Shown piece after piece: positions 1 to 51,469 of a stretch of 51,469 nucleotides of DNA (its first letter is position 1; the number at the start of each line of letters is the position of its first letter). Origin of the DNA: a virus (Duplodnaviria > Caudoviricetes); the IMG/VR virus record IMGVR_UViG_3300011335_000209, positions 1 through 51,469 of that record; one strand, given 5' to 3'. Both the position numbers and the translations under genes were made by a program. Below the pieces are notes generated by a model. That model searched no databases and was not told the DNA's origin. It saw only the letters and a list, made by a program, of their open reading frames with translations.

Positions 1-39
1 TCAAGACGCTTGGGACGGTCATTGCCACGCTGGTGACTG
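1..39. repeat. Terminal direct repeat, copy 1 (circular assembly overlap)
   Basis: tcaagacgcttgggacggtcattgccacgctggtgactg is identical to 51431-51469. Confidence 0.97.
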
Positions 40-220
40 AACCTGCTGACCCTGCATTGCTGGCAAGTAACTTTACGGTTCCTGCGCTATTTTTAAAGTA
101 CAGTTTTTCATCAAGTGTATTGAGTGCCAATTCACCAGCAACTAGGTTTCCGGCAGACGGCGTTGCCGCTGCCGTAGTCGTGTAGTAAAGCGAAATTGGT
201 GTAAAGTTTGTTGCAGCCAT
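1..220 (-). CDS. Tail fibre, 5' part; continues across the junction into 51430..50043 (about 535 aa in total)
   Basis: ATG at 220 with AGGA upstream. MAATNFTPISLYY...GELALNTLDEKLYFKN is an N-terminal fibre-attachment motif (Mtd_N/hyaluronidase-N-like). In frame with ORF 50043..51458. Confidence 0.85.
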   Translation of the reverse strand, partial: MAATNFTPISLYYTTTAAATPSAGNLVAGELALNTLDEKLYFKNSAGTVKLLASNAGSAGSVTSVAMTVPSVL

Positions 221-229
221 AATTTTTCC

Positions 230-2044
230 TTAGAAAGTCCCGCCAGATATGCCACCCGGGACGTAAAGCATCGTGCCGTCAAATGTCAGCGCTGATCCCA
301 TTATCAATTGATTAGATACGTTTTGATAAGCCACACCGCCAGACGTTCCGTTCAGCGCATACAGCTCTGTGATGTCACTGTTAGTGCCTGACTTTGCGGC
401 AACTAGATTTGTCCTTGCATCATTGGCGTTTACTGCCCCTGTGCCGCCATTTGCTACAGCCAAAGTGCCTGCAACCGTCACAGACCCCGTGGTGGTGGTT
501 GATGGTGTCAGACCCGTTGTACCAAACGATATTGCGCTGACGCCAGAGCCAGCGCCTGAGAACTGCGCCCAAGTGATGGCGGTGACATTGATTGTGCCGC
601 CAGCGTTGCTTGTGCAGACCCACCCCGTGTCGGCAAGCGTGGTTCCTGTTTCAATAAAGACGTAAGCGCCGGGGACTTGCGCCCATGTACTCATGTCAGG
701 CGCTCTTGCCCATGCTGTTGCCGACGCAATATAAATACCGTTTTCTGCTGGCGCTGTTTGATCTTTTACCAAAACACGGTCAGTTGCAACGATTGAGATG
801 CCATCAATAGTCTGTGCTCCAGACAATGTGATGTTTGCCGTTGTTCCAGCTACTACTGAGGCTTTGGTATCTAAGCCCTGCGCAACCGTATCAACATACG
901 ACTTGTTTGCAATGTCTGTGGCCCCCGATGGGGTTGTTGAGATTGTTCCTGCCGTCACCACAAGACTTGCAATCGTTCCCAAACTTGTCAGCGATGAGGC
1001 CGTAACCCCAGATGCCAGTGTTGCGCCAGACAGGGTTCCTGCGGGCGCAATGACCGCTGCGGTAGTGATGCTGGTAGTCAAACCCTTGGCGTTGATCGTC
1101 ACCACCGGAATAGCGGTGCTCGAGCCTGTAGAGCCTGCCGAGGCGACTGTAGCAAGTGTGGTTGCATTCCCTACCGATGTAACATCGCCCGTCAAGTTGG
1201 CGTTTGTTGTTACAGTTCCAGCAGTTAGACCAGAGGCAGTTCCTGTGATGTTTGTTCCAACCAAGGCGCTTGGTGTGCCGAGGTTGGGAGTAACCAGAGT
1301 GGGGCTGTTGGACAGCACGACATTTGTCGTCCCTGTTGATGTAGTAACCCCAGTGCCTCCGCTGGCCACCGCCAATGTTCCTGCCACGGTAACAATCCCG
1401 GTGGTTGACGTGGCCGGGGTCAGGCCAGTCGAACCGAAAGAGATGGAGCTTACGCCTGCCCCGCTGACAATTGAGCCCCATGCGCCGTTGGCGTAGCCTT
1501 CAAAACTGGCTGTTGTTACGTTGTAACGCAAATTGCCATCAGCGGCTGTACCACGTTGACCTGTTGTACCAGATGGGAGGATGACGCCGCCACTACCTGG
1601 CAAAACTGGATTATTGGCTATGGCTACAGTCGGCCCTGCTGAAATTGCAATCTGATTAACAGTGCCCGTGACCGATGGAACGGCAGCCGGAATGGTTGTG
1701 GCTGTAGACAATCGACCGTTTGTATCAACTGTAAAAACCGGAATGTTGGTGGCGTTACCATAAACGCCAGGGGTTACACCTGTTGCATCTAGTTGAGTGC
1801 CGCCAATCCCAGCAACCGCAACACTGAGAGTCACATTACTAGAAAGCGCACCACCGCCGGTCAGACCAGTACCGGCAATAACTTGCCTGGTTATGGGAAC
1901 TCCTGCTACTGTTAGCAAATCACCGACACGAATCTTGTAGTTGTTGCCCTGGTAGACAATCATCATCAAGCTGTTGTCATCAGCCACAGGGGCTGTTGGA
2001 AGCTGCGTGATGCGCGTTGGGATAAGGTTGCTAGGCACTGACAT
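230..2044 (-). CDS. Tail fibre / virion structural protein, Gly/Thr/Ser-rich
   Basis: 604 aa; fibre-type motifs (LRYNVTTASFEGY, DIANKSYVD, DRVLVKDQTAPAENGIY), repeated LAVAxGGTG, ends GGTF. Confidence 0.8.
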   Translation of the reverse strand: MSVPSNLIPTRITQLPTAPVADDNSLMMIVYQGNNYKIRVGDLLTVAGVPITRQVIAGTGLTGGGALSSNVTLSVAVAGIGGTQLDATGVTPGVYGNATNIPVFTVDTNGRLSTATTIPAAVPSVTGTVNQIAISAGPTVAIANNPVLPGSGGVILPSGTTGQRGTAADGNLRYNVTTASFEGYANGAWGSIVSGAGVSSISFGSTGLTPATSTTGIVTVAGTLAVASGGTGVTTSTGTTNVVLSNSPTLVTPNLGTPSALVGTNITGTASGLTAGTVTTNANLTGDVTSVGNATTLATVASAGSTGSSTAIPVVTINAKGLTTSITTAAVIAPAGTLSGATLASGVTASSLTSLGTIASLVVTAGTISTTPSGATDIANKSYVDTVAQGLDTKASVVAGTTANITLSGAQTIDGISIVATDRVLVKDQTAPAENGIYIASATAWARAPDMSTWAQVPGAYVFIETGTTLADTGWVCTSNAGGTINVTAITWAQFSGAGSGVSAISFGTTGLTPSTTTTGSVTVAGTLAVANGGTGAVNANDARTNLVAAKSGTNSDITELYALNGTSGGVAYQNVSNQLIMGSALTFDGTMLYVPGGISGGTF

Positions 2045-2344
2045 TTAAATCTCCAAGTACTCGTCACCGTCTTCGGTGACGATGAACAAGTCACCTGCTT
2101 CCTGTATCAATCCTGCGGGATGAGTATTGATAGAGGTGTCGGGGCGGGTGAAAGGCAGCACAATCTGGTCAGGTGCGCGAGGTGCAAGTCGATACGGGTC
2201 ATAGTCATCTAGGTCTTCTTTGCAGACCATAAGCCCTGGCGAATTTGGGTCTGGCGATAATTCTGCAAGCAAGAACTTGCGCGAGCAGCGCCCACAAATT
2301 GCAATCCCATAGGTAGCTTGGCCAGTAACGTCAAGGTACATCAT
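2045..2344 (-). CDS. Conserved phage protein with Cys motif (virion module)
   Basis: 99 aa; ICGRC...GLMVC; abuts or overlaps both neighbouring genes. Confidence 0.65.
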   Translation of the reverse strand: MMYLDVTGQATYGIAICGRCSRKFLLAELSPDPNSPGLMVCKEDLDDYDPYRLAPRAPDQIVLPFTRPDTSINTHPAGLIQEAGDLFIVTEDGDEYLEI

Positions 2345-3321
2345 CGAGTGTATGCACCAATGGCGGGCTGGATGAAAATTGGCGAGCCATCATTGTCGCC
2401 ATCCCAGGCGGTTTGACGAGACGCCATGTATTTCTGCTCAAGGATTGGAATCAAGTTGATGTCCACTTGAGCCGTTTCTGCAGCCATCTTGGCAGCTAGC
2501 CCGTTCACAATGGCTTCAAGCCAGCGCTGCGGCACCTCAACGTCTTGCTGTAAGTTTTCGGTGTCCATGATGTGGCGATGCCGCCAAACAATGAGTTGGG
2601 CTTGCTCAGCGCCAGCAAATGGTGCTGGCCATACATGCATCACAGGCTCTGGAATGTCCCGTTGAAACCAGTAGCTATTGGGCCGACCAGGGAAGACTTT
2701 GTTTGACTGAGCAACATAAGTATCCCGATTTAGCACGCCAAAAGGTATTTCCTGCGGCATGTTGCCTAGCGTAATCGTTGTATAGAGGATGGTGCTAGCC
2801 GAGGTGATCCTGAAGTACTGGTACGCAAGAGCTCCTGAGATGTCTGTCCAAACAATCTCACCAGCAACAGCGGCCACAGATGAGGTACCGACTGTGACCC
2901 AGGTTGTGCCATTTGTTGAGACTTGGAATGTGACAGTGACTGAGGTGCCTGACCATTCAATGCCAATTGTGTCCACTACCGTGGCTGAGCCGAAATCTAC
3001 TGTGTACGAAGTGCTGGTTGTTGTTTCAGTGCCAGTTACCGCTTGAATGACTCGGTAGTTGGCATTGAGCACCTCTACCGTGCCGACAGGGAGAGGGATA
3101 ATCTCCTGGTTTTCATAAAAGGGTAAGATGAGTTTCTCAATACACCAACTCGGAGCCTTGATGTTTGCCATGTCTGACAACTGCAAGTGGAGAGACTCTA
3201 GTGCATAAGCCTGCATTTCGGCGCTAATCGCTTGCGCAGGCAAACGGCAACGCCTAAAGGCATGGTCAACTACCTTTAGTGCATTGAATGTTGTGCCGCT
3301 CACATTGCCAGAAAACGCCAT
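2341..3321 (-). CDS. Putative head-tail adaptor / tail tubular-A-like protein with a beta-rich insertion
   Basis: 326 aa; AFRRC...GRPNSYWFQR...VWPAP...PQRWLEAIVNGLAAKMA pattern; downstream of capsid genes. Confidence 0.55.
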   Translation of the reverse strand: MAFSGNVSGTTFNALKVVDHAFRRCRLPAQAISAEMQAYALESLHLQLSDMANIKAPSWCIEKLILPFYENQEIIPLPVGTVEVLNANYRVIQAVTGTETTTSTSYTVDFGSATVVDTIGIEWSGTSVTVTFQVSTNGTTWVTVGTSSVAAVAGEIVWTDISGALAYQYFRITSASTILYTTITLGNMPQEIPFGVLNRDTYVAQSNKVFPGRPNSYWFQRDIPEPVMHVWPAPFAGAEQAQLIVWRHRHIMDTENLQQDVEVPQRWLEAIVNGLAAKMAAETAQVDINLIPILEQKYMASRQTAWDGDNDGSPIFIQPAIGAYTR

Positions 3322-3349
3322 GCCAGCTCCGGGTTGGGGTCAAGTGGCC

Positions 3350-3389
3350 GCTGTTTCAGCACGCCCGGAAGACTAAATTATAAACTCAA
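3350..3389 (-). promoter_or_regulatory. Putative promoter (TTGAGTTTATAAT) plus GCTGAAACAGC hairpin
   Basis: TATAAT at 3382-3377 on the minus strand; same layout and spacing recur at 47248-47287. Confidence 0.5.
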
Positions 3390-3390
3390 A

Positions 3391-3774
3391 TCAGCAATTT
3401 GGATTTGCAATGCCGCCTTTTTTCATGGCAGAGTTCTTCATCATCTTGCCATCAGGCATCTTGTGCATACCACCCTTGTTCATGGCAATCATCGGAGCCA
3501 TCGAAGCTACCGGCACTGAGCGGCGAGGTGAGCGCATACTAGACTTTTGCATGATCTCTTCACGCTGCATCCGAGGAGTCTCCTCCTTCTCATGCATCAT
3601 CATGGCCTTGCGGCTTGGGTAGGTTTCCCCTGTAGCCTTTTCCATCACCTTGCCGCCTTTGGCCATCTTGGTCATTGGCTTGCCAGGGTGCAAGGCTTCT
3701 TCATGCGTATGTACAGCTGCGGTAGGTGTAACCTTACCGCCAAAACTAAACTCTTTAACGTAAGTGCAGCCCAT
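3391..3774 (-). CDS. Small basic Met/Lys-rich protein with repeated MxKGG motifs (putative internal head protein)
   Basis: Start moved to MGCTYV (AAGGA RBS); FSFGG, MAKGG, MNKGG, MKKGG. Confidence 0.65.
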   Translation of the reverse strand: MGCTYVKEFSFGGKVTPTAAVHTHEEALHPGKPMTKMAKGGKVMEKATGETYPSRKAMMMHEKEETPRMQREEIMQKSSMRSPRRSVPVASMAPMIAMNKGGMHKMPDGKMMKNSAMKKGGIANPNC

Positions 3775-3785
3775 GGTATGTCCTT

Positions 3786-4196
3786 TTACGCGCTTGCGTA
3801 GGTTTTGATACACTCAATGACGATGGTGTACATGTCACCAGATGATGCGTCAGCGGTAGTGAAGAGTACATCCCCGGTGACTCCTGCACCGCCATTGTTT
3901 TGCAAGCCGCCAAAAGATGAAAAGTCCATCAGGTAGTTTGCATTCGGCTGAATCATCCACGCAAACACGTCAGTAGATGCATCCCAAAGAATGCGCACTT
4001 CCATGCCGTGAGTAGTAGACCAGATTTTGTTGATTTTTACGCCATTGCAAGCCAAATTAAATGCATTTGGATTTAGCGTAGAAACATCAATCTTGGTAAC
4101 GGCAGATTCACCCGTACCGTCAGATATGTTTGTAAACTTGGCGATGAACAGCCGTTCACCGTCAAGTAAAGTTTGTGATGCTACTGCGTCAGCCAT
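3786..4196 (-). CDS. Hypothetical virion protein
   Basis: 136 aa, GGAG RBS, beta-rich, in head operon. Confidence 0.7.
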   Translation of the reverse strand: MADAVASQTLLDGERLFIAKFTNISDGTGESAVTKIDVSTLNPNAFNLACNGVKINKIWSTTHGMEVRILWDASTDVFAWMIQPNANYLMDFSSFGGLQNNGGAGVTGDVLFTTADASSGDMYTIVIECIKTYASA

Positions 4197-4209
4197 GTTG
4201 ATCTCCCGA

Positions 4210-4689
4210 TCAAACAGCAGCGCTGAAGGGTGTAGCTTCTGTGCCGGTGCCGGTTAAGTTGCAATGTACCAAAAACAAACCGCTGGCAATATCTGTGATG
4301 TAGATTGTATCGCCCTTGGTACCACCTTTGGTTGTACCGTTTAAGGTAATGGTGTCAGAAGCAGCCACTGTTTCGAAGCCAACCACCGTATCGCCGGCAT
4401 CTTGTAGCATGATGGCTCGGCCTGCCATTACGTCGGTTGCATTTGCCACTTGGACAACGTAGTTGTTGCTAGTGACCGTGGTTTGCACGGCAAAATTGTA
4501 TTGGTTGCCGCTGCCAGTAGCCGCAGGCAGTGTAACGATTGCCCCAGCAGCTACGTTAAACAGATTCAAGCGCCCAGCATTTGCGGCATTAGTGGCTGTA
4601 GCTGCAGCCGTGATTTGAACAAGTGAGCCGGTGCCAGTGATAAAGCCATTGGTAGACGTTACTGGGCCCGAAAAGGTCGTGGATGCCAT
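4210..4689 (-). CDS. Putative head decoration / fibre protein
   Basis: 159 aa; MASTTFSGPVTSTNGF start, TLPAATGSG motif; directly after the capsid gene. Confidence 0.6.
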   Translation of the reverse strand: MASTTFSGPVTSTNGFITGTGSLVQITAAATATNAANAGRLNLFNVAAGAIVTLPAATGSGNQYNFAVQTTVTSNNYVVQVANATDVMAGRAIMLQDAGDTVVGFETVAASDTITLNGTTKGGTKGDTIYITDIASGLFLVHCNLTGTGTEATPFSAAV

Positions 4690-4695
4690 GATTTT

Positions 4696-4805
4696 TCCTT
4701 ACGTGCAAGTAATGCGTCTGTCTGCATGTCGTCAGCTTGAGGTCTAAGCTGTCAGACGCATTAAAACTACCTCCATAACCCCCAACCTTATGAGTTGAGG
4801 GTTAA
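4696..4805 (-). promoter_or_regulatory. Structured intergenic RNA element between the capsid gene and the next gene
   Basis: 11-bp stem 4710-4720/4753-4763 enclosing a 6-bp stem 4733-4738/4746-4751; second hairpin at about 4776-4804. Confidence 0.5.
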
Positions 4806-4815
4806 AGCCGTAGTC

Positions 4816-5730
4816 TTAGACTCCAGCGGTGCCGTAAACGCCGCGTGGGTCAGTCCAACCCAGCGTGTAACGCTCTGTAGCTTTGTAGCGCATGGAGTCA
4901 GTCTCAAAGTCACCTTCCATGGACTTCTCCAAGCCACGACGCATCAACAACTTCAGGCCATCTGGCGCATCGGTCTGAATCCACCAAGCGGTGGTAGACG
5001 TAATCCGCGACAGATTGCCTTGCCCTTGAGCCAACAGGCCCATGGACTTGACCGGGTTGATGTCGTTGTCAGCCGTGCCGGTGCGCAAGACAGACTTGAG
5101 CAACACTTCGGCCTGGAACACATTGCTGGGTCCAGAAACGATTTTGTTGGGAGTCAGCCGGATACGCTTGCCGTTGTTGTCAACAGCATTGCGGATCTGA
5201 ACCAACATCTGCTCAAGCGATGTTTGCGACAAAGCAGCGGCGGTGCTTAGTTGGTTGCTAAACGTACCACTGACAATCGGGTGTGCCGTTGACACCAAAG
5301 AAACACCGTCACCACCCAGATACGCGCTGTTAAAGGCGCGGTTCAGGATGTTGGCAGCCAAAGTTTCCTTGGTCTCAATTAGCGACTGAGCTAAGTGCTT
5401 GGCGTAAGTCTGACCGATGCGGATGTGGTCACCGTCTTCAACGAGCACCTTGGTCAAAGCAAAGGCAAGGCCATACACTTTGTAAAGGTAACGTTGAATG
5501 AAGAGCACACCACCGCTTTGGTAGGTCACAGCCATGCCGTCAGGCAACTCAGGAGCCGCGCCGAAACCGTACAAGACGGGTTCTTCGTGGTAATTCCGAG
5601 GAATACCTTTTTGCTCACGGAACACCATCTTCCACTCGTCTGCACGCTGCTCGTAAACACCGTCAAACACCTCGTTCATGATGGGCTCAACAACCGACCT
5701 AAAGTCGGTACTTCTCATTGGGGTAGCCAT
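4816..5730 (-). CDS. Major capsid protein (Mu gpT-like, HK97 fold)
   Basis: 304 aa; EEPVLYGFGAAP, YGLAFALTK, DGVSLVSTAHP, RYKATERYTLGWTDPRGVYG. Confidence 0.88.
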   Translation of the reverse strand: MATPMRSTDFRSVVEPIMNEVFDGVYEQRADEWKMVFREQKGIPRNYHEEPVLYGFGAAPELPDGMAVTYQSGGVLFIQRYLYKVYGLAFALTKVLVEDGDHIRIGQTYAKHLAQSLIETKETLAANILNRAFNSAYLGGDGVSLVSTAHPIVSGTFSNQLSTAAALSQTSLEQMLVQIRNAVDNNGKRIRLTPNKIVSGPSNVFQAEVLLKSVLRTGTADNDINPVKSMGLLAQGQGNLSRITSTTAWWIQTDAPDGLKLLMRRGLEKSMEGDFETDSMRYKATERYTLGWTDPRGVYGTAGV

Positions 5731-5743
5731 TTGTTAGCCCTCC

Positions 5744-6343
5744 TTAGATTGAGTTAACAGCAGCTTTGTAGATATGCTCGTTGATGCGAACAATAACTAC
5801 GTTATATGCGTCTGTTATGGAGTCATTGATTTCGCCAGCAAAGCCAGTCAACTGGAATTGACCAGAAGTAGCTTCAATGACGCCGATTTGGGTGTTTGAC
5901 AACCCTGTTGCAGTAGAGCCGCCCGGTGAGGCTACGACCCAATCCATCTGCTCACCAACGGCAGTTTGCATTGTCGTGGTGCCAGGTGTACCCGGATTGG
6001 TGTACTGCGTCTCAAACAACGTCTCCGGGTCGTCGTAAACCCATGCCGTGATATCTGTTGCCGAAGTGCCGGTAGGCCAGTACGCAGATACGGTGGGTTT
6101 ACCCAAAGAATCGGTGTATTGGCAGCCAGCAAAAATGCCAAGCAGCAAAATACCGGCAACAGTACCCGAGCGAGTGCCGTCAGAGGTGCCGAGTTGAACA
6201 ACGCCAGCGTCCACCAGCTTTACAGGGTCGCCCTGAAAGATGTTGGCAGCATAGCCACTTGCAATAACATAGGCTTTAGGCCGAATTTGACCACTGTTGT
6301 GGAAACTAGCCCTAAAACCAAAGGGTGCGCTAGTCGAGGACAT
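5744..6343 (-). CDS. Capsid-associated (cement / decoration-like) protein
   Basis: 199 aa; APFGFR...IASGYAANIFQGDPV...GIFAGCQY...VYDDP; directly upstream of the capsid gene. Confidence 0.6.
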   Translation of the reverse strand: MSSTSAPFGFRASFHNSGQIRPKAYVIASGYAANIFQGDPVKLVDAGVVQLGTSDGTRSGTVAGILLLGIFAGCQYTDSLGKPTVSAYWPTGTSATDITAWVYDDPETLFETQYTNPGTPGTTTMQTAVGEQMDWVVASPGGSTATGLSNTQIGVIEATSGQFQLTGFAGEINDSITDAYNVVIVRINEHIYKAAVNSI

Positions 6344-6373
6344 TAGCTTTCTCCTAAGGGGTTAAAAAGTCTG

Positions 6374-6904
6374 TCAAGCAAGATCAAACTGAGCTTGCCG
6401 CTTTTGTCCCAATTCTGTATTACCGTCGCCCAGCGTCAACTTCGATTTAGATGATCGTGCTTGTTGCTCAAGAAAGTCAGCCGTATCGGTGAGCTTTTCC
6501 TCTTCTCGTAGAGGGGCATCGTGATGGGCTTCGCGCATGTATTTTTCATACAGGCTCATGGGCAACTTAAACGCAAGCATCTCATTGACCCCAATGAATC
6601 CAGCCCAATCACCTGTTTTAAGGGTTGCGTATTCCCAGCCAGGAACATCTTCTGGCTTGATGGGCTGGTAGCCCAAGCGGATACGTGTCTGAATTGAATC
6701 ACGGGGGTTCGTCGTTGTTAGCCAGCAAGGATGCCAGCCGGGCAGCTTTGGTAAGTCAGGTAACGAGGACTGGAAAAACTGTTGACGGAACATTTCAACT
6801 CGCTCATCATCGGACAGTTCACGATTTTCAGTCGCCGTGCGGTCTTGCACAGCGCGTTGCTCGCGATTGTCACCAGCGGATTTCTTTAAGCGTTCGTCGG
6901 ACAT
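6374..6904 (-). CDS. Conserved hypothetical head-module protein
   Basis: 176 aa, AAGGAG RBS; PGWHPCWL...RLGYQP motif. Confidence 0.7.
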   Translation of the reverse strand: MSDERLKKSAGDNREQRAVQDRTATENRELSDDERVEMFRQQFFQSSLPDLPKLPGWHPCWLTTTNPRDSIQTRIRLGYQPIKPEDVPGWEYATLKTGDWAGFIGVNEMLAFKLPMSLYEKYMREAHHDAPLREEEKLTDTADFLEQQARSSKSKLTLGDGNTELGQKRQAQFDLA

Positions 6905-6965
6905 ATTCTCGCTCCTTTCAGCGATTAGTGAGGATTATACCTCAATTTTTAGAAAAATAAAGTTT

Positions 6966-7877
6966 TTATGCTTGATTGCGTTGATTGCGGTCGTATTCAG
7001 CGTAACGGGCAGCGTATTTCTTGCGCAAAATGGGGTCATCCCACACTCCGGCCTCAATCAGCGCTTGTTTTCGCTCTGGATTGATGTAAACCTCGTTCCG
7101 GGTTGAGGTTGGTGCATGTTCTCGGCCAGAACCGACTGCAGGGCCGCCCCGTGCAACCCGTGTTTCAGTCTTAAACCGCTCCGGCAGGCGGCGAGCGGCC
7201 CGACGTTTGAGTTCTGTCCAATACTCGTCAGACTTGGAGTCGTAACCGTCTTTGTTTAGCGATTGATCAATTGCCAGCACAATAGCACTGTCCTCGTCAC
7301 GCCCGTTGATGTCATACCACGGGTTCTCAGCCATAAATTCCCGAGCATGGCTTAGGGTAGCCTCATCAACTTGCTGTTGCGGCTTTGGTTGAACCTGAGT
7401 GGCCTGCGTTTTGATGGCACTGAGTTGATTGAGCTTGGCCAGTGCCTGGTCTCGGTACTTCAACGCCTGCGCTACGTCAGCACCGTTGCTTGACTCAACA
7501 GCTTTAGCGATAACTCGGTCTGACAATTCTGCCTCTTCTTGCGCACGACGGATGTGTGCATCAATGTTTTGCAAGTCAGATTGGTGAGCACGGTACTCCT
7601 GCGCCCCCATGCGACGTTCTAGCTCATCATTGCGCTTGCGCAGGAAGTCTAGTTCCGTTTTGTCGCGAGTGATGGCTTTGTCTTTGCGGTCACGACGCTC
7701 AATCTTCTCTAGCCGACGCCGTTCACGGATTGCTTCTCGCTCAGAGTCAGTGCCACTGTCTTCGTCAGCCTTAATTTGATCATCATTTTCATCATCTTGT
7801 GGTGGTTTGTCTTCCACAATGACAATGTCTTCTAAAGGCTTTTTGTCCTCGTCTTGCTCGTTCAGTGTTTCAGCCAT
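6966..7877 (-). CDS. Putative capsid scaffolding protein
   Basis: 303 aa; acidic N-terminus, long coiled coil, ENPWY motif; between portal and capsid genes. Confidence 0.6.
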   Translation of the reverse strand: MAETLNEQDEDKKPLEDIVIVEDKPPQDDENDDQIKADEDSGTDSEREAIRERRRLEKIERRDRKDKAITRDKTELDFLRKRNDELERRMGAQEYRAHQSDLQNIDAHIRRAQEEAELSDRVIAKAVESSNGADVAQALKYRDQALAKLNQLSAIKTQATQVQPKPQQQVDEATLSHAREFMAENPWYDINGRDEDSAIVLAIDQSLNKDGYDSKSDEYWTELKRRAARRLPERFKTETRVARGGPAVGSGREHAPTSTRNEVYINPERKQALIEAGVWDDPILRKKYAARYAEYDRNQRNQA

Positions 7878-7890
7878 TTTTCATCTCCTT

Positions 7891-8298
7891 TCAGATGAAT
7901 GCACGAATGGACAAGGGATCGACGTTAACTCGTCCGATGATGTCCAAGTCGTTAAAGATTACAAACAGCGCGGATTCGCCATTTGACATGGGAACTTCCC
8001 ACCTATCGCCGCCATACTTGGCAACTCGCACATACTCACCCTCCTCACACCAAGAACCCTCTGGCCAACTGGCCATTGTGTTGCGATTCTTAAATGCCAA
8101 TGGGCCAATTGAGATGACTTTAGCTACCTGAGTGTTCCACTTTTCAGTGTCTCGGGAGCCTACATCTAAAATAATGCCCGAAGCGGTGCGTTGTTTGGGA
8201 CTGCGAATTTGTACCAGAACACGGCTCCCAAAAGGCTGAATGCCGGCTTCTGCAGCCGGAAAAGCCTCTGCCATTGCGTCCTCATAAGTCATTGCCAC
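7891..8298 (-). CDS. groES: Co-chaperonin GroES-like protein
   Basis: PFGSRVLV, TASGIIL mobile loop, AKVISIGP, FNDLDIIG; likely GTG start at 8298 after AGGAG. Confidence 0.8.
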   Translation of the reverse strand: MAMTYEDAMAEAFPAAEAGIQPFGSRVLVQIRSPKQRTASGIILDVGSRDTEKWNTQVAKVISIGPLAFKNRNTMASWPEGSWCEEGEYVRVAKYGGDRWEVPMSNGESALFVIFNDLDIIGRVNVDPLSIRAFI

Positions 8299-8479
8299 TG
8301 TTTTTCTCCTCTTCCAAAATGGTAAAAAGTACATCTAACGCTGCGTCATAACCGGACACGACGCCCACGCGGTAGCCGTACTCAAAGCTGTCGCGGTTTT
8401 GGGGGCGCTTAAGTGATTCAAGCGCAAAACTTACTTGCGCGGCTTTCAGCCGATTTAGCAGAACTGTCTCTATATTCAC
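8282..8479 (-). CDS. Hypothetical protein
   Basis: GTG start overlapping the upstream stop (GTGA); 65 aa, FEYGYRVG. Confidence 0.6.
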   Translation of the reverse strand: MNIETVLLNRLKAAQVSFALESLKRPQNRDSFEYGYRVGVVSGYDAALDVLFTILEEEKNSGNDL

Positions 8480-8607
8480 GCAGGCGTCTTTGGCATTGCG
8501 GGCGGTGCTGGCAAAGTCTGGCCATCGCAAGGCTCTCCAGCTGCTAAACGCTTCCGTTGCGGAATAGCGCCGTTATTCATAGGGACTGCGGGGGTATTGT
8601 TCATCAT
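8476..8607 (-). CDS. Small hypothetical protein (43 aa; not in ORF track)
   Basis: AGGAG RBS; MMNNTPAVPMNNGAIPQRKRLAAGE...; fills the gap after the portal gene. Confidence 0.55.
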   Translation of the reverse strand: MMNNTPAVPMNNGAIPQRKRLAAGEPCDGQTLPAPPAMPKTPA

Positions 8608-8622
8608 GGTTTCTCCTGTGTG

Positions 8623-11169
8623 TCAGCCGCCGGGATTGACGCCTGTACCTGTTGAGACGGCAAACTTCTCGCCCGTGGCTAGCTCGGTTGCGGCTAGGCG
8701 CAGGGCGGTGTTGTTGTCGTCTGTGTTCATTTGATATCGGGTTTGTAGCTCAACCTTTGTGCGTTCGTTTTCTGCTTGCTCTTTGAGCATGGTTTGCTGA
8801 GCATCCTCTGCCATCTTTTGTGCATTTTGCTGTGCGTCTTGCTGTACTTTGGCTTGCTCTAGTTGCAGCTTAGCTTGCTCTAGTTGCAGCTTGGACTGCT
8901 CAGCCTGCATTTTTGCTTGCTCAGCCTGAGCGGTTTGCTGCATTTTTGCTTGGTCAAGTTGCGTGCGCTGCTGGAGTGCTTGGCCTTGCAACTGCGCGTT
9001 GAGTTGGGCTATCTGCATACTGCTGTCTGGCGGCATAGGTGGCTGTGGCTTGAACTGCTGAGCAACTTGGTCAATCTGAGCCAACTCTTGGGCAAAGCCA
9101 TTTAGCTGCTGCTCAATGATTTCCTGCACTTTAAGAATCACTTTGACCTGTTGCTCTGCTTCTTTCTCAATCAGGTCTTTCTTCTGCGCAACGTCCACCG
9201 CTTCGTGAGCCTCGGTCAAATAGTAGTTTAGCAAATGGTCGCGCAGGTGAGTGGCCATTGGGAACATGTAGGTTTTGACAATGGCCGGGTTTTGGCCAAA
9301 CAGCGGTGACTTCAGAAACGCCAAGTGTGTTTTGAGGTGAGCAATATGGTCTTGCTGCGGTAAGACATAAACAGGGGTTCCCATGGTGGCGGCGACGTTT
9401 TCAGACACCGGGTCAATATCCTCGGTGCCTGGGGCGGGTTGCAGTACATCGTCAGCGCTAATCTTCAAGCTGCGCAAAAACATCTGCTCAACTTTGCGCT
9501 GGTCATACATTTGCGGCATGGTGGCCGAGCGTTGCATGAGCGCCTGAGTCTGAGCAAAGCGTTGTGTCTCAGAGAAGATTGCCGGGTCACTTACTGGCAC
9601 CACATCCATCGGGCCGTCAAAGTCCTCTGGCTTGACATCCAAACCGGATGCCTGCGCTTCAATGTCTTCGATGGTCAAATAGGCGCTGTTGATCCGGTGC
9701 AGAATTTTGAACACGCGGCTCATTGAGCTATGGATGCGCGAGTGTATGCTACTGAAGACCACCATGCCCTGCTCAATAAGGGCCATCGTGGTGCCAACCG
9801 GCTGTGCTTGGTTGGCATCGCTCAGCTTCTCAAAGCTGGTCTGCACAACGCCCTTGCCAGCGTCAACCACAAAGCCAAGCAGTTGGAACAGTACGGGGCT
9901 CGGACCATTGAACGGTAGCGGCATGGCCAGTTTGCGCACGTCATCGATGAGTGCACCGCCTTCAAGCTCTACAACCTCGGTGGGTTGCACGTTGAGCGTC
10001 TGGCCACCAGGGCCACCCTTTAGCTTGAGCAGCGTGGGGATGTTCTGAATGTGAGCGGAGTCCAGCAGGGCGCGTAAGGCACCTGTAGCGGCACCTGACA
10101 AGCCACCAATCATGTGAGTCAGGCCAATGGGGTAAGCCCCACGCCACGGGATGAACGGGAACTCTACAATCCAGTCAAGCTCTACGTGGCGTTCATCATC
10201 AGGCTCCCAATTACGATACAACGCCACCGCTTTGCTACTGGTCTTGTCAATGCTGATGATGTACGGCTCAACACCATCTCCAAAGTCTAGGTGGGTGTAG
10301 ATCTCAAAAATGGTGCGCAGACCGTCTTCGTTGTAGGAGGTGTCCTTGCGCCCTTCAATTTTGTCATTGGCAATTGATGCCTTGCTGTAGTCCGGCTCTT
10401 CTGGTGAGCCTAGGTCAACGTCAATGTACATCTCGCATTTGACTCGACGTTGGTACTCCATCTTGGTCACGTACTGGACGTGGGTCTTGCGCTCAGCAGA
10501 GTAGAAGTTAGTGGCCGCAAACGGCAGGTATACATCATCAATGGGGATGAACTCAGCGCATGGGCGCAAATACTGGGCACTCCACATCAGCTTGAGGTAC
10601 TGAGCACCGCCCAATGGCAGTTGCGTACTGAGTTGCTCTAGTTCGCCCCTGAACTCTGGCATCTGCTCAGTAGTCTGCCAGTTCATAAAATCAGTCTTGC
10701 GCTCGGCCTTGGCAACCTTGTCCTTCTCTTTCTCGCCTAAAATCTTGCTCTTAACAGGACCGCCTGGAGGGAAGATTTCCTTCATCACTCGTGACGAGAA
10801 GTCAACGCAGGCTTCTACCAGCATAGGGTGGACGACCTTTGTTGAGCCGGTGAACTGAGCACCACCAGGTGCATCGTCGCCTAAGCCAGTACGGCGCAAA
10901 CCTTCCTCGTACAACTTGTCTCGCTTTTGCCGAGCGTCCTTGTCCTTGGCAACCTTGTCTAGCAGGTCTGTGACGGCATCTTGCAGGTCGGCTTGGTCAA
11001 CCTCGTCAACAATGTTGGCAAAGTGCGCTTGCTTTTGGCGTTGGTCGTCCTCGTTCTTGAGTTTGACCATTGCGCCGCCGTCATCAGTATCCTTGGTGTC
11101 TGACTCATCATCGTCTACCTCAACGATTTCGTCTTCGTCTTCAATGGTCAGGTCTGTATTTTTAGGCAT
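8623..11169 (-). CDS. Portal protein with Gln-rich C-terminal coiled-coil barrel
   Basis: HFANI, HPMLVEACVDF, FMNWQ, GTTMALIEQG; long Q-rich tail like P22-type portals; downstream of terminase. Confidence 0.85.
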   Translation of the reverse strand: MPKNTDLTIEDEDEIVEVDDDESDTKDTDDGGAMVKLKNEDDQRQKQAHFANIVDEVDQADLQDAVTDLLDKVAKDKDARQKRDKLYEEGLRRTGLGDDAPGGAQFTGSTKVVHPMLVEACVDFSSRVMKEIFPPGGPVKSKILGEKEKDKVAKAERKTDFMNWQTTEQMPEFRGELEQLSTQLPLGGAQYLKLMWSAQYLRPCAEFIPIDDVYLPFAATNFYSAERKTHVQYVTKMEYQRRVKCEMYIDVDLGSPEEPDYSKASIANDKIEGRKDTSYNEDGLRTIFEIYTHLDFGDGVEPYIISIDKTSSKAVALYRNWEPDDERHVELDWIVEFPFIPWRGAYPIGLTHMIGGLSGAATGALRALLDSAHIQNIPTLLKLKGGPGGQTLNVQPTEVVELEGGALIDDVRKLAMPLPFNGPSPVLFQLLGFVVDAGKGVVQTSFEKLSDANQAQPVGTTMALIEQGMVVFSSIHSRIHSSMSRVFKILHRINSAYLTIEDIEAQASGLDVKPEDFDGPMDVVPVSDPAIFSETQRFAQTQALMQRSATMPQMYDQRKVEQMFLRSLKISADDVLQPAPGTEDIDPVSENVAATMGTPVYVLPQQDHIAHLKTHLAFLKSPLFGQNPAIVKTYMFPMATHLRDHLLNYYLTEAHEAVDVAQKKDLIEKEAEQQVKVILKVQEIIEQQLNGFAQELAQIDQVAQQFKPQPPMPPDSSMQIAQLNAQLQGQALQQRTQLDQAKMQQTAQAEQAKMQAEQSKLQLEQAKLQLEQAKVQQDAQQNAQKMAEDAQQTMLKEQAENERTKVELQTRYQMNTDDNNTALRLAATELATGEKFAVSTGTGVNPGG

Positions 11170-14100
11170 ATGCACTTTCACGTTGCGCAATTATTTGCTG
11201 GATGTTTTCAGGATCATACTCATCATCTAAGTCAGCAATGATCTGTTTGATCTTAATTGGGTCAAAATGGTTTGATGAGACTATGCCGCCGTGGGCCATG
11301 TGAACCTCGCCGCCCTCGGCGTAAATGTCTGGCAAATTTATAGCTCGGCGTTGAGGTAAATTTGGTTGATATTGGTTCCATTGAGGCAACACAATATTGC
11401 CAGTCATTTCAAGTTCTTTCCTAAGCGCCTCAATGTAATCTTCTTGCGATCTGCGTGGAAATGGTTCACGCAACTCAGCGCGTGGCAACAACTGAACAAG
11501 GCCAGAGGTTTCTCCAGATTGAGCCATAGCCCTGTTGCGATGCCTTCCCTCATGGTTAGATATAAAAGGCGTGGCTTCAGTTCCTTGACGTTGTTTATTT
11601 ATTTCCAAAAAAGGCACATCATCAAAACCGCCAACGGTTCTTAAATGCTCTAAATATTCTGGGAATGTAACTTGCTCTCCAGTAGACGTCCGCCTCACTG
11701 AATTTGGTCTGGTAAAGGTTGAGCCAATTGGGGTAGCAAATTCTTCAAAACGAGAAGGATTAAGCGTCATCATTGCCTTGGCGTTATCGCCTTCAAACAC
11801 TCGCTTGAGCGCCTCCTCCTTGTACAGCCTCTCAAGGTTCGGGATTTCGTCAGCGGCACGCTCTACACGCCTTGCGCCGTAGTCGCCCTTGCTTTGGCGA
11901 ACGGCCTCTTTGACGTTGCTGACCTTGCTAGGGATGATGATGCTGGGCGCTTCTACTTTTGGTGTGGTTGTTACGGCGTCAGCGGCTTTGCCTGCTTTGT
12001 TGATGACTCCCATCAAGCCCTTGACTAGCTTCCCACCACCGGCCATGTGAACTATGCCGCCGTGGGCCATGCCTTCTTTTAGCGGTAAAAGACCAAGTTC
12101 TTTTTGAAGTTCTATGTTGTACTCTTCTGGGGTGACGTACTTTACGCCGCCATCGCCTTGGTATACTTTTAACCCAGCATTCTCCAACTCATTAACTTTA
12201 GACCAGTTGCCACTCTTGACAAAGTCTTGCACAAATGGTAGGAACTCATCGGCAGGTTTTTTGTTATTGAAGCCTTTGATTTGAATTATTCTTTCTGGAG
12301 GAGTTATCCCTTGCGAAGCCAAATACTCTTCAATCATGTCAATTCTTTGGGCGGGGTGCCTAAGACTTCTCACTTCCGGATGAGCTTGCGCGTAATACTC
12401 CATGGCATTATTGAGTAGTTTAGTCCGGTCATCAGGAGGCATGTTGTTGTAATAGCCTTGCGTGTTTTGTGGCTTCACCTCAATTGTTACACGCGGCTGG
12501 CCCTTGTCATCACGCAGGGAGTAGATACGGCTTCGGCCTTCTAGCACGTCTTGACAGTACCCGCCAACGCAGTGGGCCATGGTGTCGCCTTCGTACTTGA
12601 GGGCGTCTTCAAGCTCTTTGCTGACTTTTGGTTTGTTGCGTTTTGCCCATTTAGTTGCAAGCTCTTGGGCATAACCTTCGACAACCATACGGTAGTCATC
12701 GCCTTCCTCGTCTAGTCCTTGTCGTGCAGCTCTTTGATGAGCCTGATCCATAATTCGCTCTTGTTGATTTGGAGGAATGTCAAACAACGGATCGGCGTAC
12801 TCTCCTTCAACAAGGGGCTTATCCTTAGGGGCTTTCAACTCCACCCATTTCATGCCTTGCCCAGGATACTCCTTAACCAGTTGCGTGGCTGCATTGTTGG
12901 CTCTTAAAAGATCAGCCTTAGCCTTCTGAGTTGCACGCCAAGCATTGATGTCAGCTACACGGTCAACTGCCTGTGCCATAGTGAGCTTGCTTAAGTCAGC
13001 CTGGTCAATGAGCAGGTTTTTAGGCAAGCCAGATTCAGGGTTGGTAGCGTTGCGTAGCTCATCAACTAAGTGATTAAAGCCCAGGTCTTCACTAAGATAT
13101 TTTTTAGGATAATAAACAGGGGTTTCTGGTGGCACTTTGAGCAGCCACGAATTAGTATCAACCGTAGAGCCTAAACCTTGGCGAATCTGAGAAGCACTTA
13201 ATAGGCGGGTATGTTCACTTGCAGTGGACGCATTTAGGGCCAAGTCAGATGCATTCTCCCATGCTCTAGCGGCGGGTGAAACACCTAAACCTTGCTCAGG
13301 AAAACCGGCTCTTTTTCGTGCTGAAGCAGTTTGTTCTACCAACCACTCATTATACAGCGCATCTTCTGGATTATAAGTATGGAGCGCTTGTCTGGCTTCC
13401 ACCAATGCCTTCTCTTTCTCTAAGCCAATCATCTGCTGGCGCATAGAGGTCAAATCCCCAACCGGCACTCCACGTTCCCTAGCCGTCTGTTCCATCTTTG
13501 CGGCAAAGGCATCAATACGGCCTTGCACCTCAGCTAGCTTAACTGGTTTGTCCACGGCATACTTTTCGGCCATAGCACGCAAAGGATCGCCGGGTGTGGC
13601 CATGTCGTTCTTAATATAGCGGGTTAGTTGTTTGTCAATAAAGTTGTTGACTGGGTCAAATGGCAAATAATAGCCATCTCCTCCTGCCTTATCTCTAACA
13701 AAACCTCTTGCAATTAAGTCGTCAGCTTCTTCTTGGCTAGTTGCAATTGAAGGGGTTTCACGCCGCTTTATTTGACTCACAAATTCTTCTACTGAACCTT
13801 TTAGGAAGTTGCCGCCCGGCATTTTGATGACACCAAGTTGAGCTGCACGGCTGCCAGAAGCAGGTCCAGGGGCAGCTTCAGCAATTGCTTTGGCCGTTGC
13901 CTTTGCACTCTTAATCCCATACCTAGCAAGCGTTGTAGTGCCAGAGCCGCCAAACAAGTTACCTGCGGTGGTAAACGCCTTGCCTGTCGGGGTTTCATTA
14001 AGCTGAGCACCTGGCAAGTATTCATTGTAGAACTCAGTGGTTGGTAGCTGCGGCGTAGGGTCTGCACGGCTGCCAATCCCAAATGCACGAAGTGCAGGAA

Positions 14101-14308
14101 AGGCGGTCAACACTTGCGGCGGCAGTTGAGAGATGCCTGCACGGGCTAAGCCCTCAATGTCTCCGGGCAATCCTAATGTGCCTGCAGCCCAGCCGCGCAG
14201 TGCGGATAGTGGCGCATTGGCTGCGGCGGTTCTGTCATTGTTGGCTTCTGGCCTGCGACCAGCGGAACGATAACCTATGTAAGGCTCAGACAAATCGTAT
14301 TGAGGCAT
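11162..14308 (-). CDS. Large multidomain (polyvalent-like) protein with PcfJ-like and ParB/Srx-like segments
   Basis: 1048 aa; LKYEGDTMAHCVGGY...IYSLRD...TIEV...QIKG (PcfJ-like); NHEGRHR (ParB-like); domains separated by MAHGG/MAGGG/YAEGG. Confidence 0.6.
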   Translation of the reverse strand: MPQYDLSEPYIGYRSAGRRPEANNDRTAAANAPLSALRGWAAGTLGLPGDIEGLARAGISQLPPQVLTAFPALRAFGIGSRADPTPQLPTTEFYNEYLPGAQLNETPTGKAFTTAGNLFGGSGTTTLARYGIKSAKATAKAIAEAAPGPASGSRAAQLGVIKMPGGNFLKGSVEEFVSQIKRRETPSIATSQEEADDLIARGFVRDKAGGDGYYLPFDPVNNFIDKQLTRYIKNDMATPGDPLRAMAEKYAVDKPVKLAEVQGRIDAFAAKMEQTARERGVPVGDLTSMRQQMIGLEKEKALVEARQALHTYNPEDALYNEWLVEQTASARKRAGFPEQGLGVSPAARAWENASDLALNASTASEHTRLLSASQIRQGLGSTVDTNSWLLKVPPETPVYYPKKYLSEDLGFNHLVDELRNATNPESGLPKNLLIDQADLSKLTMAQAVDRVADINAWRATQKAKADLLRANNAATQLVKEYPGQGMKWVELKAPKDKPLVEGEYADPLFDIPPNQQERIMDQAHQRAARQGLDEEGDDYRMVVEGYAQELATKWAKRNKPKVSKELEDALKYEGDTMAHCVGGYCQDVLEGRSRIYSLRDDKGQPRVTIEVKPQNTQGYYNNMPPDDRTKLLNNAMEYYAQAHPEVRSLRHPAQRIDMIEEYLASQGITPPERIIQIKGFNNKKPADEFLPFVQDFVKSGNWSKVNELENAGLKVYQGDGGVKYVTPEEYNIELQKELGLLPLKEGMAHGGIVHMAGGGKLVKGLMGVINKAGKAADAVTTTPKVEAPSIIIPSKVSNVKEAVRQSKGDYGARRVERAADEIPNLERLYKEEALKRVFEGDNAKAMMTLNPSRFEEFATPIGSTFTRPNSVRRTSTGEQVTFPEYLEHLRTVGGFDDVPFLEINKQRQGTEATPFISNHEGRHRNRAMAQSGETSGLVQLLPRAELREPFPRRSQEDYIEALRKELEMTGNIVLPQWNQYQPNLPQRRAINLPDIYAEGGEVHMAHGGIVSSNHFDPIKIKQIIADLDDEYDPENIQQIIAQRESAYA

Positions 14309-14314
14309 TTTGGT

Positions 14315-15148
14315 TTACCCTGCAGTTCCCATGACTAAACCTCCGGCAGCTAGCTTTTTGCCTTTTAGAAGTTCTAGCATTTTGGGCGTAAAGAATTCAA
14401 ACAAATCAGTATCCACTAAGCCGCTTCCAGCATCTAAAGGAACATCACCTAGATTGATTTCAGATTTTCCAAGGCCTCGGTTGACATCATAGTGACGCAT
14501 CATAGCAAGCGGGGACATATCACCAACCATGTCAGCCATGTCTAATCCTTCTTCCACAGCAGCCCGAATGGATGGATTTGACATGTAGTCACCTAGTCTG
14601 CCCTTTGACAAGGCGCGTTGAAGTTCATATCGAGCGCTTTCATAAGCTGTAGGGCTGAGTGTAACCGCCGGATCACCGGTGCCAAAGTACATGCTTGCTG
14701 TTCTTACATCGGGATAGATGAGCGGTCTTGGAAAAGGATAACCAGAATTAGGCGTTGCAATCATCAATCGCAGTTCAGGTAAATTTTCACCGGATTTAAA
14801 GCGCGAGTCGTTCCACCAATATTCAGCAGGCTTAACGGTAGAAAATCCTTCTAAATCAGCTTGACTTGGCCGCACAGAAAAAGGTGTGACGCCGGGATGA
14901 GTGTGAAAATCGGCAATAGGTTGCCCACTAAAACGCGCTCGAATAGTATCGTTAATGTCCGGTGTAACTGTATCGGGGGTTCCTTCAACAACGCGACTGC
15001 GAAATGCTGGATGCACTTGAAGACTTGAGCCTACCACGCTTGTTTCATTGCCGGTTTGGGCAGTGCGGCGCAATGCTGACAATATTGTTTCAGCTTGTGC
15101 CGGCGCTTTGCGTGCCAGTATGGATTTGAGTAGTGACAAACCAGACAT
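14315..15148 (-). CDS. JAB/MPN-motif metalloprotease-like protein
   Basis: 277 aa; N-terminal E (TGNE) plus FHTHP-x7-PSQAD, matching the JAMM E...HxH...SxxD pattern. Confidence 0.6.
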   Translation of the reverse strand: MSGLSLLKSILARKAPAQAETILSALRRTAQTGNETSVVGSSLQVHPAFRSRVVEGTPDTVTPDINDTIRARFSGQPIADFHTHPGVTPFSVRPSQADLEGFSTVKPAEYWWNDSRFKSGENLPELRLMIATPNSGYPFPRPLIYPDVRTASMYFGTGDPAVTLSPTAYESARYELQRALSKGRLGDYMSNPSIRAAVEEGLDMADMVGDMSPLAMMRHYDVNRGLGKSEINLGDVPLDAGSGLVDTDLFEFFTPKMLELLKGKKLAAGGLVMGTAG

Positions 15149-15153
15149 TTTAA

Positions 15154-16731
15154 CTAGGCTGCGTAAGGATTGACTTTGTCTTTACTCTTAGGCCTAGGTT
15201 CATCGACGTCCTTGGCTTGTGGCAGCTCAAACCATCCATCATCCTTGAGATAGATGACGGCTTGGGTAAACGTGTCCACATAGTCGTCATGCTCGGCCAA
15301 AGGGAACTTGGTAAGTTGTTTGATGAACGCCGCTGCCCAGCTGACAGGCTGTCCAGGGTTGCGCTTTGACTCGGGTATCCACAATAGTCCAAGCTCCAAG
15401 GTGGGTGCTGCTTGATGAGCACGGCTTACTTTGTCGGCGTTTCCCGGATTATACCCTACTGCAGGCACTCTGGCTAAACGCAAGTCTTGAAGCAGCGACT
15501 GTCCGCTGGCTTTGGCCTCAACCAAGATGCGGTCAGGTCGCCGAGCCCGAGTGGGCATGCCGGCCCCGTTATTGTTGTCGCCACCATACTCAGTCGTCCA
15601 GTCCTTAACGGCTTTGGTTCTTAAGTCAGGGTAGCTCAAGTGTTCGTCCCAAGCATCGAGCAGCATGCAGTTCCGCTCGCCTTTGTGCGTAAACATTCCC
15701 CAAACTGTGCATGCCGTTGGGTCGCCAGAAGTTTTTTCCGTGAATGCACAATCATAGCTTTGCAGTATGTACTCGTACTGCGGCAGCCGTTCATTGTGTG
15801 GCCATTGTTGGAAGAAGGATGTCTTGAGCAAGCCACCGGTACTCGGCACAGGATCTTGCTGCAGTTGACCGCTTGTGCCGTATGAACCGAGTAGCTGCTT
15901 TAAGGCAGTGATCTCAACCGGCCCAAAGCGTTCAGGACAGATGAGTTCACCTTTCTTTGTGCGTGGATCGTATGGACCGAGTACAGTCTTGCGTGCTTTG
16001 CCATCCCATTCGGCAGGGATGCAGATGTGCTCCCAGCCTTTGATGTCATCGAGTATGTGGCCGCTGATGTCACGCTCGTGCAATCGCTGCATCACAACCA
16101 CCATTGCATCTGTCTTGGGGTTATTAAGTCGTGTTGACCAGACCATGTCAAACCAGTCCAATGTACTCTCTCGCATGGCATCTGACTGGGCTTCTTGTGC
16201 GCCGTGCGGATCGTCAAGGACCAAGCGAGAACCGCCTTCACCTGTAGCTGTACCACCAGGCGATGTAGCTATGCGGTAGCCTGTCTTAGAGTTCTCAAAG
16301 CGCTGCTTGGCGTTCTGGTCGCCGGACAGTTCAAACATGCTGCCCCAACGCTCTTGATACCAAGGAGACTGCACTAAGCGCCGTGCTTTTAAGTTATCAC
16401 GGATGCTTAAGTTGCCAGCATAACTTGCGCATAAAAATTTTTGCTCCGGTGTGGTCAACCACTCCCACATCGGCCACATGACGCTGACGATGGTCGACTT
16501 GGAGTGACGCGGAGGTATGTTAATAAGCAGCCGCCGAATGTCGCCGCATGAGATAGCTTCAAGGTGTTCGCAGATCTCCTGGATGTGCCATGACGGTACA
16601 AACGGTATACCTGGTTCTACCACATGCCAGCTCTGCTTGACAAAGTCATACAAACAACCCTCAGCCTTTCGACGGTCTTGCTCATGCTTGATCATGTCAA
16701 GCATTGCAACCGGGCTGAGTGGTGCGTTCAT
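15154..16731 (-). CDS. terL: Terminase large subunit
   Basis: INIPPRHSKS Walker A, LVLDDPH Walker B, QSYDCAF and HDDYVD nuclease motifs. Confidence 0.95.
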   Translation of the reverse strand: MNAPLSPVAMLDMIKHEQDRRKAEGCLYDFVKQSWHVVEPGIPFVPSWHIQEICEHLEAISCGDIRRLLINIPPRHSKSTIVSVMWPMWEWLTTPEQKFLCASYAGNLSIRDNLKARRLVQSPWYQERWGSMFELSGDQNAKQRFENSKTGYRIATSPGGTATGEGGSRLVLDDPHGAQEAQSDAMRESTLDWFDMVWSTRLNNPKTDAMVVVMQRLHERDISGHILDDIKGWEHICIPAEWDGKARKTVLGPYDPRTKKGELICPERFGPVEITALKQLLGSYGTSGQLQQDPVPSTGGLLKTSFFQQWPHNERLPQYEYILQSYDCAFTEKTSGDPTACTVWGMFTHKGERNCMLLDAWDEHLSYPDLRTKAVKDWTTEYGGDNNNGAGMPTRARRPDRILVEAKASGQSLLQDLRLARVPAVGYNPGNADKVSRAHQAAPTLELGLLWIPESKRNPGQPVSWAAAFIKQLTKFPLAEHDDYVDTFTQAVIYLKDDGWFELPQAKDVDEPRPKSKDKVNPYAA

Positions 16732-17210
16732 TGGCCTGCTGCTTTACTCATCAATCTTTGCATTGTGTCAAGATCTACATCACTCAGGCCCTTTAGATCG
16801 ACCGCAGCAATCGGTATTGCACTGCCATTTGGTCCGCTGATCTCACTGCGAGCCAGCTTAGGCACATGGTACTCGACCACGCTTTGGAACAGATTAAACG
16901 CACGTTCAGGGTTTGGTCGAGTCACGTAGACTTTGTTGCCGTCTTGATCGTAAATTTGTTTGCCATCAAGATCAAGCATTGGAGTGCCTTCAGCAACGGC
17001 ATCAAGCCAACCGGTCAATCGATGTGCATTGCCGTCGACAAACTCAGCAATCGCCAACTTTGCGGTCAGCGTTACTTTGTTAGGAGTGCCAGGTTGTCGG
17101 CCAGAACCAACCGGTCGTACACTGCCAGGTTTAGCACCGCCGCCATTGTTCGATCCGGGCAATGCGCCGCCGGTTCGCTTTGGAGCAGGGGTTCGTAATT
17201 GCATAATCAA
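16728..17210 (-). CDS. terS: Terminase small subunit (putative)
   Basis: GRQPGTPNK, YHVPKLAR..EISGPNGSAI; overlaps the TerL start. Confidence 0.7.
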   Translation of the reverse strand: MIMQLRTPAPKRTGGALPGSNNGGGAKPGSVRPVGSGRQPGTPNKVTLTAKLAIAEFVDGNAHRLTGWLDAVAEGTPMLDLDGKQIYDQDGNKVYVTRPNPERAFNLFQSVVEYHVPKLARSEISGPNGSAIPIAAVDLKGLSDVDLDTMQRLMSKAAGQ

Positions 17211-17245
17211 CCCTTTCGGTCAGATTGTCTTCTACAGATTGTACT

Positions 17246-17683
17246 CTATTTATTTTTAATTGGCACCGTGGTCTTGCCAGGATGATCCACAAAGCGTTTA
17301 AGCCACGCAGGAGGTTGATCACCATAGACATACCGCAGAAACTCACTGTACGCCGCATCTGCGCCTTCGCATACTACCACGCAATACCCTTTTTCTTTCA
17401 ACTTGTCGATGATCGAATCCTGATTGTTGCTTGTTCGACCACCAACCTTTTTCATCTCGATGAACAAACCGTGAGCCCCACGCCTCGGTTCTGCTAGGAA
17501 GAGATCAGGCACTCCGGCCAAAACGCCTTCACGCTTCATCTGCGCAGCTACTCGTAGATCTCTCTTACCTCCGTTTGGAATGCTCATAAAAACCAGGTCA
17601 GGATGGAAGTTGCGCACCCTGGCAACTAGAGTCGTTTGCTCGCTAGACTCTGACTTAAACTTAACTTGTTTGTATACAACCAT
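17246..17683 (-). CDS. VRR-NUC domain nuclease
   Basis: ESSEQ...IPNGG...EGVLAGVPDL...LFIEMK...Q PD-(D/E)xK motif. Confidence 0.88.
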   Translation of the reverse strand: MVVYKQVKFKSESSEQTTLVARVRNFHPDLVFMSIPNGGKRDLRVAAQMKREGVLAGVPDLFLAEPRRGAHGLFIEMKKVGGRTSNNQDSIIDKLKEKGYCVVVCEGADAAYSEFLRYVYGDQPPAWLKRFVDHPGKTTVPIKNK

Positions 17684-17699
17684 TTATTTTCCGTCACTA

Positions 17700-17925
17700 A
17701 ATTTCCAGGTTCGAGGTTCGAGGTTCGAGGTTTATTGAAGTCCATCCCCACCGGCAGATATATATACTATTTTTTGTTCATATATACATTCCTGCCGGCT
17801 GTCAACATTATAGTATTATTTCGAACTTCGAACCTTTTAAGTAGAATATGTATAAAAATCAATAACTTAAGCTAGTTCGAATTTAGGTTCGAATTGAGGT
17901 TCGAGATGGCTTTAGTTCGGGACAT
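17700..17925. other. Putative replication origin: GTTCGA iterons, AT-rich core, IHF-consensus site
   Basis: (AGGTTCG)x3 at 17707-17727, more GTTCGA/TCGAAC copies at 17820-17905, AATCAATAACTTA at 17857-17869; directly downstream of primase-helicase. Confidence 0.55.
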
Positions 17926-20298
17926 TTAGCTTAAAAGGTCTTTACCTTGCGTTTTTTCCAATAAATTTCTAATTTGTTCGTTCACTTCAGATTTTTCCAT
18001 TCCTTTAAACGTTTTCAAATACGAACCTTTTAGCCAGATTGTGCAAGCCTTTCCTTCCCATTTAACGGGGTGTCCAAGCGCGGAATAGCCAAGTTTCATG
18101 AAGATTTTGTTCAACAAAATGGTCTTTGGTACCTCAATATTTTCAACAAAACTTAGCGCTGTTGTGAAGTGGCGGCTAGACAATATTTGATCATTGAAGC
18201 CAAACCCACCTTCTGATAGCAATTCTTTTACAACACCAAAATCCTCACTTATGTTTAAACTGACCATCTGGTCTTTAGCCAAAGATGATGGTGCTTGGCC
18301 TTTTGGATTGAACAATGGGCTGAGTTGGTACTCAAGCAACCACCTCCTAAGTCCAGGTGAATGATCACGAATGGCGTTAAACAAGTTGCTGAAGTAGTCC
18401 GAATCAGCTACTTTGAGCAACTCGTGTTGGTCGTTAAAAGGTGTGAATTGAACCCACCATCGACGGTCTGTGTCCTCAAGTGGAAGGGCATCGTGGTGGT
18501 TTGTGAATGCAATGTAGTTGACTGTGTTTGGTGCCACATACTCGTTGATACCTTTAGGGTGTATTGTGACCTGATCATTAGTGATGTATGGCTTTATGGT
18601 ATTCAGCACATCGTGGCGGTTATGACCAACCATCCGAATCTCCTCAAGCACATTGACACACCTGCCTGCTGCCCAACTCGTAAAGCCAGTTGCCAACACG
18701 CTAGGTGACACAATGCCTACGTTGGGCATACCCATCACACCCATCATCAAGTTGCCTAGTACACTCTTACCGTCCCCCTCAATGCCTTTGATCAACGGAG
18801 CCCATCGAATTTTAGACCCTGGATTCTGAACGCAGTAAGCCATCCAACTGAGCATGATCTCTACAGCGTGTTGTTCAACCAAGATCATTGACAAATGAGC
18901 TTGCACAACTTCAATGGCTTTAAGGTCGCCAGCACTCAAAGAAGCAGGCACATCTGGTGGACTGTTCTTGTTGTATTCATTGACACATTCAATCCCATTG
19001 AGCTCAAATAAATCCTCAGCAGCAGGCAAGTAAATGATCTTATCAGGAGTAGGAATCCTAAACAGATCTAAGGACAATGTAGCCGCTGAGTCATCGCCAC
19101 AAAACCGGTTGAACATTGCACCAAAGCCTTGCTGCGAGACTTTCCTCTTACTACTGACATTGAAAAACTTGTCTTCGTGAGTGACATAAACCCAATCACC
19201 TAACCATTCTGGTACACCCTCATGGATTTTTGGCTTGATCAGATTTTTTGCGTCACCAATCGAGATAGGGAAGTTCAGGTCCTTGAACTTGGTCTTGAGG
19301 ATGCTTGCTAAAACGTTGCGACTGATGTGGTCAAGGCCAAGCTCAGTTTTGATTGCCTCAACTACCGCAGTCTTAAGCTGCTCAAGGTCAGTCTCGTCAA
19401 CAATCAAAGCCTTACAACGATCAAAAGTCCTGGTCTGCTCAGCCTTCTTAAACTCAATGACCTTTTTGATGATCGATGCAAGGGTTATGGCCCCGCCTCC
19501 TGAGCCGTGTTGTTCACTAAATGAGTCCCACTTGGACTCCAACTCACGGCGATCGTATGAACCGGTCTTTCGGCTGGCTTTATCCCATAACCCCATCCAT
19601 TCCTCACCACCTCTGCCTTGATGATGCAAAGCCATGCCAAGTTGAAGCCATAGGTCATACGGCTCAATGTCACCTATGAATGGCAGCAGTTCAGTCTCAA
19701 CCCGTTCAAGATCCCAATCATTGAGCGGTGGTTTATAGGACTCAAGGCCAAGAGCCTCGTTAGACCCAAAATGCTTTTCAACAAACCAGCCTACATCTTG
19801 GATAGTATCTGGCAAAAGGCTATGACCGTTTAAGGTGTGGCCCGTCACTGTGAAATAGCGACCTTCCTTATAGACCTCAATGTCACCAACTTTGCCTGAC
19901 TTGGCTAAGTTTGATCGAGTGAACAGTTTGATGCCAGCCCCTGAAGGACTGGTTTCTGCATAGCCATCAACCCGGTCTAGCAGCTCATTGGCCACATGGT
20001 TCATTTTGCCGTCAATGATGCAGTCATCTAGATCTATGCCTTGAAAGTCACCAGAGCCATCAATTGTGATGCCTATGCCATCAAAACCATCCACAAAATA
20101 GGCATCTAGTGCATCTTCATAGGTTGACCACGTACTAGGGTCTGTACTTTTGGCCATTCGGCCGTTTGTTTGATACGGTATTTTTTTCCACTTTTTACCG
20201 TCAAGCACTAGCTTCCAAACGACCCATCTAGGGATGGCCTTAAGAGCTTGCGGGATAAATTCCGGTAAGACCGCTAAAACTGTAGGTTTAGTTTGCAT
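17926..20298 (-). CDS. Primase-polymerase / PriCT-2 / SF3-type helicase fusion
   Basis: WVVW..KIPY..GIDLDDC..ETSPSGAG..RYFTVTG (AEP, NrS-1-like); YDLWLQLGMALH (PriCT-2); GIEGDGKS Walker A, VLEEI, FTNH; start moved to MQTKP. Confidence 0.88.
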   Translation of the reverse strand: MQTKPTVLAVLPEFIPQALKAIPRWVVWKLVLDGKKWKKIPYQTNGRMAKSTDPSTWSTYEDALDAYFVDGFDGIGITIDGSGDFQGIDLDDCIIDGKMNHVANELLDRVDGYAETSPSGAGIKLFTRSNLAKSGKVGDIEVYKEGRYFTVTGHTLNGHSLLPDTIQDVGWFVEKHFGSNEALGLESYKPPLNDWDLERVETELLPFIGDIEPYDLWLQLGMALHHQGRGGEEWMGLWDKASRKTGSYDRRELESKWDSFSEQHGSGGGAITLASIIKKVIEFKKAEQTRTFDRCKALIVDETDLEQLKTAVVEAIKTELGLDHISRNVLASILKTKFKDLNFPISIGDAKNLIKPKIHEGVPEWLGDWVYVTHEDKFFNVSSKRKVSQQGFGAMFNRFCGDDSAATLSLDLFRIPTPDKIIYLPAAEDLFELNGIECVNEYNKNSPPDVPASLSAGDLKAIEVVQAHLSMILVEQHAVEIMLSWMAYCVQNPGSKIRWAPLIKGIEGDGKSVLGNLMMGVMGMPNVGIVSPSVLATGFTSWAAGRCVNVLEEIRMVGHNRHDVLNTIKPYITNDQVTIHPKGINEYVAPNTVNYIAFTNHHDALPLEDTDRRWWVQFTPFNDQHELLKVADSDYFSNLFNAIRDHSPGLRRWLLEYQLSPLFNPKGQAPSSLAKDQMVSLNISEDFGVVKELLSEGGFGFNDQILSSRHFTTALSFVENIEVPKTILLNKIFMKLGYSALGHPVKWEGKACTIWLKGSYLKTFKGMEKSEVNEQIRNLLEKTQGKDLLS

Positions 20299-20491
20299 GG
20301 CTTCCCCTTGCTTGGTCGGCAAGGAGTGCCGCCACACCAATCTCCATGAACGCAACGATCAAAGCCGTTCTGTTCATACCTTTTGGCAAATTGGATGTGG
20401 CCTTTATGGCTTCAGAGAGATAGATGCGGGTTGCATCACAGCTGTCATAAACGCGACCTTCTATTGAAGAGTTTGACTGCGGAGAGTCCAT
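20288..20491 (-). CDS. Hypothetical protein
   Basis: 67 aa ORF overlapping the primase start. Confidence 0.45.
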   Translation of the reverse strand: MDSPQSNSSIEGRVYDSCDATRIYLSEAIKATSNLPKGMNRTALIVAFMEIGVAALLADQARGSHAN

Positions 20492-20595
20492 GGTTTTCTT
20501 TCAATGCCCATTCACAAGTGTTGATTGGACGGCAGCTGTGAAAGGGTAGAGCTGCCTTGTCGGCCGAATAGCTAGTTCGTCCCAAGTCCAAAAAT

Positions 20596-20644
20596 ATTGT
20601 ACCTCTAAAAAATTTAGATGTACAATCTTACATCTAAATTTTTT
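20596..20644. promoter_or_regulatory. Overlapping divergent sigma70-like promoters with a palindromic operator
   Basis: TTGTAC-18-TACAAT reads on both strands within 20596-20626; perfect 16-bp inverted repeat 20607-20622/20629-20644; located at the strand switch. Confidence 0.7.
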
Positions 20645-20656
20645 TTTTGCAAAACC

Positions 20657-20908
20657 ATGACCAAAGATCATAAACTCAGAGCATCATGTCAACTAGCTTT
20701 AGAGCTAGTCCATGCCCATTTTGGCACAAAGGCAGAGATGGCCCGGCGGGCAGGAATGAGCCGCAATGCTGTATCATACTGGTTCACTAGAGGCCAGATA
20801 GGTAGGGCTGCAGCCATAAGATTCGGCAGAATCAAGGCCCTAGGAATAACCAAAGAACACTTGAGACCAGACATCAAGGACTGGACCCCTATGCATAAAC
20901 GCAAATAG
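20657..20908 (+). CDS. Cro/YdaS-like HTH transcriptional regulator
   Basis: FGTKAEMARRAGMSRNAVSYW HTH and C-terminal LRPDI. Confidence 0.75.
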   Translation: MTKDHKLRASCQLALELVHAHFGTKAEMARRAGMSRNAVSYWFTRGQIGRAAAIRFGRIKALGITKEHLRPDIKDWTPMHKRK

Positions 20909-20981
20909 TTGCAAAATAGTTGTGTACAGACCAAAAAGTGTTGTACAATGCACTCACGGCAATCTCGCCGTCTCAATGTTG
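20903..20981 (+). promoter_or_regulatory. Repeated promoter + stem-loop cassette, copy 1
   Basis: TTGTGT-18-TACAAT, then ACGGC-aatctc-GCCGT-CTCAATGTT and RBS. Confidence 0.8.
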
Positions 20982-20994
20982 TAAAGGATCAAAC

Positions 20995-21210
20995 ATGAAG
21001 TTCAAACTCGATGTCGCTAGGGACGTAGATACTGATGAACCTGGAGTGTTCATCATGAACTTGCCAGGTGGATGGAAGTTCAACCATGATTTGTTCAGCT
21101 TGTCTCACACCCATGCGTATGACTCAATGAAAGAGCTGCGGGCAGATCTAAAGCAGTCTGTTGAACCGTGTGACTGCGCTGAATGCCGGCGCATGATTGC
21201 CAAAAAATAG
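20995..21210 (+). CDS. Hypothetical early protein with C-terminal CDCxxC
   Basis: AAGGA RBS, ATG at 20995; flanked by cassette copies 1 and 2. Confidence 0.7.
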   Translation: MKFKLDVARDVDTDEPGVFIMNLPGGWKFNHDLFSLSHTHAYDSMKELRADLKQSVEPCDCAECRRMIAKK

Positions 21211-21283
21211 TTGCAAAATAGTTGTGTACAAGCCTAAAAGTGTTGTACAATGCACTCACGGCAATCTCGCCGTCTCAATGTTG
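21205..21283 (+). promoter_or_regulatory. Repeated promoter + stem-loop cassette, copy 2
   Basis: 79 bp nearly identical to 20903-20981; differs only in the spacer (gacca vs agcct). Confidence 0.8.
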
Positions 21284-21293
21284 AAAGCCTATC

Positions 21294-21497
21294 ATGACCG
21301 TCCTCACAGCCAACAACCCGCTCATCGTCACCATCAAAAATGTCTATGGAAAAGAGATGATCTATCCAGCCAATTCGGTTGCTCAAATTTTTGCTGACAT
21401 TGCTCGGCAGACAACTTTGAGCCGCGACACGCTTAAGCAAGCACAAGCACTTGGCTACAAAGTTGAAGTCAAGCAAACTGCTTTGGAGTTTGCATGA
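21294..21497 (+). CDS. Hypothetical early protein
   Basis: 67 aa; KNVYG...YP...TL....LGY pattern common in small phage proteins. Confidence 0.7.
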   Translation: MTVLTANNPLIVTIKNVYGKEMIYPANSVAQIFADIARQTTLSRDTLKQAQALGYKVEVKQTALEFA

Positions 21498-21655
21498 ACG
21501 ACCTTACTAAAGACATCATGAAATGGCTCAACATTGACGTTGAGCTTGCACTAGACGTGCAATACAAGATGATGGAAACAGGCATTTCGTTTGGCAGTAG
21601 CTCAACTCGTAAGCTCAAACAGTGTGCAAAAGAATGCTTGGACTTGATCAAATGA
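21494..21655 (+). CDS. Small hypothetical protein (53 aa)
   Basis: GGAG RBS, ATGA overlaps on both sides. Confidence 0.55.
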   Translation: MNDLTKDIMKWLNIDVELALDVQYKMMETGISFGSSSTRKLKQCAKECLDLIK

Positions 21656-21765
21656 AAGTCTTTTTGGCACTAATTGCCATATCGGTCTTAGTGCCATTCT
21701 TTTTATTAGGTATGGCAGCTAACGTGCTCATTTGTCACGTTTGGAATTGGGCCATTGCCAAATGA
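21652..21765 (+). CDS. Small membrane protein (37 aa)
   Basis: MKVFLALIAISVLVPFFLLGMAANV...; ATGA overlaps on both sides. Confidence 0.45.
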   Translation: MKVFLALIAISVLVPFFLLGMAANVLICHVWNWAIAK

Positions 21766-23306
21766 ACTTGTACCCTCATCAAGTCCAAGCCGTTGAGTGG
21801 CTAGGTCAACGACCTAAAGCCATTCTTGCGCTTGACATGGGTCTAGGTAAGACAGGGGTGTCTAGCCTAGACTTGTCTGTGCCTGCATTGGTTGTGTGTC
21901 CTGCATCACTCAAACTCAACTGGCAAGCCGAGCTCAAAATGTGGCGGCCTGAGCTTAGCGTGCAGGTTGTGCGCAGCCCCAAAGATCCAATCAAAGGCCT
22001 TGACGTCACCATTGTCAACTATGACATACTAGGCAAGCTTGACCTACCTAAACCGGCCACCTTGATAGTGGACGAAGCCCACTACATCAAGAACTACAAA
22101 GCCAAGCGTACCAAGCTGTTGATGAGTCTGATCAAGACCACAACCAACGTCAGCCTGTTGACAGGCACACCTATAGTCAATCGGCCTATCGAGCTGTGGA
22201 CTCTACTCTATTCGATTGGAGCCACTAAGCTAGGCTACTTTGAGTTTGGTATGAGGTTCTGTGCAGGATGGAAAACACCCTGGGACACTTACGATTTCAG
22301 TGGCTCAAGCCGTAAAAGTGAATTGATCAGAGTGTTAGAACCGTTCATGCTGCGGATGACAAAAGCTGAGTGCATTGACTTGCCATTAAAAACCTATCGA
22401 GTCATTGCTCTTGATTTGCCAGTTGACAAGCGTGAGAAGCAGTTCAATCAAGACCAAATTGACAAGCCTGATTCAATCCCGTTTGAAGCCATCAGTGACA
22501 TCAGGCGGCTCAATGCAGAGCGTAAGCTAGACCAATCTATAAACTATATCAAAGACTGTCTTGAACAAATTGACAAGGTTGTAGTCTTTGCTCATCATAC
22601 CCACATCATTGATGGACTCGTAAGTGCCCTCAAAGAGTTTGAACCAGTCATGGTCACAGGTTCAGTCAAGAATGAAGATAGACACGTTGCAGTTCAAACA
22701 TTCCAAAATGATCCTAAGTGCAGGGTCTTTGTAGGCAACATCAAAGCTGCCGGAGTAGGTCTGACTCTAACAGCAGCAAGTCATGTCGTATTTGTTGAAG
22801 CACCTTGGTCTCCTTCAGACCTTCAACAGGCAGCAGACCGCTGCCACAGAATCGGTCAACAAGACAATGTCACTATTGACTTGTTGACGATAACCGGGTC
22901 CATCGATGAAATTATCTTACACAAGATACTGACCAAGATGGATGTCATTGATAGTGTCATTAAGGAGTCTACGGACATGAACGAAAAATTGATTGCAGCC
23001 AAGCTGCGTGAGCTGGCCGAATTGTTTGATTTGGTTGAGCAAGAGGCACCAACATCCAAAGCCATTAAGCAAGAAGCCCCTAAGGCCGTTGAGCAAGAGG
23101 TGCAAACGCCTAAAAAGCCGGCTAAGCAAATGGAAATTGAAGCCTTCACCCTTGACCACATTCGCCAAGCAATGGCCAAGCTGATCGGAGCAGGCAAGCG
23201 TGATAGAGCCCTTGAAATTCTGGCTGAACTTGGAGTCAAGAAGGTTAGCGAGATCAATGAAGAGCAATTCTCACAAACTATGGAATTGGTCAATGAAGCA
23301 CGCTAA
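21762..23306 (+). CDS. SNF2-family helicase with C-terminal extension
   Basis: DMGLGKT, DEAH, LTGTP, GVGLTL, QAADRCHRIGQ. Confidence 0.92.
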   Translation: MNLYPHQVQAVEWLGQRPKAILALDMGLGKTGVSSLDLSVPALVVCPASLKLNWQAELKMWRPELSVQVVRSPKDPIKGLDVTIVNYDILGKLDLPKPATLIVDEAHYIKNYKAKRTKLLMSLIKTTTNVSLLTGTPIVNRPIELWTLLYSIGATKLGYFEFGMRFCAGWKTPWDTYDFSGSSRKSELIRVLEPFMLRMTKAECIDLPLKTYRVIALDLPVDKREKQFNQDQIDKPDSIPFEAISDIRRLNAERKLDQSINYIKDCLEQIDKVVVFAHHTHIIDGLVSALKEFEPVMVTGSVKNEDRHVAVQTFQNDPKCRVFVGNIKAAGVGLTLTAASHVVFVEAPWSPSDLQQAADRCHRIGQQDNVTIDLLTITGSIDEIILHKILTKMDVIDSVIKESTDMNEKLIAAKLRELAELFDLVEQEAPTSKAIKQEAPKAVEQEVQTPKKPAKQMEIEAFTLDHIRQAMAKLIGAGKRDRALEILAELGVKKVSEINEEQFSQTMELVNEAR

Positions 23307-24396
23307 ACTCTCACCGAGTGCTAGCTCTAGATGGATGACTTGCCCAGGCAGCGTCCATCTGGAACCTGACATTAAAGGTGGCGACTCAAGCATTTATGCA
23401 GAAAAGGGCTCGGCAATGCATGAAGTGTCTGACTTTTGCCTGACTAAAGGCCTTGAACCAAACTGGTTTATTGGCAAGACAATCAACAGCCACATCATCA
23501 CGCATGAAATGGCTGAGCTCGTACAAGTCTATGTGAACTACATCCAATCTTTGAACGGCCAAAAGTTTTACGAAGAGAAGGTTACACTTGCAGAAGTCAT
23601 CAATGATTGCTGGGGTACAGCAGATGCCATCATCATTGACGGTTCATTGATGAGAGTCATTGATCTTAAGACAGGCAGCGGTGTGCGCGTAGAGGCTGAT
23701 GGCAACACTCAGCTGCTCTGCTATGCATTAGGTGCTTACCTCAAATATGGTCTTGTCTATGACATAGACACAATCATGATGACTATCGTTCAACCACCAA
23801 TGAACAGCATCGACAGCTGGACCATTGAACTAAACGAACTCTTAGCATTTGCTGAAGAACTAAAGCGCTCTTATGCAGCCATTCAAAACGAACCTAATAA
23901 GTTTGTGGCTAGCGAGAAGGCCTGCAAATGGTGTCGTGCAAAAGCCAAATGCCCAGAAATGAACCGCTTAGCCAATGAGGCTGCAGCTATTGACTTCAAG
24001 ACTATGCCAGTTGGAATGGACCTTATAGAGGAATGGTTGCCTAGGTTGTCAATGCTCAGCGCGTTTGTTGAAGCCGTGGAAGCTAAAGCAAAAGACATCT
24101 TACTAACCGGAGGCCTGATACCTGGCTGGAAAGTTGTTGAAGGCCGTAAGACTAGGTCATGGCAAGACATACCAAAAACCGAGCTGTGGTTGAAAAAACA
24201 AGGATACGACCAGATCTATACAAAGTCAGTTTTGCTTAGCGTGGCTCAAATGGAGATTGCCCTTAAAGGTGAGAGCCTAGACATGACAGCCTTAATTAAG
24301 GTAGACGTTGGCCAACCAACCATTGCCCCTGAAAAAGACAAGCGGTCATCCGTTGACAAGAGTCAGTCTGCAAAAAAAGATTTTGCAAAAAGCTAA
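23293..24396 (+). CDS. DUF2800 / Cas4-like PD-(D/E)xK exonuclease
   Basis: HAKLSPSASSRWMTCPGS, GTAD, IDLKTG, QLLCYALG, CKWCRAKAKC. Confidence 0.88.
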   Translation: MKHAKLSPSASSRWMTCPGSVHLEPDIKGGDSSIYAEKGSAMHEVSDFCLTKGLEPNWFIGKTINSHIITHEMAELVQVYVNYIQSLNGQKFYEEKVTLAEVINDCWGTADAIIIDGSLMRVIDLKTGSGVRVEADGNTQLLCYALGAYLKYGLVYDIDTIMMTIVQPPMNSIDSWTIELNELLAFAEELKRSYAAIQNEPNKFVASEKACKWCRAKAKCPEMNRLANEAAAIDFKTMPVGMDLIEEWLPRLSMLSAFVEAVEAKAKDILLTGGLIPGWKVVEGRKTRSWQDIPKTELWLKKQGYDQIYTKSVLLSVAQMEIALKGESLDMTALIKVDVGQPTIAPEKDKRSSVDKSQSAKKDFAKS

Positions 24397-24463
24397 AAAT
24401 AGTTGTGTACAAGCCTAAAAGTGTTGTACAATGCACTCACGGCAATGTCGCCGTCTCAATGTT
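24396..24463 (+). promoter_or_regulatory. Repeated promoter + stem-loop cassette, copy 3
   Basis: Same element, loop variant aatgtc. Confidence 0.8.
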
Positions 24464-24475
24464 AAAAGGTCTAAA

Positions 24476-25447
24476 ATGGCACATGAACTAGATTTCTCAA
24501 ACGGTCAAGAAAACGTTGCACTGGCTAAAAAAGGTGCATGGCACGGTCTTGGTCAGATCCTCGAAGCGGGTCAGTCCATTGGTGTGTGGGCAAAAGCTGC
24601 AGGCTTGACACACACGGTTAACCGCTCAACGGTCCAGTACAACACCGAGTCCGGCATCATGCCGCATGCTAGCAAAGATGTCCTTTGGCGGTCAGACACA
24701 CTAGCACCTTTGGGTGTGGTCAGCAATGACTACAACATTGTCCAGCCAGCAGATGTGCTTGACTTTTTTGCTAAGCTTGCTGAAAACAATCACTTTGAGT
24801 TGGAATCAGCCGGTGCACTCTCGGGTGGCAAGCGTATTTGGGCAATGGCCAAAGTCAATGATGGAGCTACCATAATTGGCCAGGATGTTGTCAAACCCTA
24901 TGTCCTGCTGGCAACATCATACGACGGCACCCTTGCAACCACGGCGCGTTTTACAAGTGTCCGCGTGGTGTGCAGCAACACTCTTGGTTATGCCTCAGCT
25001 GAGTCCGGTGACACGGTCCGTATCAATCATTCAAAAGAGTTTAGCGCAAAAGATACAGCACTGGATCTTGGCATTGCTCTGAATGGCTTTGAAAAGTTCT
25101 TGATCGACTCACGTCGCTTAGCTAAAAGGGAAGTCAACGCAACCTTTGCAGTTGAGTTCCTTAAAAAGCTGTTGCCGACATCGATGTCAACTAAGTTTGT
25201 TGATGGCATCAAAAAGATGGAGATTGTGCCAGTAGAAAAGACAAAGGCTTTCCAGTCAATCATGGCTTTGTTCAATGGGCAAGCTATCGGCAATGAGCTG
25301 CCAGAAGCAGAAGGCACAGCTTGGGGTTTGCTCAATGCTGTGACTGAGCATGTTGATCACGGCCTAAACCAGAATGCAGCATGGTTTGGCTATGGCAACA
25401 CTCTCAAGAACAAAGCACGTGACCTACTGATTGAGGTCACTGCGTAA
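24476..25447 (+). CDS. DUF932-family protein (TIGR03299-like)
   Basis: AWHGLG, LGVVSNDY..VQ, SAGALSGGKRIW, TSYDG, RVVCSNTL, TAWGLLNAVTE. Confidence 0.85.
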   Translation: MAHELDFSNGQENVALAKKGAWHGLGQILEAGQSIGVWAKAAGLTHTVNRSTVQYNTESGIMPHASKDVLWRSDTLAPLGVVSNDYNIVQPADVLDFFAKLAENNHFELESAGALSGGKRIWAMAKVNDGATIIGQDVVKPYVLLATSYDGTLATTARFTSVRVVCSNTLGYASAESGDTVRINHSKEFSAKDTALDLGIALNGFEKFLIDSRRLAKREVNATFAVEFLKKLLPTSMSTKFVDGIKKMEIVPVEKTKAFQSIMALFNGQAIGNELPEAEGTAWGLLNAVTEHVDHGLNQNAAWFGYGNTLKNKARDLLIEVTA

Positions 25448-25515
25448 AGATTGGTCTGACGACCAAATGACAGGGAGGAAAGACTCCCATTTTATCAACG
25501 TTTTAAGGACTAAAA

Positions 25516-26040
25516 ATGTCAAAGCTGGTTACCCCTGAGTTCCGTGGATCTTTTGTGCACATTCTTGAACCTCATGCAATCAAAGGTGTTGAAGGTGCAA
25601 AGGCTCGTTATCAAATCACAATCCCGCTGCCTAAAAAGCATGCATTCTGGACTGATCTCAACAAATTAGTTGACGAGACCGGCAAAGCTAAATGGGGCAA
25701 AATTCCTCCTAAAATGAAATCGCCAGTTAAAGATGGTGATGAAGAAGATCGGCCAGAATTTGCAGGTTGCTATAGCGTGCAAGCCACGTCAAACAACAAG
25801 CCCGGCATTGTTGATGCGGCTCTGAAACCCATCATGGATGCCAATGAGATCTACAGCGGTGCTTACTACCGGGCTTCAATTCGAGCTTATGCTTGGGAGC
25901 ATCCCACTGGTGGCAAAGGTGTGTCGATTGCTTTGGACAACGTCATGAAAGTTAAAGACGGTGAGGCTTTTAGTGGTCGGACTGATGCATCTGATGACTT
26001 TGCCAACTTTGCCAAAGAAGACGCTGACTTGCTCGGCTAA
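25516..26040 (+). CDS. Single-stranded DNA-binding protein (DUF2815 / gp2.5-like)
   Basis: RGSFVHILEP, PVKDGD, IYSGAYYRAS, GVSIALDNV; acidic C-terminal tail. Confidence 0.85.
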   Translation: MSKLVTPEFRGSFVHILEPHAIKGVEGAKARYQITIPLPKKHAFWTDLNKLVDETGKAKWGKIPPKMKSPVKDGDEEDRPEFAGCYSVQATSNNKPGIVDAALKPIMDANEIYSGAYYRASIRAYAWEHPTGGKGVSIALDNVMKVKDGEAFSGRTDASDDFANFAKEDADLLG

Positions 26041-26112
26041 AGACAAACCTTAGCGCAGGTCAATGCGTCAATCGGGTGAAAAGCCCGTTTAATCAATACG
26101 AAGGAGTTAGTT

Positions 26113-26862
26113 ATGGAAAGCAGGATTATGGGCCTTGTCAAGGCCATGCACGCAAAATTTGGTTTGGCCGGTGATAATAAACCTTGGCATCTTGAACCTT
26201 ATGAGAAAGCCTTTCGAGTCAAAGCTTTGCAAGAGGAGCTTGATGAGTACATGAGGGCATCAACTCTTGTTGATGAGTATGACGCCCTTTTAGATCTGAT
26301 TGTATTTGCTGTCGGCACCCTTGATAGACAAGGGCTGCCATTGCTTGAAGGCTTTGAGAAGGTCATGAAGGCAAACATGGCCAAAGAGGTTGGCCAAAAT
26401 GGTGAAAAGCGTGGTGGCTTCAAGCGTGACCTAGTCAAACCTAAGGGTTGGGTTGGCCCTGAAGCAGAGCTTAAACAGATCATTGATCGGGTTCCTGTTG
26501 AGTCAGTAGCACCTAGCTCAGATGGCACAATCCAACCTGGCTTTGCACCTAAGTTCGATGCAACAAAAGTGCGAGTAGACTTGCTGCCAATAGTCCCAAT
26601 GATGCAGGTTGCCAATGTGTTTGGCTTTGGTGCTAAGAAGTACTTTGCCAACTCATACCGTCAAGGCGAGACTGTTGCTTGGTCACGTACTTATGGGTCA
26701 ATACTAAGGCACCTTTTTGCTTTCTGGCAAGGTGAAGATACTGATCCAGAATCAGGGCTGCCACACCTTGCCCATGCTGGAACCCAACTCTTTATCTTGA
26801 TGGAGCACACAGCCCACAACAAAGATAAAGATGACCGCTTTGTAGGGGGCAAAAATGAGTAA
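26113..26862 (+). CDS. Fusion of a MazG/PRA-PH-like NTP pyrophosphatase and a DUF5664 (dATP/dGTP diphosphohydrolase-like) domain
   Basis: N-terminal EELDE...DALLDL...ANMAK...KPKGW; C-terminal KFDATK..DLLP..FGAKKY..RHL..GEDTDPESGLPHLAHA. Confidence 0.8.
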   Translation: MESRIMGLVKAMHAKFGLAGDNKPWHLEPYEKAFRVKALQEELDEYMRASTLVDEYDALLDLIVFAVGTLDRQGLPLLEGFEKVMKANMAKEVGQNGEKRGGFKRDLVKPKGWVGPEAELKQIIDRVPVESVAPSSDGTIQPGFAPKFDATKVRVDLLPIVPMMQVANVFGFGAKKYFANSYRQGETVAWSRTYGSILRHLFAFWQGEDTDPESGLPHLAHAGTQLFILMEHTAHNKDKDDRFVGGKNE

Positions 26863-27592
26863 GGATAACAATACCGGAAAAGACAAAGAATTCTACGAAC
26901 GTGGAAAGAAAATGTTTGACCAGATCGAGCCTCTCAAACCCGTTAAACCATACTTTACAGCAGTGCAAAGCATCAGAGACCAGTTCAAGGCTATGAAGCC
27001 AAACGAATCTGGAATGTTGGAGATTGTCAATGCGTCATTCATAGCCGATGAGCCATCCATTTTTGGTGAGGTGAATGACGAATGGAATGCCCGTGAGCTG
27101 CGTTGGTACATGAGTCAGTCGTTGAACACCAATGACATTGCTCCGCCTGTGCCTGCTGTCTGGCAACAAGTTGCAAGCAAGAAGGGTCGGATCAACTCAA
27201 ACTATGGATGGTGTGTCTTTAGCGCTGAGAACGGCTATCAATTCCATAAGGCAATTGACTCTCTTGTCTTAAACAAAGAGAGCCGGCAAGCCGTGATCAT
27301 TTACATCCGACCTTCAATGCATGAAGACTCAGTCATCGACGGCATGCGTGACTTCATGTGCACTTATAGTACTCAGCTGCTCATTCGTGCCGGTCAGTTG
27401 CACCACATTGTCAACATGCGTTCCAATGACGCTGTCTACGGCTTTAAGGGAGACTACTTTTGGCAAAATACAGTCCATGATTTTGCTTTGATCAGGTTGC
27501 AACAAACCTACCCTGACTTAGTCAAAGGCAGCATGTACTGGAATGCAGGATCTTTGCACATCTATCCACGACACATCGGGCTTGTCAAATGA
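26855..27592 (+). CDS. dCMP hydroxymethylase, T4 gp42-like (thymidylate synthase superfamily)
   Basis: ASFIADEP.IFG, RELRWY, WQQVAS..G.INSNYGW, RPSM, DFMCT (catalytic Cys), MRSND..YGFKGDY with Asp at the dCMP-specificity position, GSLHIY. Confidence 0.88.
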   Translation: MSKDNNTGKDKEFYERGKKMFDQIEPLKPVKPYFTAVQSIRDQFKAMKPNESGMLEIVNASFIADEPSIFGEVNDEWNARELRWYMSQSLNTNDIAPPVPAVWQQVASKKGRINSNYGWCVFSAENGYQFHKAIDSLVLNKESRQAVIIYIRPSMHEDSVIDGMRDFMCTYSTQLLIRAGQLHHIVNMRSNDAVYGFKGDYFWQNTVHDFALIRLQQTYPDLVKGSMYWNAGSLHIYPRHIGLVK

Positions 27593-28545
27593 TTTACAAC
27601 CCATTTCAAAACATACCTGTTCGTCCAAAAAGCCATGTGCGTGGCTGGGCCATGCATTGGGCAGAATGCCTTGGCGTGCCTGTTGCAGGGCCAACCGACC
27701 AGCTAACTTGCCCAATCCTATACATTGAGCATGGCGTCAATTTTGGTGGAGTGCTTAATCTTTTTGGAGGGGTCAGTGACGGCTTAGTTGACAAGCTTGA
27801 AGAGTTGGCAAACTACAAGGGCCAGTTGGTTAGCTTGGATTGGCCTATGCCAAACTATGCCCATCAATTGTCTAAACGCTTAGGTCAAGCCACATGCTCA
27901 ACTAGGCTAACATCTGCCCTTTTGGCCAATCTAGATGCACGTCTTCAAGCCTCAACAACACTGACCCAACAAGATCTTAAAAATGATGTAGTTGCAATCG
28001 GTGACAGCCACTCAACTGCCTTTGCAGATAGTGGATCTAGTGTAATCCGGACTAATGGACTAACTTTGCATGGGGCATTACAAAAAGGTTATTTTGTTGA
28101 GCAAATAGGCCGCTTGGTTCACAAACCAAGGCGCGTAACGTTAGTCTGTGGATCAATAGACATCCGACATCATATCGGTCGACAAAGCGCTCCTAAACAA
28201 GCCATCATTGACCTATGCAACAACTACTCAGATGTGGCCAACTTTTTAATTGATGAGTTTAATTTGCAAGTTGAAATTGCCGCCCCTGTACCAATCGAAT
28301 GGGAAAAGCGCAAGATCCCTCAAACCGGTTTTTATAAAGGAACCCCATTCGCAGGTACTGTAGATCAAAGGCGGTATTGGACTGACTTATTTATGGACAC
28401 TTTGAGCCAACAATGCTTGGTCAGTCCACCAAGCAGCTGGTACTCCGTAGACCCTGAAGAGTATGCAAACATTTTCATGGAGCTCAACTCATCGGTGCAC
28501 ATTGCACCTCCTTTTTACCGTCGTTTTGATTGGGGTCAACTATGA
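27589..28545 (+). CDS. Uncharacterised protein with SGNH-hydrolase-like C-terminal domain
   Basis: VAIGDSHS, GSID, SSVHI resemble SGNH blocks I, III and V; ATGA-coupled within the operon. Confidence 0.5.
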   Translation: MIYNPFQNIPVRPKSHVRGWAMHWAECLGVPVAGPTDQLTCPILYIEHGVNFGGVLNLFGGVSDGLVDKLEELANYKGQLVSLDWPMPNYAHQLSKRLGQATCSTRLTSALLANLDARLQASTTLTQQDLKNDVVAIGDSHSTAFADSGSSVIRTNGLTLHGALQKGYFVEQIGRLVHKPRRVTLVCGSIDIRHHIGRQSAPKQAIIDLCNNYSDVANFLIDEFNLQVEIAAPVPIEWEKRKIPQTGFYKGTPFAGTVDQRRYWTDLFMDTLSQQCLVSPPSSWYSVDPEEYANIFMELNSSVHIAPPFYRRFDWGQL

Positions 28546-29468
28546 GCATTTTTACATGCACAACAAGCAAGTCAAACATGGACATTCCAGTGGGATGGGG
28601 CATATACGATGCAAGGTCCCACTACATTGCAATGCGCAATGGCTTTAAGTCGAAGCTATCAGCCCCGGTAGTCCGAGCCCATGGTAAAAAGTGGGTGTTC
28701 AGGGGCGATGCCAGTGCAAGCAGCTTGAAAGGCTATGGTGCTGAGCAGTTGATAGCCGAGTGCAGAGAAGACATCTTGGTCTATTGTGCACCTAGAGTAG
28801 GTATGGCTATGGATGCAATTGCAACCCTTGCCAAACTCTATGATAAACATTGCGTGTTCTTTTGTCCCGCGTCAGGTGAACCGTCAATGCATCAAAAAGC
28901 GTTGTTGTCTTACGGGTCTGACTTGCGTTTTATCAAAATTGCAGCAATGCCAACCTTAAACAGTTATGCTAAAAAGTGGGCTGAAAAGCATGGGGCAAAG
29001 TACTTGCCTTTTGGACTAGGCAAAACTCCATTGGTGACAGCAGGCATCATCAATCTTGCAGGACTCATCACTGAACAATTAGGTAAAGATCCTAGCGAGA
29101 TCTGGATGTCAGTGTCTACTGGAACGGCTATTCGTGCATTGCAAATAGCTTGGCCTAAAGCAGCTTGCCGCGGCGTGATTGTAGCTCGTAATATGCACAA
29201 CGGTGAGATTGGAAATGCTACCCTATGGTCAGCATCTCAGCCATTTTTGAAAGATGTATCGCTAAACAAACGGCCACCATTCCCATCAACTGCAAACTAC
29301 GACGCCAAATGCTGGGAAGACTTTGAAAATTTTGGTATAGATGATTCAATCTTCGTAAACGTTGGCACTGATGACAAAGTAGTGGCTCAGTATAAACAAG
29401 TCAAATACACACCCTTAAAAAGCCAACGGGAATGGGGCGACATGTCTGACCTGGAGCGTGGACCATGA
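28542..29468 (+). CDS. PLP-dependent enzyme, fold type II (TrpB / cysteine synthase-like)
   Basis: VFRGD...SLKGYG (candidate PLP lysine), GAKYLPFGL, IWMSVSTGT phosphate loop, NYDAKCW, FVNVG. Confidence 0.7.
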   Translation: MSIFTCTTSKSNMDIPVGWGIYDARSHYIAMRNGFKSKLSAPVVRAHGKKWVFRGDASASSLKGYGAEQLIAECREDILVYCAPRVGMAMDAIATLAKLYDKHCVFFCPASGEPSMHQKALLSYGSDLRFIKIAAMPTLNSYAKKWAEKHGAKYLPFGLGKTPLVTAGIINLAGLITEQLGKDPSEIWMSVSTGTAIRALQIAWPKAACRGVIVARNMHNGEIGNATLWSASQPFLKDVSLNKRPPFPSTANYDAKCWEDFENFGIDDSIFVNVGTDDKVVAQYKQVKYTPLKSQREWGDMSDLERGP

Positions 29469-30583
29469 TGCTAAACCATAGCCCTGAACTATTGCACTCG
29501 TTAGAGTTGCATGAAATTGACAGGCATCCGTATCGTGACGCACTGAACAAGGAATGGGATCTTTGTGCAGACTACAACCTAGAGCCATCGATCTACTTTT
29601 TAGAAGCTGTTGCGTATCACCATAGAGCTAAATTGCTGCAAGACCGTAATATTGGCTTGTTGCCTGAGTCTACTAAAAGTGGCTGCCCTTTACAAGACAA
29701 CATTCACATCTATGACACAGTCAGTAGATGGGCTGCTGGCTTTTCAAACGTGCCGCAAGAAATGTTTTTAGGCAAAAACAATCCAAAACATAAATGGAAC
29801 ATCAAACACGGTTATGCGTGTGAAGGCTACGCTGACAAGTTCAAGGATGCAGAATGGTTTTACATTTTTCTTGTGCACAGAATTTGTGGGTCAGGTGCAA
29901 GCTTTGCCATGATCGGCGATGCTAAGCTGCCACCGCATGGCTGGTACAACTCTCCGGTCCCTTACCTTTGCAAGAACGCAGACGGTGAAGACTCAATTAG
30001 GCGTTTGATCAAAGATTTTGAAGGCCCGATGTTTAGTTCAATGGGTAACCAAATTCCGTCATTCAACAAGCCTGCGGTAGGCTACAGTCAAGGGGGCCGT
30101 GAATACCTAGTTGACATAGCCCCTAAGCTTGCACAGGACTTTTTTAATTGGTTAATTGACCAATCCGAACCGATAAAAATCCAATCTGCTGTTGACTGGT
30201 GCTTAGACTGGCAGACACTGCACGGATGGAGAAGGTTCAAGTTTGTTTTAACCGCTTGGGTTATGGACATAGCAGAGTACTTTCCAGGACTTGTTGATGA
30301 GAATTCAAACTGCTATCATGGCGCAAACGCAACCGCAGCCCTTGAGTTGGTCTTTAAGCCTATAGGCAAAATGGGCAAACAAAGCTTTTATGATACCGGC
30401 ACAAGAATGTTTTGCGACTTGTTCAACTCGAGACCAATGGACGTTGAAGATGCTGCCCCGGGTTGTGACTTGATCCGGTACTGTGAGCAATACATCCAGC
30501 CCCGAGGCTATGACAGCGTAGACCGCTCAAAAATATTTAACATAAATCACATCAAGCATAGAGAAGGTCGGCAACCATCATGA
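29465..30583 (+). CDS. Putative aGPT-Pplase-like (HhH-glycosylase-fold) DNA base-modification enzyme
   Basis: Motif order YDTVSR / FLVHR / F....VMDIAEY..L.DEN...HGANA..AL / MDVED..CDLIRY loosely recalls aGPT-Pplase clade 1; operon context supports it. Confidence 0.45.
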   Translation: MMLNHSPELLHSLELHEIDRHPYRDALNKEWDLCADYNLEPSIYFLEAVAYHHRAKLLQDRNIGLLPESTKSGCPLQDNIHIYDTVSRWAAGFSNVPQEMFLGKNNPKHKWNIKHGYACEGYADKFKDAEWFYIFLVHRICGSGASFAMIGDAKLPPHGWYNSPVPYLCKNADGEDSIRRLIKDFEGPMFSSMGNQIPSFNKPAVGYSQGGREYLVDIAPKLAQDFFNWLIDQSEPIKIQSAVDWCLDWQTLHGWRRFKFVLTAWVMDIAEYFPGLVDENSNCYHGANATAALELVFKPIGKMGKQSFYDTGTRMFCDLFNSRPMDVEDAAPGCDLIRYCEQYIQPRGYDSVDRSKIFNINHIKHREGRQPS

Positions 30584-31008
30584 CAAGACCAACGCTAGAC
30601 CAGACGTACATGCAGGTTGCTAGGGCATTTGCCAAAAGAGCAACGTGTTCCAGAAGGCAAGTTGGAGCTGTTATAACCGGCAATGGATATATTCTGTCTT
30701 CCGGCTACAATGGATCTTTCCCAGGGTCACAACATTGCATTGATGTGCCTTGTGCAGGAGCCGGACTGCCTAGCGGCACTGGACTTGACTCGTGTATGTC
30801 AGCCCACGCTGAACAGAACGCAATAGCTAGACTGCGTCAAGTCGATGAAGCAGACACCTTGTACTGCACAACTGCTCCATGTGTAAGCTGCACAAAACTT
30901 ACACTATGCACAAGCATAAAGCGCATCGTTGCCGATCAAGACTATCCATCCAGTGGCAAAGAATTGTGGGTTTTGGCAGGTCGTACGTGGAGTCAGTATG
31001 CGGAATAA
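30580..31008 (+). CDS. dCMP deaminase family protein
   Basis: RATCSRRQVGAV, GYNG, HAEQNA, PCVSC. Confidence 0.92.
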   Translation: MTRPTLDQTYMQVARAFAKRATCSRRQVGAVITGNGYILSSGYNGSFPGSQHCIDVPCAGAGLPSGTGLDSCMSAHAEQNAIARLRQVDEADTLYCTTAPCVSCTKLTLCTSIKRIVADQDYPSSGKELWVLAGRTWSQYAE

Positions 31009-32779
31009 AGCCGTGCTTGACATTGAGTGCTATGTCAACTACTTTTTCATTGCCATCAAGTCTGTTGCTAATGGCAAGATTGCAACTTTTGAACGCTCAG
31101 ATTGGGAAAACTTCGACGTTGAGCAACTTAAAAGCCTTTTGTCCAAGTACACAATCATCACGTTCAATGGCAACCGCTACGACTTGCTGTTGCTTAAAGG
31201 AGCCATTGCCGGCTTTGATTCACAAAAGCTGAAGGCTTTATCAGATGACATCATTGTCAATGATCTTAGAGTATGGGATGCAGAATTAAAGTACAACTTA
31301 CCCAAGTGCATATACATCGATCACATTGACTTAATTGAAGTAGCTCCAGGCAAAGCATCGCTTAAGATTTATGGTGGTCGCCTGCATAGTAAGCGCATGC
31401 AAGACTTGCCGATAGAACCAAATGCAACGATCAAGCAAAATGAAAGAGGCTTGCTGAGTAGCTACTGCATCAACGACTTAGACACAACGATTGACCTATA
31501 CGGTCGGCTCAGTGAACAGATTGAACTACGTGAACAGATGGGTAAAGAGTATGGCTTAGAGCTGCGTTCAAAGTCAGATGCACAAATAGCTGAGTCAGTC
31601 ATCAAAAAGCAGATTGAGGCAATCAAGGGAGATAAAGTTTATCGACCAAGTCTAGCTAAAGACTTTTCATTTAACTATGTCCCTCCGTTGTTCGTTGCAT
31701 TTAAACACCCGGAGTTAGACCGTGCTTTAGACATTTTTAAGACCAAGCCATTTACACTCGATGAAAAAGGGGATGTTGCTGAACCCTTAGAGGTTGGCAA
31801 ACTTAAGATTAAGGTTGGATCTAGCACCTATCAACTAGGCATTGGCGGGATTCATTCTTGCGAGAAAAAGGTCCACTACATAGCCGGCAACAACCACATC
31901 ATTGTTGACCGTGATGTGACTAGCTACTATCCTAGCCTCATCTTGAACCAGAAGCTTTATCCTGAACACATCGGGCCTGACTTTTTGACTGTCTACAAGT
32001 CCCTTGTGGAAAAAAGAATCAAGGCAAAAAGAGAAGGCAATAAGGTCATCAACGAGGCGTTAAAAGTTACGATCAATGGAAGCTTTGGCAAATTTGGATC
32101 ACGTTGGTCAGCTCTCTATGGGCCCAACCTACTTATTCAAACAACTGTGACCGGCCAACTCAGTTTGCTAATGCTTATTGAGGCTCTTGAAGAACAAAGC
32201 ATTAGTGTTGTGAGTGCTAATACTGATGGCATCATCATCTATTACCACAAGCGCAACCAAGCGGCCATGGAGACCATCGTTGCCAAGTGGGAAAGAACAA
32301 CTGGCTTTAGCACTGAAGAGACATCTTATTCTGCGGTCTACTCGCGTGACATCAACAACTACATTGCACTTAAGCGCAATGGCGGCTATAAAGTCAAAGG
32401 TGTTTATGCCGATGAAAACTTATCCAAGACCCCGACAACTCAGATCTGTACACAAGCCGTTGTGGACTACTTACAGCTTGACATTCCGATAGAGACCACA
32501 ATCCGTGAATGCATGGATATTTGTAAATTCATCTCAGTCAGAGCTGTTACTGGAGGGGCTGTCAAGAACAATGAATACCTAGGTAAAGCAGTTCGTTGGT
32601 ACTATGCCAAAGATGAGCAAGGGGCCATACATTACAAGAAGAATGGCAACAAGGTCCCTATAACCGATGGGGCCAAGCCACTCATGATTCTGCCGGATTC
32701 TTTGCCTGATGACATTGACCATGGCTGGTACATCAAAAAAGCTCATGCCATGCTTAATGACCTAGGGGTCACAAAATAA
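30998..32779 (+). CDS. DNA polymerase, family B-like, with 3'-5' exonuclease
   Basis: DIECY, FNGNRYD, YCINDL (Exo I-III); DVTSYYPS, KVTINGSFGK, NTDG. Confidence 0.9.
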   Translation: MRNKAVLDIECYVNYFFIAIKSVANGKIATFERSDWENFDVEQLKSLLSKYTIITFNGNRYDLLLLKGAIAGFDSQKLKALSDDIIVNDLRVWDAELKYNLPKCIYIDHIDLIEVAPGKASLKIYGGRLHSKRMQDLPIEPNATIKQNERGLLSSYCINDLDTTIDLYGRLSEQIELREQMGKEYGLELRSKSDAQIAESVIKKQIEAIKGDKVYRPSLAKDFSFNYVPPLFVAFKHPELDRALDIFKTKPFTLDEKGDVAEPLEVGKLKIKVGSSTYQLGIGGIHSCEKKVHYIAGNNHIIVDRDVTSYYPSLILNQKLYPEHIGPDFLTVYKSLVEKRIKAKREGNKVINEALKVTINGSFGKFGSRWSALYGPNLLIQTTVTGQLSLLMLIEALEEQSISVVSANTDGIIIYYHKRNQAAMETIVAKWERTTGFSTEETSYSAVYSRDINNYIALKRNGGYKVKGVYADENLSKTPTTQICTQAVVDYLQLDIPIETTIRECMDICKFISVRAVTGGAVKNNEYLGKAVRWYYAKDEQGAIHYKKNGNKVPITDGAKPLMILPDSLPDDIDHGWYIKKAHAMLNDLGVTK

Positions 32780-32841
32780 TTGTATGGCACTCAAAAAAGT
32801 GTTGTACAATGCATATACACCGCTCTTGGTGTCTCAATGTT
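32773..32841 (+). promoter_or_regulatory. Repeated promoter + stem-loop cassette, copy 4 (diverged)
   Basis: AAAAGTGTTGTACAATGCA retained; stem ACACC/GGTGT followed by CTCAATGTT. Confidence 0.75.
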
Positions 32842-32854
32842 ATAAGGAAAACCT

Positions 32855-33313
32855 ATGAATCAAATCTCGTCTGCACTAGCACAAGCGGGTGTAAAGCTTC
32901 CATCCCTCACGCGGCGCGTCTGGCAACTGTTGCACGACTCCAAGCTGCCGCGCTCCGCGGCTTGCATTGCAAGCATACTACATGAACCGCCCGGCAATGT
33001 CAGCTCAGCAATAAACTCGATGTACTCACGCGGGATGATCTCCCTTGCTAGGCACGAGCTGACACGCATAAAAGGACCACACGGTACTAGCACCAATCGC
33101 CTAGTTGCGCAGTGGGCCGCTGTTGGACAGGAGTACGAACTGCTGCAGATTTTACCCACCACAAAGGCTAAGACGCCCGCCCCGGTTGAAGTTCAACAAC
33201 AGCTCGAGCGGACTGCTGAACAGTTTGAGCTGGACATTGAAAAGATGCCACTTTCCAAAGCATTTGCCTTGTACAAACGCTTACAAAAATTCTTTGGAGC
33301 CAACAATGATTGA
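32855..33313 (+). CDS. Putative winged-helix DNA-binding protein
   Basis: AAGGA RBS; RVWQLL...AACIASIL...NVSSAINSMYSRGMI. Confidence 0.55.
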   Translation: MNQISSALAQAGVKLPSLTRRVWQLLHDSKLPRSAACIASILHEPPGNVSSAINSMYSRGMISLARHELTRIKGPHGTSTNRLVAQWAAVGQEYELLQILPTTKAKTPAPVEVQQQLERTAEQFELDIEKMPLSKAFALYKRLQKFFGANND

Positions 33314-33458
33314 CTACGATGATGACTATGCCAGTTATATGGCTGACGACGGTCCAGAAGTTTTAGAAGAAGGCATCTGTTCAGCTTGTTCCGGATCAGG
33401 AGAGGGCCAATATGATGGCTCCATTTGCCCGGTTTGTAAAGGAGAAGGAGAATGCTAA
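33306..33458 (+). CDS. Small DnaJ-type zinc-finger protein (50 aa)
   Basis: GGAG RBS; CSACSGSG...CPVCKGEG. Confidence 0.65.
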   Translation: MIDYDDDYASYMADDGPEVLEEGICSACSGSGEGQYDGSICPVCKGEGEC

Positions 33459-33664
33459 ACTGGCTTGCAGCGGCTTTAGTGGCCATAGTAATGTGCACCG
33501 CGTATCTATTAGACGGCCCCAGCGAACACGAGGCACGGATAGATACGGCAGAAGAGCTAATTCAAAAAATGTGCGGAGAGAATGCCGCCTGGAAGTTGTT
33601 GGAGGATGGGTCAGTTCAGTGCTACACTCACAGAGGATTTAAAACAAGGAAGGTGACGCTATGA
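33452..33664 (+). CDS. Small membrane-anchored hypothetical protein
   Basis: AAGGAG RBS; N-terminal hydrophobic helix. Confidence 0.6.
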   Translation: MLNWLAAALVAIVMCTAYLLDGPSEHEARIDTAEELIQKMCGENAAWKLLEDGSVQCYTHRGFKTRKVTL

Positions 33665-33783
33665 ATGACAACGATGAATATGAACTGATGATGTGGACAT
33701 ACTTGGTTGCCCACTTGATTGTGTTTTTGCTCGCCCTGGTTGGCATCGCAGGGCTGGCGGGTTATTTGTGGGGGATGATGTGA
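33661..33783 (+). CDS. Small membrane protein (40 aa)
   Basis: MNDNDEYELMMWTYLVAHLIVFLLALVGIAGLAGYLWGMM; ATGA overlap. Confidence 0.45.
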   Translation: MNDNDEYELMMWTYLVAHLIVFLLALVGIAGLAGYLWGMM

Positions 33784-34010
33784 CTGTCACTGTACTGTCC
33801 AAACGCATCCGGGACGCCCTAGCCCAAGCGCCTGATGGCATGACTGCTTTGGAACTTGCCCTTGCGCTGAACTTGACGCCAACAGGCGTCAGCCGTTCTT
33901 TGGCCTTGATGCCTGATGTCTACATCGACCGCTGGCATAAGACCACACGCAAGTACGCAGCGGTTCACTGCCTGGCGTTTGTGCCAGATGATTGCCCGTA
34001 CCCTAAATGA
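33780..34010 (+). CDS. Putative HTH DNA-binding protein
   Basis: IRDAL...DGMTALELALAL...VSRSL..MPDVYIDRW; start uncertain. Confidence 0.55.
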   Translation: MTVTVLSKRIRDALAQAPDGMTALELALALNLTPTGVSRSLALMPDVYIDRWHKTTRKYAAVHCLAFVPDDCPYPK

Positions 34011-34186
34011 CGCCTACTTTTAGCACTTGGGACAGAGCAACCCTAGACAAGTTTGCGTTTGAGGCTTACTTGCGGCTCCAGCAGCAGCAAGATCAGCTTG
34101 AGCAGCTGCGCGGCGACCTCAAGGATGCGATTGAGGCGTACCGAACGCTCATAAAAGAACCCCGCCGAAGCGGGGTTAAAGATTGA
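34007..34186 (+). CDS. Small coiled-coil hypothetical protein (59 aa)
   Basis: ATGA overlap; PTFSTW...LEQLRGDLKDAIEAYR. Confidence 0.5.
   Translation: MTPTFSTWDRATLDKFAFEAYLRLQQQQDQLEQLRGDLKDAIEAYRTLIKEPRRSGVKD
34152..34180 (-). terminator. Rho-independent terminator at the convergence point
   Basis: Minus strand AACCCCGC-TTCG-GCGGGGTT followed by CTTTT; between converging gene blocks. Confidence 0.8.
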
Positions 34187-34202
34187 CAACTGCATCAATA
34201 TT

Positions 34203-36233
34203 CTACTTTGTTTTGTTGCGGTTTTTCAATGCTTCTTCAATATCTGGGCCTTGAATTGGACTTTCCTCACGATCTTGCAAAGCCCTCTCAATGTCGGTGG
34301 TAGGTGACATGATGTCAAACGCTGTAGGTGCTGGTGCTGGTGCTGGATAGATTGCAGCACTTGTACCAGTAACAGCACCTGCCTCCCCTAGCGTAGCCCG
34401 GAACTGTTTAGGTGCTTGCTTGGCTGCATAGTTCTCAATCATTTGCACAGCGGCAGCAACTTCGTTGGGCTCTTTGGCCATCAGCATCTCGGCTAGTTTT
34501 TCAGCACGTGCTTTAGACATCTGCGCAGACCTGATCGCGCCCATGACCATACTGCTCAATGCCCCGCTGAAGTTGCCTGTGGCTGCTTTTGCTGCACTTT
34601 CAATCATTCCGGTGTCTTCGTCTAAAGACCTACCAAGTTCTTGACGCCTGGCGGTTGACGAATTGCCAAGAATTTTGTTTGATTCTCCAAACAGTTGCGA
34701 CTCACGCATTAACGCAGCTTTATACAGCTCAAAATCGGCTGGATTGTCAAACAGCGTTGCCAACTTCTTTTGCATGTCTGGGGAACCAATAACCCGCTGA
34801 GCCGTATTTGGATTGTTGGACGGCACCATGATGGTGTCATAGATGCTGCGTGCAACGCCGGTTCGAAAGGCATCCTTCTCACCAGACCCCATTGCGTCAA
34901 CCATCTTCTTGATTTGCTCATGGTCAAGACTCTTAAACTCATCTTTGCCCATACGCAGCGCATCCAAAATCTCTAAGTCGCCAGCATAAGTTTTTCGAGC
35001 AAGTTTGTAGTCCGGCACATTTTCATCGATTGCGTTTACAAACTGTTTGCGCAGATCTCTGAGCGCTGAGGCTTCTGCAGTGCTCATGCCTTGGCCACGG
35101 AATCCAGAATCAATCGTGGCATCAATACCGCGCTTGATGTAGTCCAGTGTTCGTACATCTGGCAGCTTGACTAGATCCAAAATCTCGGTGCCGTTGGCAT
35201 CAAACCGGCCAGATGGTTTATAAATCTCAGGCAGTGCAAACTTCAAAGGATCTTCACCCTTGAGCTTTGCTGTCTGGGCCTCTGTGTCAGCTATGGACCG
35301 AGCCTTGTCAAAAAATGCTTTAAATTGTGGGTTTTTAAGCACCTCAACAATCCTAGGGTCATCAACGTCTCCATGAGCGTATGCCTTTTCGTACAAGCCT
35401 TTTGCGTTATTTCTGAGTTGTGCAGTCAAACTGTCTTCCATGTTGTAATATTCGACCGGCTTTAGCGCTGCTTTTGTTTGTGCCTGAATTCGTTCGCGTG
35501 CGCCAAGTTTTTGGGTTGTTAGTGCGTTTTCAATTGCATTACTACCTGCACCAGCCCGTTGAGCCACCGCTTCAGCCAGATCTCTAAGAGCAGGGTTTGC
35601 ATTGGCCATGACCGACGGGACACCCATTGCCCTATCTTGTGCCATTTTTGCAGCAACATCTTGAGGATTAACCTTGGCTTGACGCATAGCCTCATTCATC
35701 TTTTCTAACGCCCGGTCTTGCACAACTTTGGGGGTTGAGAAAAGACGCTCTTGCAGCCACTTAAGAGCACCACCAGTACCGCGTAGGGCTAAAGGTAGAC
35801 CAACACCTAGCCCACCGCCAATTAATGCCCCACCGCCTGCACCGCTTGCACGGTTGCCCTCGGTTGCTGAGCCAGCGCCTGATATGGCTCCACTTGCTGC
35901 ACCTAGTGCGCCTAGTCGTGCTAAGCCTGCCGGTTGCATGCCCGGAATCATCATCATAGCTACACCAGGGGCAGCGCCGCCAACAAACTCAGACACGCCC
36001 TGGGTAAAGGGGTACTTCTTGGCGTACTGGCCATACTCCTCCCGTATTTGTGGCAACAAAGTCTCGTAAGATTCACTGCCCAACTTTGACCGCAACCAAG
36101 CCTCAGCCTCGTCGCCCCAACCCATGCCTAAACCTTGACCCAACACTGCACGAGCAGTGTTGAGATAGGGGTCAACCGGCCTGCGCCCAGTCACCAAATC
36201 AGACAGGGTCAGATTTGAAACTTTATCACCCAT
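34203..36233 (-). CDS. Internal virion / DNA ejection protein (putative)
   Basis: 676 aa; GQGLGMGWGDE, Gly/Ala-rich membrane-like segment, helical body, GNSSTARR. Confidence 0.65.
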   Translation of the reverse strand: MGDKVSNLTLSDLVTGRRPVDPYLNTARAVLGQGLGMGWGDEAEAWLRSKLGSESYETLLPQIREEYGQYAKKYPFTQGVSEFVGGAAPGVAMMMIPGMQPAGLARLGALGAASGAISGAGSATEGNRASGAGGGALIGGGLGVGLPLALRGTGGALKWLQERLFSTPKVVQDRALEKMNEAMRQAKVNPQDVAAKMAQDRAMGVPSVMANANPALRDLAEAVAQRAGAGSNAIENALTTQKLGARERIQAQTKAALKPVEYYNMEDSLTAQLRNNAKGLYEKAYAHGDVDDPRIVEVLKNPQFKAFFDKARSIADTEAQTAKLKGEDPLKFALPEIYKPSGRFDANGTEILDLVKLPDVRTLDYIKRGIDATIDSGFRGQGMSTAEASALRDLRKQFVNAIDENVPDYKLARKTYAGDLEILDALRMGKDEFKSLDHEQIKKMVDAMGSGEKDAFRTGVARSIYDTIMVPSNNPNTAQRVIGSPDMQKKLATLFDNPADFELYKAALMRESQLFGESNKILGNSSTARRQELGRSLDEDTGMIESAAKAATGNFSGALSSMVMGAIRSAQMSKARAEKLAEMLMAKEPNEVAAAVQMIENYAAKQAPKQFRATLGEAGAVTGTSAAIYPAPAPAPTAFDIMSPTTDIERALQDREESPIQGPDIEEALKNRNKTK

Positions 36234-39200
36234 TATTCAGTCTCCTGTGCAATTTCTGGGGTCGTAGTACGATAGACCCCTGAAACAATGTCTTTGAGTC
36301 TAGCTTTATGCCTAGCTTGTGTAATCTTTAAAGCATCGTAAGCATTAAGCATGATCAGCTTTCTTTCTTCTATGCTCTTGCTTTCCAATCCCTCAAGACT
36401 CAACAAAATTTTACGCTCGCCTTCGGTTGGATTGCCGCCGAATGATGCCCTTAATTTCTCAATAGCACCTTTGCTTAGCAAGTTTTCAAGTTCACGAGTT
36501 GCAAGGACTTTTGGATCTTTACTGCCTGCAACCTCAAGAATTTTGCGTTGTGCGGTGTCAATAGCTGATGTGTCAAAAGTGTTTGGATTAAGCGCATAAG
36601 CACGCTGCAAGTTTTTAAGTGCTTGTTCTGTGCTTGCAACCAAATCTTCAGTTTCTGTTTTAAGTTTCAACTCAGGCGGGGACAGTTTGGTAGCATCTGC
36701 TCTTGTCTTAGCTTGAGCTGCGTCAAACTTTTCTCTTGCCAGTTTTGTAGCCTCATCGCCCCTACTAATTGCTGCTAAGCTTGCTTGAGCAGCCGCAGCA
36801 GAAGCATCAACGCTGGCGGTCAGCCTCTTAAACTGTTCGTCAGAGATTGCTGTTACGCGAGCTTGATATTTTGGAGTGCCTGGAATCAACCCTTCGTCTT
36901 GTGCTTGTTTTCCTGCAGCTGATTGGGCTTCGCCAGATCTAAAATATTCCTTAATCAACTCACGTCCATACGCTGCTTTCTCTTTCATCTCTTCGCTGGT
37001 CAATGCTCGCAATGCCGCGACATCTTCTTTTGCTGCAGTCATACCAGCTTTAGCACCTTCTAAACCAAGTTGCAGTCTAAGCGCTTGACCAGCTTTGCCT
37101 GCCAACCTCGTCTCTTTAGCTTGGTCAGCCAGGCTCTTGTTGACCTCGGCCAGACTCTCAAAAAAGTTACCTGTCTTTGTAGGTGCACCAAATGCAGCGG
37201 CAAGCCTAAAGTACATCTCAGCGTTTGACGGTTTATTGTCGTCTTGGCCTTTGATTGCGTTTTCCAACATTTTGTTAAAAGCTGCAGTTTGTGCTGTTGC
37301 AGCAGTCCTAGCAGCACGCAATTCGTTCGCATAGGGTGATGCTTGGGATTGGTTGGCCAGCAGCATCTTTTGCAACATAGCCATATTTGGGCTCATTGGG
37401 ATTGTGGTGTCATCGGGTTTAGCCATAGACAACCGACTTGCCGAGTCATCAGCATACTCAGGTTGGATGTTAACAGTAGGAATTGAATTCTGTGAAATCA
37501 AAGCCATCCGATCTGCACCGGGATCAATGCTACCTGTTGCAAATGTAGGGGTAAATCCTGGCGTTGTGTATTTTGCCGCTAAGTCTAATAATTTTCGATC
37601 CACCGCAGGGGGCGTAGCTCTGGCCGCCACAGGGGGCGAATAACCCGGGCCAGTAGCAACCTCATCACTTTCACCAAAGAGTCTGGGGTCCATAGGACTG
37701 TAACCTTGACCTGTAGAAACTTCATTGCTCTCGCCAAAAAGCCTGGGGTCTAGTGGTCTGACCAGTGGGGTACTTTCTGTTGCCTGGGGAGGTTTGGCAA
37801 CTACTTCCTTTAACGCAGTTAATGGGGATGCATTAATAATAGCTTGCTTGATCTGTGCAGGTGTAAGTGGCACCGACTCCGGCATTGGTTCAATCAGGCC
37901 CATGCTAGGTGGCATTTTGGCCGTAACATCTTGAATAGGCTCCTCATCCAACAGTCTATAAATTTCTGCAACCCTGCTCATAGCATCGTCACGCTCATAC
38001 TCTGTTAATTTTCCACCCTCTAATGCCTTAATCAACTGCTCTGCTTCAGCCATTTTTGACATAACATCCCCGCCAGCCTGATAGTGCCGAACCGCACCAC
38101 CTTGTGCGTAACTGCCTATGTAGCCGCCTTTGGCTTGATAGCCACCACCTGTTGCACCGCCACCAGCCCTTGCGCCGCCACCGCCATCGCCTCCGCCACC
38201 CCTTGCGCTACCAGAATCCATTGAACGAGGATCACCAACAAAACCCGCGATTGTTGCCGAATTTGCATCCCGCATTGCTTGTGCTGCTGCGGCTGCATCT
38301 CTTGCAGTAACGCCGGGACTAACTACACCCTCGATTGGAATAGTGCTTTCTTTGCCAAAATTTCTATGGCCCGAATAAGCTTCGGAGCCTTTTGCAATTG
38401 CTTGCTGTTCCCGCACAAAATCTGGCACTAAGGCTTTTTGCAGCGCTCCAAGACTTGTAAGCCCCAATATATTTAGACCCGCTTGTGTAATTGCACTAAA
38501 TGTTGGATTGGCACTATAAAACGCAGCTTTGTCTGCATTTGACATAGCGTCCCAGCCGGGATTTGAACTGAGGCCATCATTCCCACGCCCACTGTTATCA
38601 ACAGGCAAAACATACGGCGTAGTAGTTGCCGCAGTTTGCAAGACCGGCGACGCTGTAGGTGTGCTGTAGGTAGGCTGATTCAGGATGGCCCTCTGATTTC
38701 TTTGGAACTGCGGCGCACTGTACATAGACATAGTAGCCGGTTGATAAGGCTTTTCACTAATCTTTCTATAAATTTCTGCAATTTTACTCAAAGCCTCTTC
38801 GCGCTCGTACCCAGTTAATTTTCCACCCTCTAATGCCTTAATCAATTGTTCTGCTTCGGCCATGCTTGACATAACATCCCCGCCAACTTGATAGTGCCGA
38901 ATTGCACCACCTTGTGCGTAACCGCGTTTAGCCTTTATGGCAGCATCCCTGGCAGCATTAGCGGTTTGCTCTTCAGTCGTCATCCCCTTGAAAATGTCCA
39001 ACTCATCAGATTCAACCGTGTCCCCAAAGCGGTTATAGAAGTATTCTAAGCCAGAGGCATCAGGCACCCTGCCCAACACTTGCTGGTACATGTCTCGAAT
39101 GCCTATATTTTGGAGTGCGTTGGTTGGCGCTGCTGCTTTAAGTTCTGGTTGAGCCGCTACGCTAAAGGTTGACAGCTCAACAGGATTAACGCTTGTTCCA

Positions 39201-40012
39201 AACGAAGACTGCCAGTAGTTAATTTCTGCAGCACTTGGTGTGCGGCCTAAGACTCGCTGATACGCCTGTGCAATGGACATATCAGTTGTACCTATGGGTG
39301 TTGGCGTAGGTGTTGGCGTAGGTGTTGGAGTAGGTGTTGGCGTAGGTGTTGGAGTAGGTGTTGGAGTAGGTGTTGGTGTAGGTATCAGCGTAGGTGTTGG
39401 TGTAGGCTTAGGTGTTGGTGTAGGTATCAGCGTAGGTGTTGGTGTAGGCTTAGGTGTTGGTGTAGGTATCAGCGTAGGTGTTGGTGTAGGTGTGCCAATT
39501 AAACCCGTTAGGACTGGTAAAACTGGTAAACCTGTGGCAGACAGATTATTTACAGGTCGGCTACCTATCTCCCCTGCCGCAGACCGCCTAAACTCAGCGT
39601 ACTCTTCTGGAGAAACCATATCCCCAAACTTACCTTTCCAATACGTCAGGCCTGAGGGGTCAGGCGCTCGCCCCAGCACATCGTAGTACATTTGTGAGTA
39701 TTGATCTATTGCGCTACCGGTGCCTGGGCTGCTCACGGCTCCTCTTTGATACTGAGGAGCATCGTACAAAGACGTATTAGCCAAACGATTCTTGTATTCG
39801 TCCGAGTAAGTTTTGTACAGGGCTTGATTTGAGTTGTACAAAGGCATATCTGCGTTGTACTTGTTTAGCAAAGCATCATAGTTTGCCTTGTCTATTGCGC
39901 TAGCTCCGGCGGCCAGATCAGTTGGCTTCGTCGGCATTGACATGCCGGAATAGGACAAAGTTGGTGTGCTAACACCAAACTGCTGCATCAATCGATCAAG
40001 TTCATAGCCCAT
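36233..40012 (-). CDS. Large internal virion / ejection protein with DUF4214-like repeats, Pro-Thr linker and duplicated module
   Basis: 1259 aa; three Y..VLGR.P...G..YW-type repeats, (PT)n, two YAQGGA.RHYQ.GG modules, helical C-terminus. Confidence 0.6.
37955..38922. repeat. Imperfect direct repeat of about 158 bp (37955-38112 and 38765-38922)
   Basis: Colinear copies 810 bp apart, e.g. gttaattttccaccctctaatgccttaatcaa in both. Confidence 0.9.
39297..39493. repeat. Coding tandem repeat (12-bp units, Pro-Thr)
   Basis: (GTAGGTGTTGGN)n with a higher-order [14 protein letters not shown] unit. Confidence 0.95.
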
Positions 40013-40021
40013 AATTTAACC

Positions 40022-41767
40022 TCAAGGTGTTGGTTGACCCAGCGCGTTCAGACCTTTATACGCGTACAGTCCGGTTGCCAGTTGTGACAATGGCGAAGCG
40101 GAAAACGTAGTTGTAGCGCCGCTTGTGTTTGTTGTTTGCGGTGTGATAGGTGCCATGCCCCGGATTTGCGTGCTGAGAAAGTCGGCTTGCTGTTTGGGAT
40201 ACATCTGCTGTTGCTGGAACTGCTGATACGCAGCGCTGAGTTGAGCTTGATTTTGCGCTTGCTGAGATGCTCCTGCAGCTTCTAGGCTTGCTGCATCCGC
40301 TGTCTGCATGCCCTGCCTTTGTTGCGCCATGCTGGCCATCTGGTTCAACGCCGACATTTGTCGTGCGGCGTCAGTTGATGCCAGCTGCCCAGCAGTTGCG
40401 CCAAGCGTGCCGTATTGGCCGGCAGCGCTAAGTCCTTGCGAGATAGCTTGCTGCTGGGCACCAGACAAGGCTTGACCACCGGAAAGCAGCATCTGTTGCT
40501 GAGCTTGGGTCAAGTTGCCAATGTTCTGACCAATGTTGCTGATTTGTCCAGATGCTTGCAACTTCCTTGCGGCGTCTTGAGCCTCTGCTCCTTGAATTGA
40601 TTGAGCAGCATTGAGTCCAAACTGCTGCTGAGCTTGTCCTGCCGCTGTTTGCGCTTGACCAACATTGGTAAGATTTTGCATCTGGCCAGAAGTAATCTGA
40701 GCAGCCATTTGCCCTAAGTTGCCGTACTGAGCCCCACTTTGAAGCAGGCGAGAAAGGTCTGCACCGTAAATGCTACCCATAGTGCTTGCCAATTGCACTT
40801 GCCGTGCAAGATCTGCTTGAGAAGCACCAAGAGCTTGCCCGTAACCCTGGTTGGCGAGTTGAGCCTGTTGATTGAGTATGGACTCTTGCGTGTCGCGCAA
40901 TGCTCGTGAGCCAAACTCGCCCATGCGGTTACCACCAAACTGGCCTGCACGAATAAATTGATCTGACACAGCGGGCAGCAGGTTCTCACTCAAGTTTCTT
41001 GCACCTTGCTTGGCAATTACATCCATGACTCCTGTTTGATAAGGAGACATGTACTTATCAATGTCTGTGTATGACGTTTTACCTGCGGCTTCTAGGTAAG
41101 GCTTAGTTTTTGTATATGCTTTTTCAGCTATCCCGGCTGCGGTTTGAGTATCAGCATTAACTAGATACGGATCGGCTACATTAACTGGATCTAAACCGCC
41201 TGCTTTGATATAAAGATCTTGGCCATATTTTGACGCATCATCTGCAAGTTTCTCATCTAGATATTTGGTTTGCGCAGTACCTAATTTGGTTGCGGTGTTT
41301 ATATTCCCTGCGTCGCCCGCTTTCGTATAAGCATCTTTCATGTAGGGCCGAGCTGCGGTTAAACCACTCATGTTGGTGGCTTTGATCACAGCCGTATTCA
41401 GCGTGTCGTAAGGGTCGTTAAGGTTGCCTTGCAATTTATTCAACAGTCTGGCTTGGGCAGTTAGTCCAGGTTGACCTGCTGTGTAGCTAGCGTTTGACCC
41501 AGACATGTTTTGCATGCCGGTTTGTGCCGCTGCAAGTTGTGGCGACCACGAGCCCTGGTTTGCCTGAATGTTTGTATAAGCCTGTTGTTGCAGAGGAGAG
41601 AGTTCAGCAACAGAAGGCAAACTGTAGGGTTGGTACGGCGTGTTTGCAAGATTTTGCGCCAGCTGAATCTGGTTGTAGATTGCATCTTGCATCCATTTTG
41701 GCGTCTCAGTCGTTGAGGTTGCATACGATGGGGCGCTTTGCGGAGACCCAGTAAATAGACTGCCCAT
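40022..41767 (-). CDS. Gln/Ala-rich internal virion (pilot/ejection) protein
   Basis: TETPKW, LSPLQQQAY, YMSPY, AGQFGGNR motifs; low-complexity helical. Confidence 0.65.
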   Translation of the reverse strand: MGSLFTGSPQSAPSYATSTTETPKWMQDAIYNQIQLAQNLANTPYQPYSLPSVAELSPLQQQAYTNIQANQGSWSPQLAAAQTGMQNMSGSNASYTAGQPGLTAQARLLNKLQGNLNDPYDTLNTAVIKATNMSGLTAARPYMKDAYTKAGDAGNINTATKLGTAQTKYLDEKLADDASKYGQDLYIKAGGLDPVNVADPYLVNADTQTAAGIAEKAYTKTKPYLEAAGKTSYTDIDKYMSPYQTGVMDVIAKQGARNLSENLLPAVSDQFIRAGQFGGNRMGEFGSRALRDTQESILNQQAQLANQGYGQALGASQADLARQVQLASTMGSIYGADLSRLLQSGAQYGNLGQMAAQITSGQMQNLTNVGQAQTAAGQAQQQFGLNAAQSIQGAEAQDAARKLQASGQISNIGQNIGNLTQAQQQMLLSGGQALSGAQQQAISQGLSAAGQYGTLGATAGQLASTDAARQMSALNQMASMAQQRQGMQTADAASLEAAGASQQAQNQAQLSAAYQQFQQQQMYPKQQADFLSTQIRGMAPITPQTTNTSGATTTFSASPLSQLATGLYAYKGLNALGQPTP

Positions 41768-41768
41768 A

Positions 41769-43319
41769 TTATGCACCTCTCAAATAAGACAATGGGGACC
41801 TGGCGTCAGAACTAATCTTACCTACCGCCAATGCCTTGCCCTTGTGTTTCCGAATTTCTTGACGCATTTGATCCAGCTTTTGTGCCCCGGCTTTGCTGGA
41901 TCCATCTCCGAGAAGAGCCACTGTTTCTGCGTCAATCACATACTCGCCATCACTTAGCCTTGCATCAATTGTGTCATCACGGCCAGAGCCACTACCTCGC
42001 GCCATGTACGCAATTTGAGACAGTGGACCGCCCCTAGCCTTAGCAACAACTGGCAGATTGTAAGCACCTGAGGTAATTTGTGGCCAACTTTGCGCCATGA
42101 ACTGGCTCAAACTCATGTTAGACCTTGCTGCATCTTGCTGCATCTTTGGCCAGTCCCATTTAATTGATGGGCGGTTAAAATATTCCTGCTGCTCAGGCGA
42201 CATAGACTTGACAGCTGTTTGAGCTTCAGTGGGTGCAGAAAGCAATCCAGCAAGTGGTAGCAAGGCCGCTGCCGTACTAAGATTAAATCCTGACTTAACG
42301 TCTGGTTTAGCCGCAGAGGTACTTAGATTATCAACCGCAGCTTGCGACGGTTTGAGCATGCCCGCAGCTAGACCTGACAATGCACCCCCGGCCAAAGCTG
42401 TCTGCGGGTCATAGCCAGCAACCATTGCATTTTTGAAAGTCTCACTGCCTGCAGCTAAGCCGGTACCGAGTGCTCCTGAGCCACCCATGCCGCCTACTTT
42501 GTTCCCAATGTAGCTGCCTAAAGCTCCTTGAACTGCACCTTCTAGCGGCCCGCGACCTGTAGCCATACCACCTAAAGCGCCGACAAGACCGCTGCCTAGC
42601 AGCCCCTGTGTGGCCGCACTTGCATCTGGTGCAAACATTTGTCCAAGGTTGCCGCCTAAGCCGCCGCCCATGCCACCCATGATTGCGCCTTGTAACGGGT
42701 TGCCGCCAGTTATGGCTGATGTGCCGGCTCCAATCAACGCGCCGCCCAAAGCCGGAGCCCAGGTTGCAGAGGCACCTAGTGCCGTACCTAACGTAGTACC
42801 TATGCCTGGAGCAATAAAGTCCAAAGCAATTGGCAAAGCCACTTTCCACAGGTCGCTAAAACTAAAATACTCAGGCAAGCCTGTGCTTGGGTTGATTGTC
42901 CCACTGCCGCCGGCTTGCTTCAACATCCGAGCTTCACGTGGGTTAATGTGCGCAAGCATTGTGTCGCCGCTGCGCCCAGCCATGCGCATTTGTCGTGCAG
43001 CAGCTGCTAAACCGCCTCTGGCCATTTTTTGAGTAGACCGTTCTTGCAAGCCATATAGCAAAACTAAAACCGAGATTAGTACAACCGGGTTAAATTGTTC
43101 AGGCAAGTCTTCGGCCGGGGCCAAACCGTCTTTAACAATTGCGTCTCTAATTTTTGGATATTGGTTTGGATTGTTTAGAGCAAACTCAAGCATCTTGACC
43201 AGCTCAGCAAGTTGCTCCGGCGCAATGTCCGTGTCACCCATTTTTTGCTCAACAGTCAATACTGCTTGCGCAAAGCGTGGGTCTTTTTTGGCTATCTCTA
43301 GAATTTCTTGCTTATTCAT
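41769..43319 (-). CDS. Gly-rich internal virion protein
   Basis: GRSGDTMLAHINP...TINPSTGLPEY; Gly-rich middle; GSGRDDTIDARLSDGEYVIDA; start moved to MNKQE. Confidence 0.65.
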   Translation of the reverse strand: MNKQEILEIAKKDPRFAQAVLTVEQKMGDTDIAPEQLAELVKMLEFALNNPNQYPKIRDAIVKDGLAPAEDLPEQFNPVVLISVLVLLYGLQERSTQKMARGGLAAAARQMRMAGRSGDTMLAHINPREARMLKQAGGSGTINPSTGLPEYFSFSDLWKVALPIALDFIAPGIGTTLGTALGASATWAPALGGALIGAGTSAITGGNPLQGAIMGGMGGGLGGNLGQMFAPDASAATQGLLGSGLVGALGGMATGRGPLEGAVQGALGSYIGNKVGGMGGSGALGTGLAAGSETFKNAMVAGYDPQTALAGGALSGLAAGMLKPSQAAVDNLSTSAAKPDVKSGFNLSTAAALLPLAGLLSAPTEAQTAVKSMSPEQQEYFNRPSIKWDWPKMQQDAARSNMSLSQFMAQSWPQITSGAYNLPVVAKARGGPLSQIAYMARGSGSGRDDTIDARLSDGEYVIDAETVALLGDGSSKAGAQKLDQMRQEIRKHKGKALAVGKISSDARSPLSYLRGA

Positions 43320-43327
43320 TTTTTGTC

Positions 43328-43558
43328 CTATGACAGACTCTGACAGAAACGTTCCGCCCATTCACGCCAATCTTTAAAGTCGTACGGCTTTGGAAAATTA
43401 TGGCCTAAAGAGGTGTTGTTCAGAAACTGCATGGCCCAGTCTTGCCAGTTGCCGTCCTTGTCCAACCTACCAAACGCACCATAGTTATCTAAATCAAGCG
43501 CAACCTGGTCGGCCCAATCATTAAGCTGCATGTACGACGGGCGCGTTATGGTTGTCAT
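43328..43558 (-). CDS. Small Trp-rich tail-module protein
   Basis: 76 aa; WQDWA...WREWA. Confidence 0.65.
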   Translation of the reverse strand: MTTITRPSYMQLNDWADQVALDLDNYGAFGRLDKDGNWQDWAMQFLNNTSLGHNFPKPYDFKDWREWAERFCQSLS

Positions 43559-45390
43559 TCCAACATCGTCCTGTCACCACTATCAATGTGGCCAATAATT
43601 TGGCCCATCTGGTAGTTGCCGCCTACAGCGTTAGACTCAAAACGCACCCGCAACTCTCGGCGCATTTCTTTCATCATCACGATTTGCTCGTAGGATTGCG
43701 TAGCCGTTTCTTCAAAAATCCACTGCTGACTAAGCACCTCAGGAGCCCTAGCGTTAGCCCGTCCGGTAACTTGCACGCTCATTGGTCCTGCCTGAATAAA
43801 GTCAGGCTCAATTACGGTAATTCGAAGTCGTGCATCATTGCCCTGAACAAGCGATGATAAATCAGCAGTCTCAAAATATGATTGCACTGGCGCTGAAGTG
43901 ATGCCGTCAATTTCGTCCGTGCCTTGCTCATGGATCCAGACCCGATAGCCGCTCGTTGCTGGCACAGCGTCTACAAGCAAAGGCGCAGCAAAAGCGTTGT
44001 TAAAGCCACCCGCACTGCGCCCTGACTCCGGCAGCGCTGTGTCGTACCAAGTCTGCTCACGCACGTTATAGATGACTGCATGGGTGCACTCTGTGGCGTC
44101 ATCACGCGGATAACACCACCAGATCTCGCCAAAATACGGCATCTTAAAAGCAAAAACCTTACTGCGCTGGTTGTCATTCAAATTGTTAAAGAACCAGTTC
44201 TGGTTGAGCGTGTTTGGAACATCCCGCACCACGCCGTTGAACATCAAGAATCGATCAACACCAGCCCAAAAGAACACGCCGTCATAGTCAACCACGCAAT
44301 CGGGTGACATGATTGATGTGTCCGTTGCTATCACATCAAACTGGAATATGGTAGCCCCGCCGGTAAATGTTGCGCGGATCACAGCGTCGTAAGCCCAGAA
44401 CAAACCGGCAGGTGCTGAGCCTGAGCCTGCCCTTAGCGGCATACCCTTGACAATCTTTTGGCCCCACACACGGGCAATGCCAGAACCGGAACCAGATAAA
44501 TCAGTAGGGCTTCCTGGCACAGACCAACCCACAATTCCAGCAGTGCCGTAGTAGAACAAGTAAGGATGTAGAGATACAATGCCACCAGTTACATTAGCCC
44601 CAGAAGGCAGCGGGATTTCAGTCAGCGTTGCCGTCGTTAAAACATCGCCGATAAAAATCTGGCCACCCGCATCATTGCACACGCACTGACCGTTGGGTGC
44701 GACGTGCGCAATGATTGAGTTGTCGGTTGTAGACGCGCTGTACATGTACTGAAACATCCACTTGTTGTACGTTGAACTCACTAAAGCCGCATTGCCACCA
44801 GTCATGTTGGTTGTTGATGCAGTAAGTGTGGTCAGCGTTACAGCCACTACAAAGCCATTCACAGAGGCGCTTGCCGTTGTTGCCGTGATAGTTACCGTGG
44901 TGCCAACAGCAACCGCGGTGTAGTCAGGTGACGACGTAAACGCCGTGATGTTTGCGGCAAGAGCTGTAGCTGTAACGGCCAAGCTAGTGCTATAGGCAAC
45001 AGCACCTGATGTAACTGTTACTCCGTTGATTGTTACTGTATTGATTGAGCCACCAGCGCCGGTCAACAAAGTAACCGTACCAGTTGCAAAGACAGCAACC
45101 GGGGCTCGGCTACTAATGATTGAACTGTTGCCGCTACTGTCAATCGTAAACCGCTCAAGAGTGCTTGTGCCACCAGAATGGCAGTACTGCAAACTCTGCT
45201 GCGTGAATGACGTAAAGCCCCTAGAAATTTCAGCTAAGTATTTGTTGATTGACCTGTAGCCACCAATCTTGCGGGGCAATCCACGCTGAAACCGCACCCA
45301 CTGGCCATCGGTGTAAAAATCGCCGTCAAATTTAGTCCCGTCCCGCTTTATTCCGGGCATAGACTTTAAGACTACGGTAGGTGCTGGCAT
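43555..45390 (-). CDS. Tail nozzle / tubular-B-like (packaged-DNA stabilisation) protein
   Basis: 611 aa; PGIKRDGT, WVRFQRGLPRKIGG, FGEIWWCYP, VIYNVREQTWY; beta-propeller-like. Confidence 0.65.
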   Translation of the reverse strand: MPAPTVVLKSMPGIKRDGTKFDGDFYTDGQWVRFQRGLPRKIGGYRSINKYLAEISRGFTSFTQQSLQYCHSGGTSTLERFTIDSSGNSSIISSRAPVAVFATGTVTLLTGAGGSINTVTINGVTVTSGAVAYSTSLAVTATALAANITAFTSSPDYTAVAVGTTVTITATTASASVNGFVVAVTLTTLTASTTNMTGGNAALVSSTYNKWMFQYMYSASTTDNSIIAHVAPNGQCVCNDAGGQIFIGDVLTTATLTEIPLPSGANVTGGIVSLHPYLFYYGTAGIVGWSVPGSPTDLSGSGSGIARVWGQKIVKGMPLRAGSGSAPAGLFWAYDAVIRATFTGGATIFQFDVIATDTSIMSPDCVVDYDGVFFWAGVDRFLMFNGVVRDVPNTLNQNWFFNNLNDNQRSKVFAFKMPYFGEIWWCYPRDDATECTHAVIYNVREQTWYDTALPESGRSAGGFNNAFAAPLLVDAVPATSGYRVWIHEQGTDEIDGITSAPVQSYFETADLSSLVQGNDARLRITVIEPDFIQAGPMSVQVTGRANARAPEVLSQQWIFEETATQSYEQIVMMKEMRRELRVRFESNAVGGNYQMGQIIGHIDSGDRTMLE

Positions 45391-46593
45391 TTAGAATGTC
45401 CCGCCAACAACTACACCGGCCGGCGCTATGCCTAGCGCTGTCCAAGCTGCCTGTTGAGTTGCCGCAATAAAGATGGCATCACCCGTGGTTGTAGCGCCCA
45501 AGTTGATGCGAGCGCCAGCAGCGGTCGTAGCCCCTGTGCCGCCATCACCAATCGAAATTGGCACAGAAACAGTGTCGGTGCTTGCATCAACCACATTTGT
45601 GCCATCAGAATAAAGTATGGCTCTAGCACCGGCGGTAACTGCTACACCCGTACCCGCCGATGTTTTTACGGTCAGCGTATATGCGCCTGTTGTGGCATTG
45701 CTTACCCAGTACTGTTGGACCGTTGCAGGAACAATGATGACTCGGTTGCCAGTCAATACACCGGTAAAATTGTACGCAATCCGATTTAATTCCGACCCGG
45801 TCAAGGTGTAGTTGCCCGTCCCAGCAACAGCAATTGACGTGTAGTCAAAGGCAAATATTGCAGACTGACCAAACCCGATTGTGAAGTAGTCCGTGCCGTC
45901 TGTGGCAATGATTGCTGAGTCGCCTGGGCTGAAACTTAAAGTTGCTGCGCCGTTGATAAGCGGAGTGCCGGATGGATCAACAACGACTGAGCCGCCACCG
46001 CCATTACGGAAGCAGAGGAACCAGTTGTCGCCCATTGTAGGCGCTGAGGGTAGCGTCAACGTCCCGCCGCCGGAACCTGTCCACACAAACATTTTGGCGC
46101 GGTCAGTGACGCCTGCTGTGTAATTTGAGTTGAAGTTGGTGATTGGGACAGACTGCGACAACACGGTCCCAACGGCCACGATACCTGTGCCGGCCAGTGC
46201 TGATGCATTTGCAGTAGATGTGGTAGACCCAAACTGAAGCGTCTCCCAACTGCCGGCAACAGTTGTGTTGTCCGTCAAATAGATTTGCCAGATTGTTGCC
46301 GTAGCAATTGATGCTACCTGTACACCTGCCGCATCTTTGACGATAAAAGTGAAAGACCCCTGGTTGTTAAACAGGATGGTCTGGCCAGTGCCTGTCTTTT
46401 TGGCGTCAGGGAGCGTGATTACATAACTGCCAGCAGTGGCAGTCACATCCATAATGCGAGTAGCTAGATTGGTGCTTGTTGACGCCTCAGTTGGCCAGCT
46501 GAGTGTGATGTTGGCACTTAGCGCAACCGAGCTATAGCTGATCTCGCTTGGGTATATGTTTGCGCCACCAAAGACGTCGTTATAGATAGGCAT
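45391..46593 (-). CDS. Tail structural / fibre-anchor protein
   Basis: 400 aa; TLP repeats, GGTGATTAAGARINLG, ends GGTF. Confidence 0.6.
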   Translation of the reverse strand: MPIYNDVFGGANIYPSEISYSSVALSANITLSWPTEASTSTNLATRIMDVTATAGSYVITLPDAKKTGTGQTILFNNQGSFTFIVKDAAGVQVASIATATIWQIYLTDNTTVAGSWETLQFGSTTSTANASALAGTGIVAVGTVLSQSVPITNFNSNYTAGVTDRAKMFVWTGSGGGTLTLPSAPTMGDNWFLCFRNGGGGSVVVDPSGTPLINGAATLSFSPGDSAIIATDGTDYFTIGFGQSAIFAFDYTSIAVAGTGNYTLTGSELNRIAYNFTGVLTGNRVIIVPATVQQYWVSNATTGAYTLTVKTSAGTGVAVTAGARAILYSDGTNVVDASTDTVSVPISIGDGGTGATTAAGARINLGATTTGDAIFIAATQQAAWTALGIAPAGVVVGGTF

Positions 46594-47225
46594 TATGCTT
46601 CACTCCGGTTGGCTGAGCGGTCAAGAATGCGCTTTAAATCTTCGCCGTTGGCCGCTTGCGCTGCTCGGTCATACATTGCTTGCCAGGTCTGAATTCGCTC
46701 ATCATTTTTAAGGAACGGTGTAGCCTCAAGCAAGGCGGCATAGAGTAGCAGGTCTGGGATGTACTCTGTAACCCAATTTGTCTGGAAGTCATCGCCAAGA
46801 AACCGAGGCTGCTCGTAGTACAAGATCTCTAGCGTTTTGGCCGCAGCCGGTGTCGGCGTAATTAGCCAATGTTGATAGTCATAGTCCGCGTAGTAAGCCG
46901 GGTTACCGGTTGTTGCCTCAACGGGCCAGTAGTTGCGCAGATATTCGTAGGATCTTGCAAAGATTGGGATACCATCTACGGTCATGGAAACTGTGTCACG
47001 CCAGCGGTCAGGCTTGAGGTAAACTGCCACGCCTATGGACAACGGCGTGGTGATTGCCCTGATAAAGCCCTGGATCTTTAGCTCGCGGGAAATCCTACGC
47101 TCCCCGAGCGTTACCAGCCTCGGCAGTTGATCGTAAACAATCTGGTCACTAGCCTCTGTAAATCCGCGCTCCAAATATCGGCGCAAATCTACCAGTAGGC
47201 TATCATAGGTCATCACATATGCCAT
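46593..47225 (-). CDS. Head-tail adaptor protein (putative)
   Basis: MTYDSL...E.RISRELK...GNPAYY...PTP...NWVTEYIPDLLLYAALLEA..FLKNDER. Confidence 0.7.
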   Translation of the reverse strand: MAYVMTYDSLLVDLRRYLERGFTEASDQIVYDQLPRLVTLGERRISRELKIQGFIRAITTPLSIGVAVYLKPDRWRDTVSMTVDGIPIFARSYEYLRNYWPVEATTGNPAYYADYDYQHWLITPTPAAAKTLEILYYEQPRFLGDDFQTNWVTEYIPDLLLYAALLEATPFLKNDERIQTWQAMYDRAAQAANGEDLKRILDRSANRSEA

Positions 47226-47247
47226 AAATGCCCCGTTGATGACAGCA

Positions 47248-47287
47248 GCTGTTGCAGCATATGCTCAGGTGAGAATTATAAACCCAA
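47248..47287 (-). promoter_or_regulatory. Putative promoter (TTGGGTTTATAAT) plus GCTGCAACAGC hairpin
   Basis: Matches the element at 3350-3389 with identical spacing. Confidence 0.5.
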
Positions 47288-47302
47288 TTTGGGAAATAAG
47301 CA

Positions 47303-47578
47303 TCATTTTTTATTCCTTGCAGAAATTGCTTTGGCTTTAGACCGCGCATCTTCCTTGCTGCTAGCGCCCCATGCTTTGAGTGACAACAGCAGCCTAGTGG
47401 GTTCACCATCTTTGCGTTCTGGCCCTGGCATATTGCCCATCCGTGCCAAAAAGGATGCGCGACGAGGATTGTCACCGGACTTGACTGGTGGCCTTAACGT
47501 GCCGCCAGTTTCGGCATGATAAGAAGCCCGACCTGCAGCGTTTAAACCGCCTTTTGGATTTTTGCCGGATTCTTTCAT
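47303..47578 (-). CDS. Small basic conserved phage protein (DUF6321-like)
   Basis: KNPKGGLNAAGRASY...RRASFLARM...SLKAWG. Confidence 0.65.
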   Translation of the reverse strand: MKESGKNPKGGLNAAGRASYHAETGGTLRPPVKSGDNPRRASFLARMGNMPGPERKDGEPTRLLLSLKAWGASSKEDARSKAKAISARNKK

Positions 47579-47721
47579 TTCTTCTTTGCCGTTTTTGCCG
47601 AGTCTTTAAAGTCCTTGGCAGTAGGCGCTGCCTTGCTCCCAACCTTGTTCATCTTCTCTTTGCTTCCTGCTTTGATGCGTTCTTGCTTGGCGTGAATGTT
47701 TGCGTAGAGTCCGGGTTTCAT
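47575..47721 (-). CDS. Small basic protein (48 aa; not in ORF track)
   Basis: AGGAG RBS; MKPGLYANIHAKQERIKAGSKEKM...SAKTAKKK. Confidence 0.6.
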   Translation of the reverse strand: MKPGLYANIHAKQERIKAGSKEKMNKVGSKAAPTAKDFKDSAKTAKKK

Positions 47722-47730
47722 TTGTTTCTC

Positions 47731-48207
47731 CTAAGATAAAAAAAGGGCACGTTCATCATTTCTTCGTTTAACCAACCCCGGTAGAATTTTACCCCCACCC
47801 CTCGTAAACTTTAAGAACTCGTCGGCAGCTTCTTGCGTCTCGCCCCGAAGCATCTTCTGACGGAGGGTGCTTCGCTGTACGCCCCCCAAACCCAAGTTAA
47901 AGCTAAAGCTGACAAGAGCATCGTTCTGACCTGCGGTAAGCACCACAGGAAAAAGTCGGGCGACCCCAACTTCAAATCGCTGGAGATCAGCAATAAGGAT
48001 TCCATCTATTTCTGCTTTTGAAAAAGTGCGACTATCTTCCGGCGCAAGCTGGAAAGCGTCTCTCTGATCCAGTGGTAAACGTCCTTGATCCGGGTATAAA
48101 ACATGGCCTACTCCTACAGTCCAAAGTTTTGCTGGGCAACGGTATGGTTTAAACCTCACGCCTTCATGGTGTTTGATCATCTCCTTGCAGCGATCTGAGA
48201 CTTTCAA
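47731..48207 (-). CDS. Endolysin, GH24 lysozyme
   Basis: HEG...YRCPAKLWTVGVGH (E-x8-C-x5-T), DALVSFSFNLG, LPGLVKRRNDE; likely TTG start overlapping the holin stop. Confidence 0.92.
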   Translation of the reverse strand: MKVSDRCKEMIKHHEGVRFKPYRCPAKLWTVGVGHVLYPDQGRLPLDQRDAFQLAPEDSRTFSKAEIDGILIADLQRFEVGVARLFPVVLTAGQNDALVSFSFNLGLGGVQRSTLRQKMLRGETQEAADEFLKFTRGGGKILPGLVKRRNDERALFLS

Positions 48208-48695
48208 TCCTTGCCACCTTTGAACGCTCTGCCGCCAAAGTGAAAACTGATGATGCTGGCAAAGATGATCTGGGTGTCGGCATCCCACAGTTTAGCAATC
48301 AAAACGTCAAAGGCAATGTCACGTTGCCATGCGTAGACAAACCCGCCGATCTCAACAAAGGCAAACAAAGCGAAGAATCCGTAGGTTAGTATTGGGCGCA
48401 CACCGGAGCGCAGGTTAATCATCCACTGGCTGGCTCCCTGACCGATGGCTATGTCGTGTGCGTACAGTGCGGCTCGTTCTGATGCCTCAGCTTCGATGGC
48501 CTGACCTTCGACTTTTATCTCTTCAACTCGTTGCTGCGCCTCAAAACCTGCTCTACGGAGTTCCAGTTCGCGTTCAATCTGCATCTGAGCCATCGTCAAC
48601 TCATGTTTTTTGTCGGCACGATCTTGGAAGAAACCAAGCAGTTTGGGCAAGCCGCCAGCAAGAAAGGAGACTAAGGTGGAGAGTAGGGTCAGCAT
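48204..48695 (-). CDS. Putative holin (GTA 3TM-holin-like)
   Basis: DKKHEL, coiled coil, LRSGVRPILTY, FHFGGR; transmembrane segments; abuts the lysozyme gene. Confidence 0.65.
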   Translation of the reverse strand: MLTLLSTLVSFLAGGLPKLLGFFQDRADKKHELTMAQMQIERELELRRAGFEAQQRVEEIKVEGQAIEAEASERAALYAHDIAIGQGASQWMINLRSGVRPILTYGFFALFAFVEIGGFVYAWQRDIAFDVLIAKLWDADTQIIFASIISFHFGGRAFKGGKD

Positions 48696-48922
48696 TTCTT
48701 TTCGTCCTCATCATCATCATGCGAGAGTTTTACACCTGCCAGCAGACCAATAAAACCGCCAACAATAGTTTGAAACGCAGGGCTAATCAATTTAAAAATC
48801 TCGCTGTTGTCCACTTTATCGTCAAACAAGCCGATCATCAGAACAGCAACCATGCCAAAGACAACAATACACAAGGTCATGCTGACCATCAAAGTGACAA
48901 AGAAAGTAAGCTTGGCTTTCAT
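48689..48922 (-). CDS. Two-TM membrane protein (lysis cassette)
   Basis: Two hydrophobic helices, PAFQTIVGGFIGLLAG; start moved to MKAKL. Confidence 0.6.
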   Translation of the reverse strand: MKAKLTFFVTLMVSMTLCIVVFGMVAVLMIGLFDDKVDNSEIFKLISPAFQTIVGGFIGLLAGVKLSHDDDEDEKKC

Positions 48923-49398
48923 CTTCCATCTCCAACAATTTGCCAAGTCAAATACGCCACCAAACCCACGATGGATGACACCAGCGCAGACCATAAACCA
49001 AAATTCACAATGTCGCTAATCTCTTCTGCCCTGATTGCTTTGGCGTGAGCCACTTCAGCTTCCGCTTTTTTGCGCTCTGCCACCATCCTGTTGCGCTCAA
49101 GCATGATGGCGTTCCAAACATCGTCATTGCCAGACCAAATCAACATCTGTTTTAACTCATTCTCTGCGTCTTGCAACTGCTTGAGCTGCATCACTGTTTC
49201 AAACGCCACTGCTGTATCGCTCTGACCAAACCCTTTGGGTTTCTTTTTTACCGACTCTTTCGCAATGACATCCTTGGCCTCAAAGAACTTCATCAAGTCG
49301 CCAGAGATGGAGTTGATGTCCTTGCCCATCTTGATAGCTGCTTGCACCCCTTTGATTGCACCCTGTGCCACTGCAAAGGCGGTTAGCGGGTCAATCAT
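48919..49398 (-). CDS. Coiled-coil protein with C-terminal TM helix
   Basis: 159 aa, MIDPLTA start, hydrophobic C-terminus. Confidence 0.65.
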   Translation of the reverse strand: MIDPLTAFAVAQGAIKGVQAAIKMGKDINSISGDLMKFFEAKDVIAKESVKKKPKGFGQSDTAVAFETVMQLKQLQDAENELKQMLIWSGNDDVWNAIMLERNRMVAERKKAEAEVAHAKAIRAEEISDIVNFGLWSALVSSIVGLVAYLTWQIVGDGR

Positions 49399-49400
49399 TT

Positions 49401-49568
49401 TTAACGATGCAGCGTAAGGCTTGCATAGACGATAGCGGACATTGAGACAATCAGCACCCCGGCGGTCTTCATAATGACGCCTTCCAAGCGTTTTAACCGT
49501 GCGTTGATTTGTGCGTATCTCTCAGCGCAGACGGCTTCGTGGCTGCTAAATTGTGTTTCAAGGCTCAT
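49401..49568 (-). CDS. Small membrane protein (55 aa; XhlA/holin-like topology)
   Basis: HEAVCAERY...RLKRLE followed by one TM helix. Confidence 0.55.
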   Translation of the reverse strand: MSLETQFSSHEAVCAERYAQINARLKRLEGVIMKTAGVLIVSMSAIVYASLTLHR

Positions 49569-49704
49569 CTTTGGCTTTCGGTACTTGCGCCTCGGCCTGC
49601 TCTTTGATCTTGACGATCAAGGGCCACACCCCTGATTTGCTGGGCAACTCGCCAAGCGTCTGGAGGACAAAGTTGATTTCGTTAACGTCAAGGTCTAGGG
49701 TCAT
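49558..49704 (-). CDS. Small hypothetical protein (48 aa)
   Basis: MTLDLDVNEINFVLQTLGELP...; ATGA overlap. Confidence 0.55.
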   Translation of the reverse strand: MTLDLDVNEINFVLQTLGELPSKSGVWPLIVKIKEQAEAQVPKAKDEP

Positions 49705-50027
49705 GCTGGAGTCCCAGATTGTTGAGCCGCTTGTGCTTCTGCCTGTGCCGCTTCAGCCGCCAAGCGTTGTGCTTCACGTTCAGCCGCAATTCGTGCTTGC
49801 TCTGCTTGATAAGCCGCAATCACTTCAGCAGTCCATGCTGTATTGCAATGAGCCACAACATTGACAGGGATGCCCGTCAAATCTTGTCCCGGCGTGAGGC
49901 TTGATCGGTGGTAGGTCTTGCTTAGTTCGTTGCCATCTTCCATGATGCGGGTTGCTTCACGATAGAGAACGATGCCGTTTTCGGTGACGGTGATTTGGTC
50001 AACAGCGGTGGTTTTGGTGAGTGACAT
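49701..50027 (-). CDS. Tail-fibre-associated protein (possible chaperone)
   Basis: 108 aa, AAGGA RBS, directly after the fibre gene; YHR..L.PG.D...WTAEVIAAY. Confidence 0.6.
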   Translation of the reverse strand: MSLTKTTAVDQITVTENGIVLYREATRIMEDGNELSKTYHRSSLTPGQDLTGIPVNVVAHCNTAWTAEVIAAYQAEQARIAAEREAQRLAAEAAQAEAQAAQQSGTPA

Positions 50028-50042
50028 GATTTTTTCCTTTGG

Positions 50043-51469
50043 TTAAGTTGAAGTTATATAAGAAAATCCAACAACAATGTTGTAATTTGTTGTAATAGTA
50101 GAAGCATTTACCCGTAAATCAATAACAACACCACCACTATAAACTCGTCCACCTATAGCACCTCCTGTTCCAAGGTCTAATATTCCGAAACCACTTGCAT
50201 CCGAAAGTACACTTCCAGCCGAAAAGGGTAAATTGCCAATATTTACAGAAGTCCCAACTGGAGAAGAAACGCTATTTACAAAAAATTCACCAGTTACAGT
50301 AACTACACGACCAATTTTTATATATGAAATTATATTGTAACTAGCATTTAATGTGATTGTTCCAGATGTTGACGGTGTAAAAGTTACAGTAGTAGTCCCC
50401 TCTTCATAGTCATCTAGCGTATTAGCGTTGGATGATGCTGATTGAGTTGCGGGGAATGTGATGCCTGTACCTGTTTGTGGGACTGCACCATTAAGCGCAA
50501 CAGACCCTGTGCTATTGGTAGAAATAAGTGGATTCCCATCCCCATCAGACAGCACGATGTAGTTGCTTGCTGTGCGAATGTCTAAGCCGCCTGTGTTTCC
50601 GTTGTATGCGCCAAGAATAGTATTTTTAATACCTGTGGTCATTAACTTGCCAGACTCTATGCCAACAAATGTGTTGTTTCTTCCTGTCGCTGTATAGCCA
50701 GCCTGATAACCTACAGCAGTGTTGTTGGAGGCTGTGGTGTTGAAACGCAGTGATGCCGCACCTATTGCGGTATTGAAGTCTCCAGTGCTTGCAAATAGTG
50801 AAACTTGACCAATACCAACATTTGAAGAACCTGTTATATTGGAATTTAAAACACGGTCGCCAATTGCTGTATTTCCAGCGCCAGTCGTATTAGCCGCCAA
50901 AGCACTAGCACCAACAGCAGTATTGGAAGACACAGCACCAGCGCCAAGCCCCACGGTCAAGCCCTGCACAACTGCACCAGCAGTTAGCGTGGAGACACCT
51001 GTCACGCCGAGGGTTGTGGATGCTGTGAGCGATGTAAACGCGCCCGTTGTCGCAGTAGTAGCCCCGACAGTGCCGTTGATGTTGATGCTTGCTGTGCCTG
51101 TTAAATTGGTGACTGTGCCGCTGCTGGGTGTACCCAACGCCCCGCCATTGACGACAAACGCTCCTGCTGTGCCAATATTGACGCCAAGTGCTGTAACAAC
51201 ACCCGTGCCTGTGGTTGTGGTGCTAGGAGCCGCACCAGCCCCGCCGCCGATGACCAGTGCGCTTGCTGCCAGTGCGCTGGATGATGCCAATGTGCCAGCA
51301 GCGGTGTAGGCTAGGACGCCACCGGATGTGCCTGATGCCAAGCCTGTGCCGCCGTTGGCAACTGGCAAGGCTGTGCCAGAGTAGGTCAGGGCCAGTGTGC
51401 CAGACGATGTGATGGGACTGCCAGATATGCTCAAGACGCTTGGGACGGTCATTGCCACGCTGGTGACTG
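50043..51469 (-). CDS. Tail fibre / receptor-binding protein, 3' part (starts at 220)
   Basis: NTAVG/NTAIG beta-roll repeats as in YadA-like heads, ANTLDDYEEGT, YIKIGRVV. Confidence 0.85.
   Translation of the reverse strand, partial: VTSVAMTVPSVLSISGSPITSSGTLALTYSGTALPVANGGTGLASGTSGGVLAYTAAGTLASSSALAASALVIGGGAGAAPSTTTTGTGVVTALGVNIGTAGAFVVNGGALGTPSSGTVTNLTGTASININGTVGATTATTGAFTSLTASTTLGVTGVSTLTAGAVVQGLTVGLGAGAVSSNTAVGASALAANTTGAGNTAIGDRVLNSNITGSSNVGIGQVSLFASTGDFNTAIGAASLRFNTTASNNTAVGYQAGYTATGRNNTFVGIESGKLMTTGIKNTILGAYNGNTGGLDIRTASNYIVLSDGDGNPLISTNSTGSVALNGAVPQTGTGITFPATQSASSNANTLDDYEEGTTTVTFTPSTSGTITLNASYNIISYIKIGRVVTVTGEFFVNSVSSPVGTSVNIGNLPFSAGSVLSDASGFGILDLGTGGAIGGRVYSGGVVIDLRVNASTITTNYNIVVGFSYITST
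51431..51469. repeat. Terminal direct repeat, copy 2
   Basis: Identical to 1-39. Confidence 0.97.

Follow-up and report, generated by a model that had tools for sequence, protein, structure and literature searches.

A divergent predicted JAB/MPN metallopeptidase as an interchangeable module of a hypervariable terminase-portal polyvalent protein, and a Gly-Gly linker motif, in a clade of podophage-like viruses

JAMM enzymes cut after Gly-Gly. The JAB superfamily and the polyvalent proteins are both already known. For the latter, Iyer et al. (2017; PMC5512222) listed four peptidase superfamilies, namely zincin MPTase, assemblin-like, DD and LonC, and the JAB reported there is of the RadC type alone and is predicted to act on nucleic acids; neither a peptidase-type JAB module nor a GG linker is mentioned in the parts of that article on which we draw, and its supplementary lists may hold such modules. 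Literature searches on phage JAB/JAMM virion peptidases, PcfJ and anti-Bil deconjugases gave nothing relevant beyond this work and a study of BubC (PMC11601596), and no phage peptidase-type JAB cargo module or GG linker motif was found described in them. Here we analysed a stretch of viral DNA of 51,469 bp (hereafter, the window), which is a complete virus record with direct terminal repeats, and in particular a gene for a JAB/MPN-like metallopeptidase of 277 aa (14315..15148, (-)), which was studied through a family of 54 representatives, an AF2 model and fold searches.

The ATG of this gene lies 5 nt past the stop codon of the gene for the terminase large subunit (TerL; 15154..16731, (-); phrog_38 at 4.1e-88), which is the upstream boundary of a variable slot whose downstream boundary is the portal gene (8623..11190, (-); phrog_1216 at 6.5e-13). 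The original prediction described the JAB gene as standing alone between terminase and portal. It does adjoin TerL, but a gene for a PcfJ-like polyvalent-type protein of 1048 aa, the presumed functional partner of JAB (11162..14308, (-); Pfam PcfJ at 2.1e-8), intervenes before the portal. The term stand-alone is misleading, because the JAB gene is in frame with this neighbour, from which it is separated by one TAA stop and two codons (14309..14317, (-); ...LVMGTAG, stop, TKMPQYDL...), and because the two are fused in relatives. A near-identical phage (L003) has the layout of the window, with JAB and partner in a shared frame, and in other relatives they are either fused or in different frames. 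Read-through of the TAA was considered and discarded, its sole support being the shared frame, while the frames differ in other relatives; either read-through or a recent split of the two genes is possible, although unsupported.

The PcfJ-like body of the neighbour was also found by blastp in 10 of the 56 JAB family proteins collected, in either order: it follows the JAB domain in P0016, P0006, P0055 and P0056, and precedes it in P0017, P0025, P0036, P0037 and P0038. In this family the JAB domain often resides within proteins of 850-1170 aa, and the protein P0009 combines SLT (3.4e-26), a weak ART-PolyVal match and a C-terminal JAB. The order of genes in phage DSL-LC04 (OR003939.1) is the same as in the window, i.e. 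TerL, PcfJ-like, portal, GroES-like and, further on, MCP. The GroES/Cpn10-like gene just past the portal (7891-8334, (-); Pfam Cpn10 at 1.3e-7) is kept throughout the clade, including DSL-LC04, where it is annotated as co-chaperonin GroES. At its C-terminus the portal protein is prolonged by a long, coiled, Gln-rich extension ending in ...NPGG, and the upstream gene overlaps the start of the portal gene by 29 nt. No Ubl/E1/E2 operon was seen among the immediate neighbours of the JAB gene (TerL and PcfJ-like), which were the genes inspected for it. The absence of a lambda gpK-type context, as originally noted, was confirmed, with no NlpC/P60 match and with the gene located in the packaging/head module.

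The JAB protein is made up of a JAB core (residues ~1-160), a helical C-terminal sub-domain (~160-263) and a tail with a GG motif. The open reading frame and the residues on which it had been singled out are all present: E35 in GNETSVVG (codon 15044..15046, (-)), H82-T83-H84-P85 (14894..14905, (-)), P94-S95-Q-A-D98 (14855..14869, (-)) and L-A-A-G269-G270. The last of these had been taken as a C-terminal LAAGG tag; the LAAGG is there, but it is not the terminus, since seven residues (LVMGTAG) come after the GG, and it belongs to a linker motif, L-A-A-G-G-L-V (residues 266-272; 14333..14353, (-)), that closes the JAB domain in all relatives, whether fused or free. An alignment was made of 28 sequences that share 24-93% identity with the window protein. 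No substitution occurs in it at H82, H84, P85, P94, S95, D98, G269 or G270, and conservation is 90% or higher at E35, D80 and T83; the rows without E35 are N-terminal fragments. The conservation of these E, HxH and S..D residues across 28 sequences implies that the JAB motif is not a chance string. E35 is the predicted catalytic Glu and has its equivalent in E28 of BubC (PMC11601596). The histidines are predicted Zn ligands. With S95 and D98 the JAMM motif (Glu...His-x-His...Ser-x-x-Asp) is complete, and its spacing from HxH to Ser is 10 residues here and variable in the family.

Assignment of the domain by sequence comparison gave faint signals. Pfam Prok-JAB (PF14464) matched the window protein with 16.6 bits (E 0.0076) at residues 74-105 only, a segment that includes the HTHP stretch, and below the gathering threshold of 25 bits; the protein is thus, judging by its sequence, a distant relative of Prok-JAB and not a family member under the rule of Pfam. 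Prok-JAB was nevertheless the sole Pfam family to recur among the aligned proteins, in 15 of the 28 at E<=1 (best 6.9e-4). No family was found for the window protein in PHROGs and no match in NCBIfam, tblastn against 50,697 phage records returned no match, and hmmsearch with the family profile against the PDB sequences gave chance matches alone (E>1). With the JAB models of PADLOC (Cap3-type), the window protein matched none of the families at E<=1, and a few of the 28 relatives gave single weak matches (best 6e-4); the lack of any PADLOC match for the window protein argues that it is not a captured defence JAB.

The fold was approached with AF2. A model from 5 sequences reached a pLDDT of 51.8, too low to be of use, and gave way to one from the 28 sequences (pLDDT 85.9, pTM 0.85), where the protein adopts an alpha-beta fold of the MPN/deaminase-like kind and its own GG tail is left unplaced (pLDDT <50 for residues 267-277). 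Foldseek against the PDB gave no match at E<=1e-3, yet the top of the list was nearly all JAB/MPN, with BRCC36 at 1.6e-3 and an archaeal Rpn11 homologue at a probability of 0.98, and JAB/MPN chains came first in each of three PDB structure searches with the model. The leads from the ESM Atlas were all below 0.9, and included unnamed viral clusters (0.81), one cluster with Prok-JAB on 13% of its members, and Toxin-JAB1 (0.76). Several BFVD entries of 520-630 aa from uncultured sipho- and myoviruses, labelled "Minor capsid protein", also matched the model (probability 0.69-0.99, TMq ~0.3-0.4), which hints at JAB-like modules in minor head proteins of other phages.

The invariant JAMM motif, the recurrence of Prok-JAB and the JAB/MPN chains at the head of the structure searches together bear out the JAB/MPN fold originally proposed, and we regard the product of this gene as a real, very divergent JAB/MPN (JAMM-type) domain, predicted to be a Zn peptidase with its site intact. 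A domain of this fold could also be a JAB of the RadC-like kind, with nucleic acids or nucleotides as its substrates, or else a structural or inactive MPN scaffold. We find this improbable: the invariance of the full JAMM set, N-terminal Glu included, speaks against an inactive scaffold, Pfam RadC matched a single one of the 28 members (E 0.28) as compared with 15 for Prok-JAB, and the peptidase JABs (BubC, Cap3 and JAMM1) scored no lower than RadC in the PDB structure searches.

The family is rare and metagenomes are its sole known source. A word-indexed search yielded 4 relatives at E<=1e-3 among 2,537 candidates, and a profile search in 1.84 billion representatives (50% clustering) yielded the 54 mentioned above at E<=1e-3, 39 of them at E<=1e-30. 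Related loci were collected with the portal as marker, taking the best 80 of 317 matching stretches. At each locus with a complete TerL-portal interval there is one large variable open reading frame, coding for 368-1801 aa. Searches with Pfam on 19 of these slot proteins detected ART-PolyVal in 6 (2 above cut-off, L076 at 1.7e-19 and L014 at 8e-9), PcfJ in 5, SLT in 1 (7.4e-27) and DUF6973 in 2 (below cut-off). The TerL-portal interval spans ~1.07-6.4 kb (L012-L089), with portals 70-98% identical. The C-terminal ~45 aa of the slot proteins form a tail that stays constant (...GGxVSxYDPxxIDxIxxQ...), and in many of them the N-terminal region, with WADGG(F/S)V, is constant too, a layout that recalls polymorphic toxin loci. 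The proteins of Yersinia phages YerA41 and GN1 that gave PcfJ-like matches carry the annotation "structural protein", which is the only hint of packaging in virions.

Within these proteins the JAB domain behaves as one module among several. In L020 the JAB module is followed by a PcfJ body and then by the tail; the first part shares 92% identity with L021 across residues 1-333, and the body is 73% identical to residues 715-1458 of L016. Three short proteins of 368-376 aa (L008, L021 and L022) have JAB between an N-terminal extension and the ~45-aa tail, with nothing else. In L012, L014 and L028 the place of JAB is taken by an N-terminal region that contains ART-PolyVal, and the JAB of L020, placed before a GG-GG pair and the PcfJ body, occupies the position that this ART-PolyVal region has in L012 and L028. 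The extent of the exchange is apparent when the window is compared with L008: TerL, portal and MCP are 95-97% identical, and the JAB domains 34%. Large multi-domain proteins, a portal/terminase context, disparate enzymatic modules and swaps between near-identical phages are thus all found in this slot, as is characteristic of polyvalent proteins, and JAB is an interchangeable module of the hypervariable TerL-portal polyvalent protein of this clade, encoded in this genome as a separate cistron.

JAB is present in 16 of 54 loci with complete slots, although 6 of those 16 came from the JAB-seeded search alone. Among the complete slots retrieved with the portal the proportion is 10 of 48, and JAB occurs in 5 of the 14 loci whose portal shows 92% identity or more, both figures within the best 80 of the 317 stretches; counted over distinct largest slot proteins the proportion is 12 of 43. 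When whole records were searched with the family profile, no JAB was detected in five relatives with 100% CheckV completeness (G001, G002, G003, G005 and G006) or in a sixth that is 97% complete (G004), while the positive controls G000 and G007 gave 7.4e-95 and 5.1e-113, respectively. The same search found none in G008-G010, which are fragments (66-74% complete), and a local hmmsearch over all open reading frames of G001 and G002 detected none either. There is also no JAB domain in the record of DSL-LC04, in a search run without an internal positive control.

These data bear directly on whether the enzyme could be the maturase of the GG-tagged proteins, one of the two options in the original prediction, that is, an essential prohead or virion maturation protease acting on all GG-tagged structural proteins. 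Some features agree with such a role. The likely internal virion proteins are enriched in GG motifs, and the statement that no other prohead protease is evident was upheld within the scope of the two libraries used, as neither Pfam nor PHROGs recognise one in the head module. However, a prohead protease would be kept in all relatives sharing the capsid module, and JAB is missing from G001-G006 and DSL-LC04; it occurs in a minority of the portal-retrieved slots (see above), and it sits in the hypervariable slot and not amid the conserved head genes. Relatives with GG tags do not always carry the gene: the slot proteins of all seven JAB-less phages (G001-G006 and DSL-LC04) have the GG motif, and the other GG-motif proteins are retained without JAB in G001 and G002. 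Absence of the gene from relatives that keep the tags had been set beforehand as the observation that would decide against a maturase, and because this is what was found, an obligate, clade-wide maturase role is rejected; we consider an essential maturation function very improbable. In this clade, JAB together with GG tags does not amount to a maturase.

The so-called tags are themselves a real, clade-wide motif, [YFW]-A-[ED]-G-G-[SA]-V as deduced from the sequences, which belongs to the clade as such rather than to JAB. Its consensus, from 173 loose-pattern instances in 51 distinct slot frames, is G/K-[YFW]-A(71%)-[ED](59%)-G-G-[SA]-V(75%), and it is often in tandem, with the second copy 8 residues on (...GGxV-[HRK]-M-x-x-GG...). 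The loose pattern occurs 19 times in the window, as compared with 9.0 +/- 3.0 in shuffles (maximum 19), which is not significant. A stricter motif, picked post hoc, occurs 10 times versus 1.4 +/- 1.2 in 300 shuffles (maximum 5). With the strict motif, counts of 12 (vs 1.7) and 6 (vs 1.8) were obtained in the JAB-less G001 and G002, and of 10 and 8 in the JAB-bearing G000 and G007. Being equally frequent and conserved in genomes without JAB, the motif must have a role that is independent of this enzyme.

The strict motifs of the window fall in four classes of proteins, which are the same in the complete, JAB-less G001 and G002: the slot proteins (JAB and its 1048-aa partner), a 140-aa protein, a 1259-aa protein and a 530-aa protein. 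The 140-aa protein (3391..3813, (-)), which is rich in Met and Lys and also kept in G001 and G002, has 3-4 GG motifs (FSFGGKV, MAKGGKV, MNKGGMH and MKKGGIA) and no match in Pfam, PHROG or NCBIfam. In L009, an open reading frame of 362 aa (18132-19220) with 9 GG motifs was observed in the head module, where it is flanked by MCP and the p136 homologue; the order of genes is different from that of the window, where the 140-aa frame comes after p136. The 1259-aa protein (36233..40012, (-); DUF4214 at 2.9e-13), with two tandem GG pairs, and the 530-aa protein (41769..43361, (-)), with one motif (MARGGLA) and in the same place in G001 and G002, are encoded in the tail/ejection block, and a neighbour of the 1259-aa gene matches phrog_4287, a DNA ejection protein. 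The conserved positions of the motif in proteins of this block suggest that it may mark internal or ejected virion proteins.

GG motifs are located at module boundaries and recombination breakpoints. The homology of L020 with L016 and with L021 breaks in both cases at the pair FAEGGAV-MDEGGAA. The 1048-aa gene of the window has a cassette of 771 nt (257 codons) that lies between the two identical copies of a 21-nt direct repeat, which encodes MAHGGIV (11280-11300 and 12051-12071). The upstream junction corresponds to the tandem motif MAHGGIVHMAGGGKL (residues 747-761; 12026..12070, (-)), and the downstream one to YAEGGEVHMAHGGIV (residues 996-1010; 11279..11323, (-)), after which comes the conserved C-terminal tail. 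The near-identical L003 has a 794-aa version of the partner from which exactly that cassette is missing, so that, being bracketed by the GG repeat in one phage and absent from the other, the cassette indicates that the DNA of the GG motif seems to be a recombination joint. The cassette contains a ...HEGRHR... stretch, to which no family was assigned.

Two main readings of the function are to be weighed. The one we favour, with a probability of about 45%, is that JAB is an accessory peptidase cargo module, an effector directed against Ubl-based defences, that is not needed for building the capsid. The constant C-terminal tail would anchor the polyvalent protein in the head, the protein would be delivered along with the DNA, and the JAB module would then act as an accessory conflict effector, hydrolysing the bond after a Gly(-Gly) tail; the likeliest substrates would be host Ubl conjugates made by defences of the Bil, Bub or type II CBASS kind, or some other host protein. 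Packaging and injection are inferred from the position of the gene and from the concept of polyvalent proteins, and because the free JAB of the window lacks the constant C-terminal tail, its own incorporation into virions is uncertain. In favour of an accessory role, JAB is absent from otherwise near-identical complete phages and is swapped between near-identical ones.

The other reading, which we hold to be possible though rather unlikely, is an optional self-processing, where JAB would cut, in cis or in trans, the linkers of the polyvalent protein to which it belongs, after the second Gly of [YFW]-A-x-G-G-x-V, and perhaps other GG-motif proteins too, freeing modules in the head or after injection, in parallel with the proposal made for the zincin-like MPTase modules of polyvalent proteins. 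All JAB modules end in a GG motif, the fused forms have GG motifs upstream as well, and the motifs are placed at module junctions; BubC, the closest solved structure, cuts a linear fusion pre-protein right after a conserved Gly (PMC11601596). Patchy presence is compatible with such processing, since the peptidase modules of polyvalent proteins are themselves patchy, with MPTase in ~36% of them (PMC5512222), and the coincidence of a type of enzyme that cuts at GG with a family embedded in GG motifs is better explained by linker processing than by an effector. On the other hand, the motif is just as frequent and conserved in genomes devoid of JAB and delimits all modules, not JAB alone, the proteins that consist of JAB plus tail (L008, L021 and L022) have no module to release, and the GG tail of the enzyme itself is unplaced in the AF2 model. 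Prediction of a complex of JAB with residues 728-790 of the neighbour, which include the GG-GG linker, gave a score of 0.00 in a run without controls and speaks neither for nor against cleavage. Considered from the sequences, a packaged anti-defence deconjugase, the other option of the original prediction, fits better than linker processing with the rapid turnover of the domain, with a position equivalent to that of ART and with the fact that it can be the sole cargo. The broader proposition that a deubiquitinase-type JAB travels as virion cargo, be it an injected stripper of Ubl conjugates or a cutter of the linkers after the second Gly of [YFW]-A-E-G-G-S-V, with the GG linker serving also as recombination joint, is one we would put forward with considerable reserve.

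Should JAB remove Ubl conjugates, it would offer a ready-made probe and counter-defence for the recently described bacterial ubiquitination-like immune pathways, and as an effector it would represent an injected anti-ubiquitination counter-defence acting upon entry of the DNA. If instead it cuts linkers, it would constitute a defined protease/site pair for the release of phage cargo.

With respect to known JAB proteins, the enzyme differs from Cap3 of type II CBASS and from BilC in that it has no PADLOC JAB match and is encoded in a phage packaging module and not in a defence operon. It resembles lambda gpK in being a phage-encoded JAB/MPN domain; unlike gpK, a tail-tip JAB next to the ubiquitin-like gpI, it has no NlpC/P60 and no tail-tip context, its gene being located between TerL and the portal. 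Among eukaryotic viruses, adenovirus adenain, ASFV pS273R and poxvirus I7 are Ulp1-like cysteine proteases, essential and devoted to the maturation of core proteins. If self-processing holds, the logic would be shared, i.e. a DUB-related protease cutting after the second Gly of (hydrophobic)-x-G-G-x in internal virion proteins, and the enzyme would be a metalloprotease counterpart, in a bacterial virus, of the GG-X core-protein maturation of adenovirus and ASFV, with the difference that it is a metallo-JAB, and one that the clade can do without. The closest parallel is with the polyvalent proteins, as described in the parts of PMC5512222 considered here: the slot proteins are likewise large and multi-module, are encoded beside portal and terminase, and have ART-PolyVal, SLT/lysozyme-type and peptidase modules whose arrangement differs among close relatives. 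What sets this clade apart from that description is the peptidase-type JAB module and the GG linker. A predicted peptidase-type JAB family for which neither Pfam nor PHROG has a model would thereby join the module repertoire of phage polyvalent proteins. A conserved Gly-Gly linker motif is documented as well: in internal proteins of a podophage-like clade from freshwater, it marks where modules meet and where recombination seems to have joined them.
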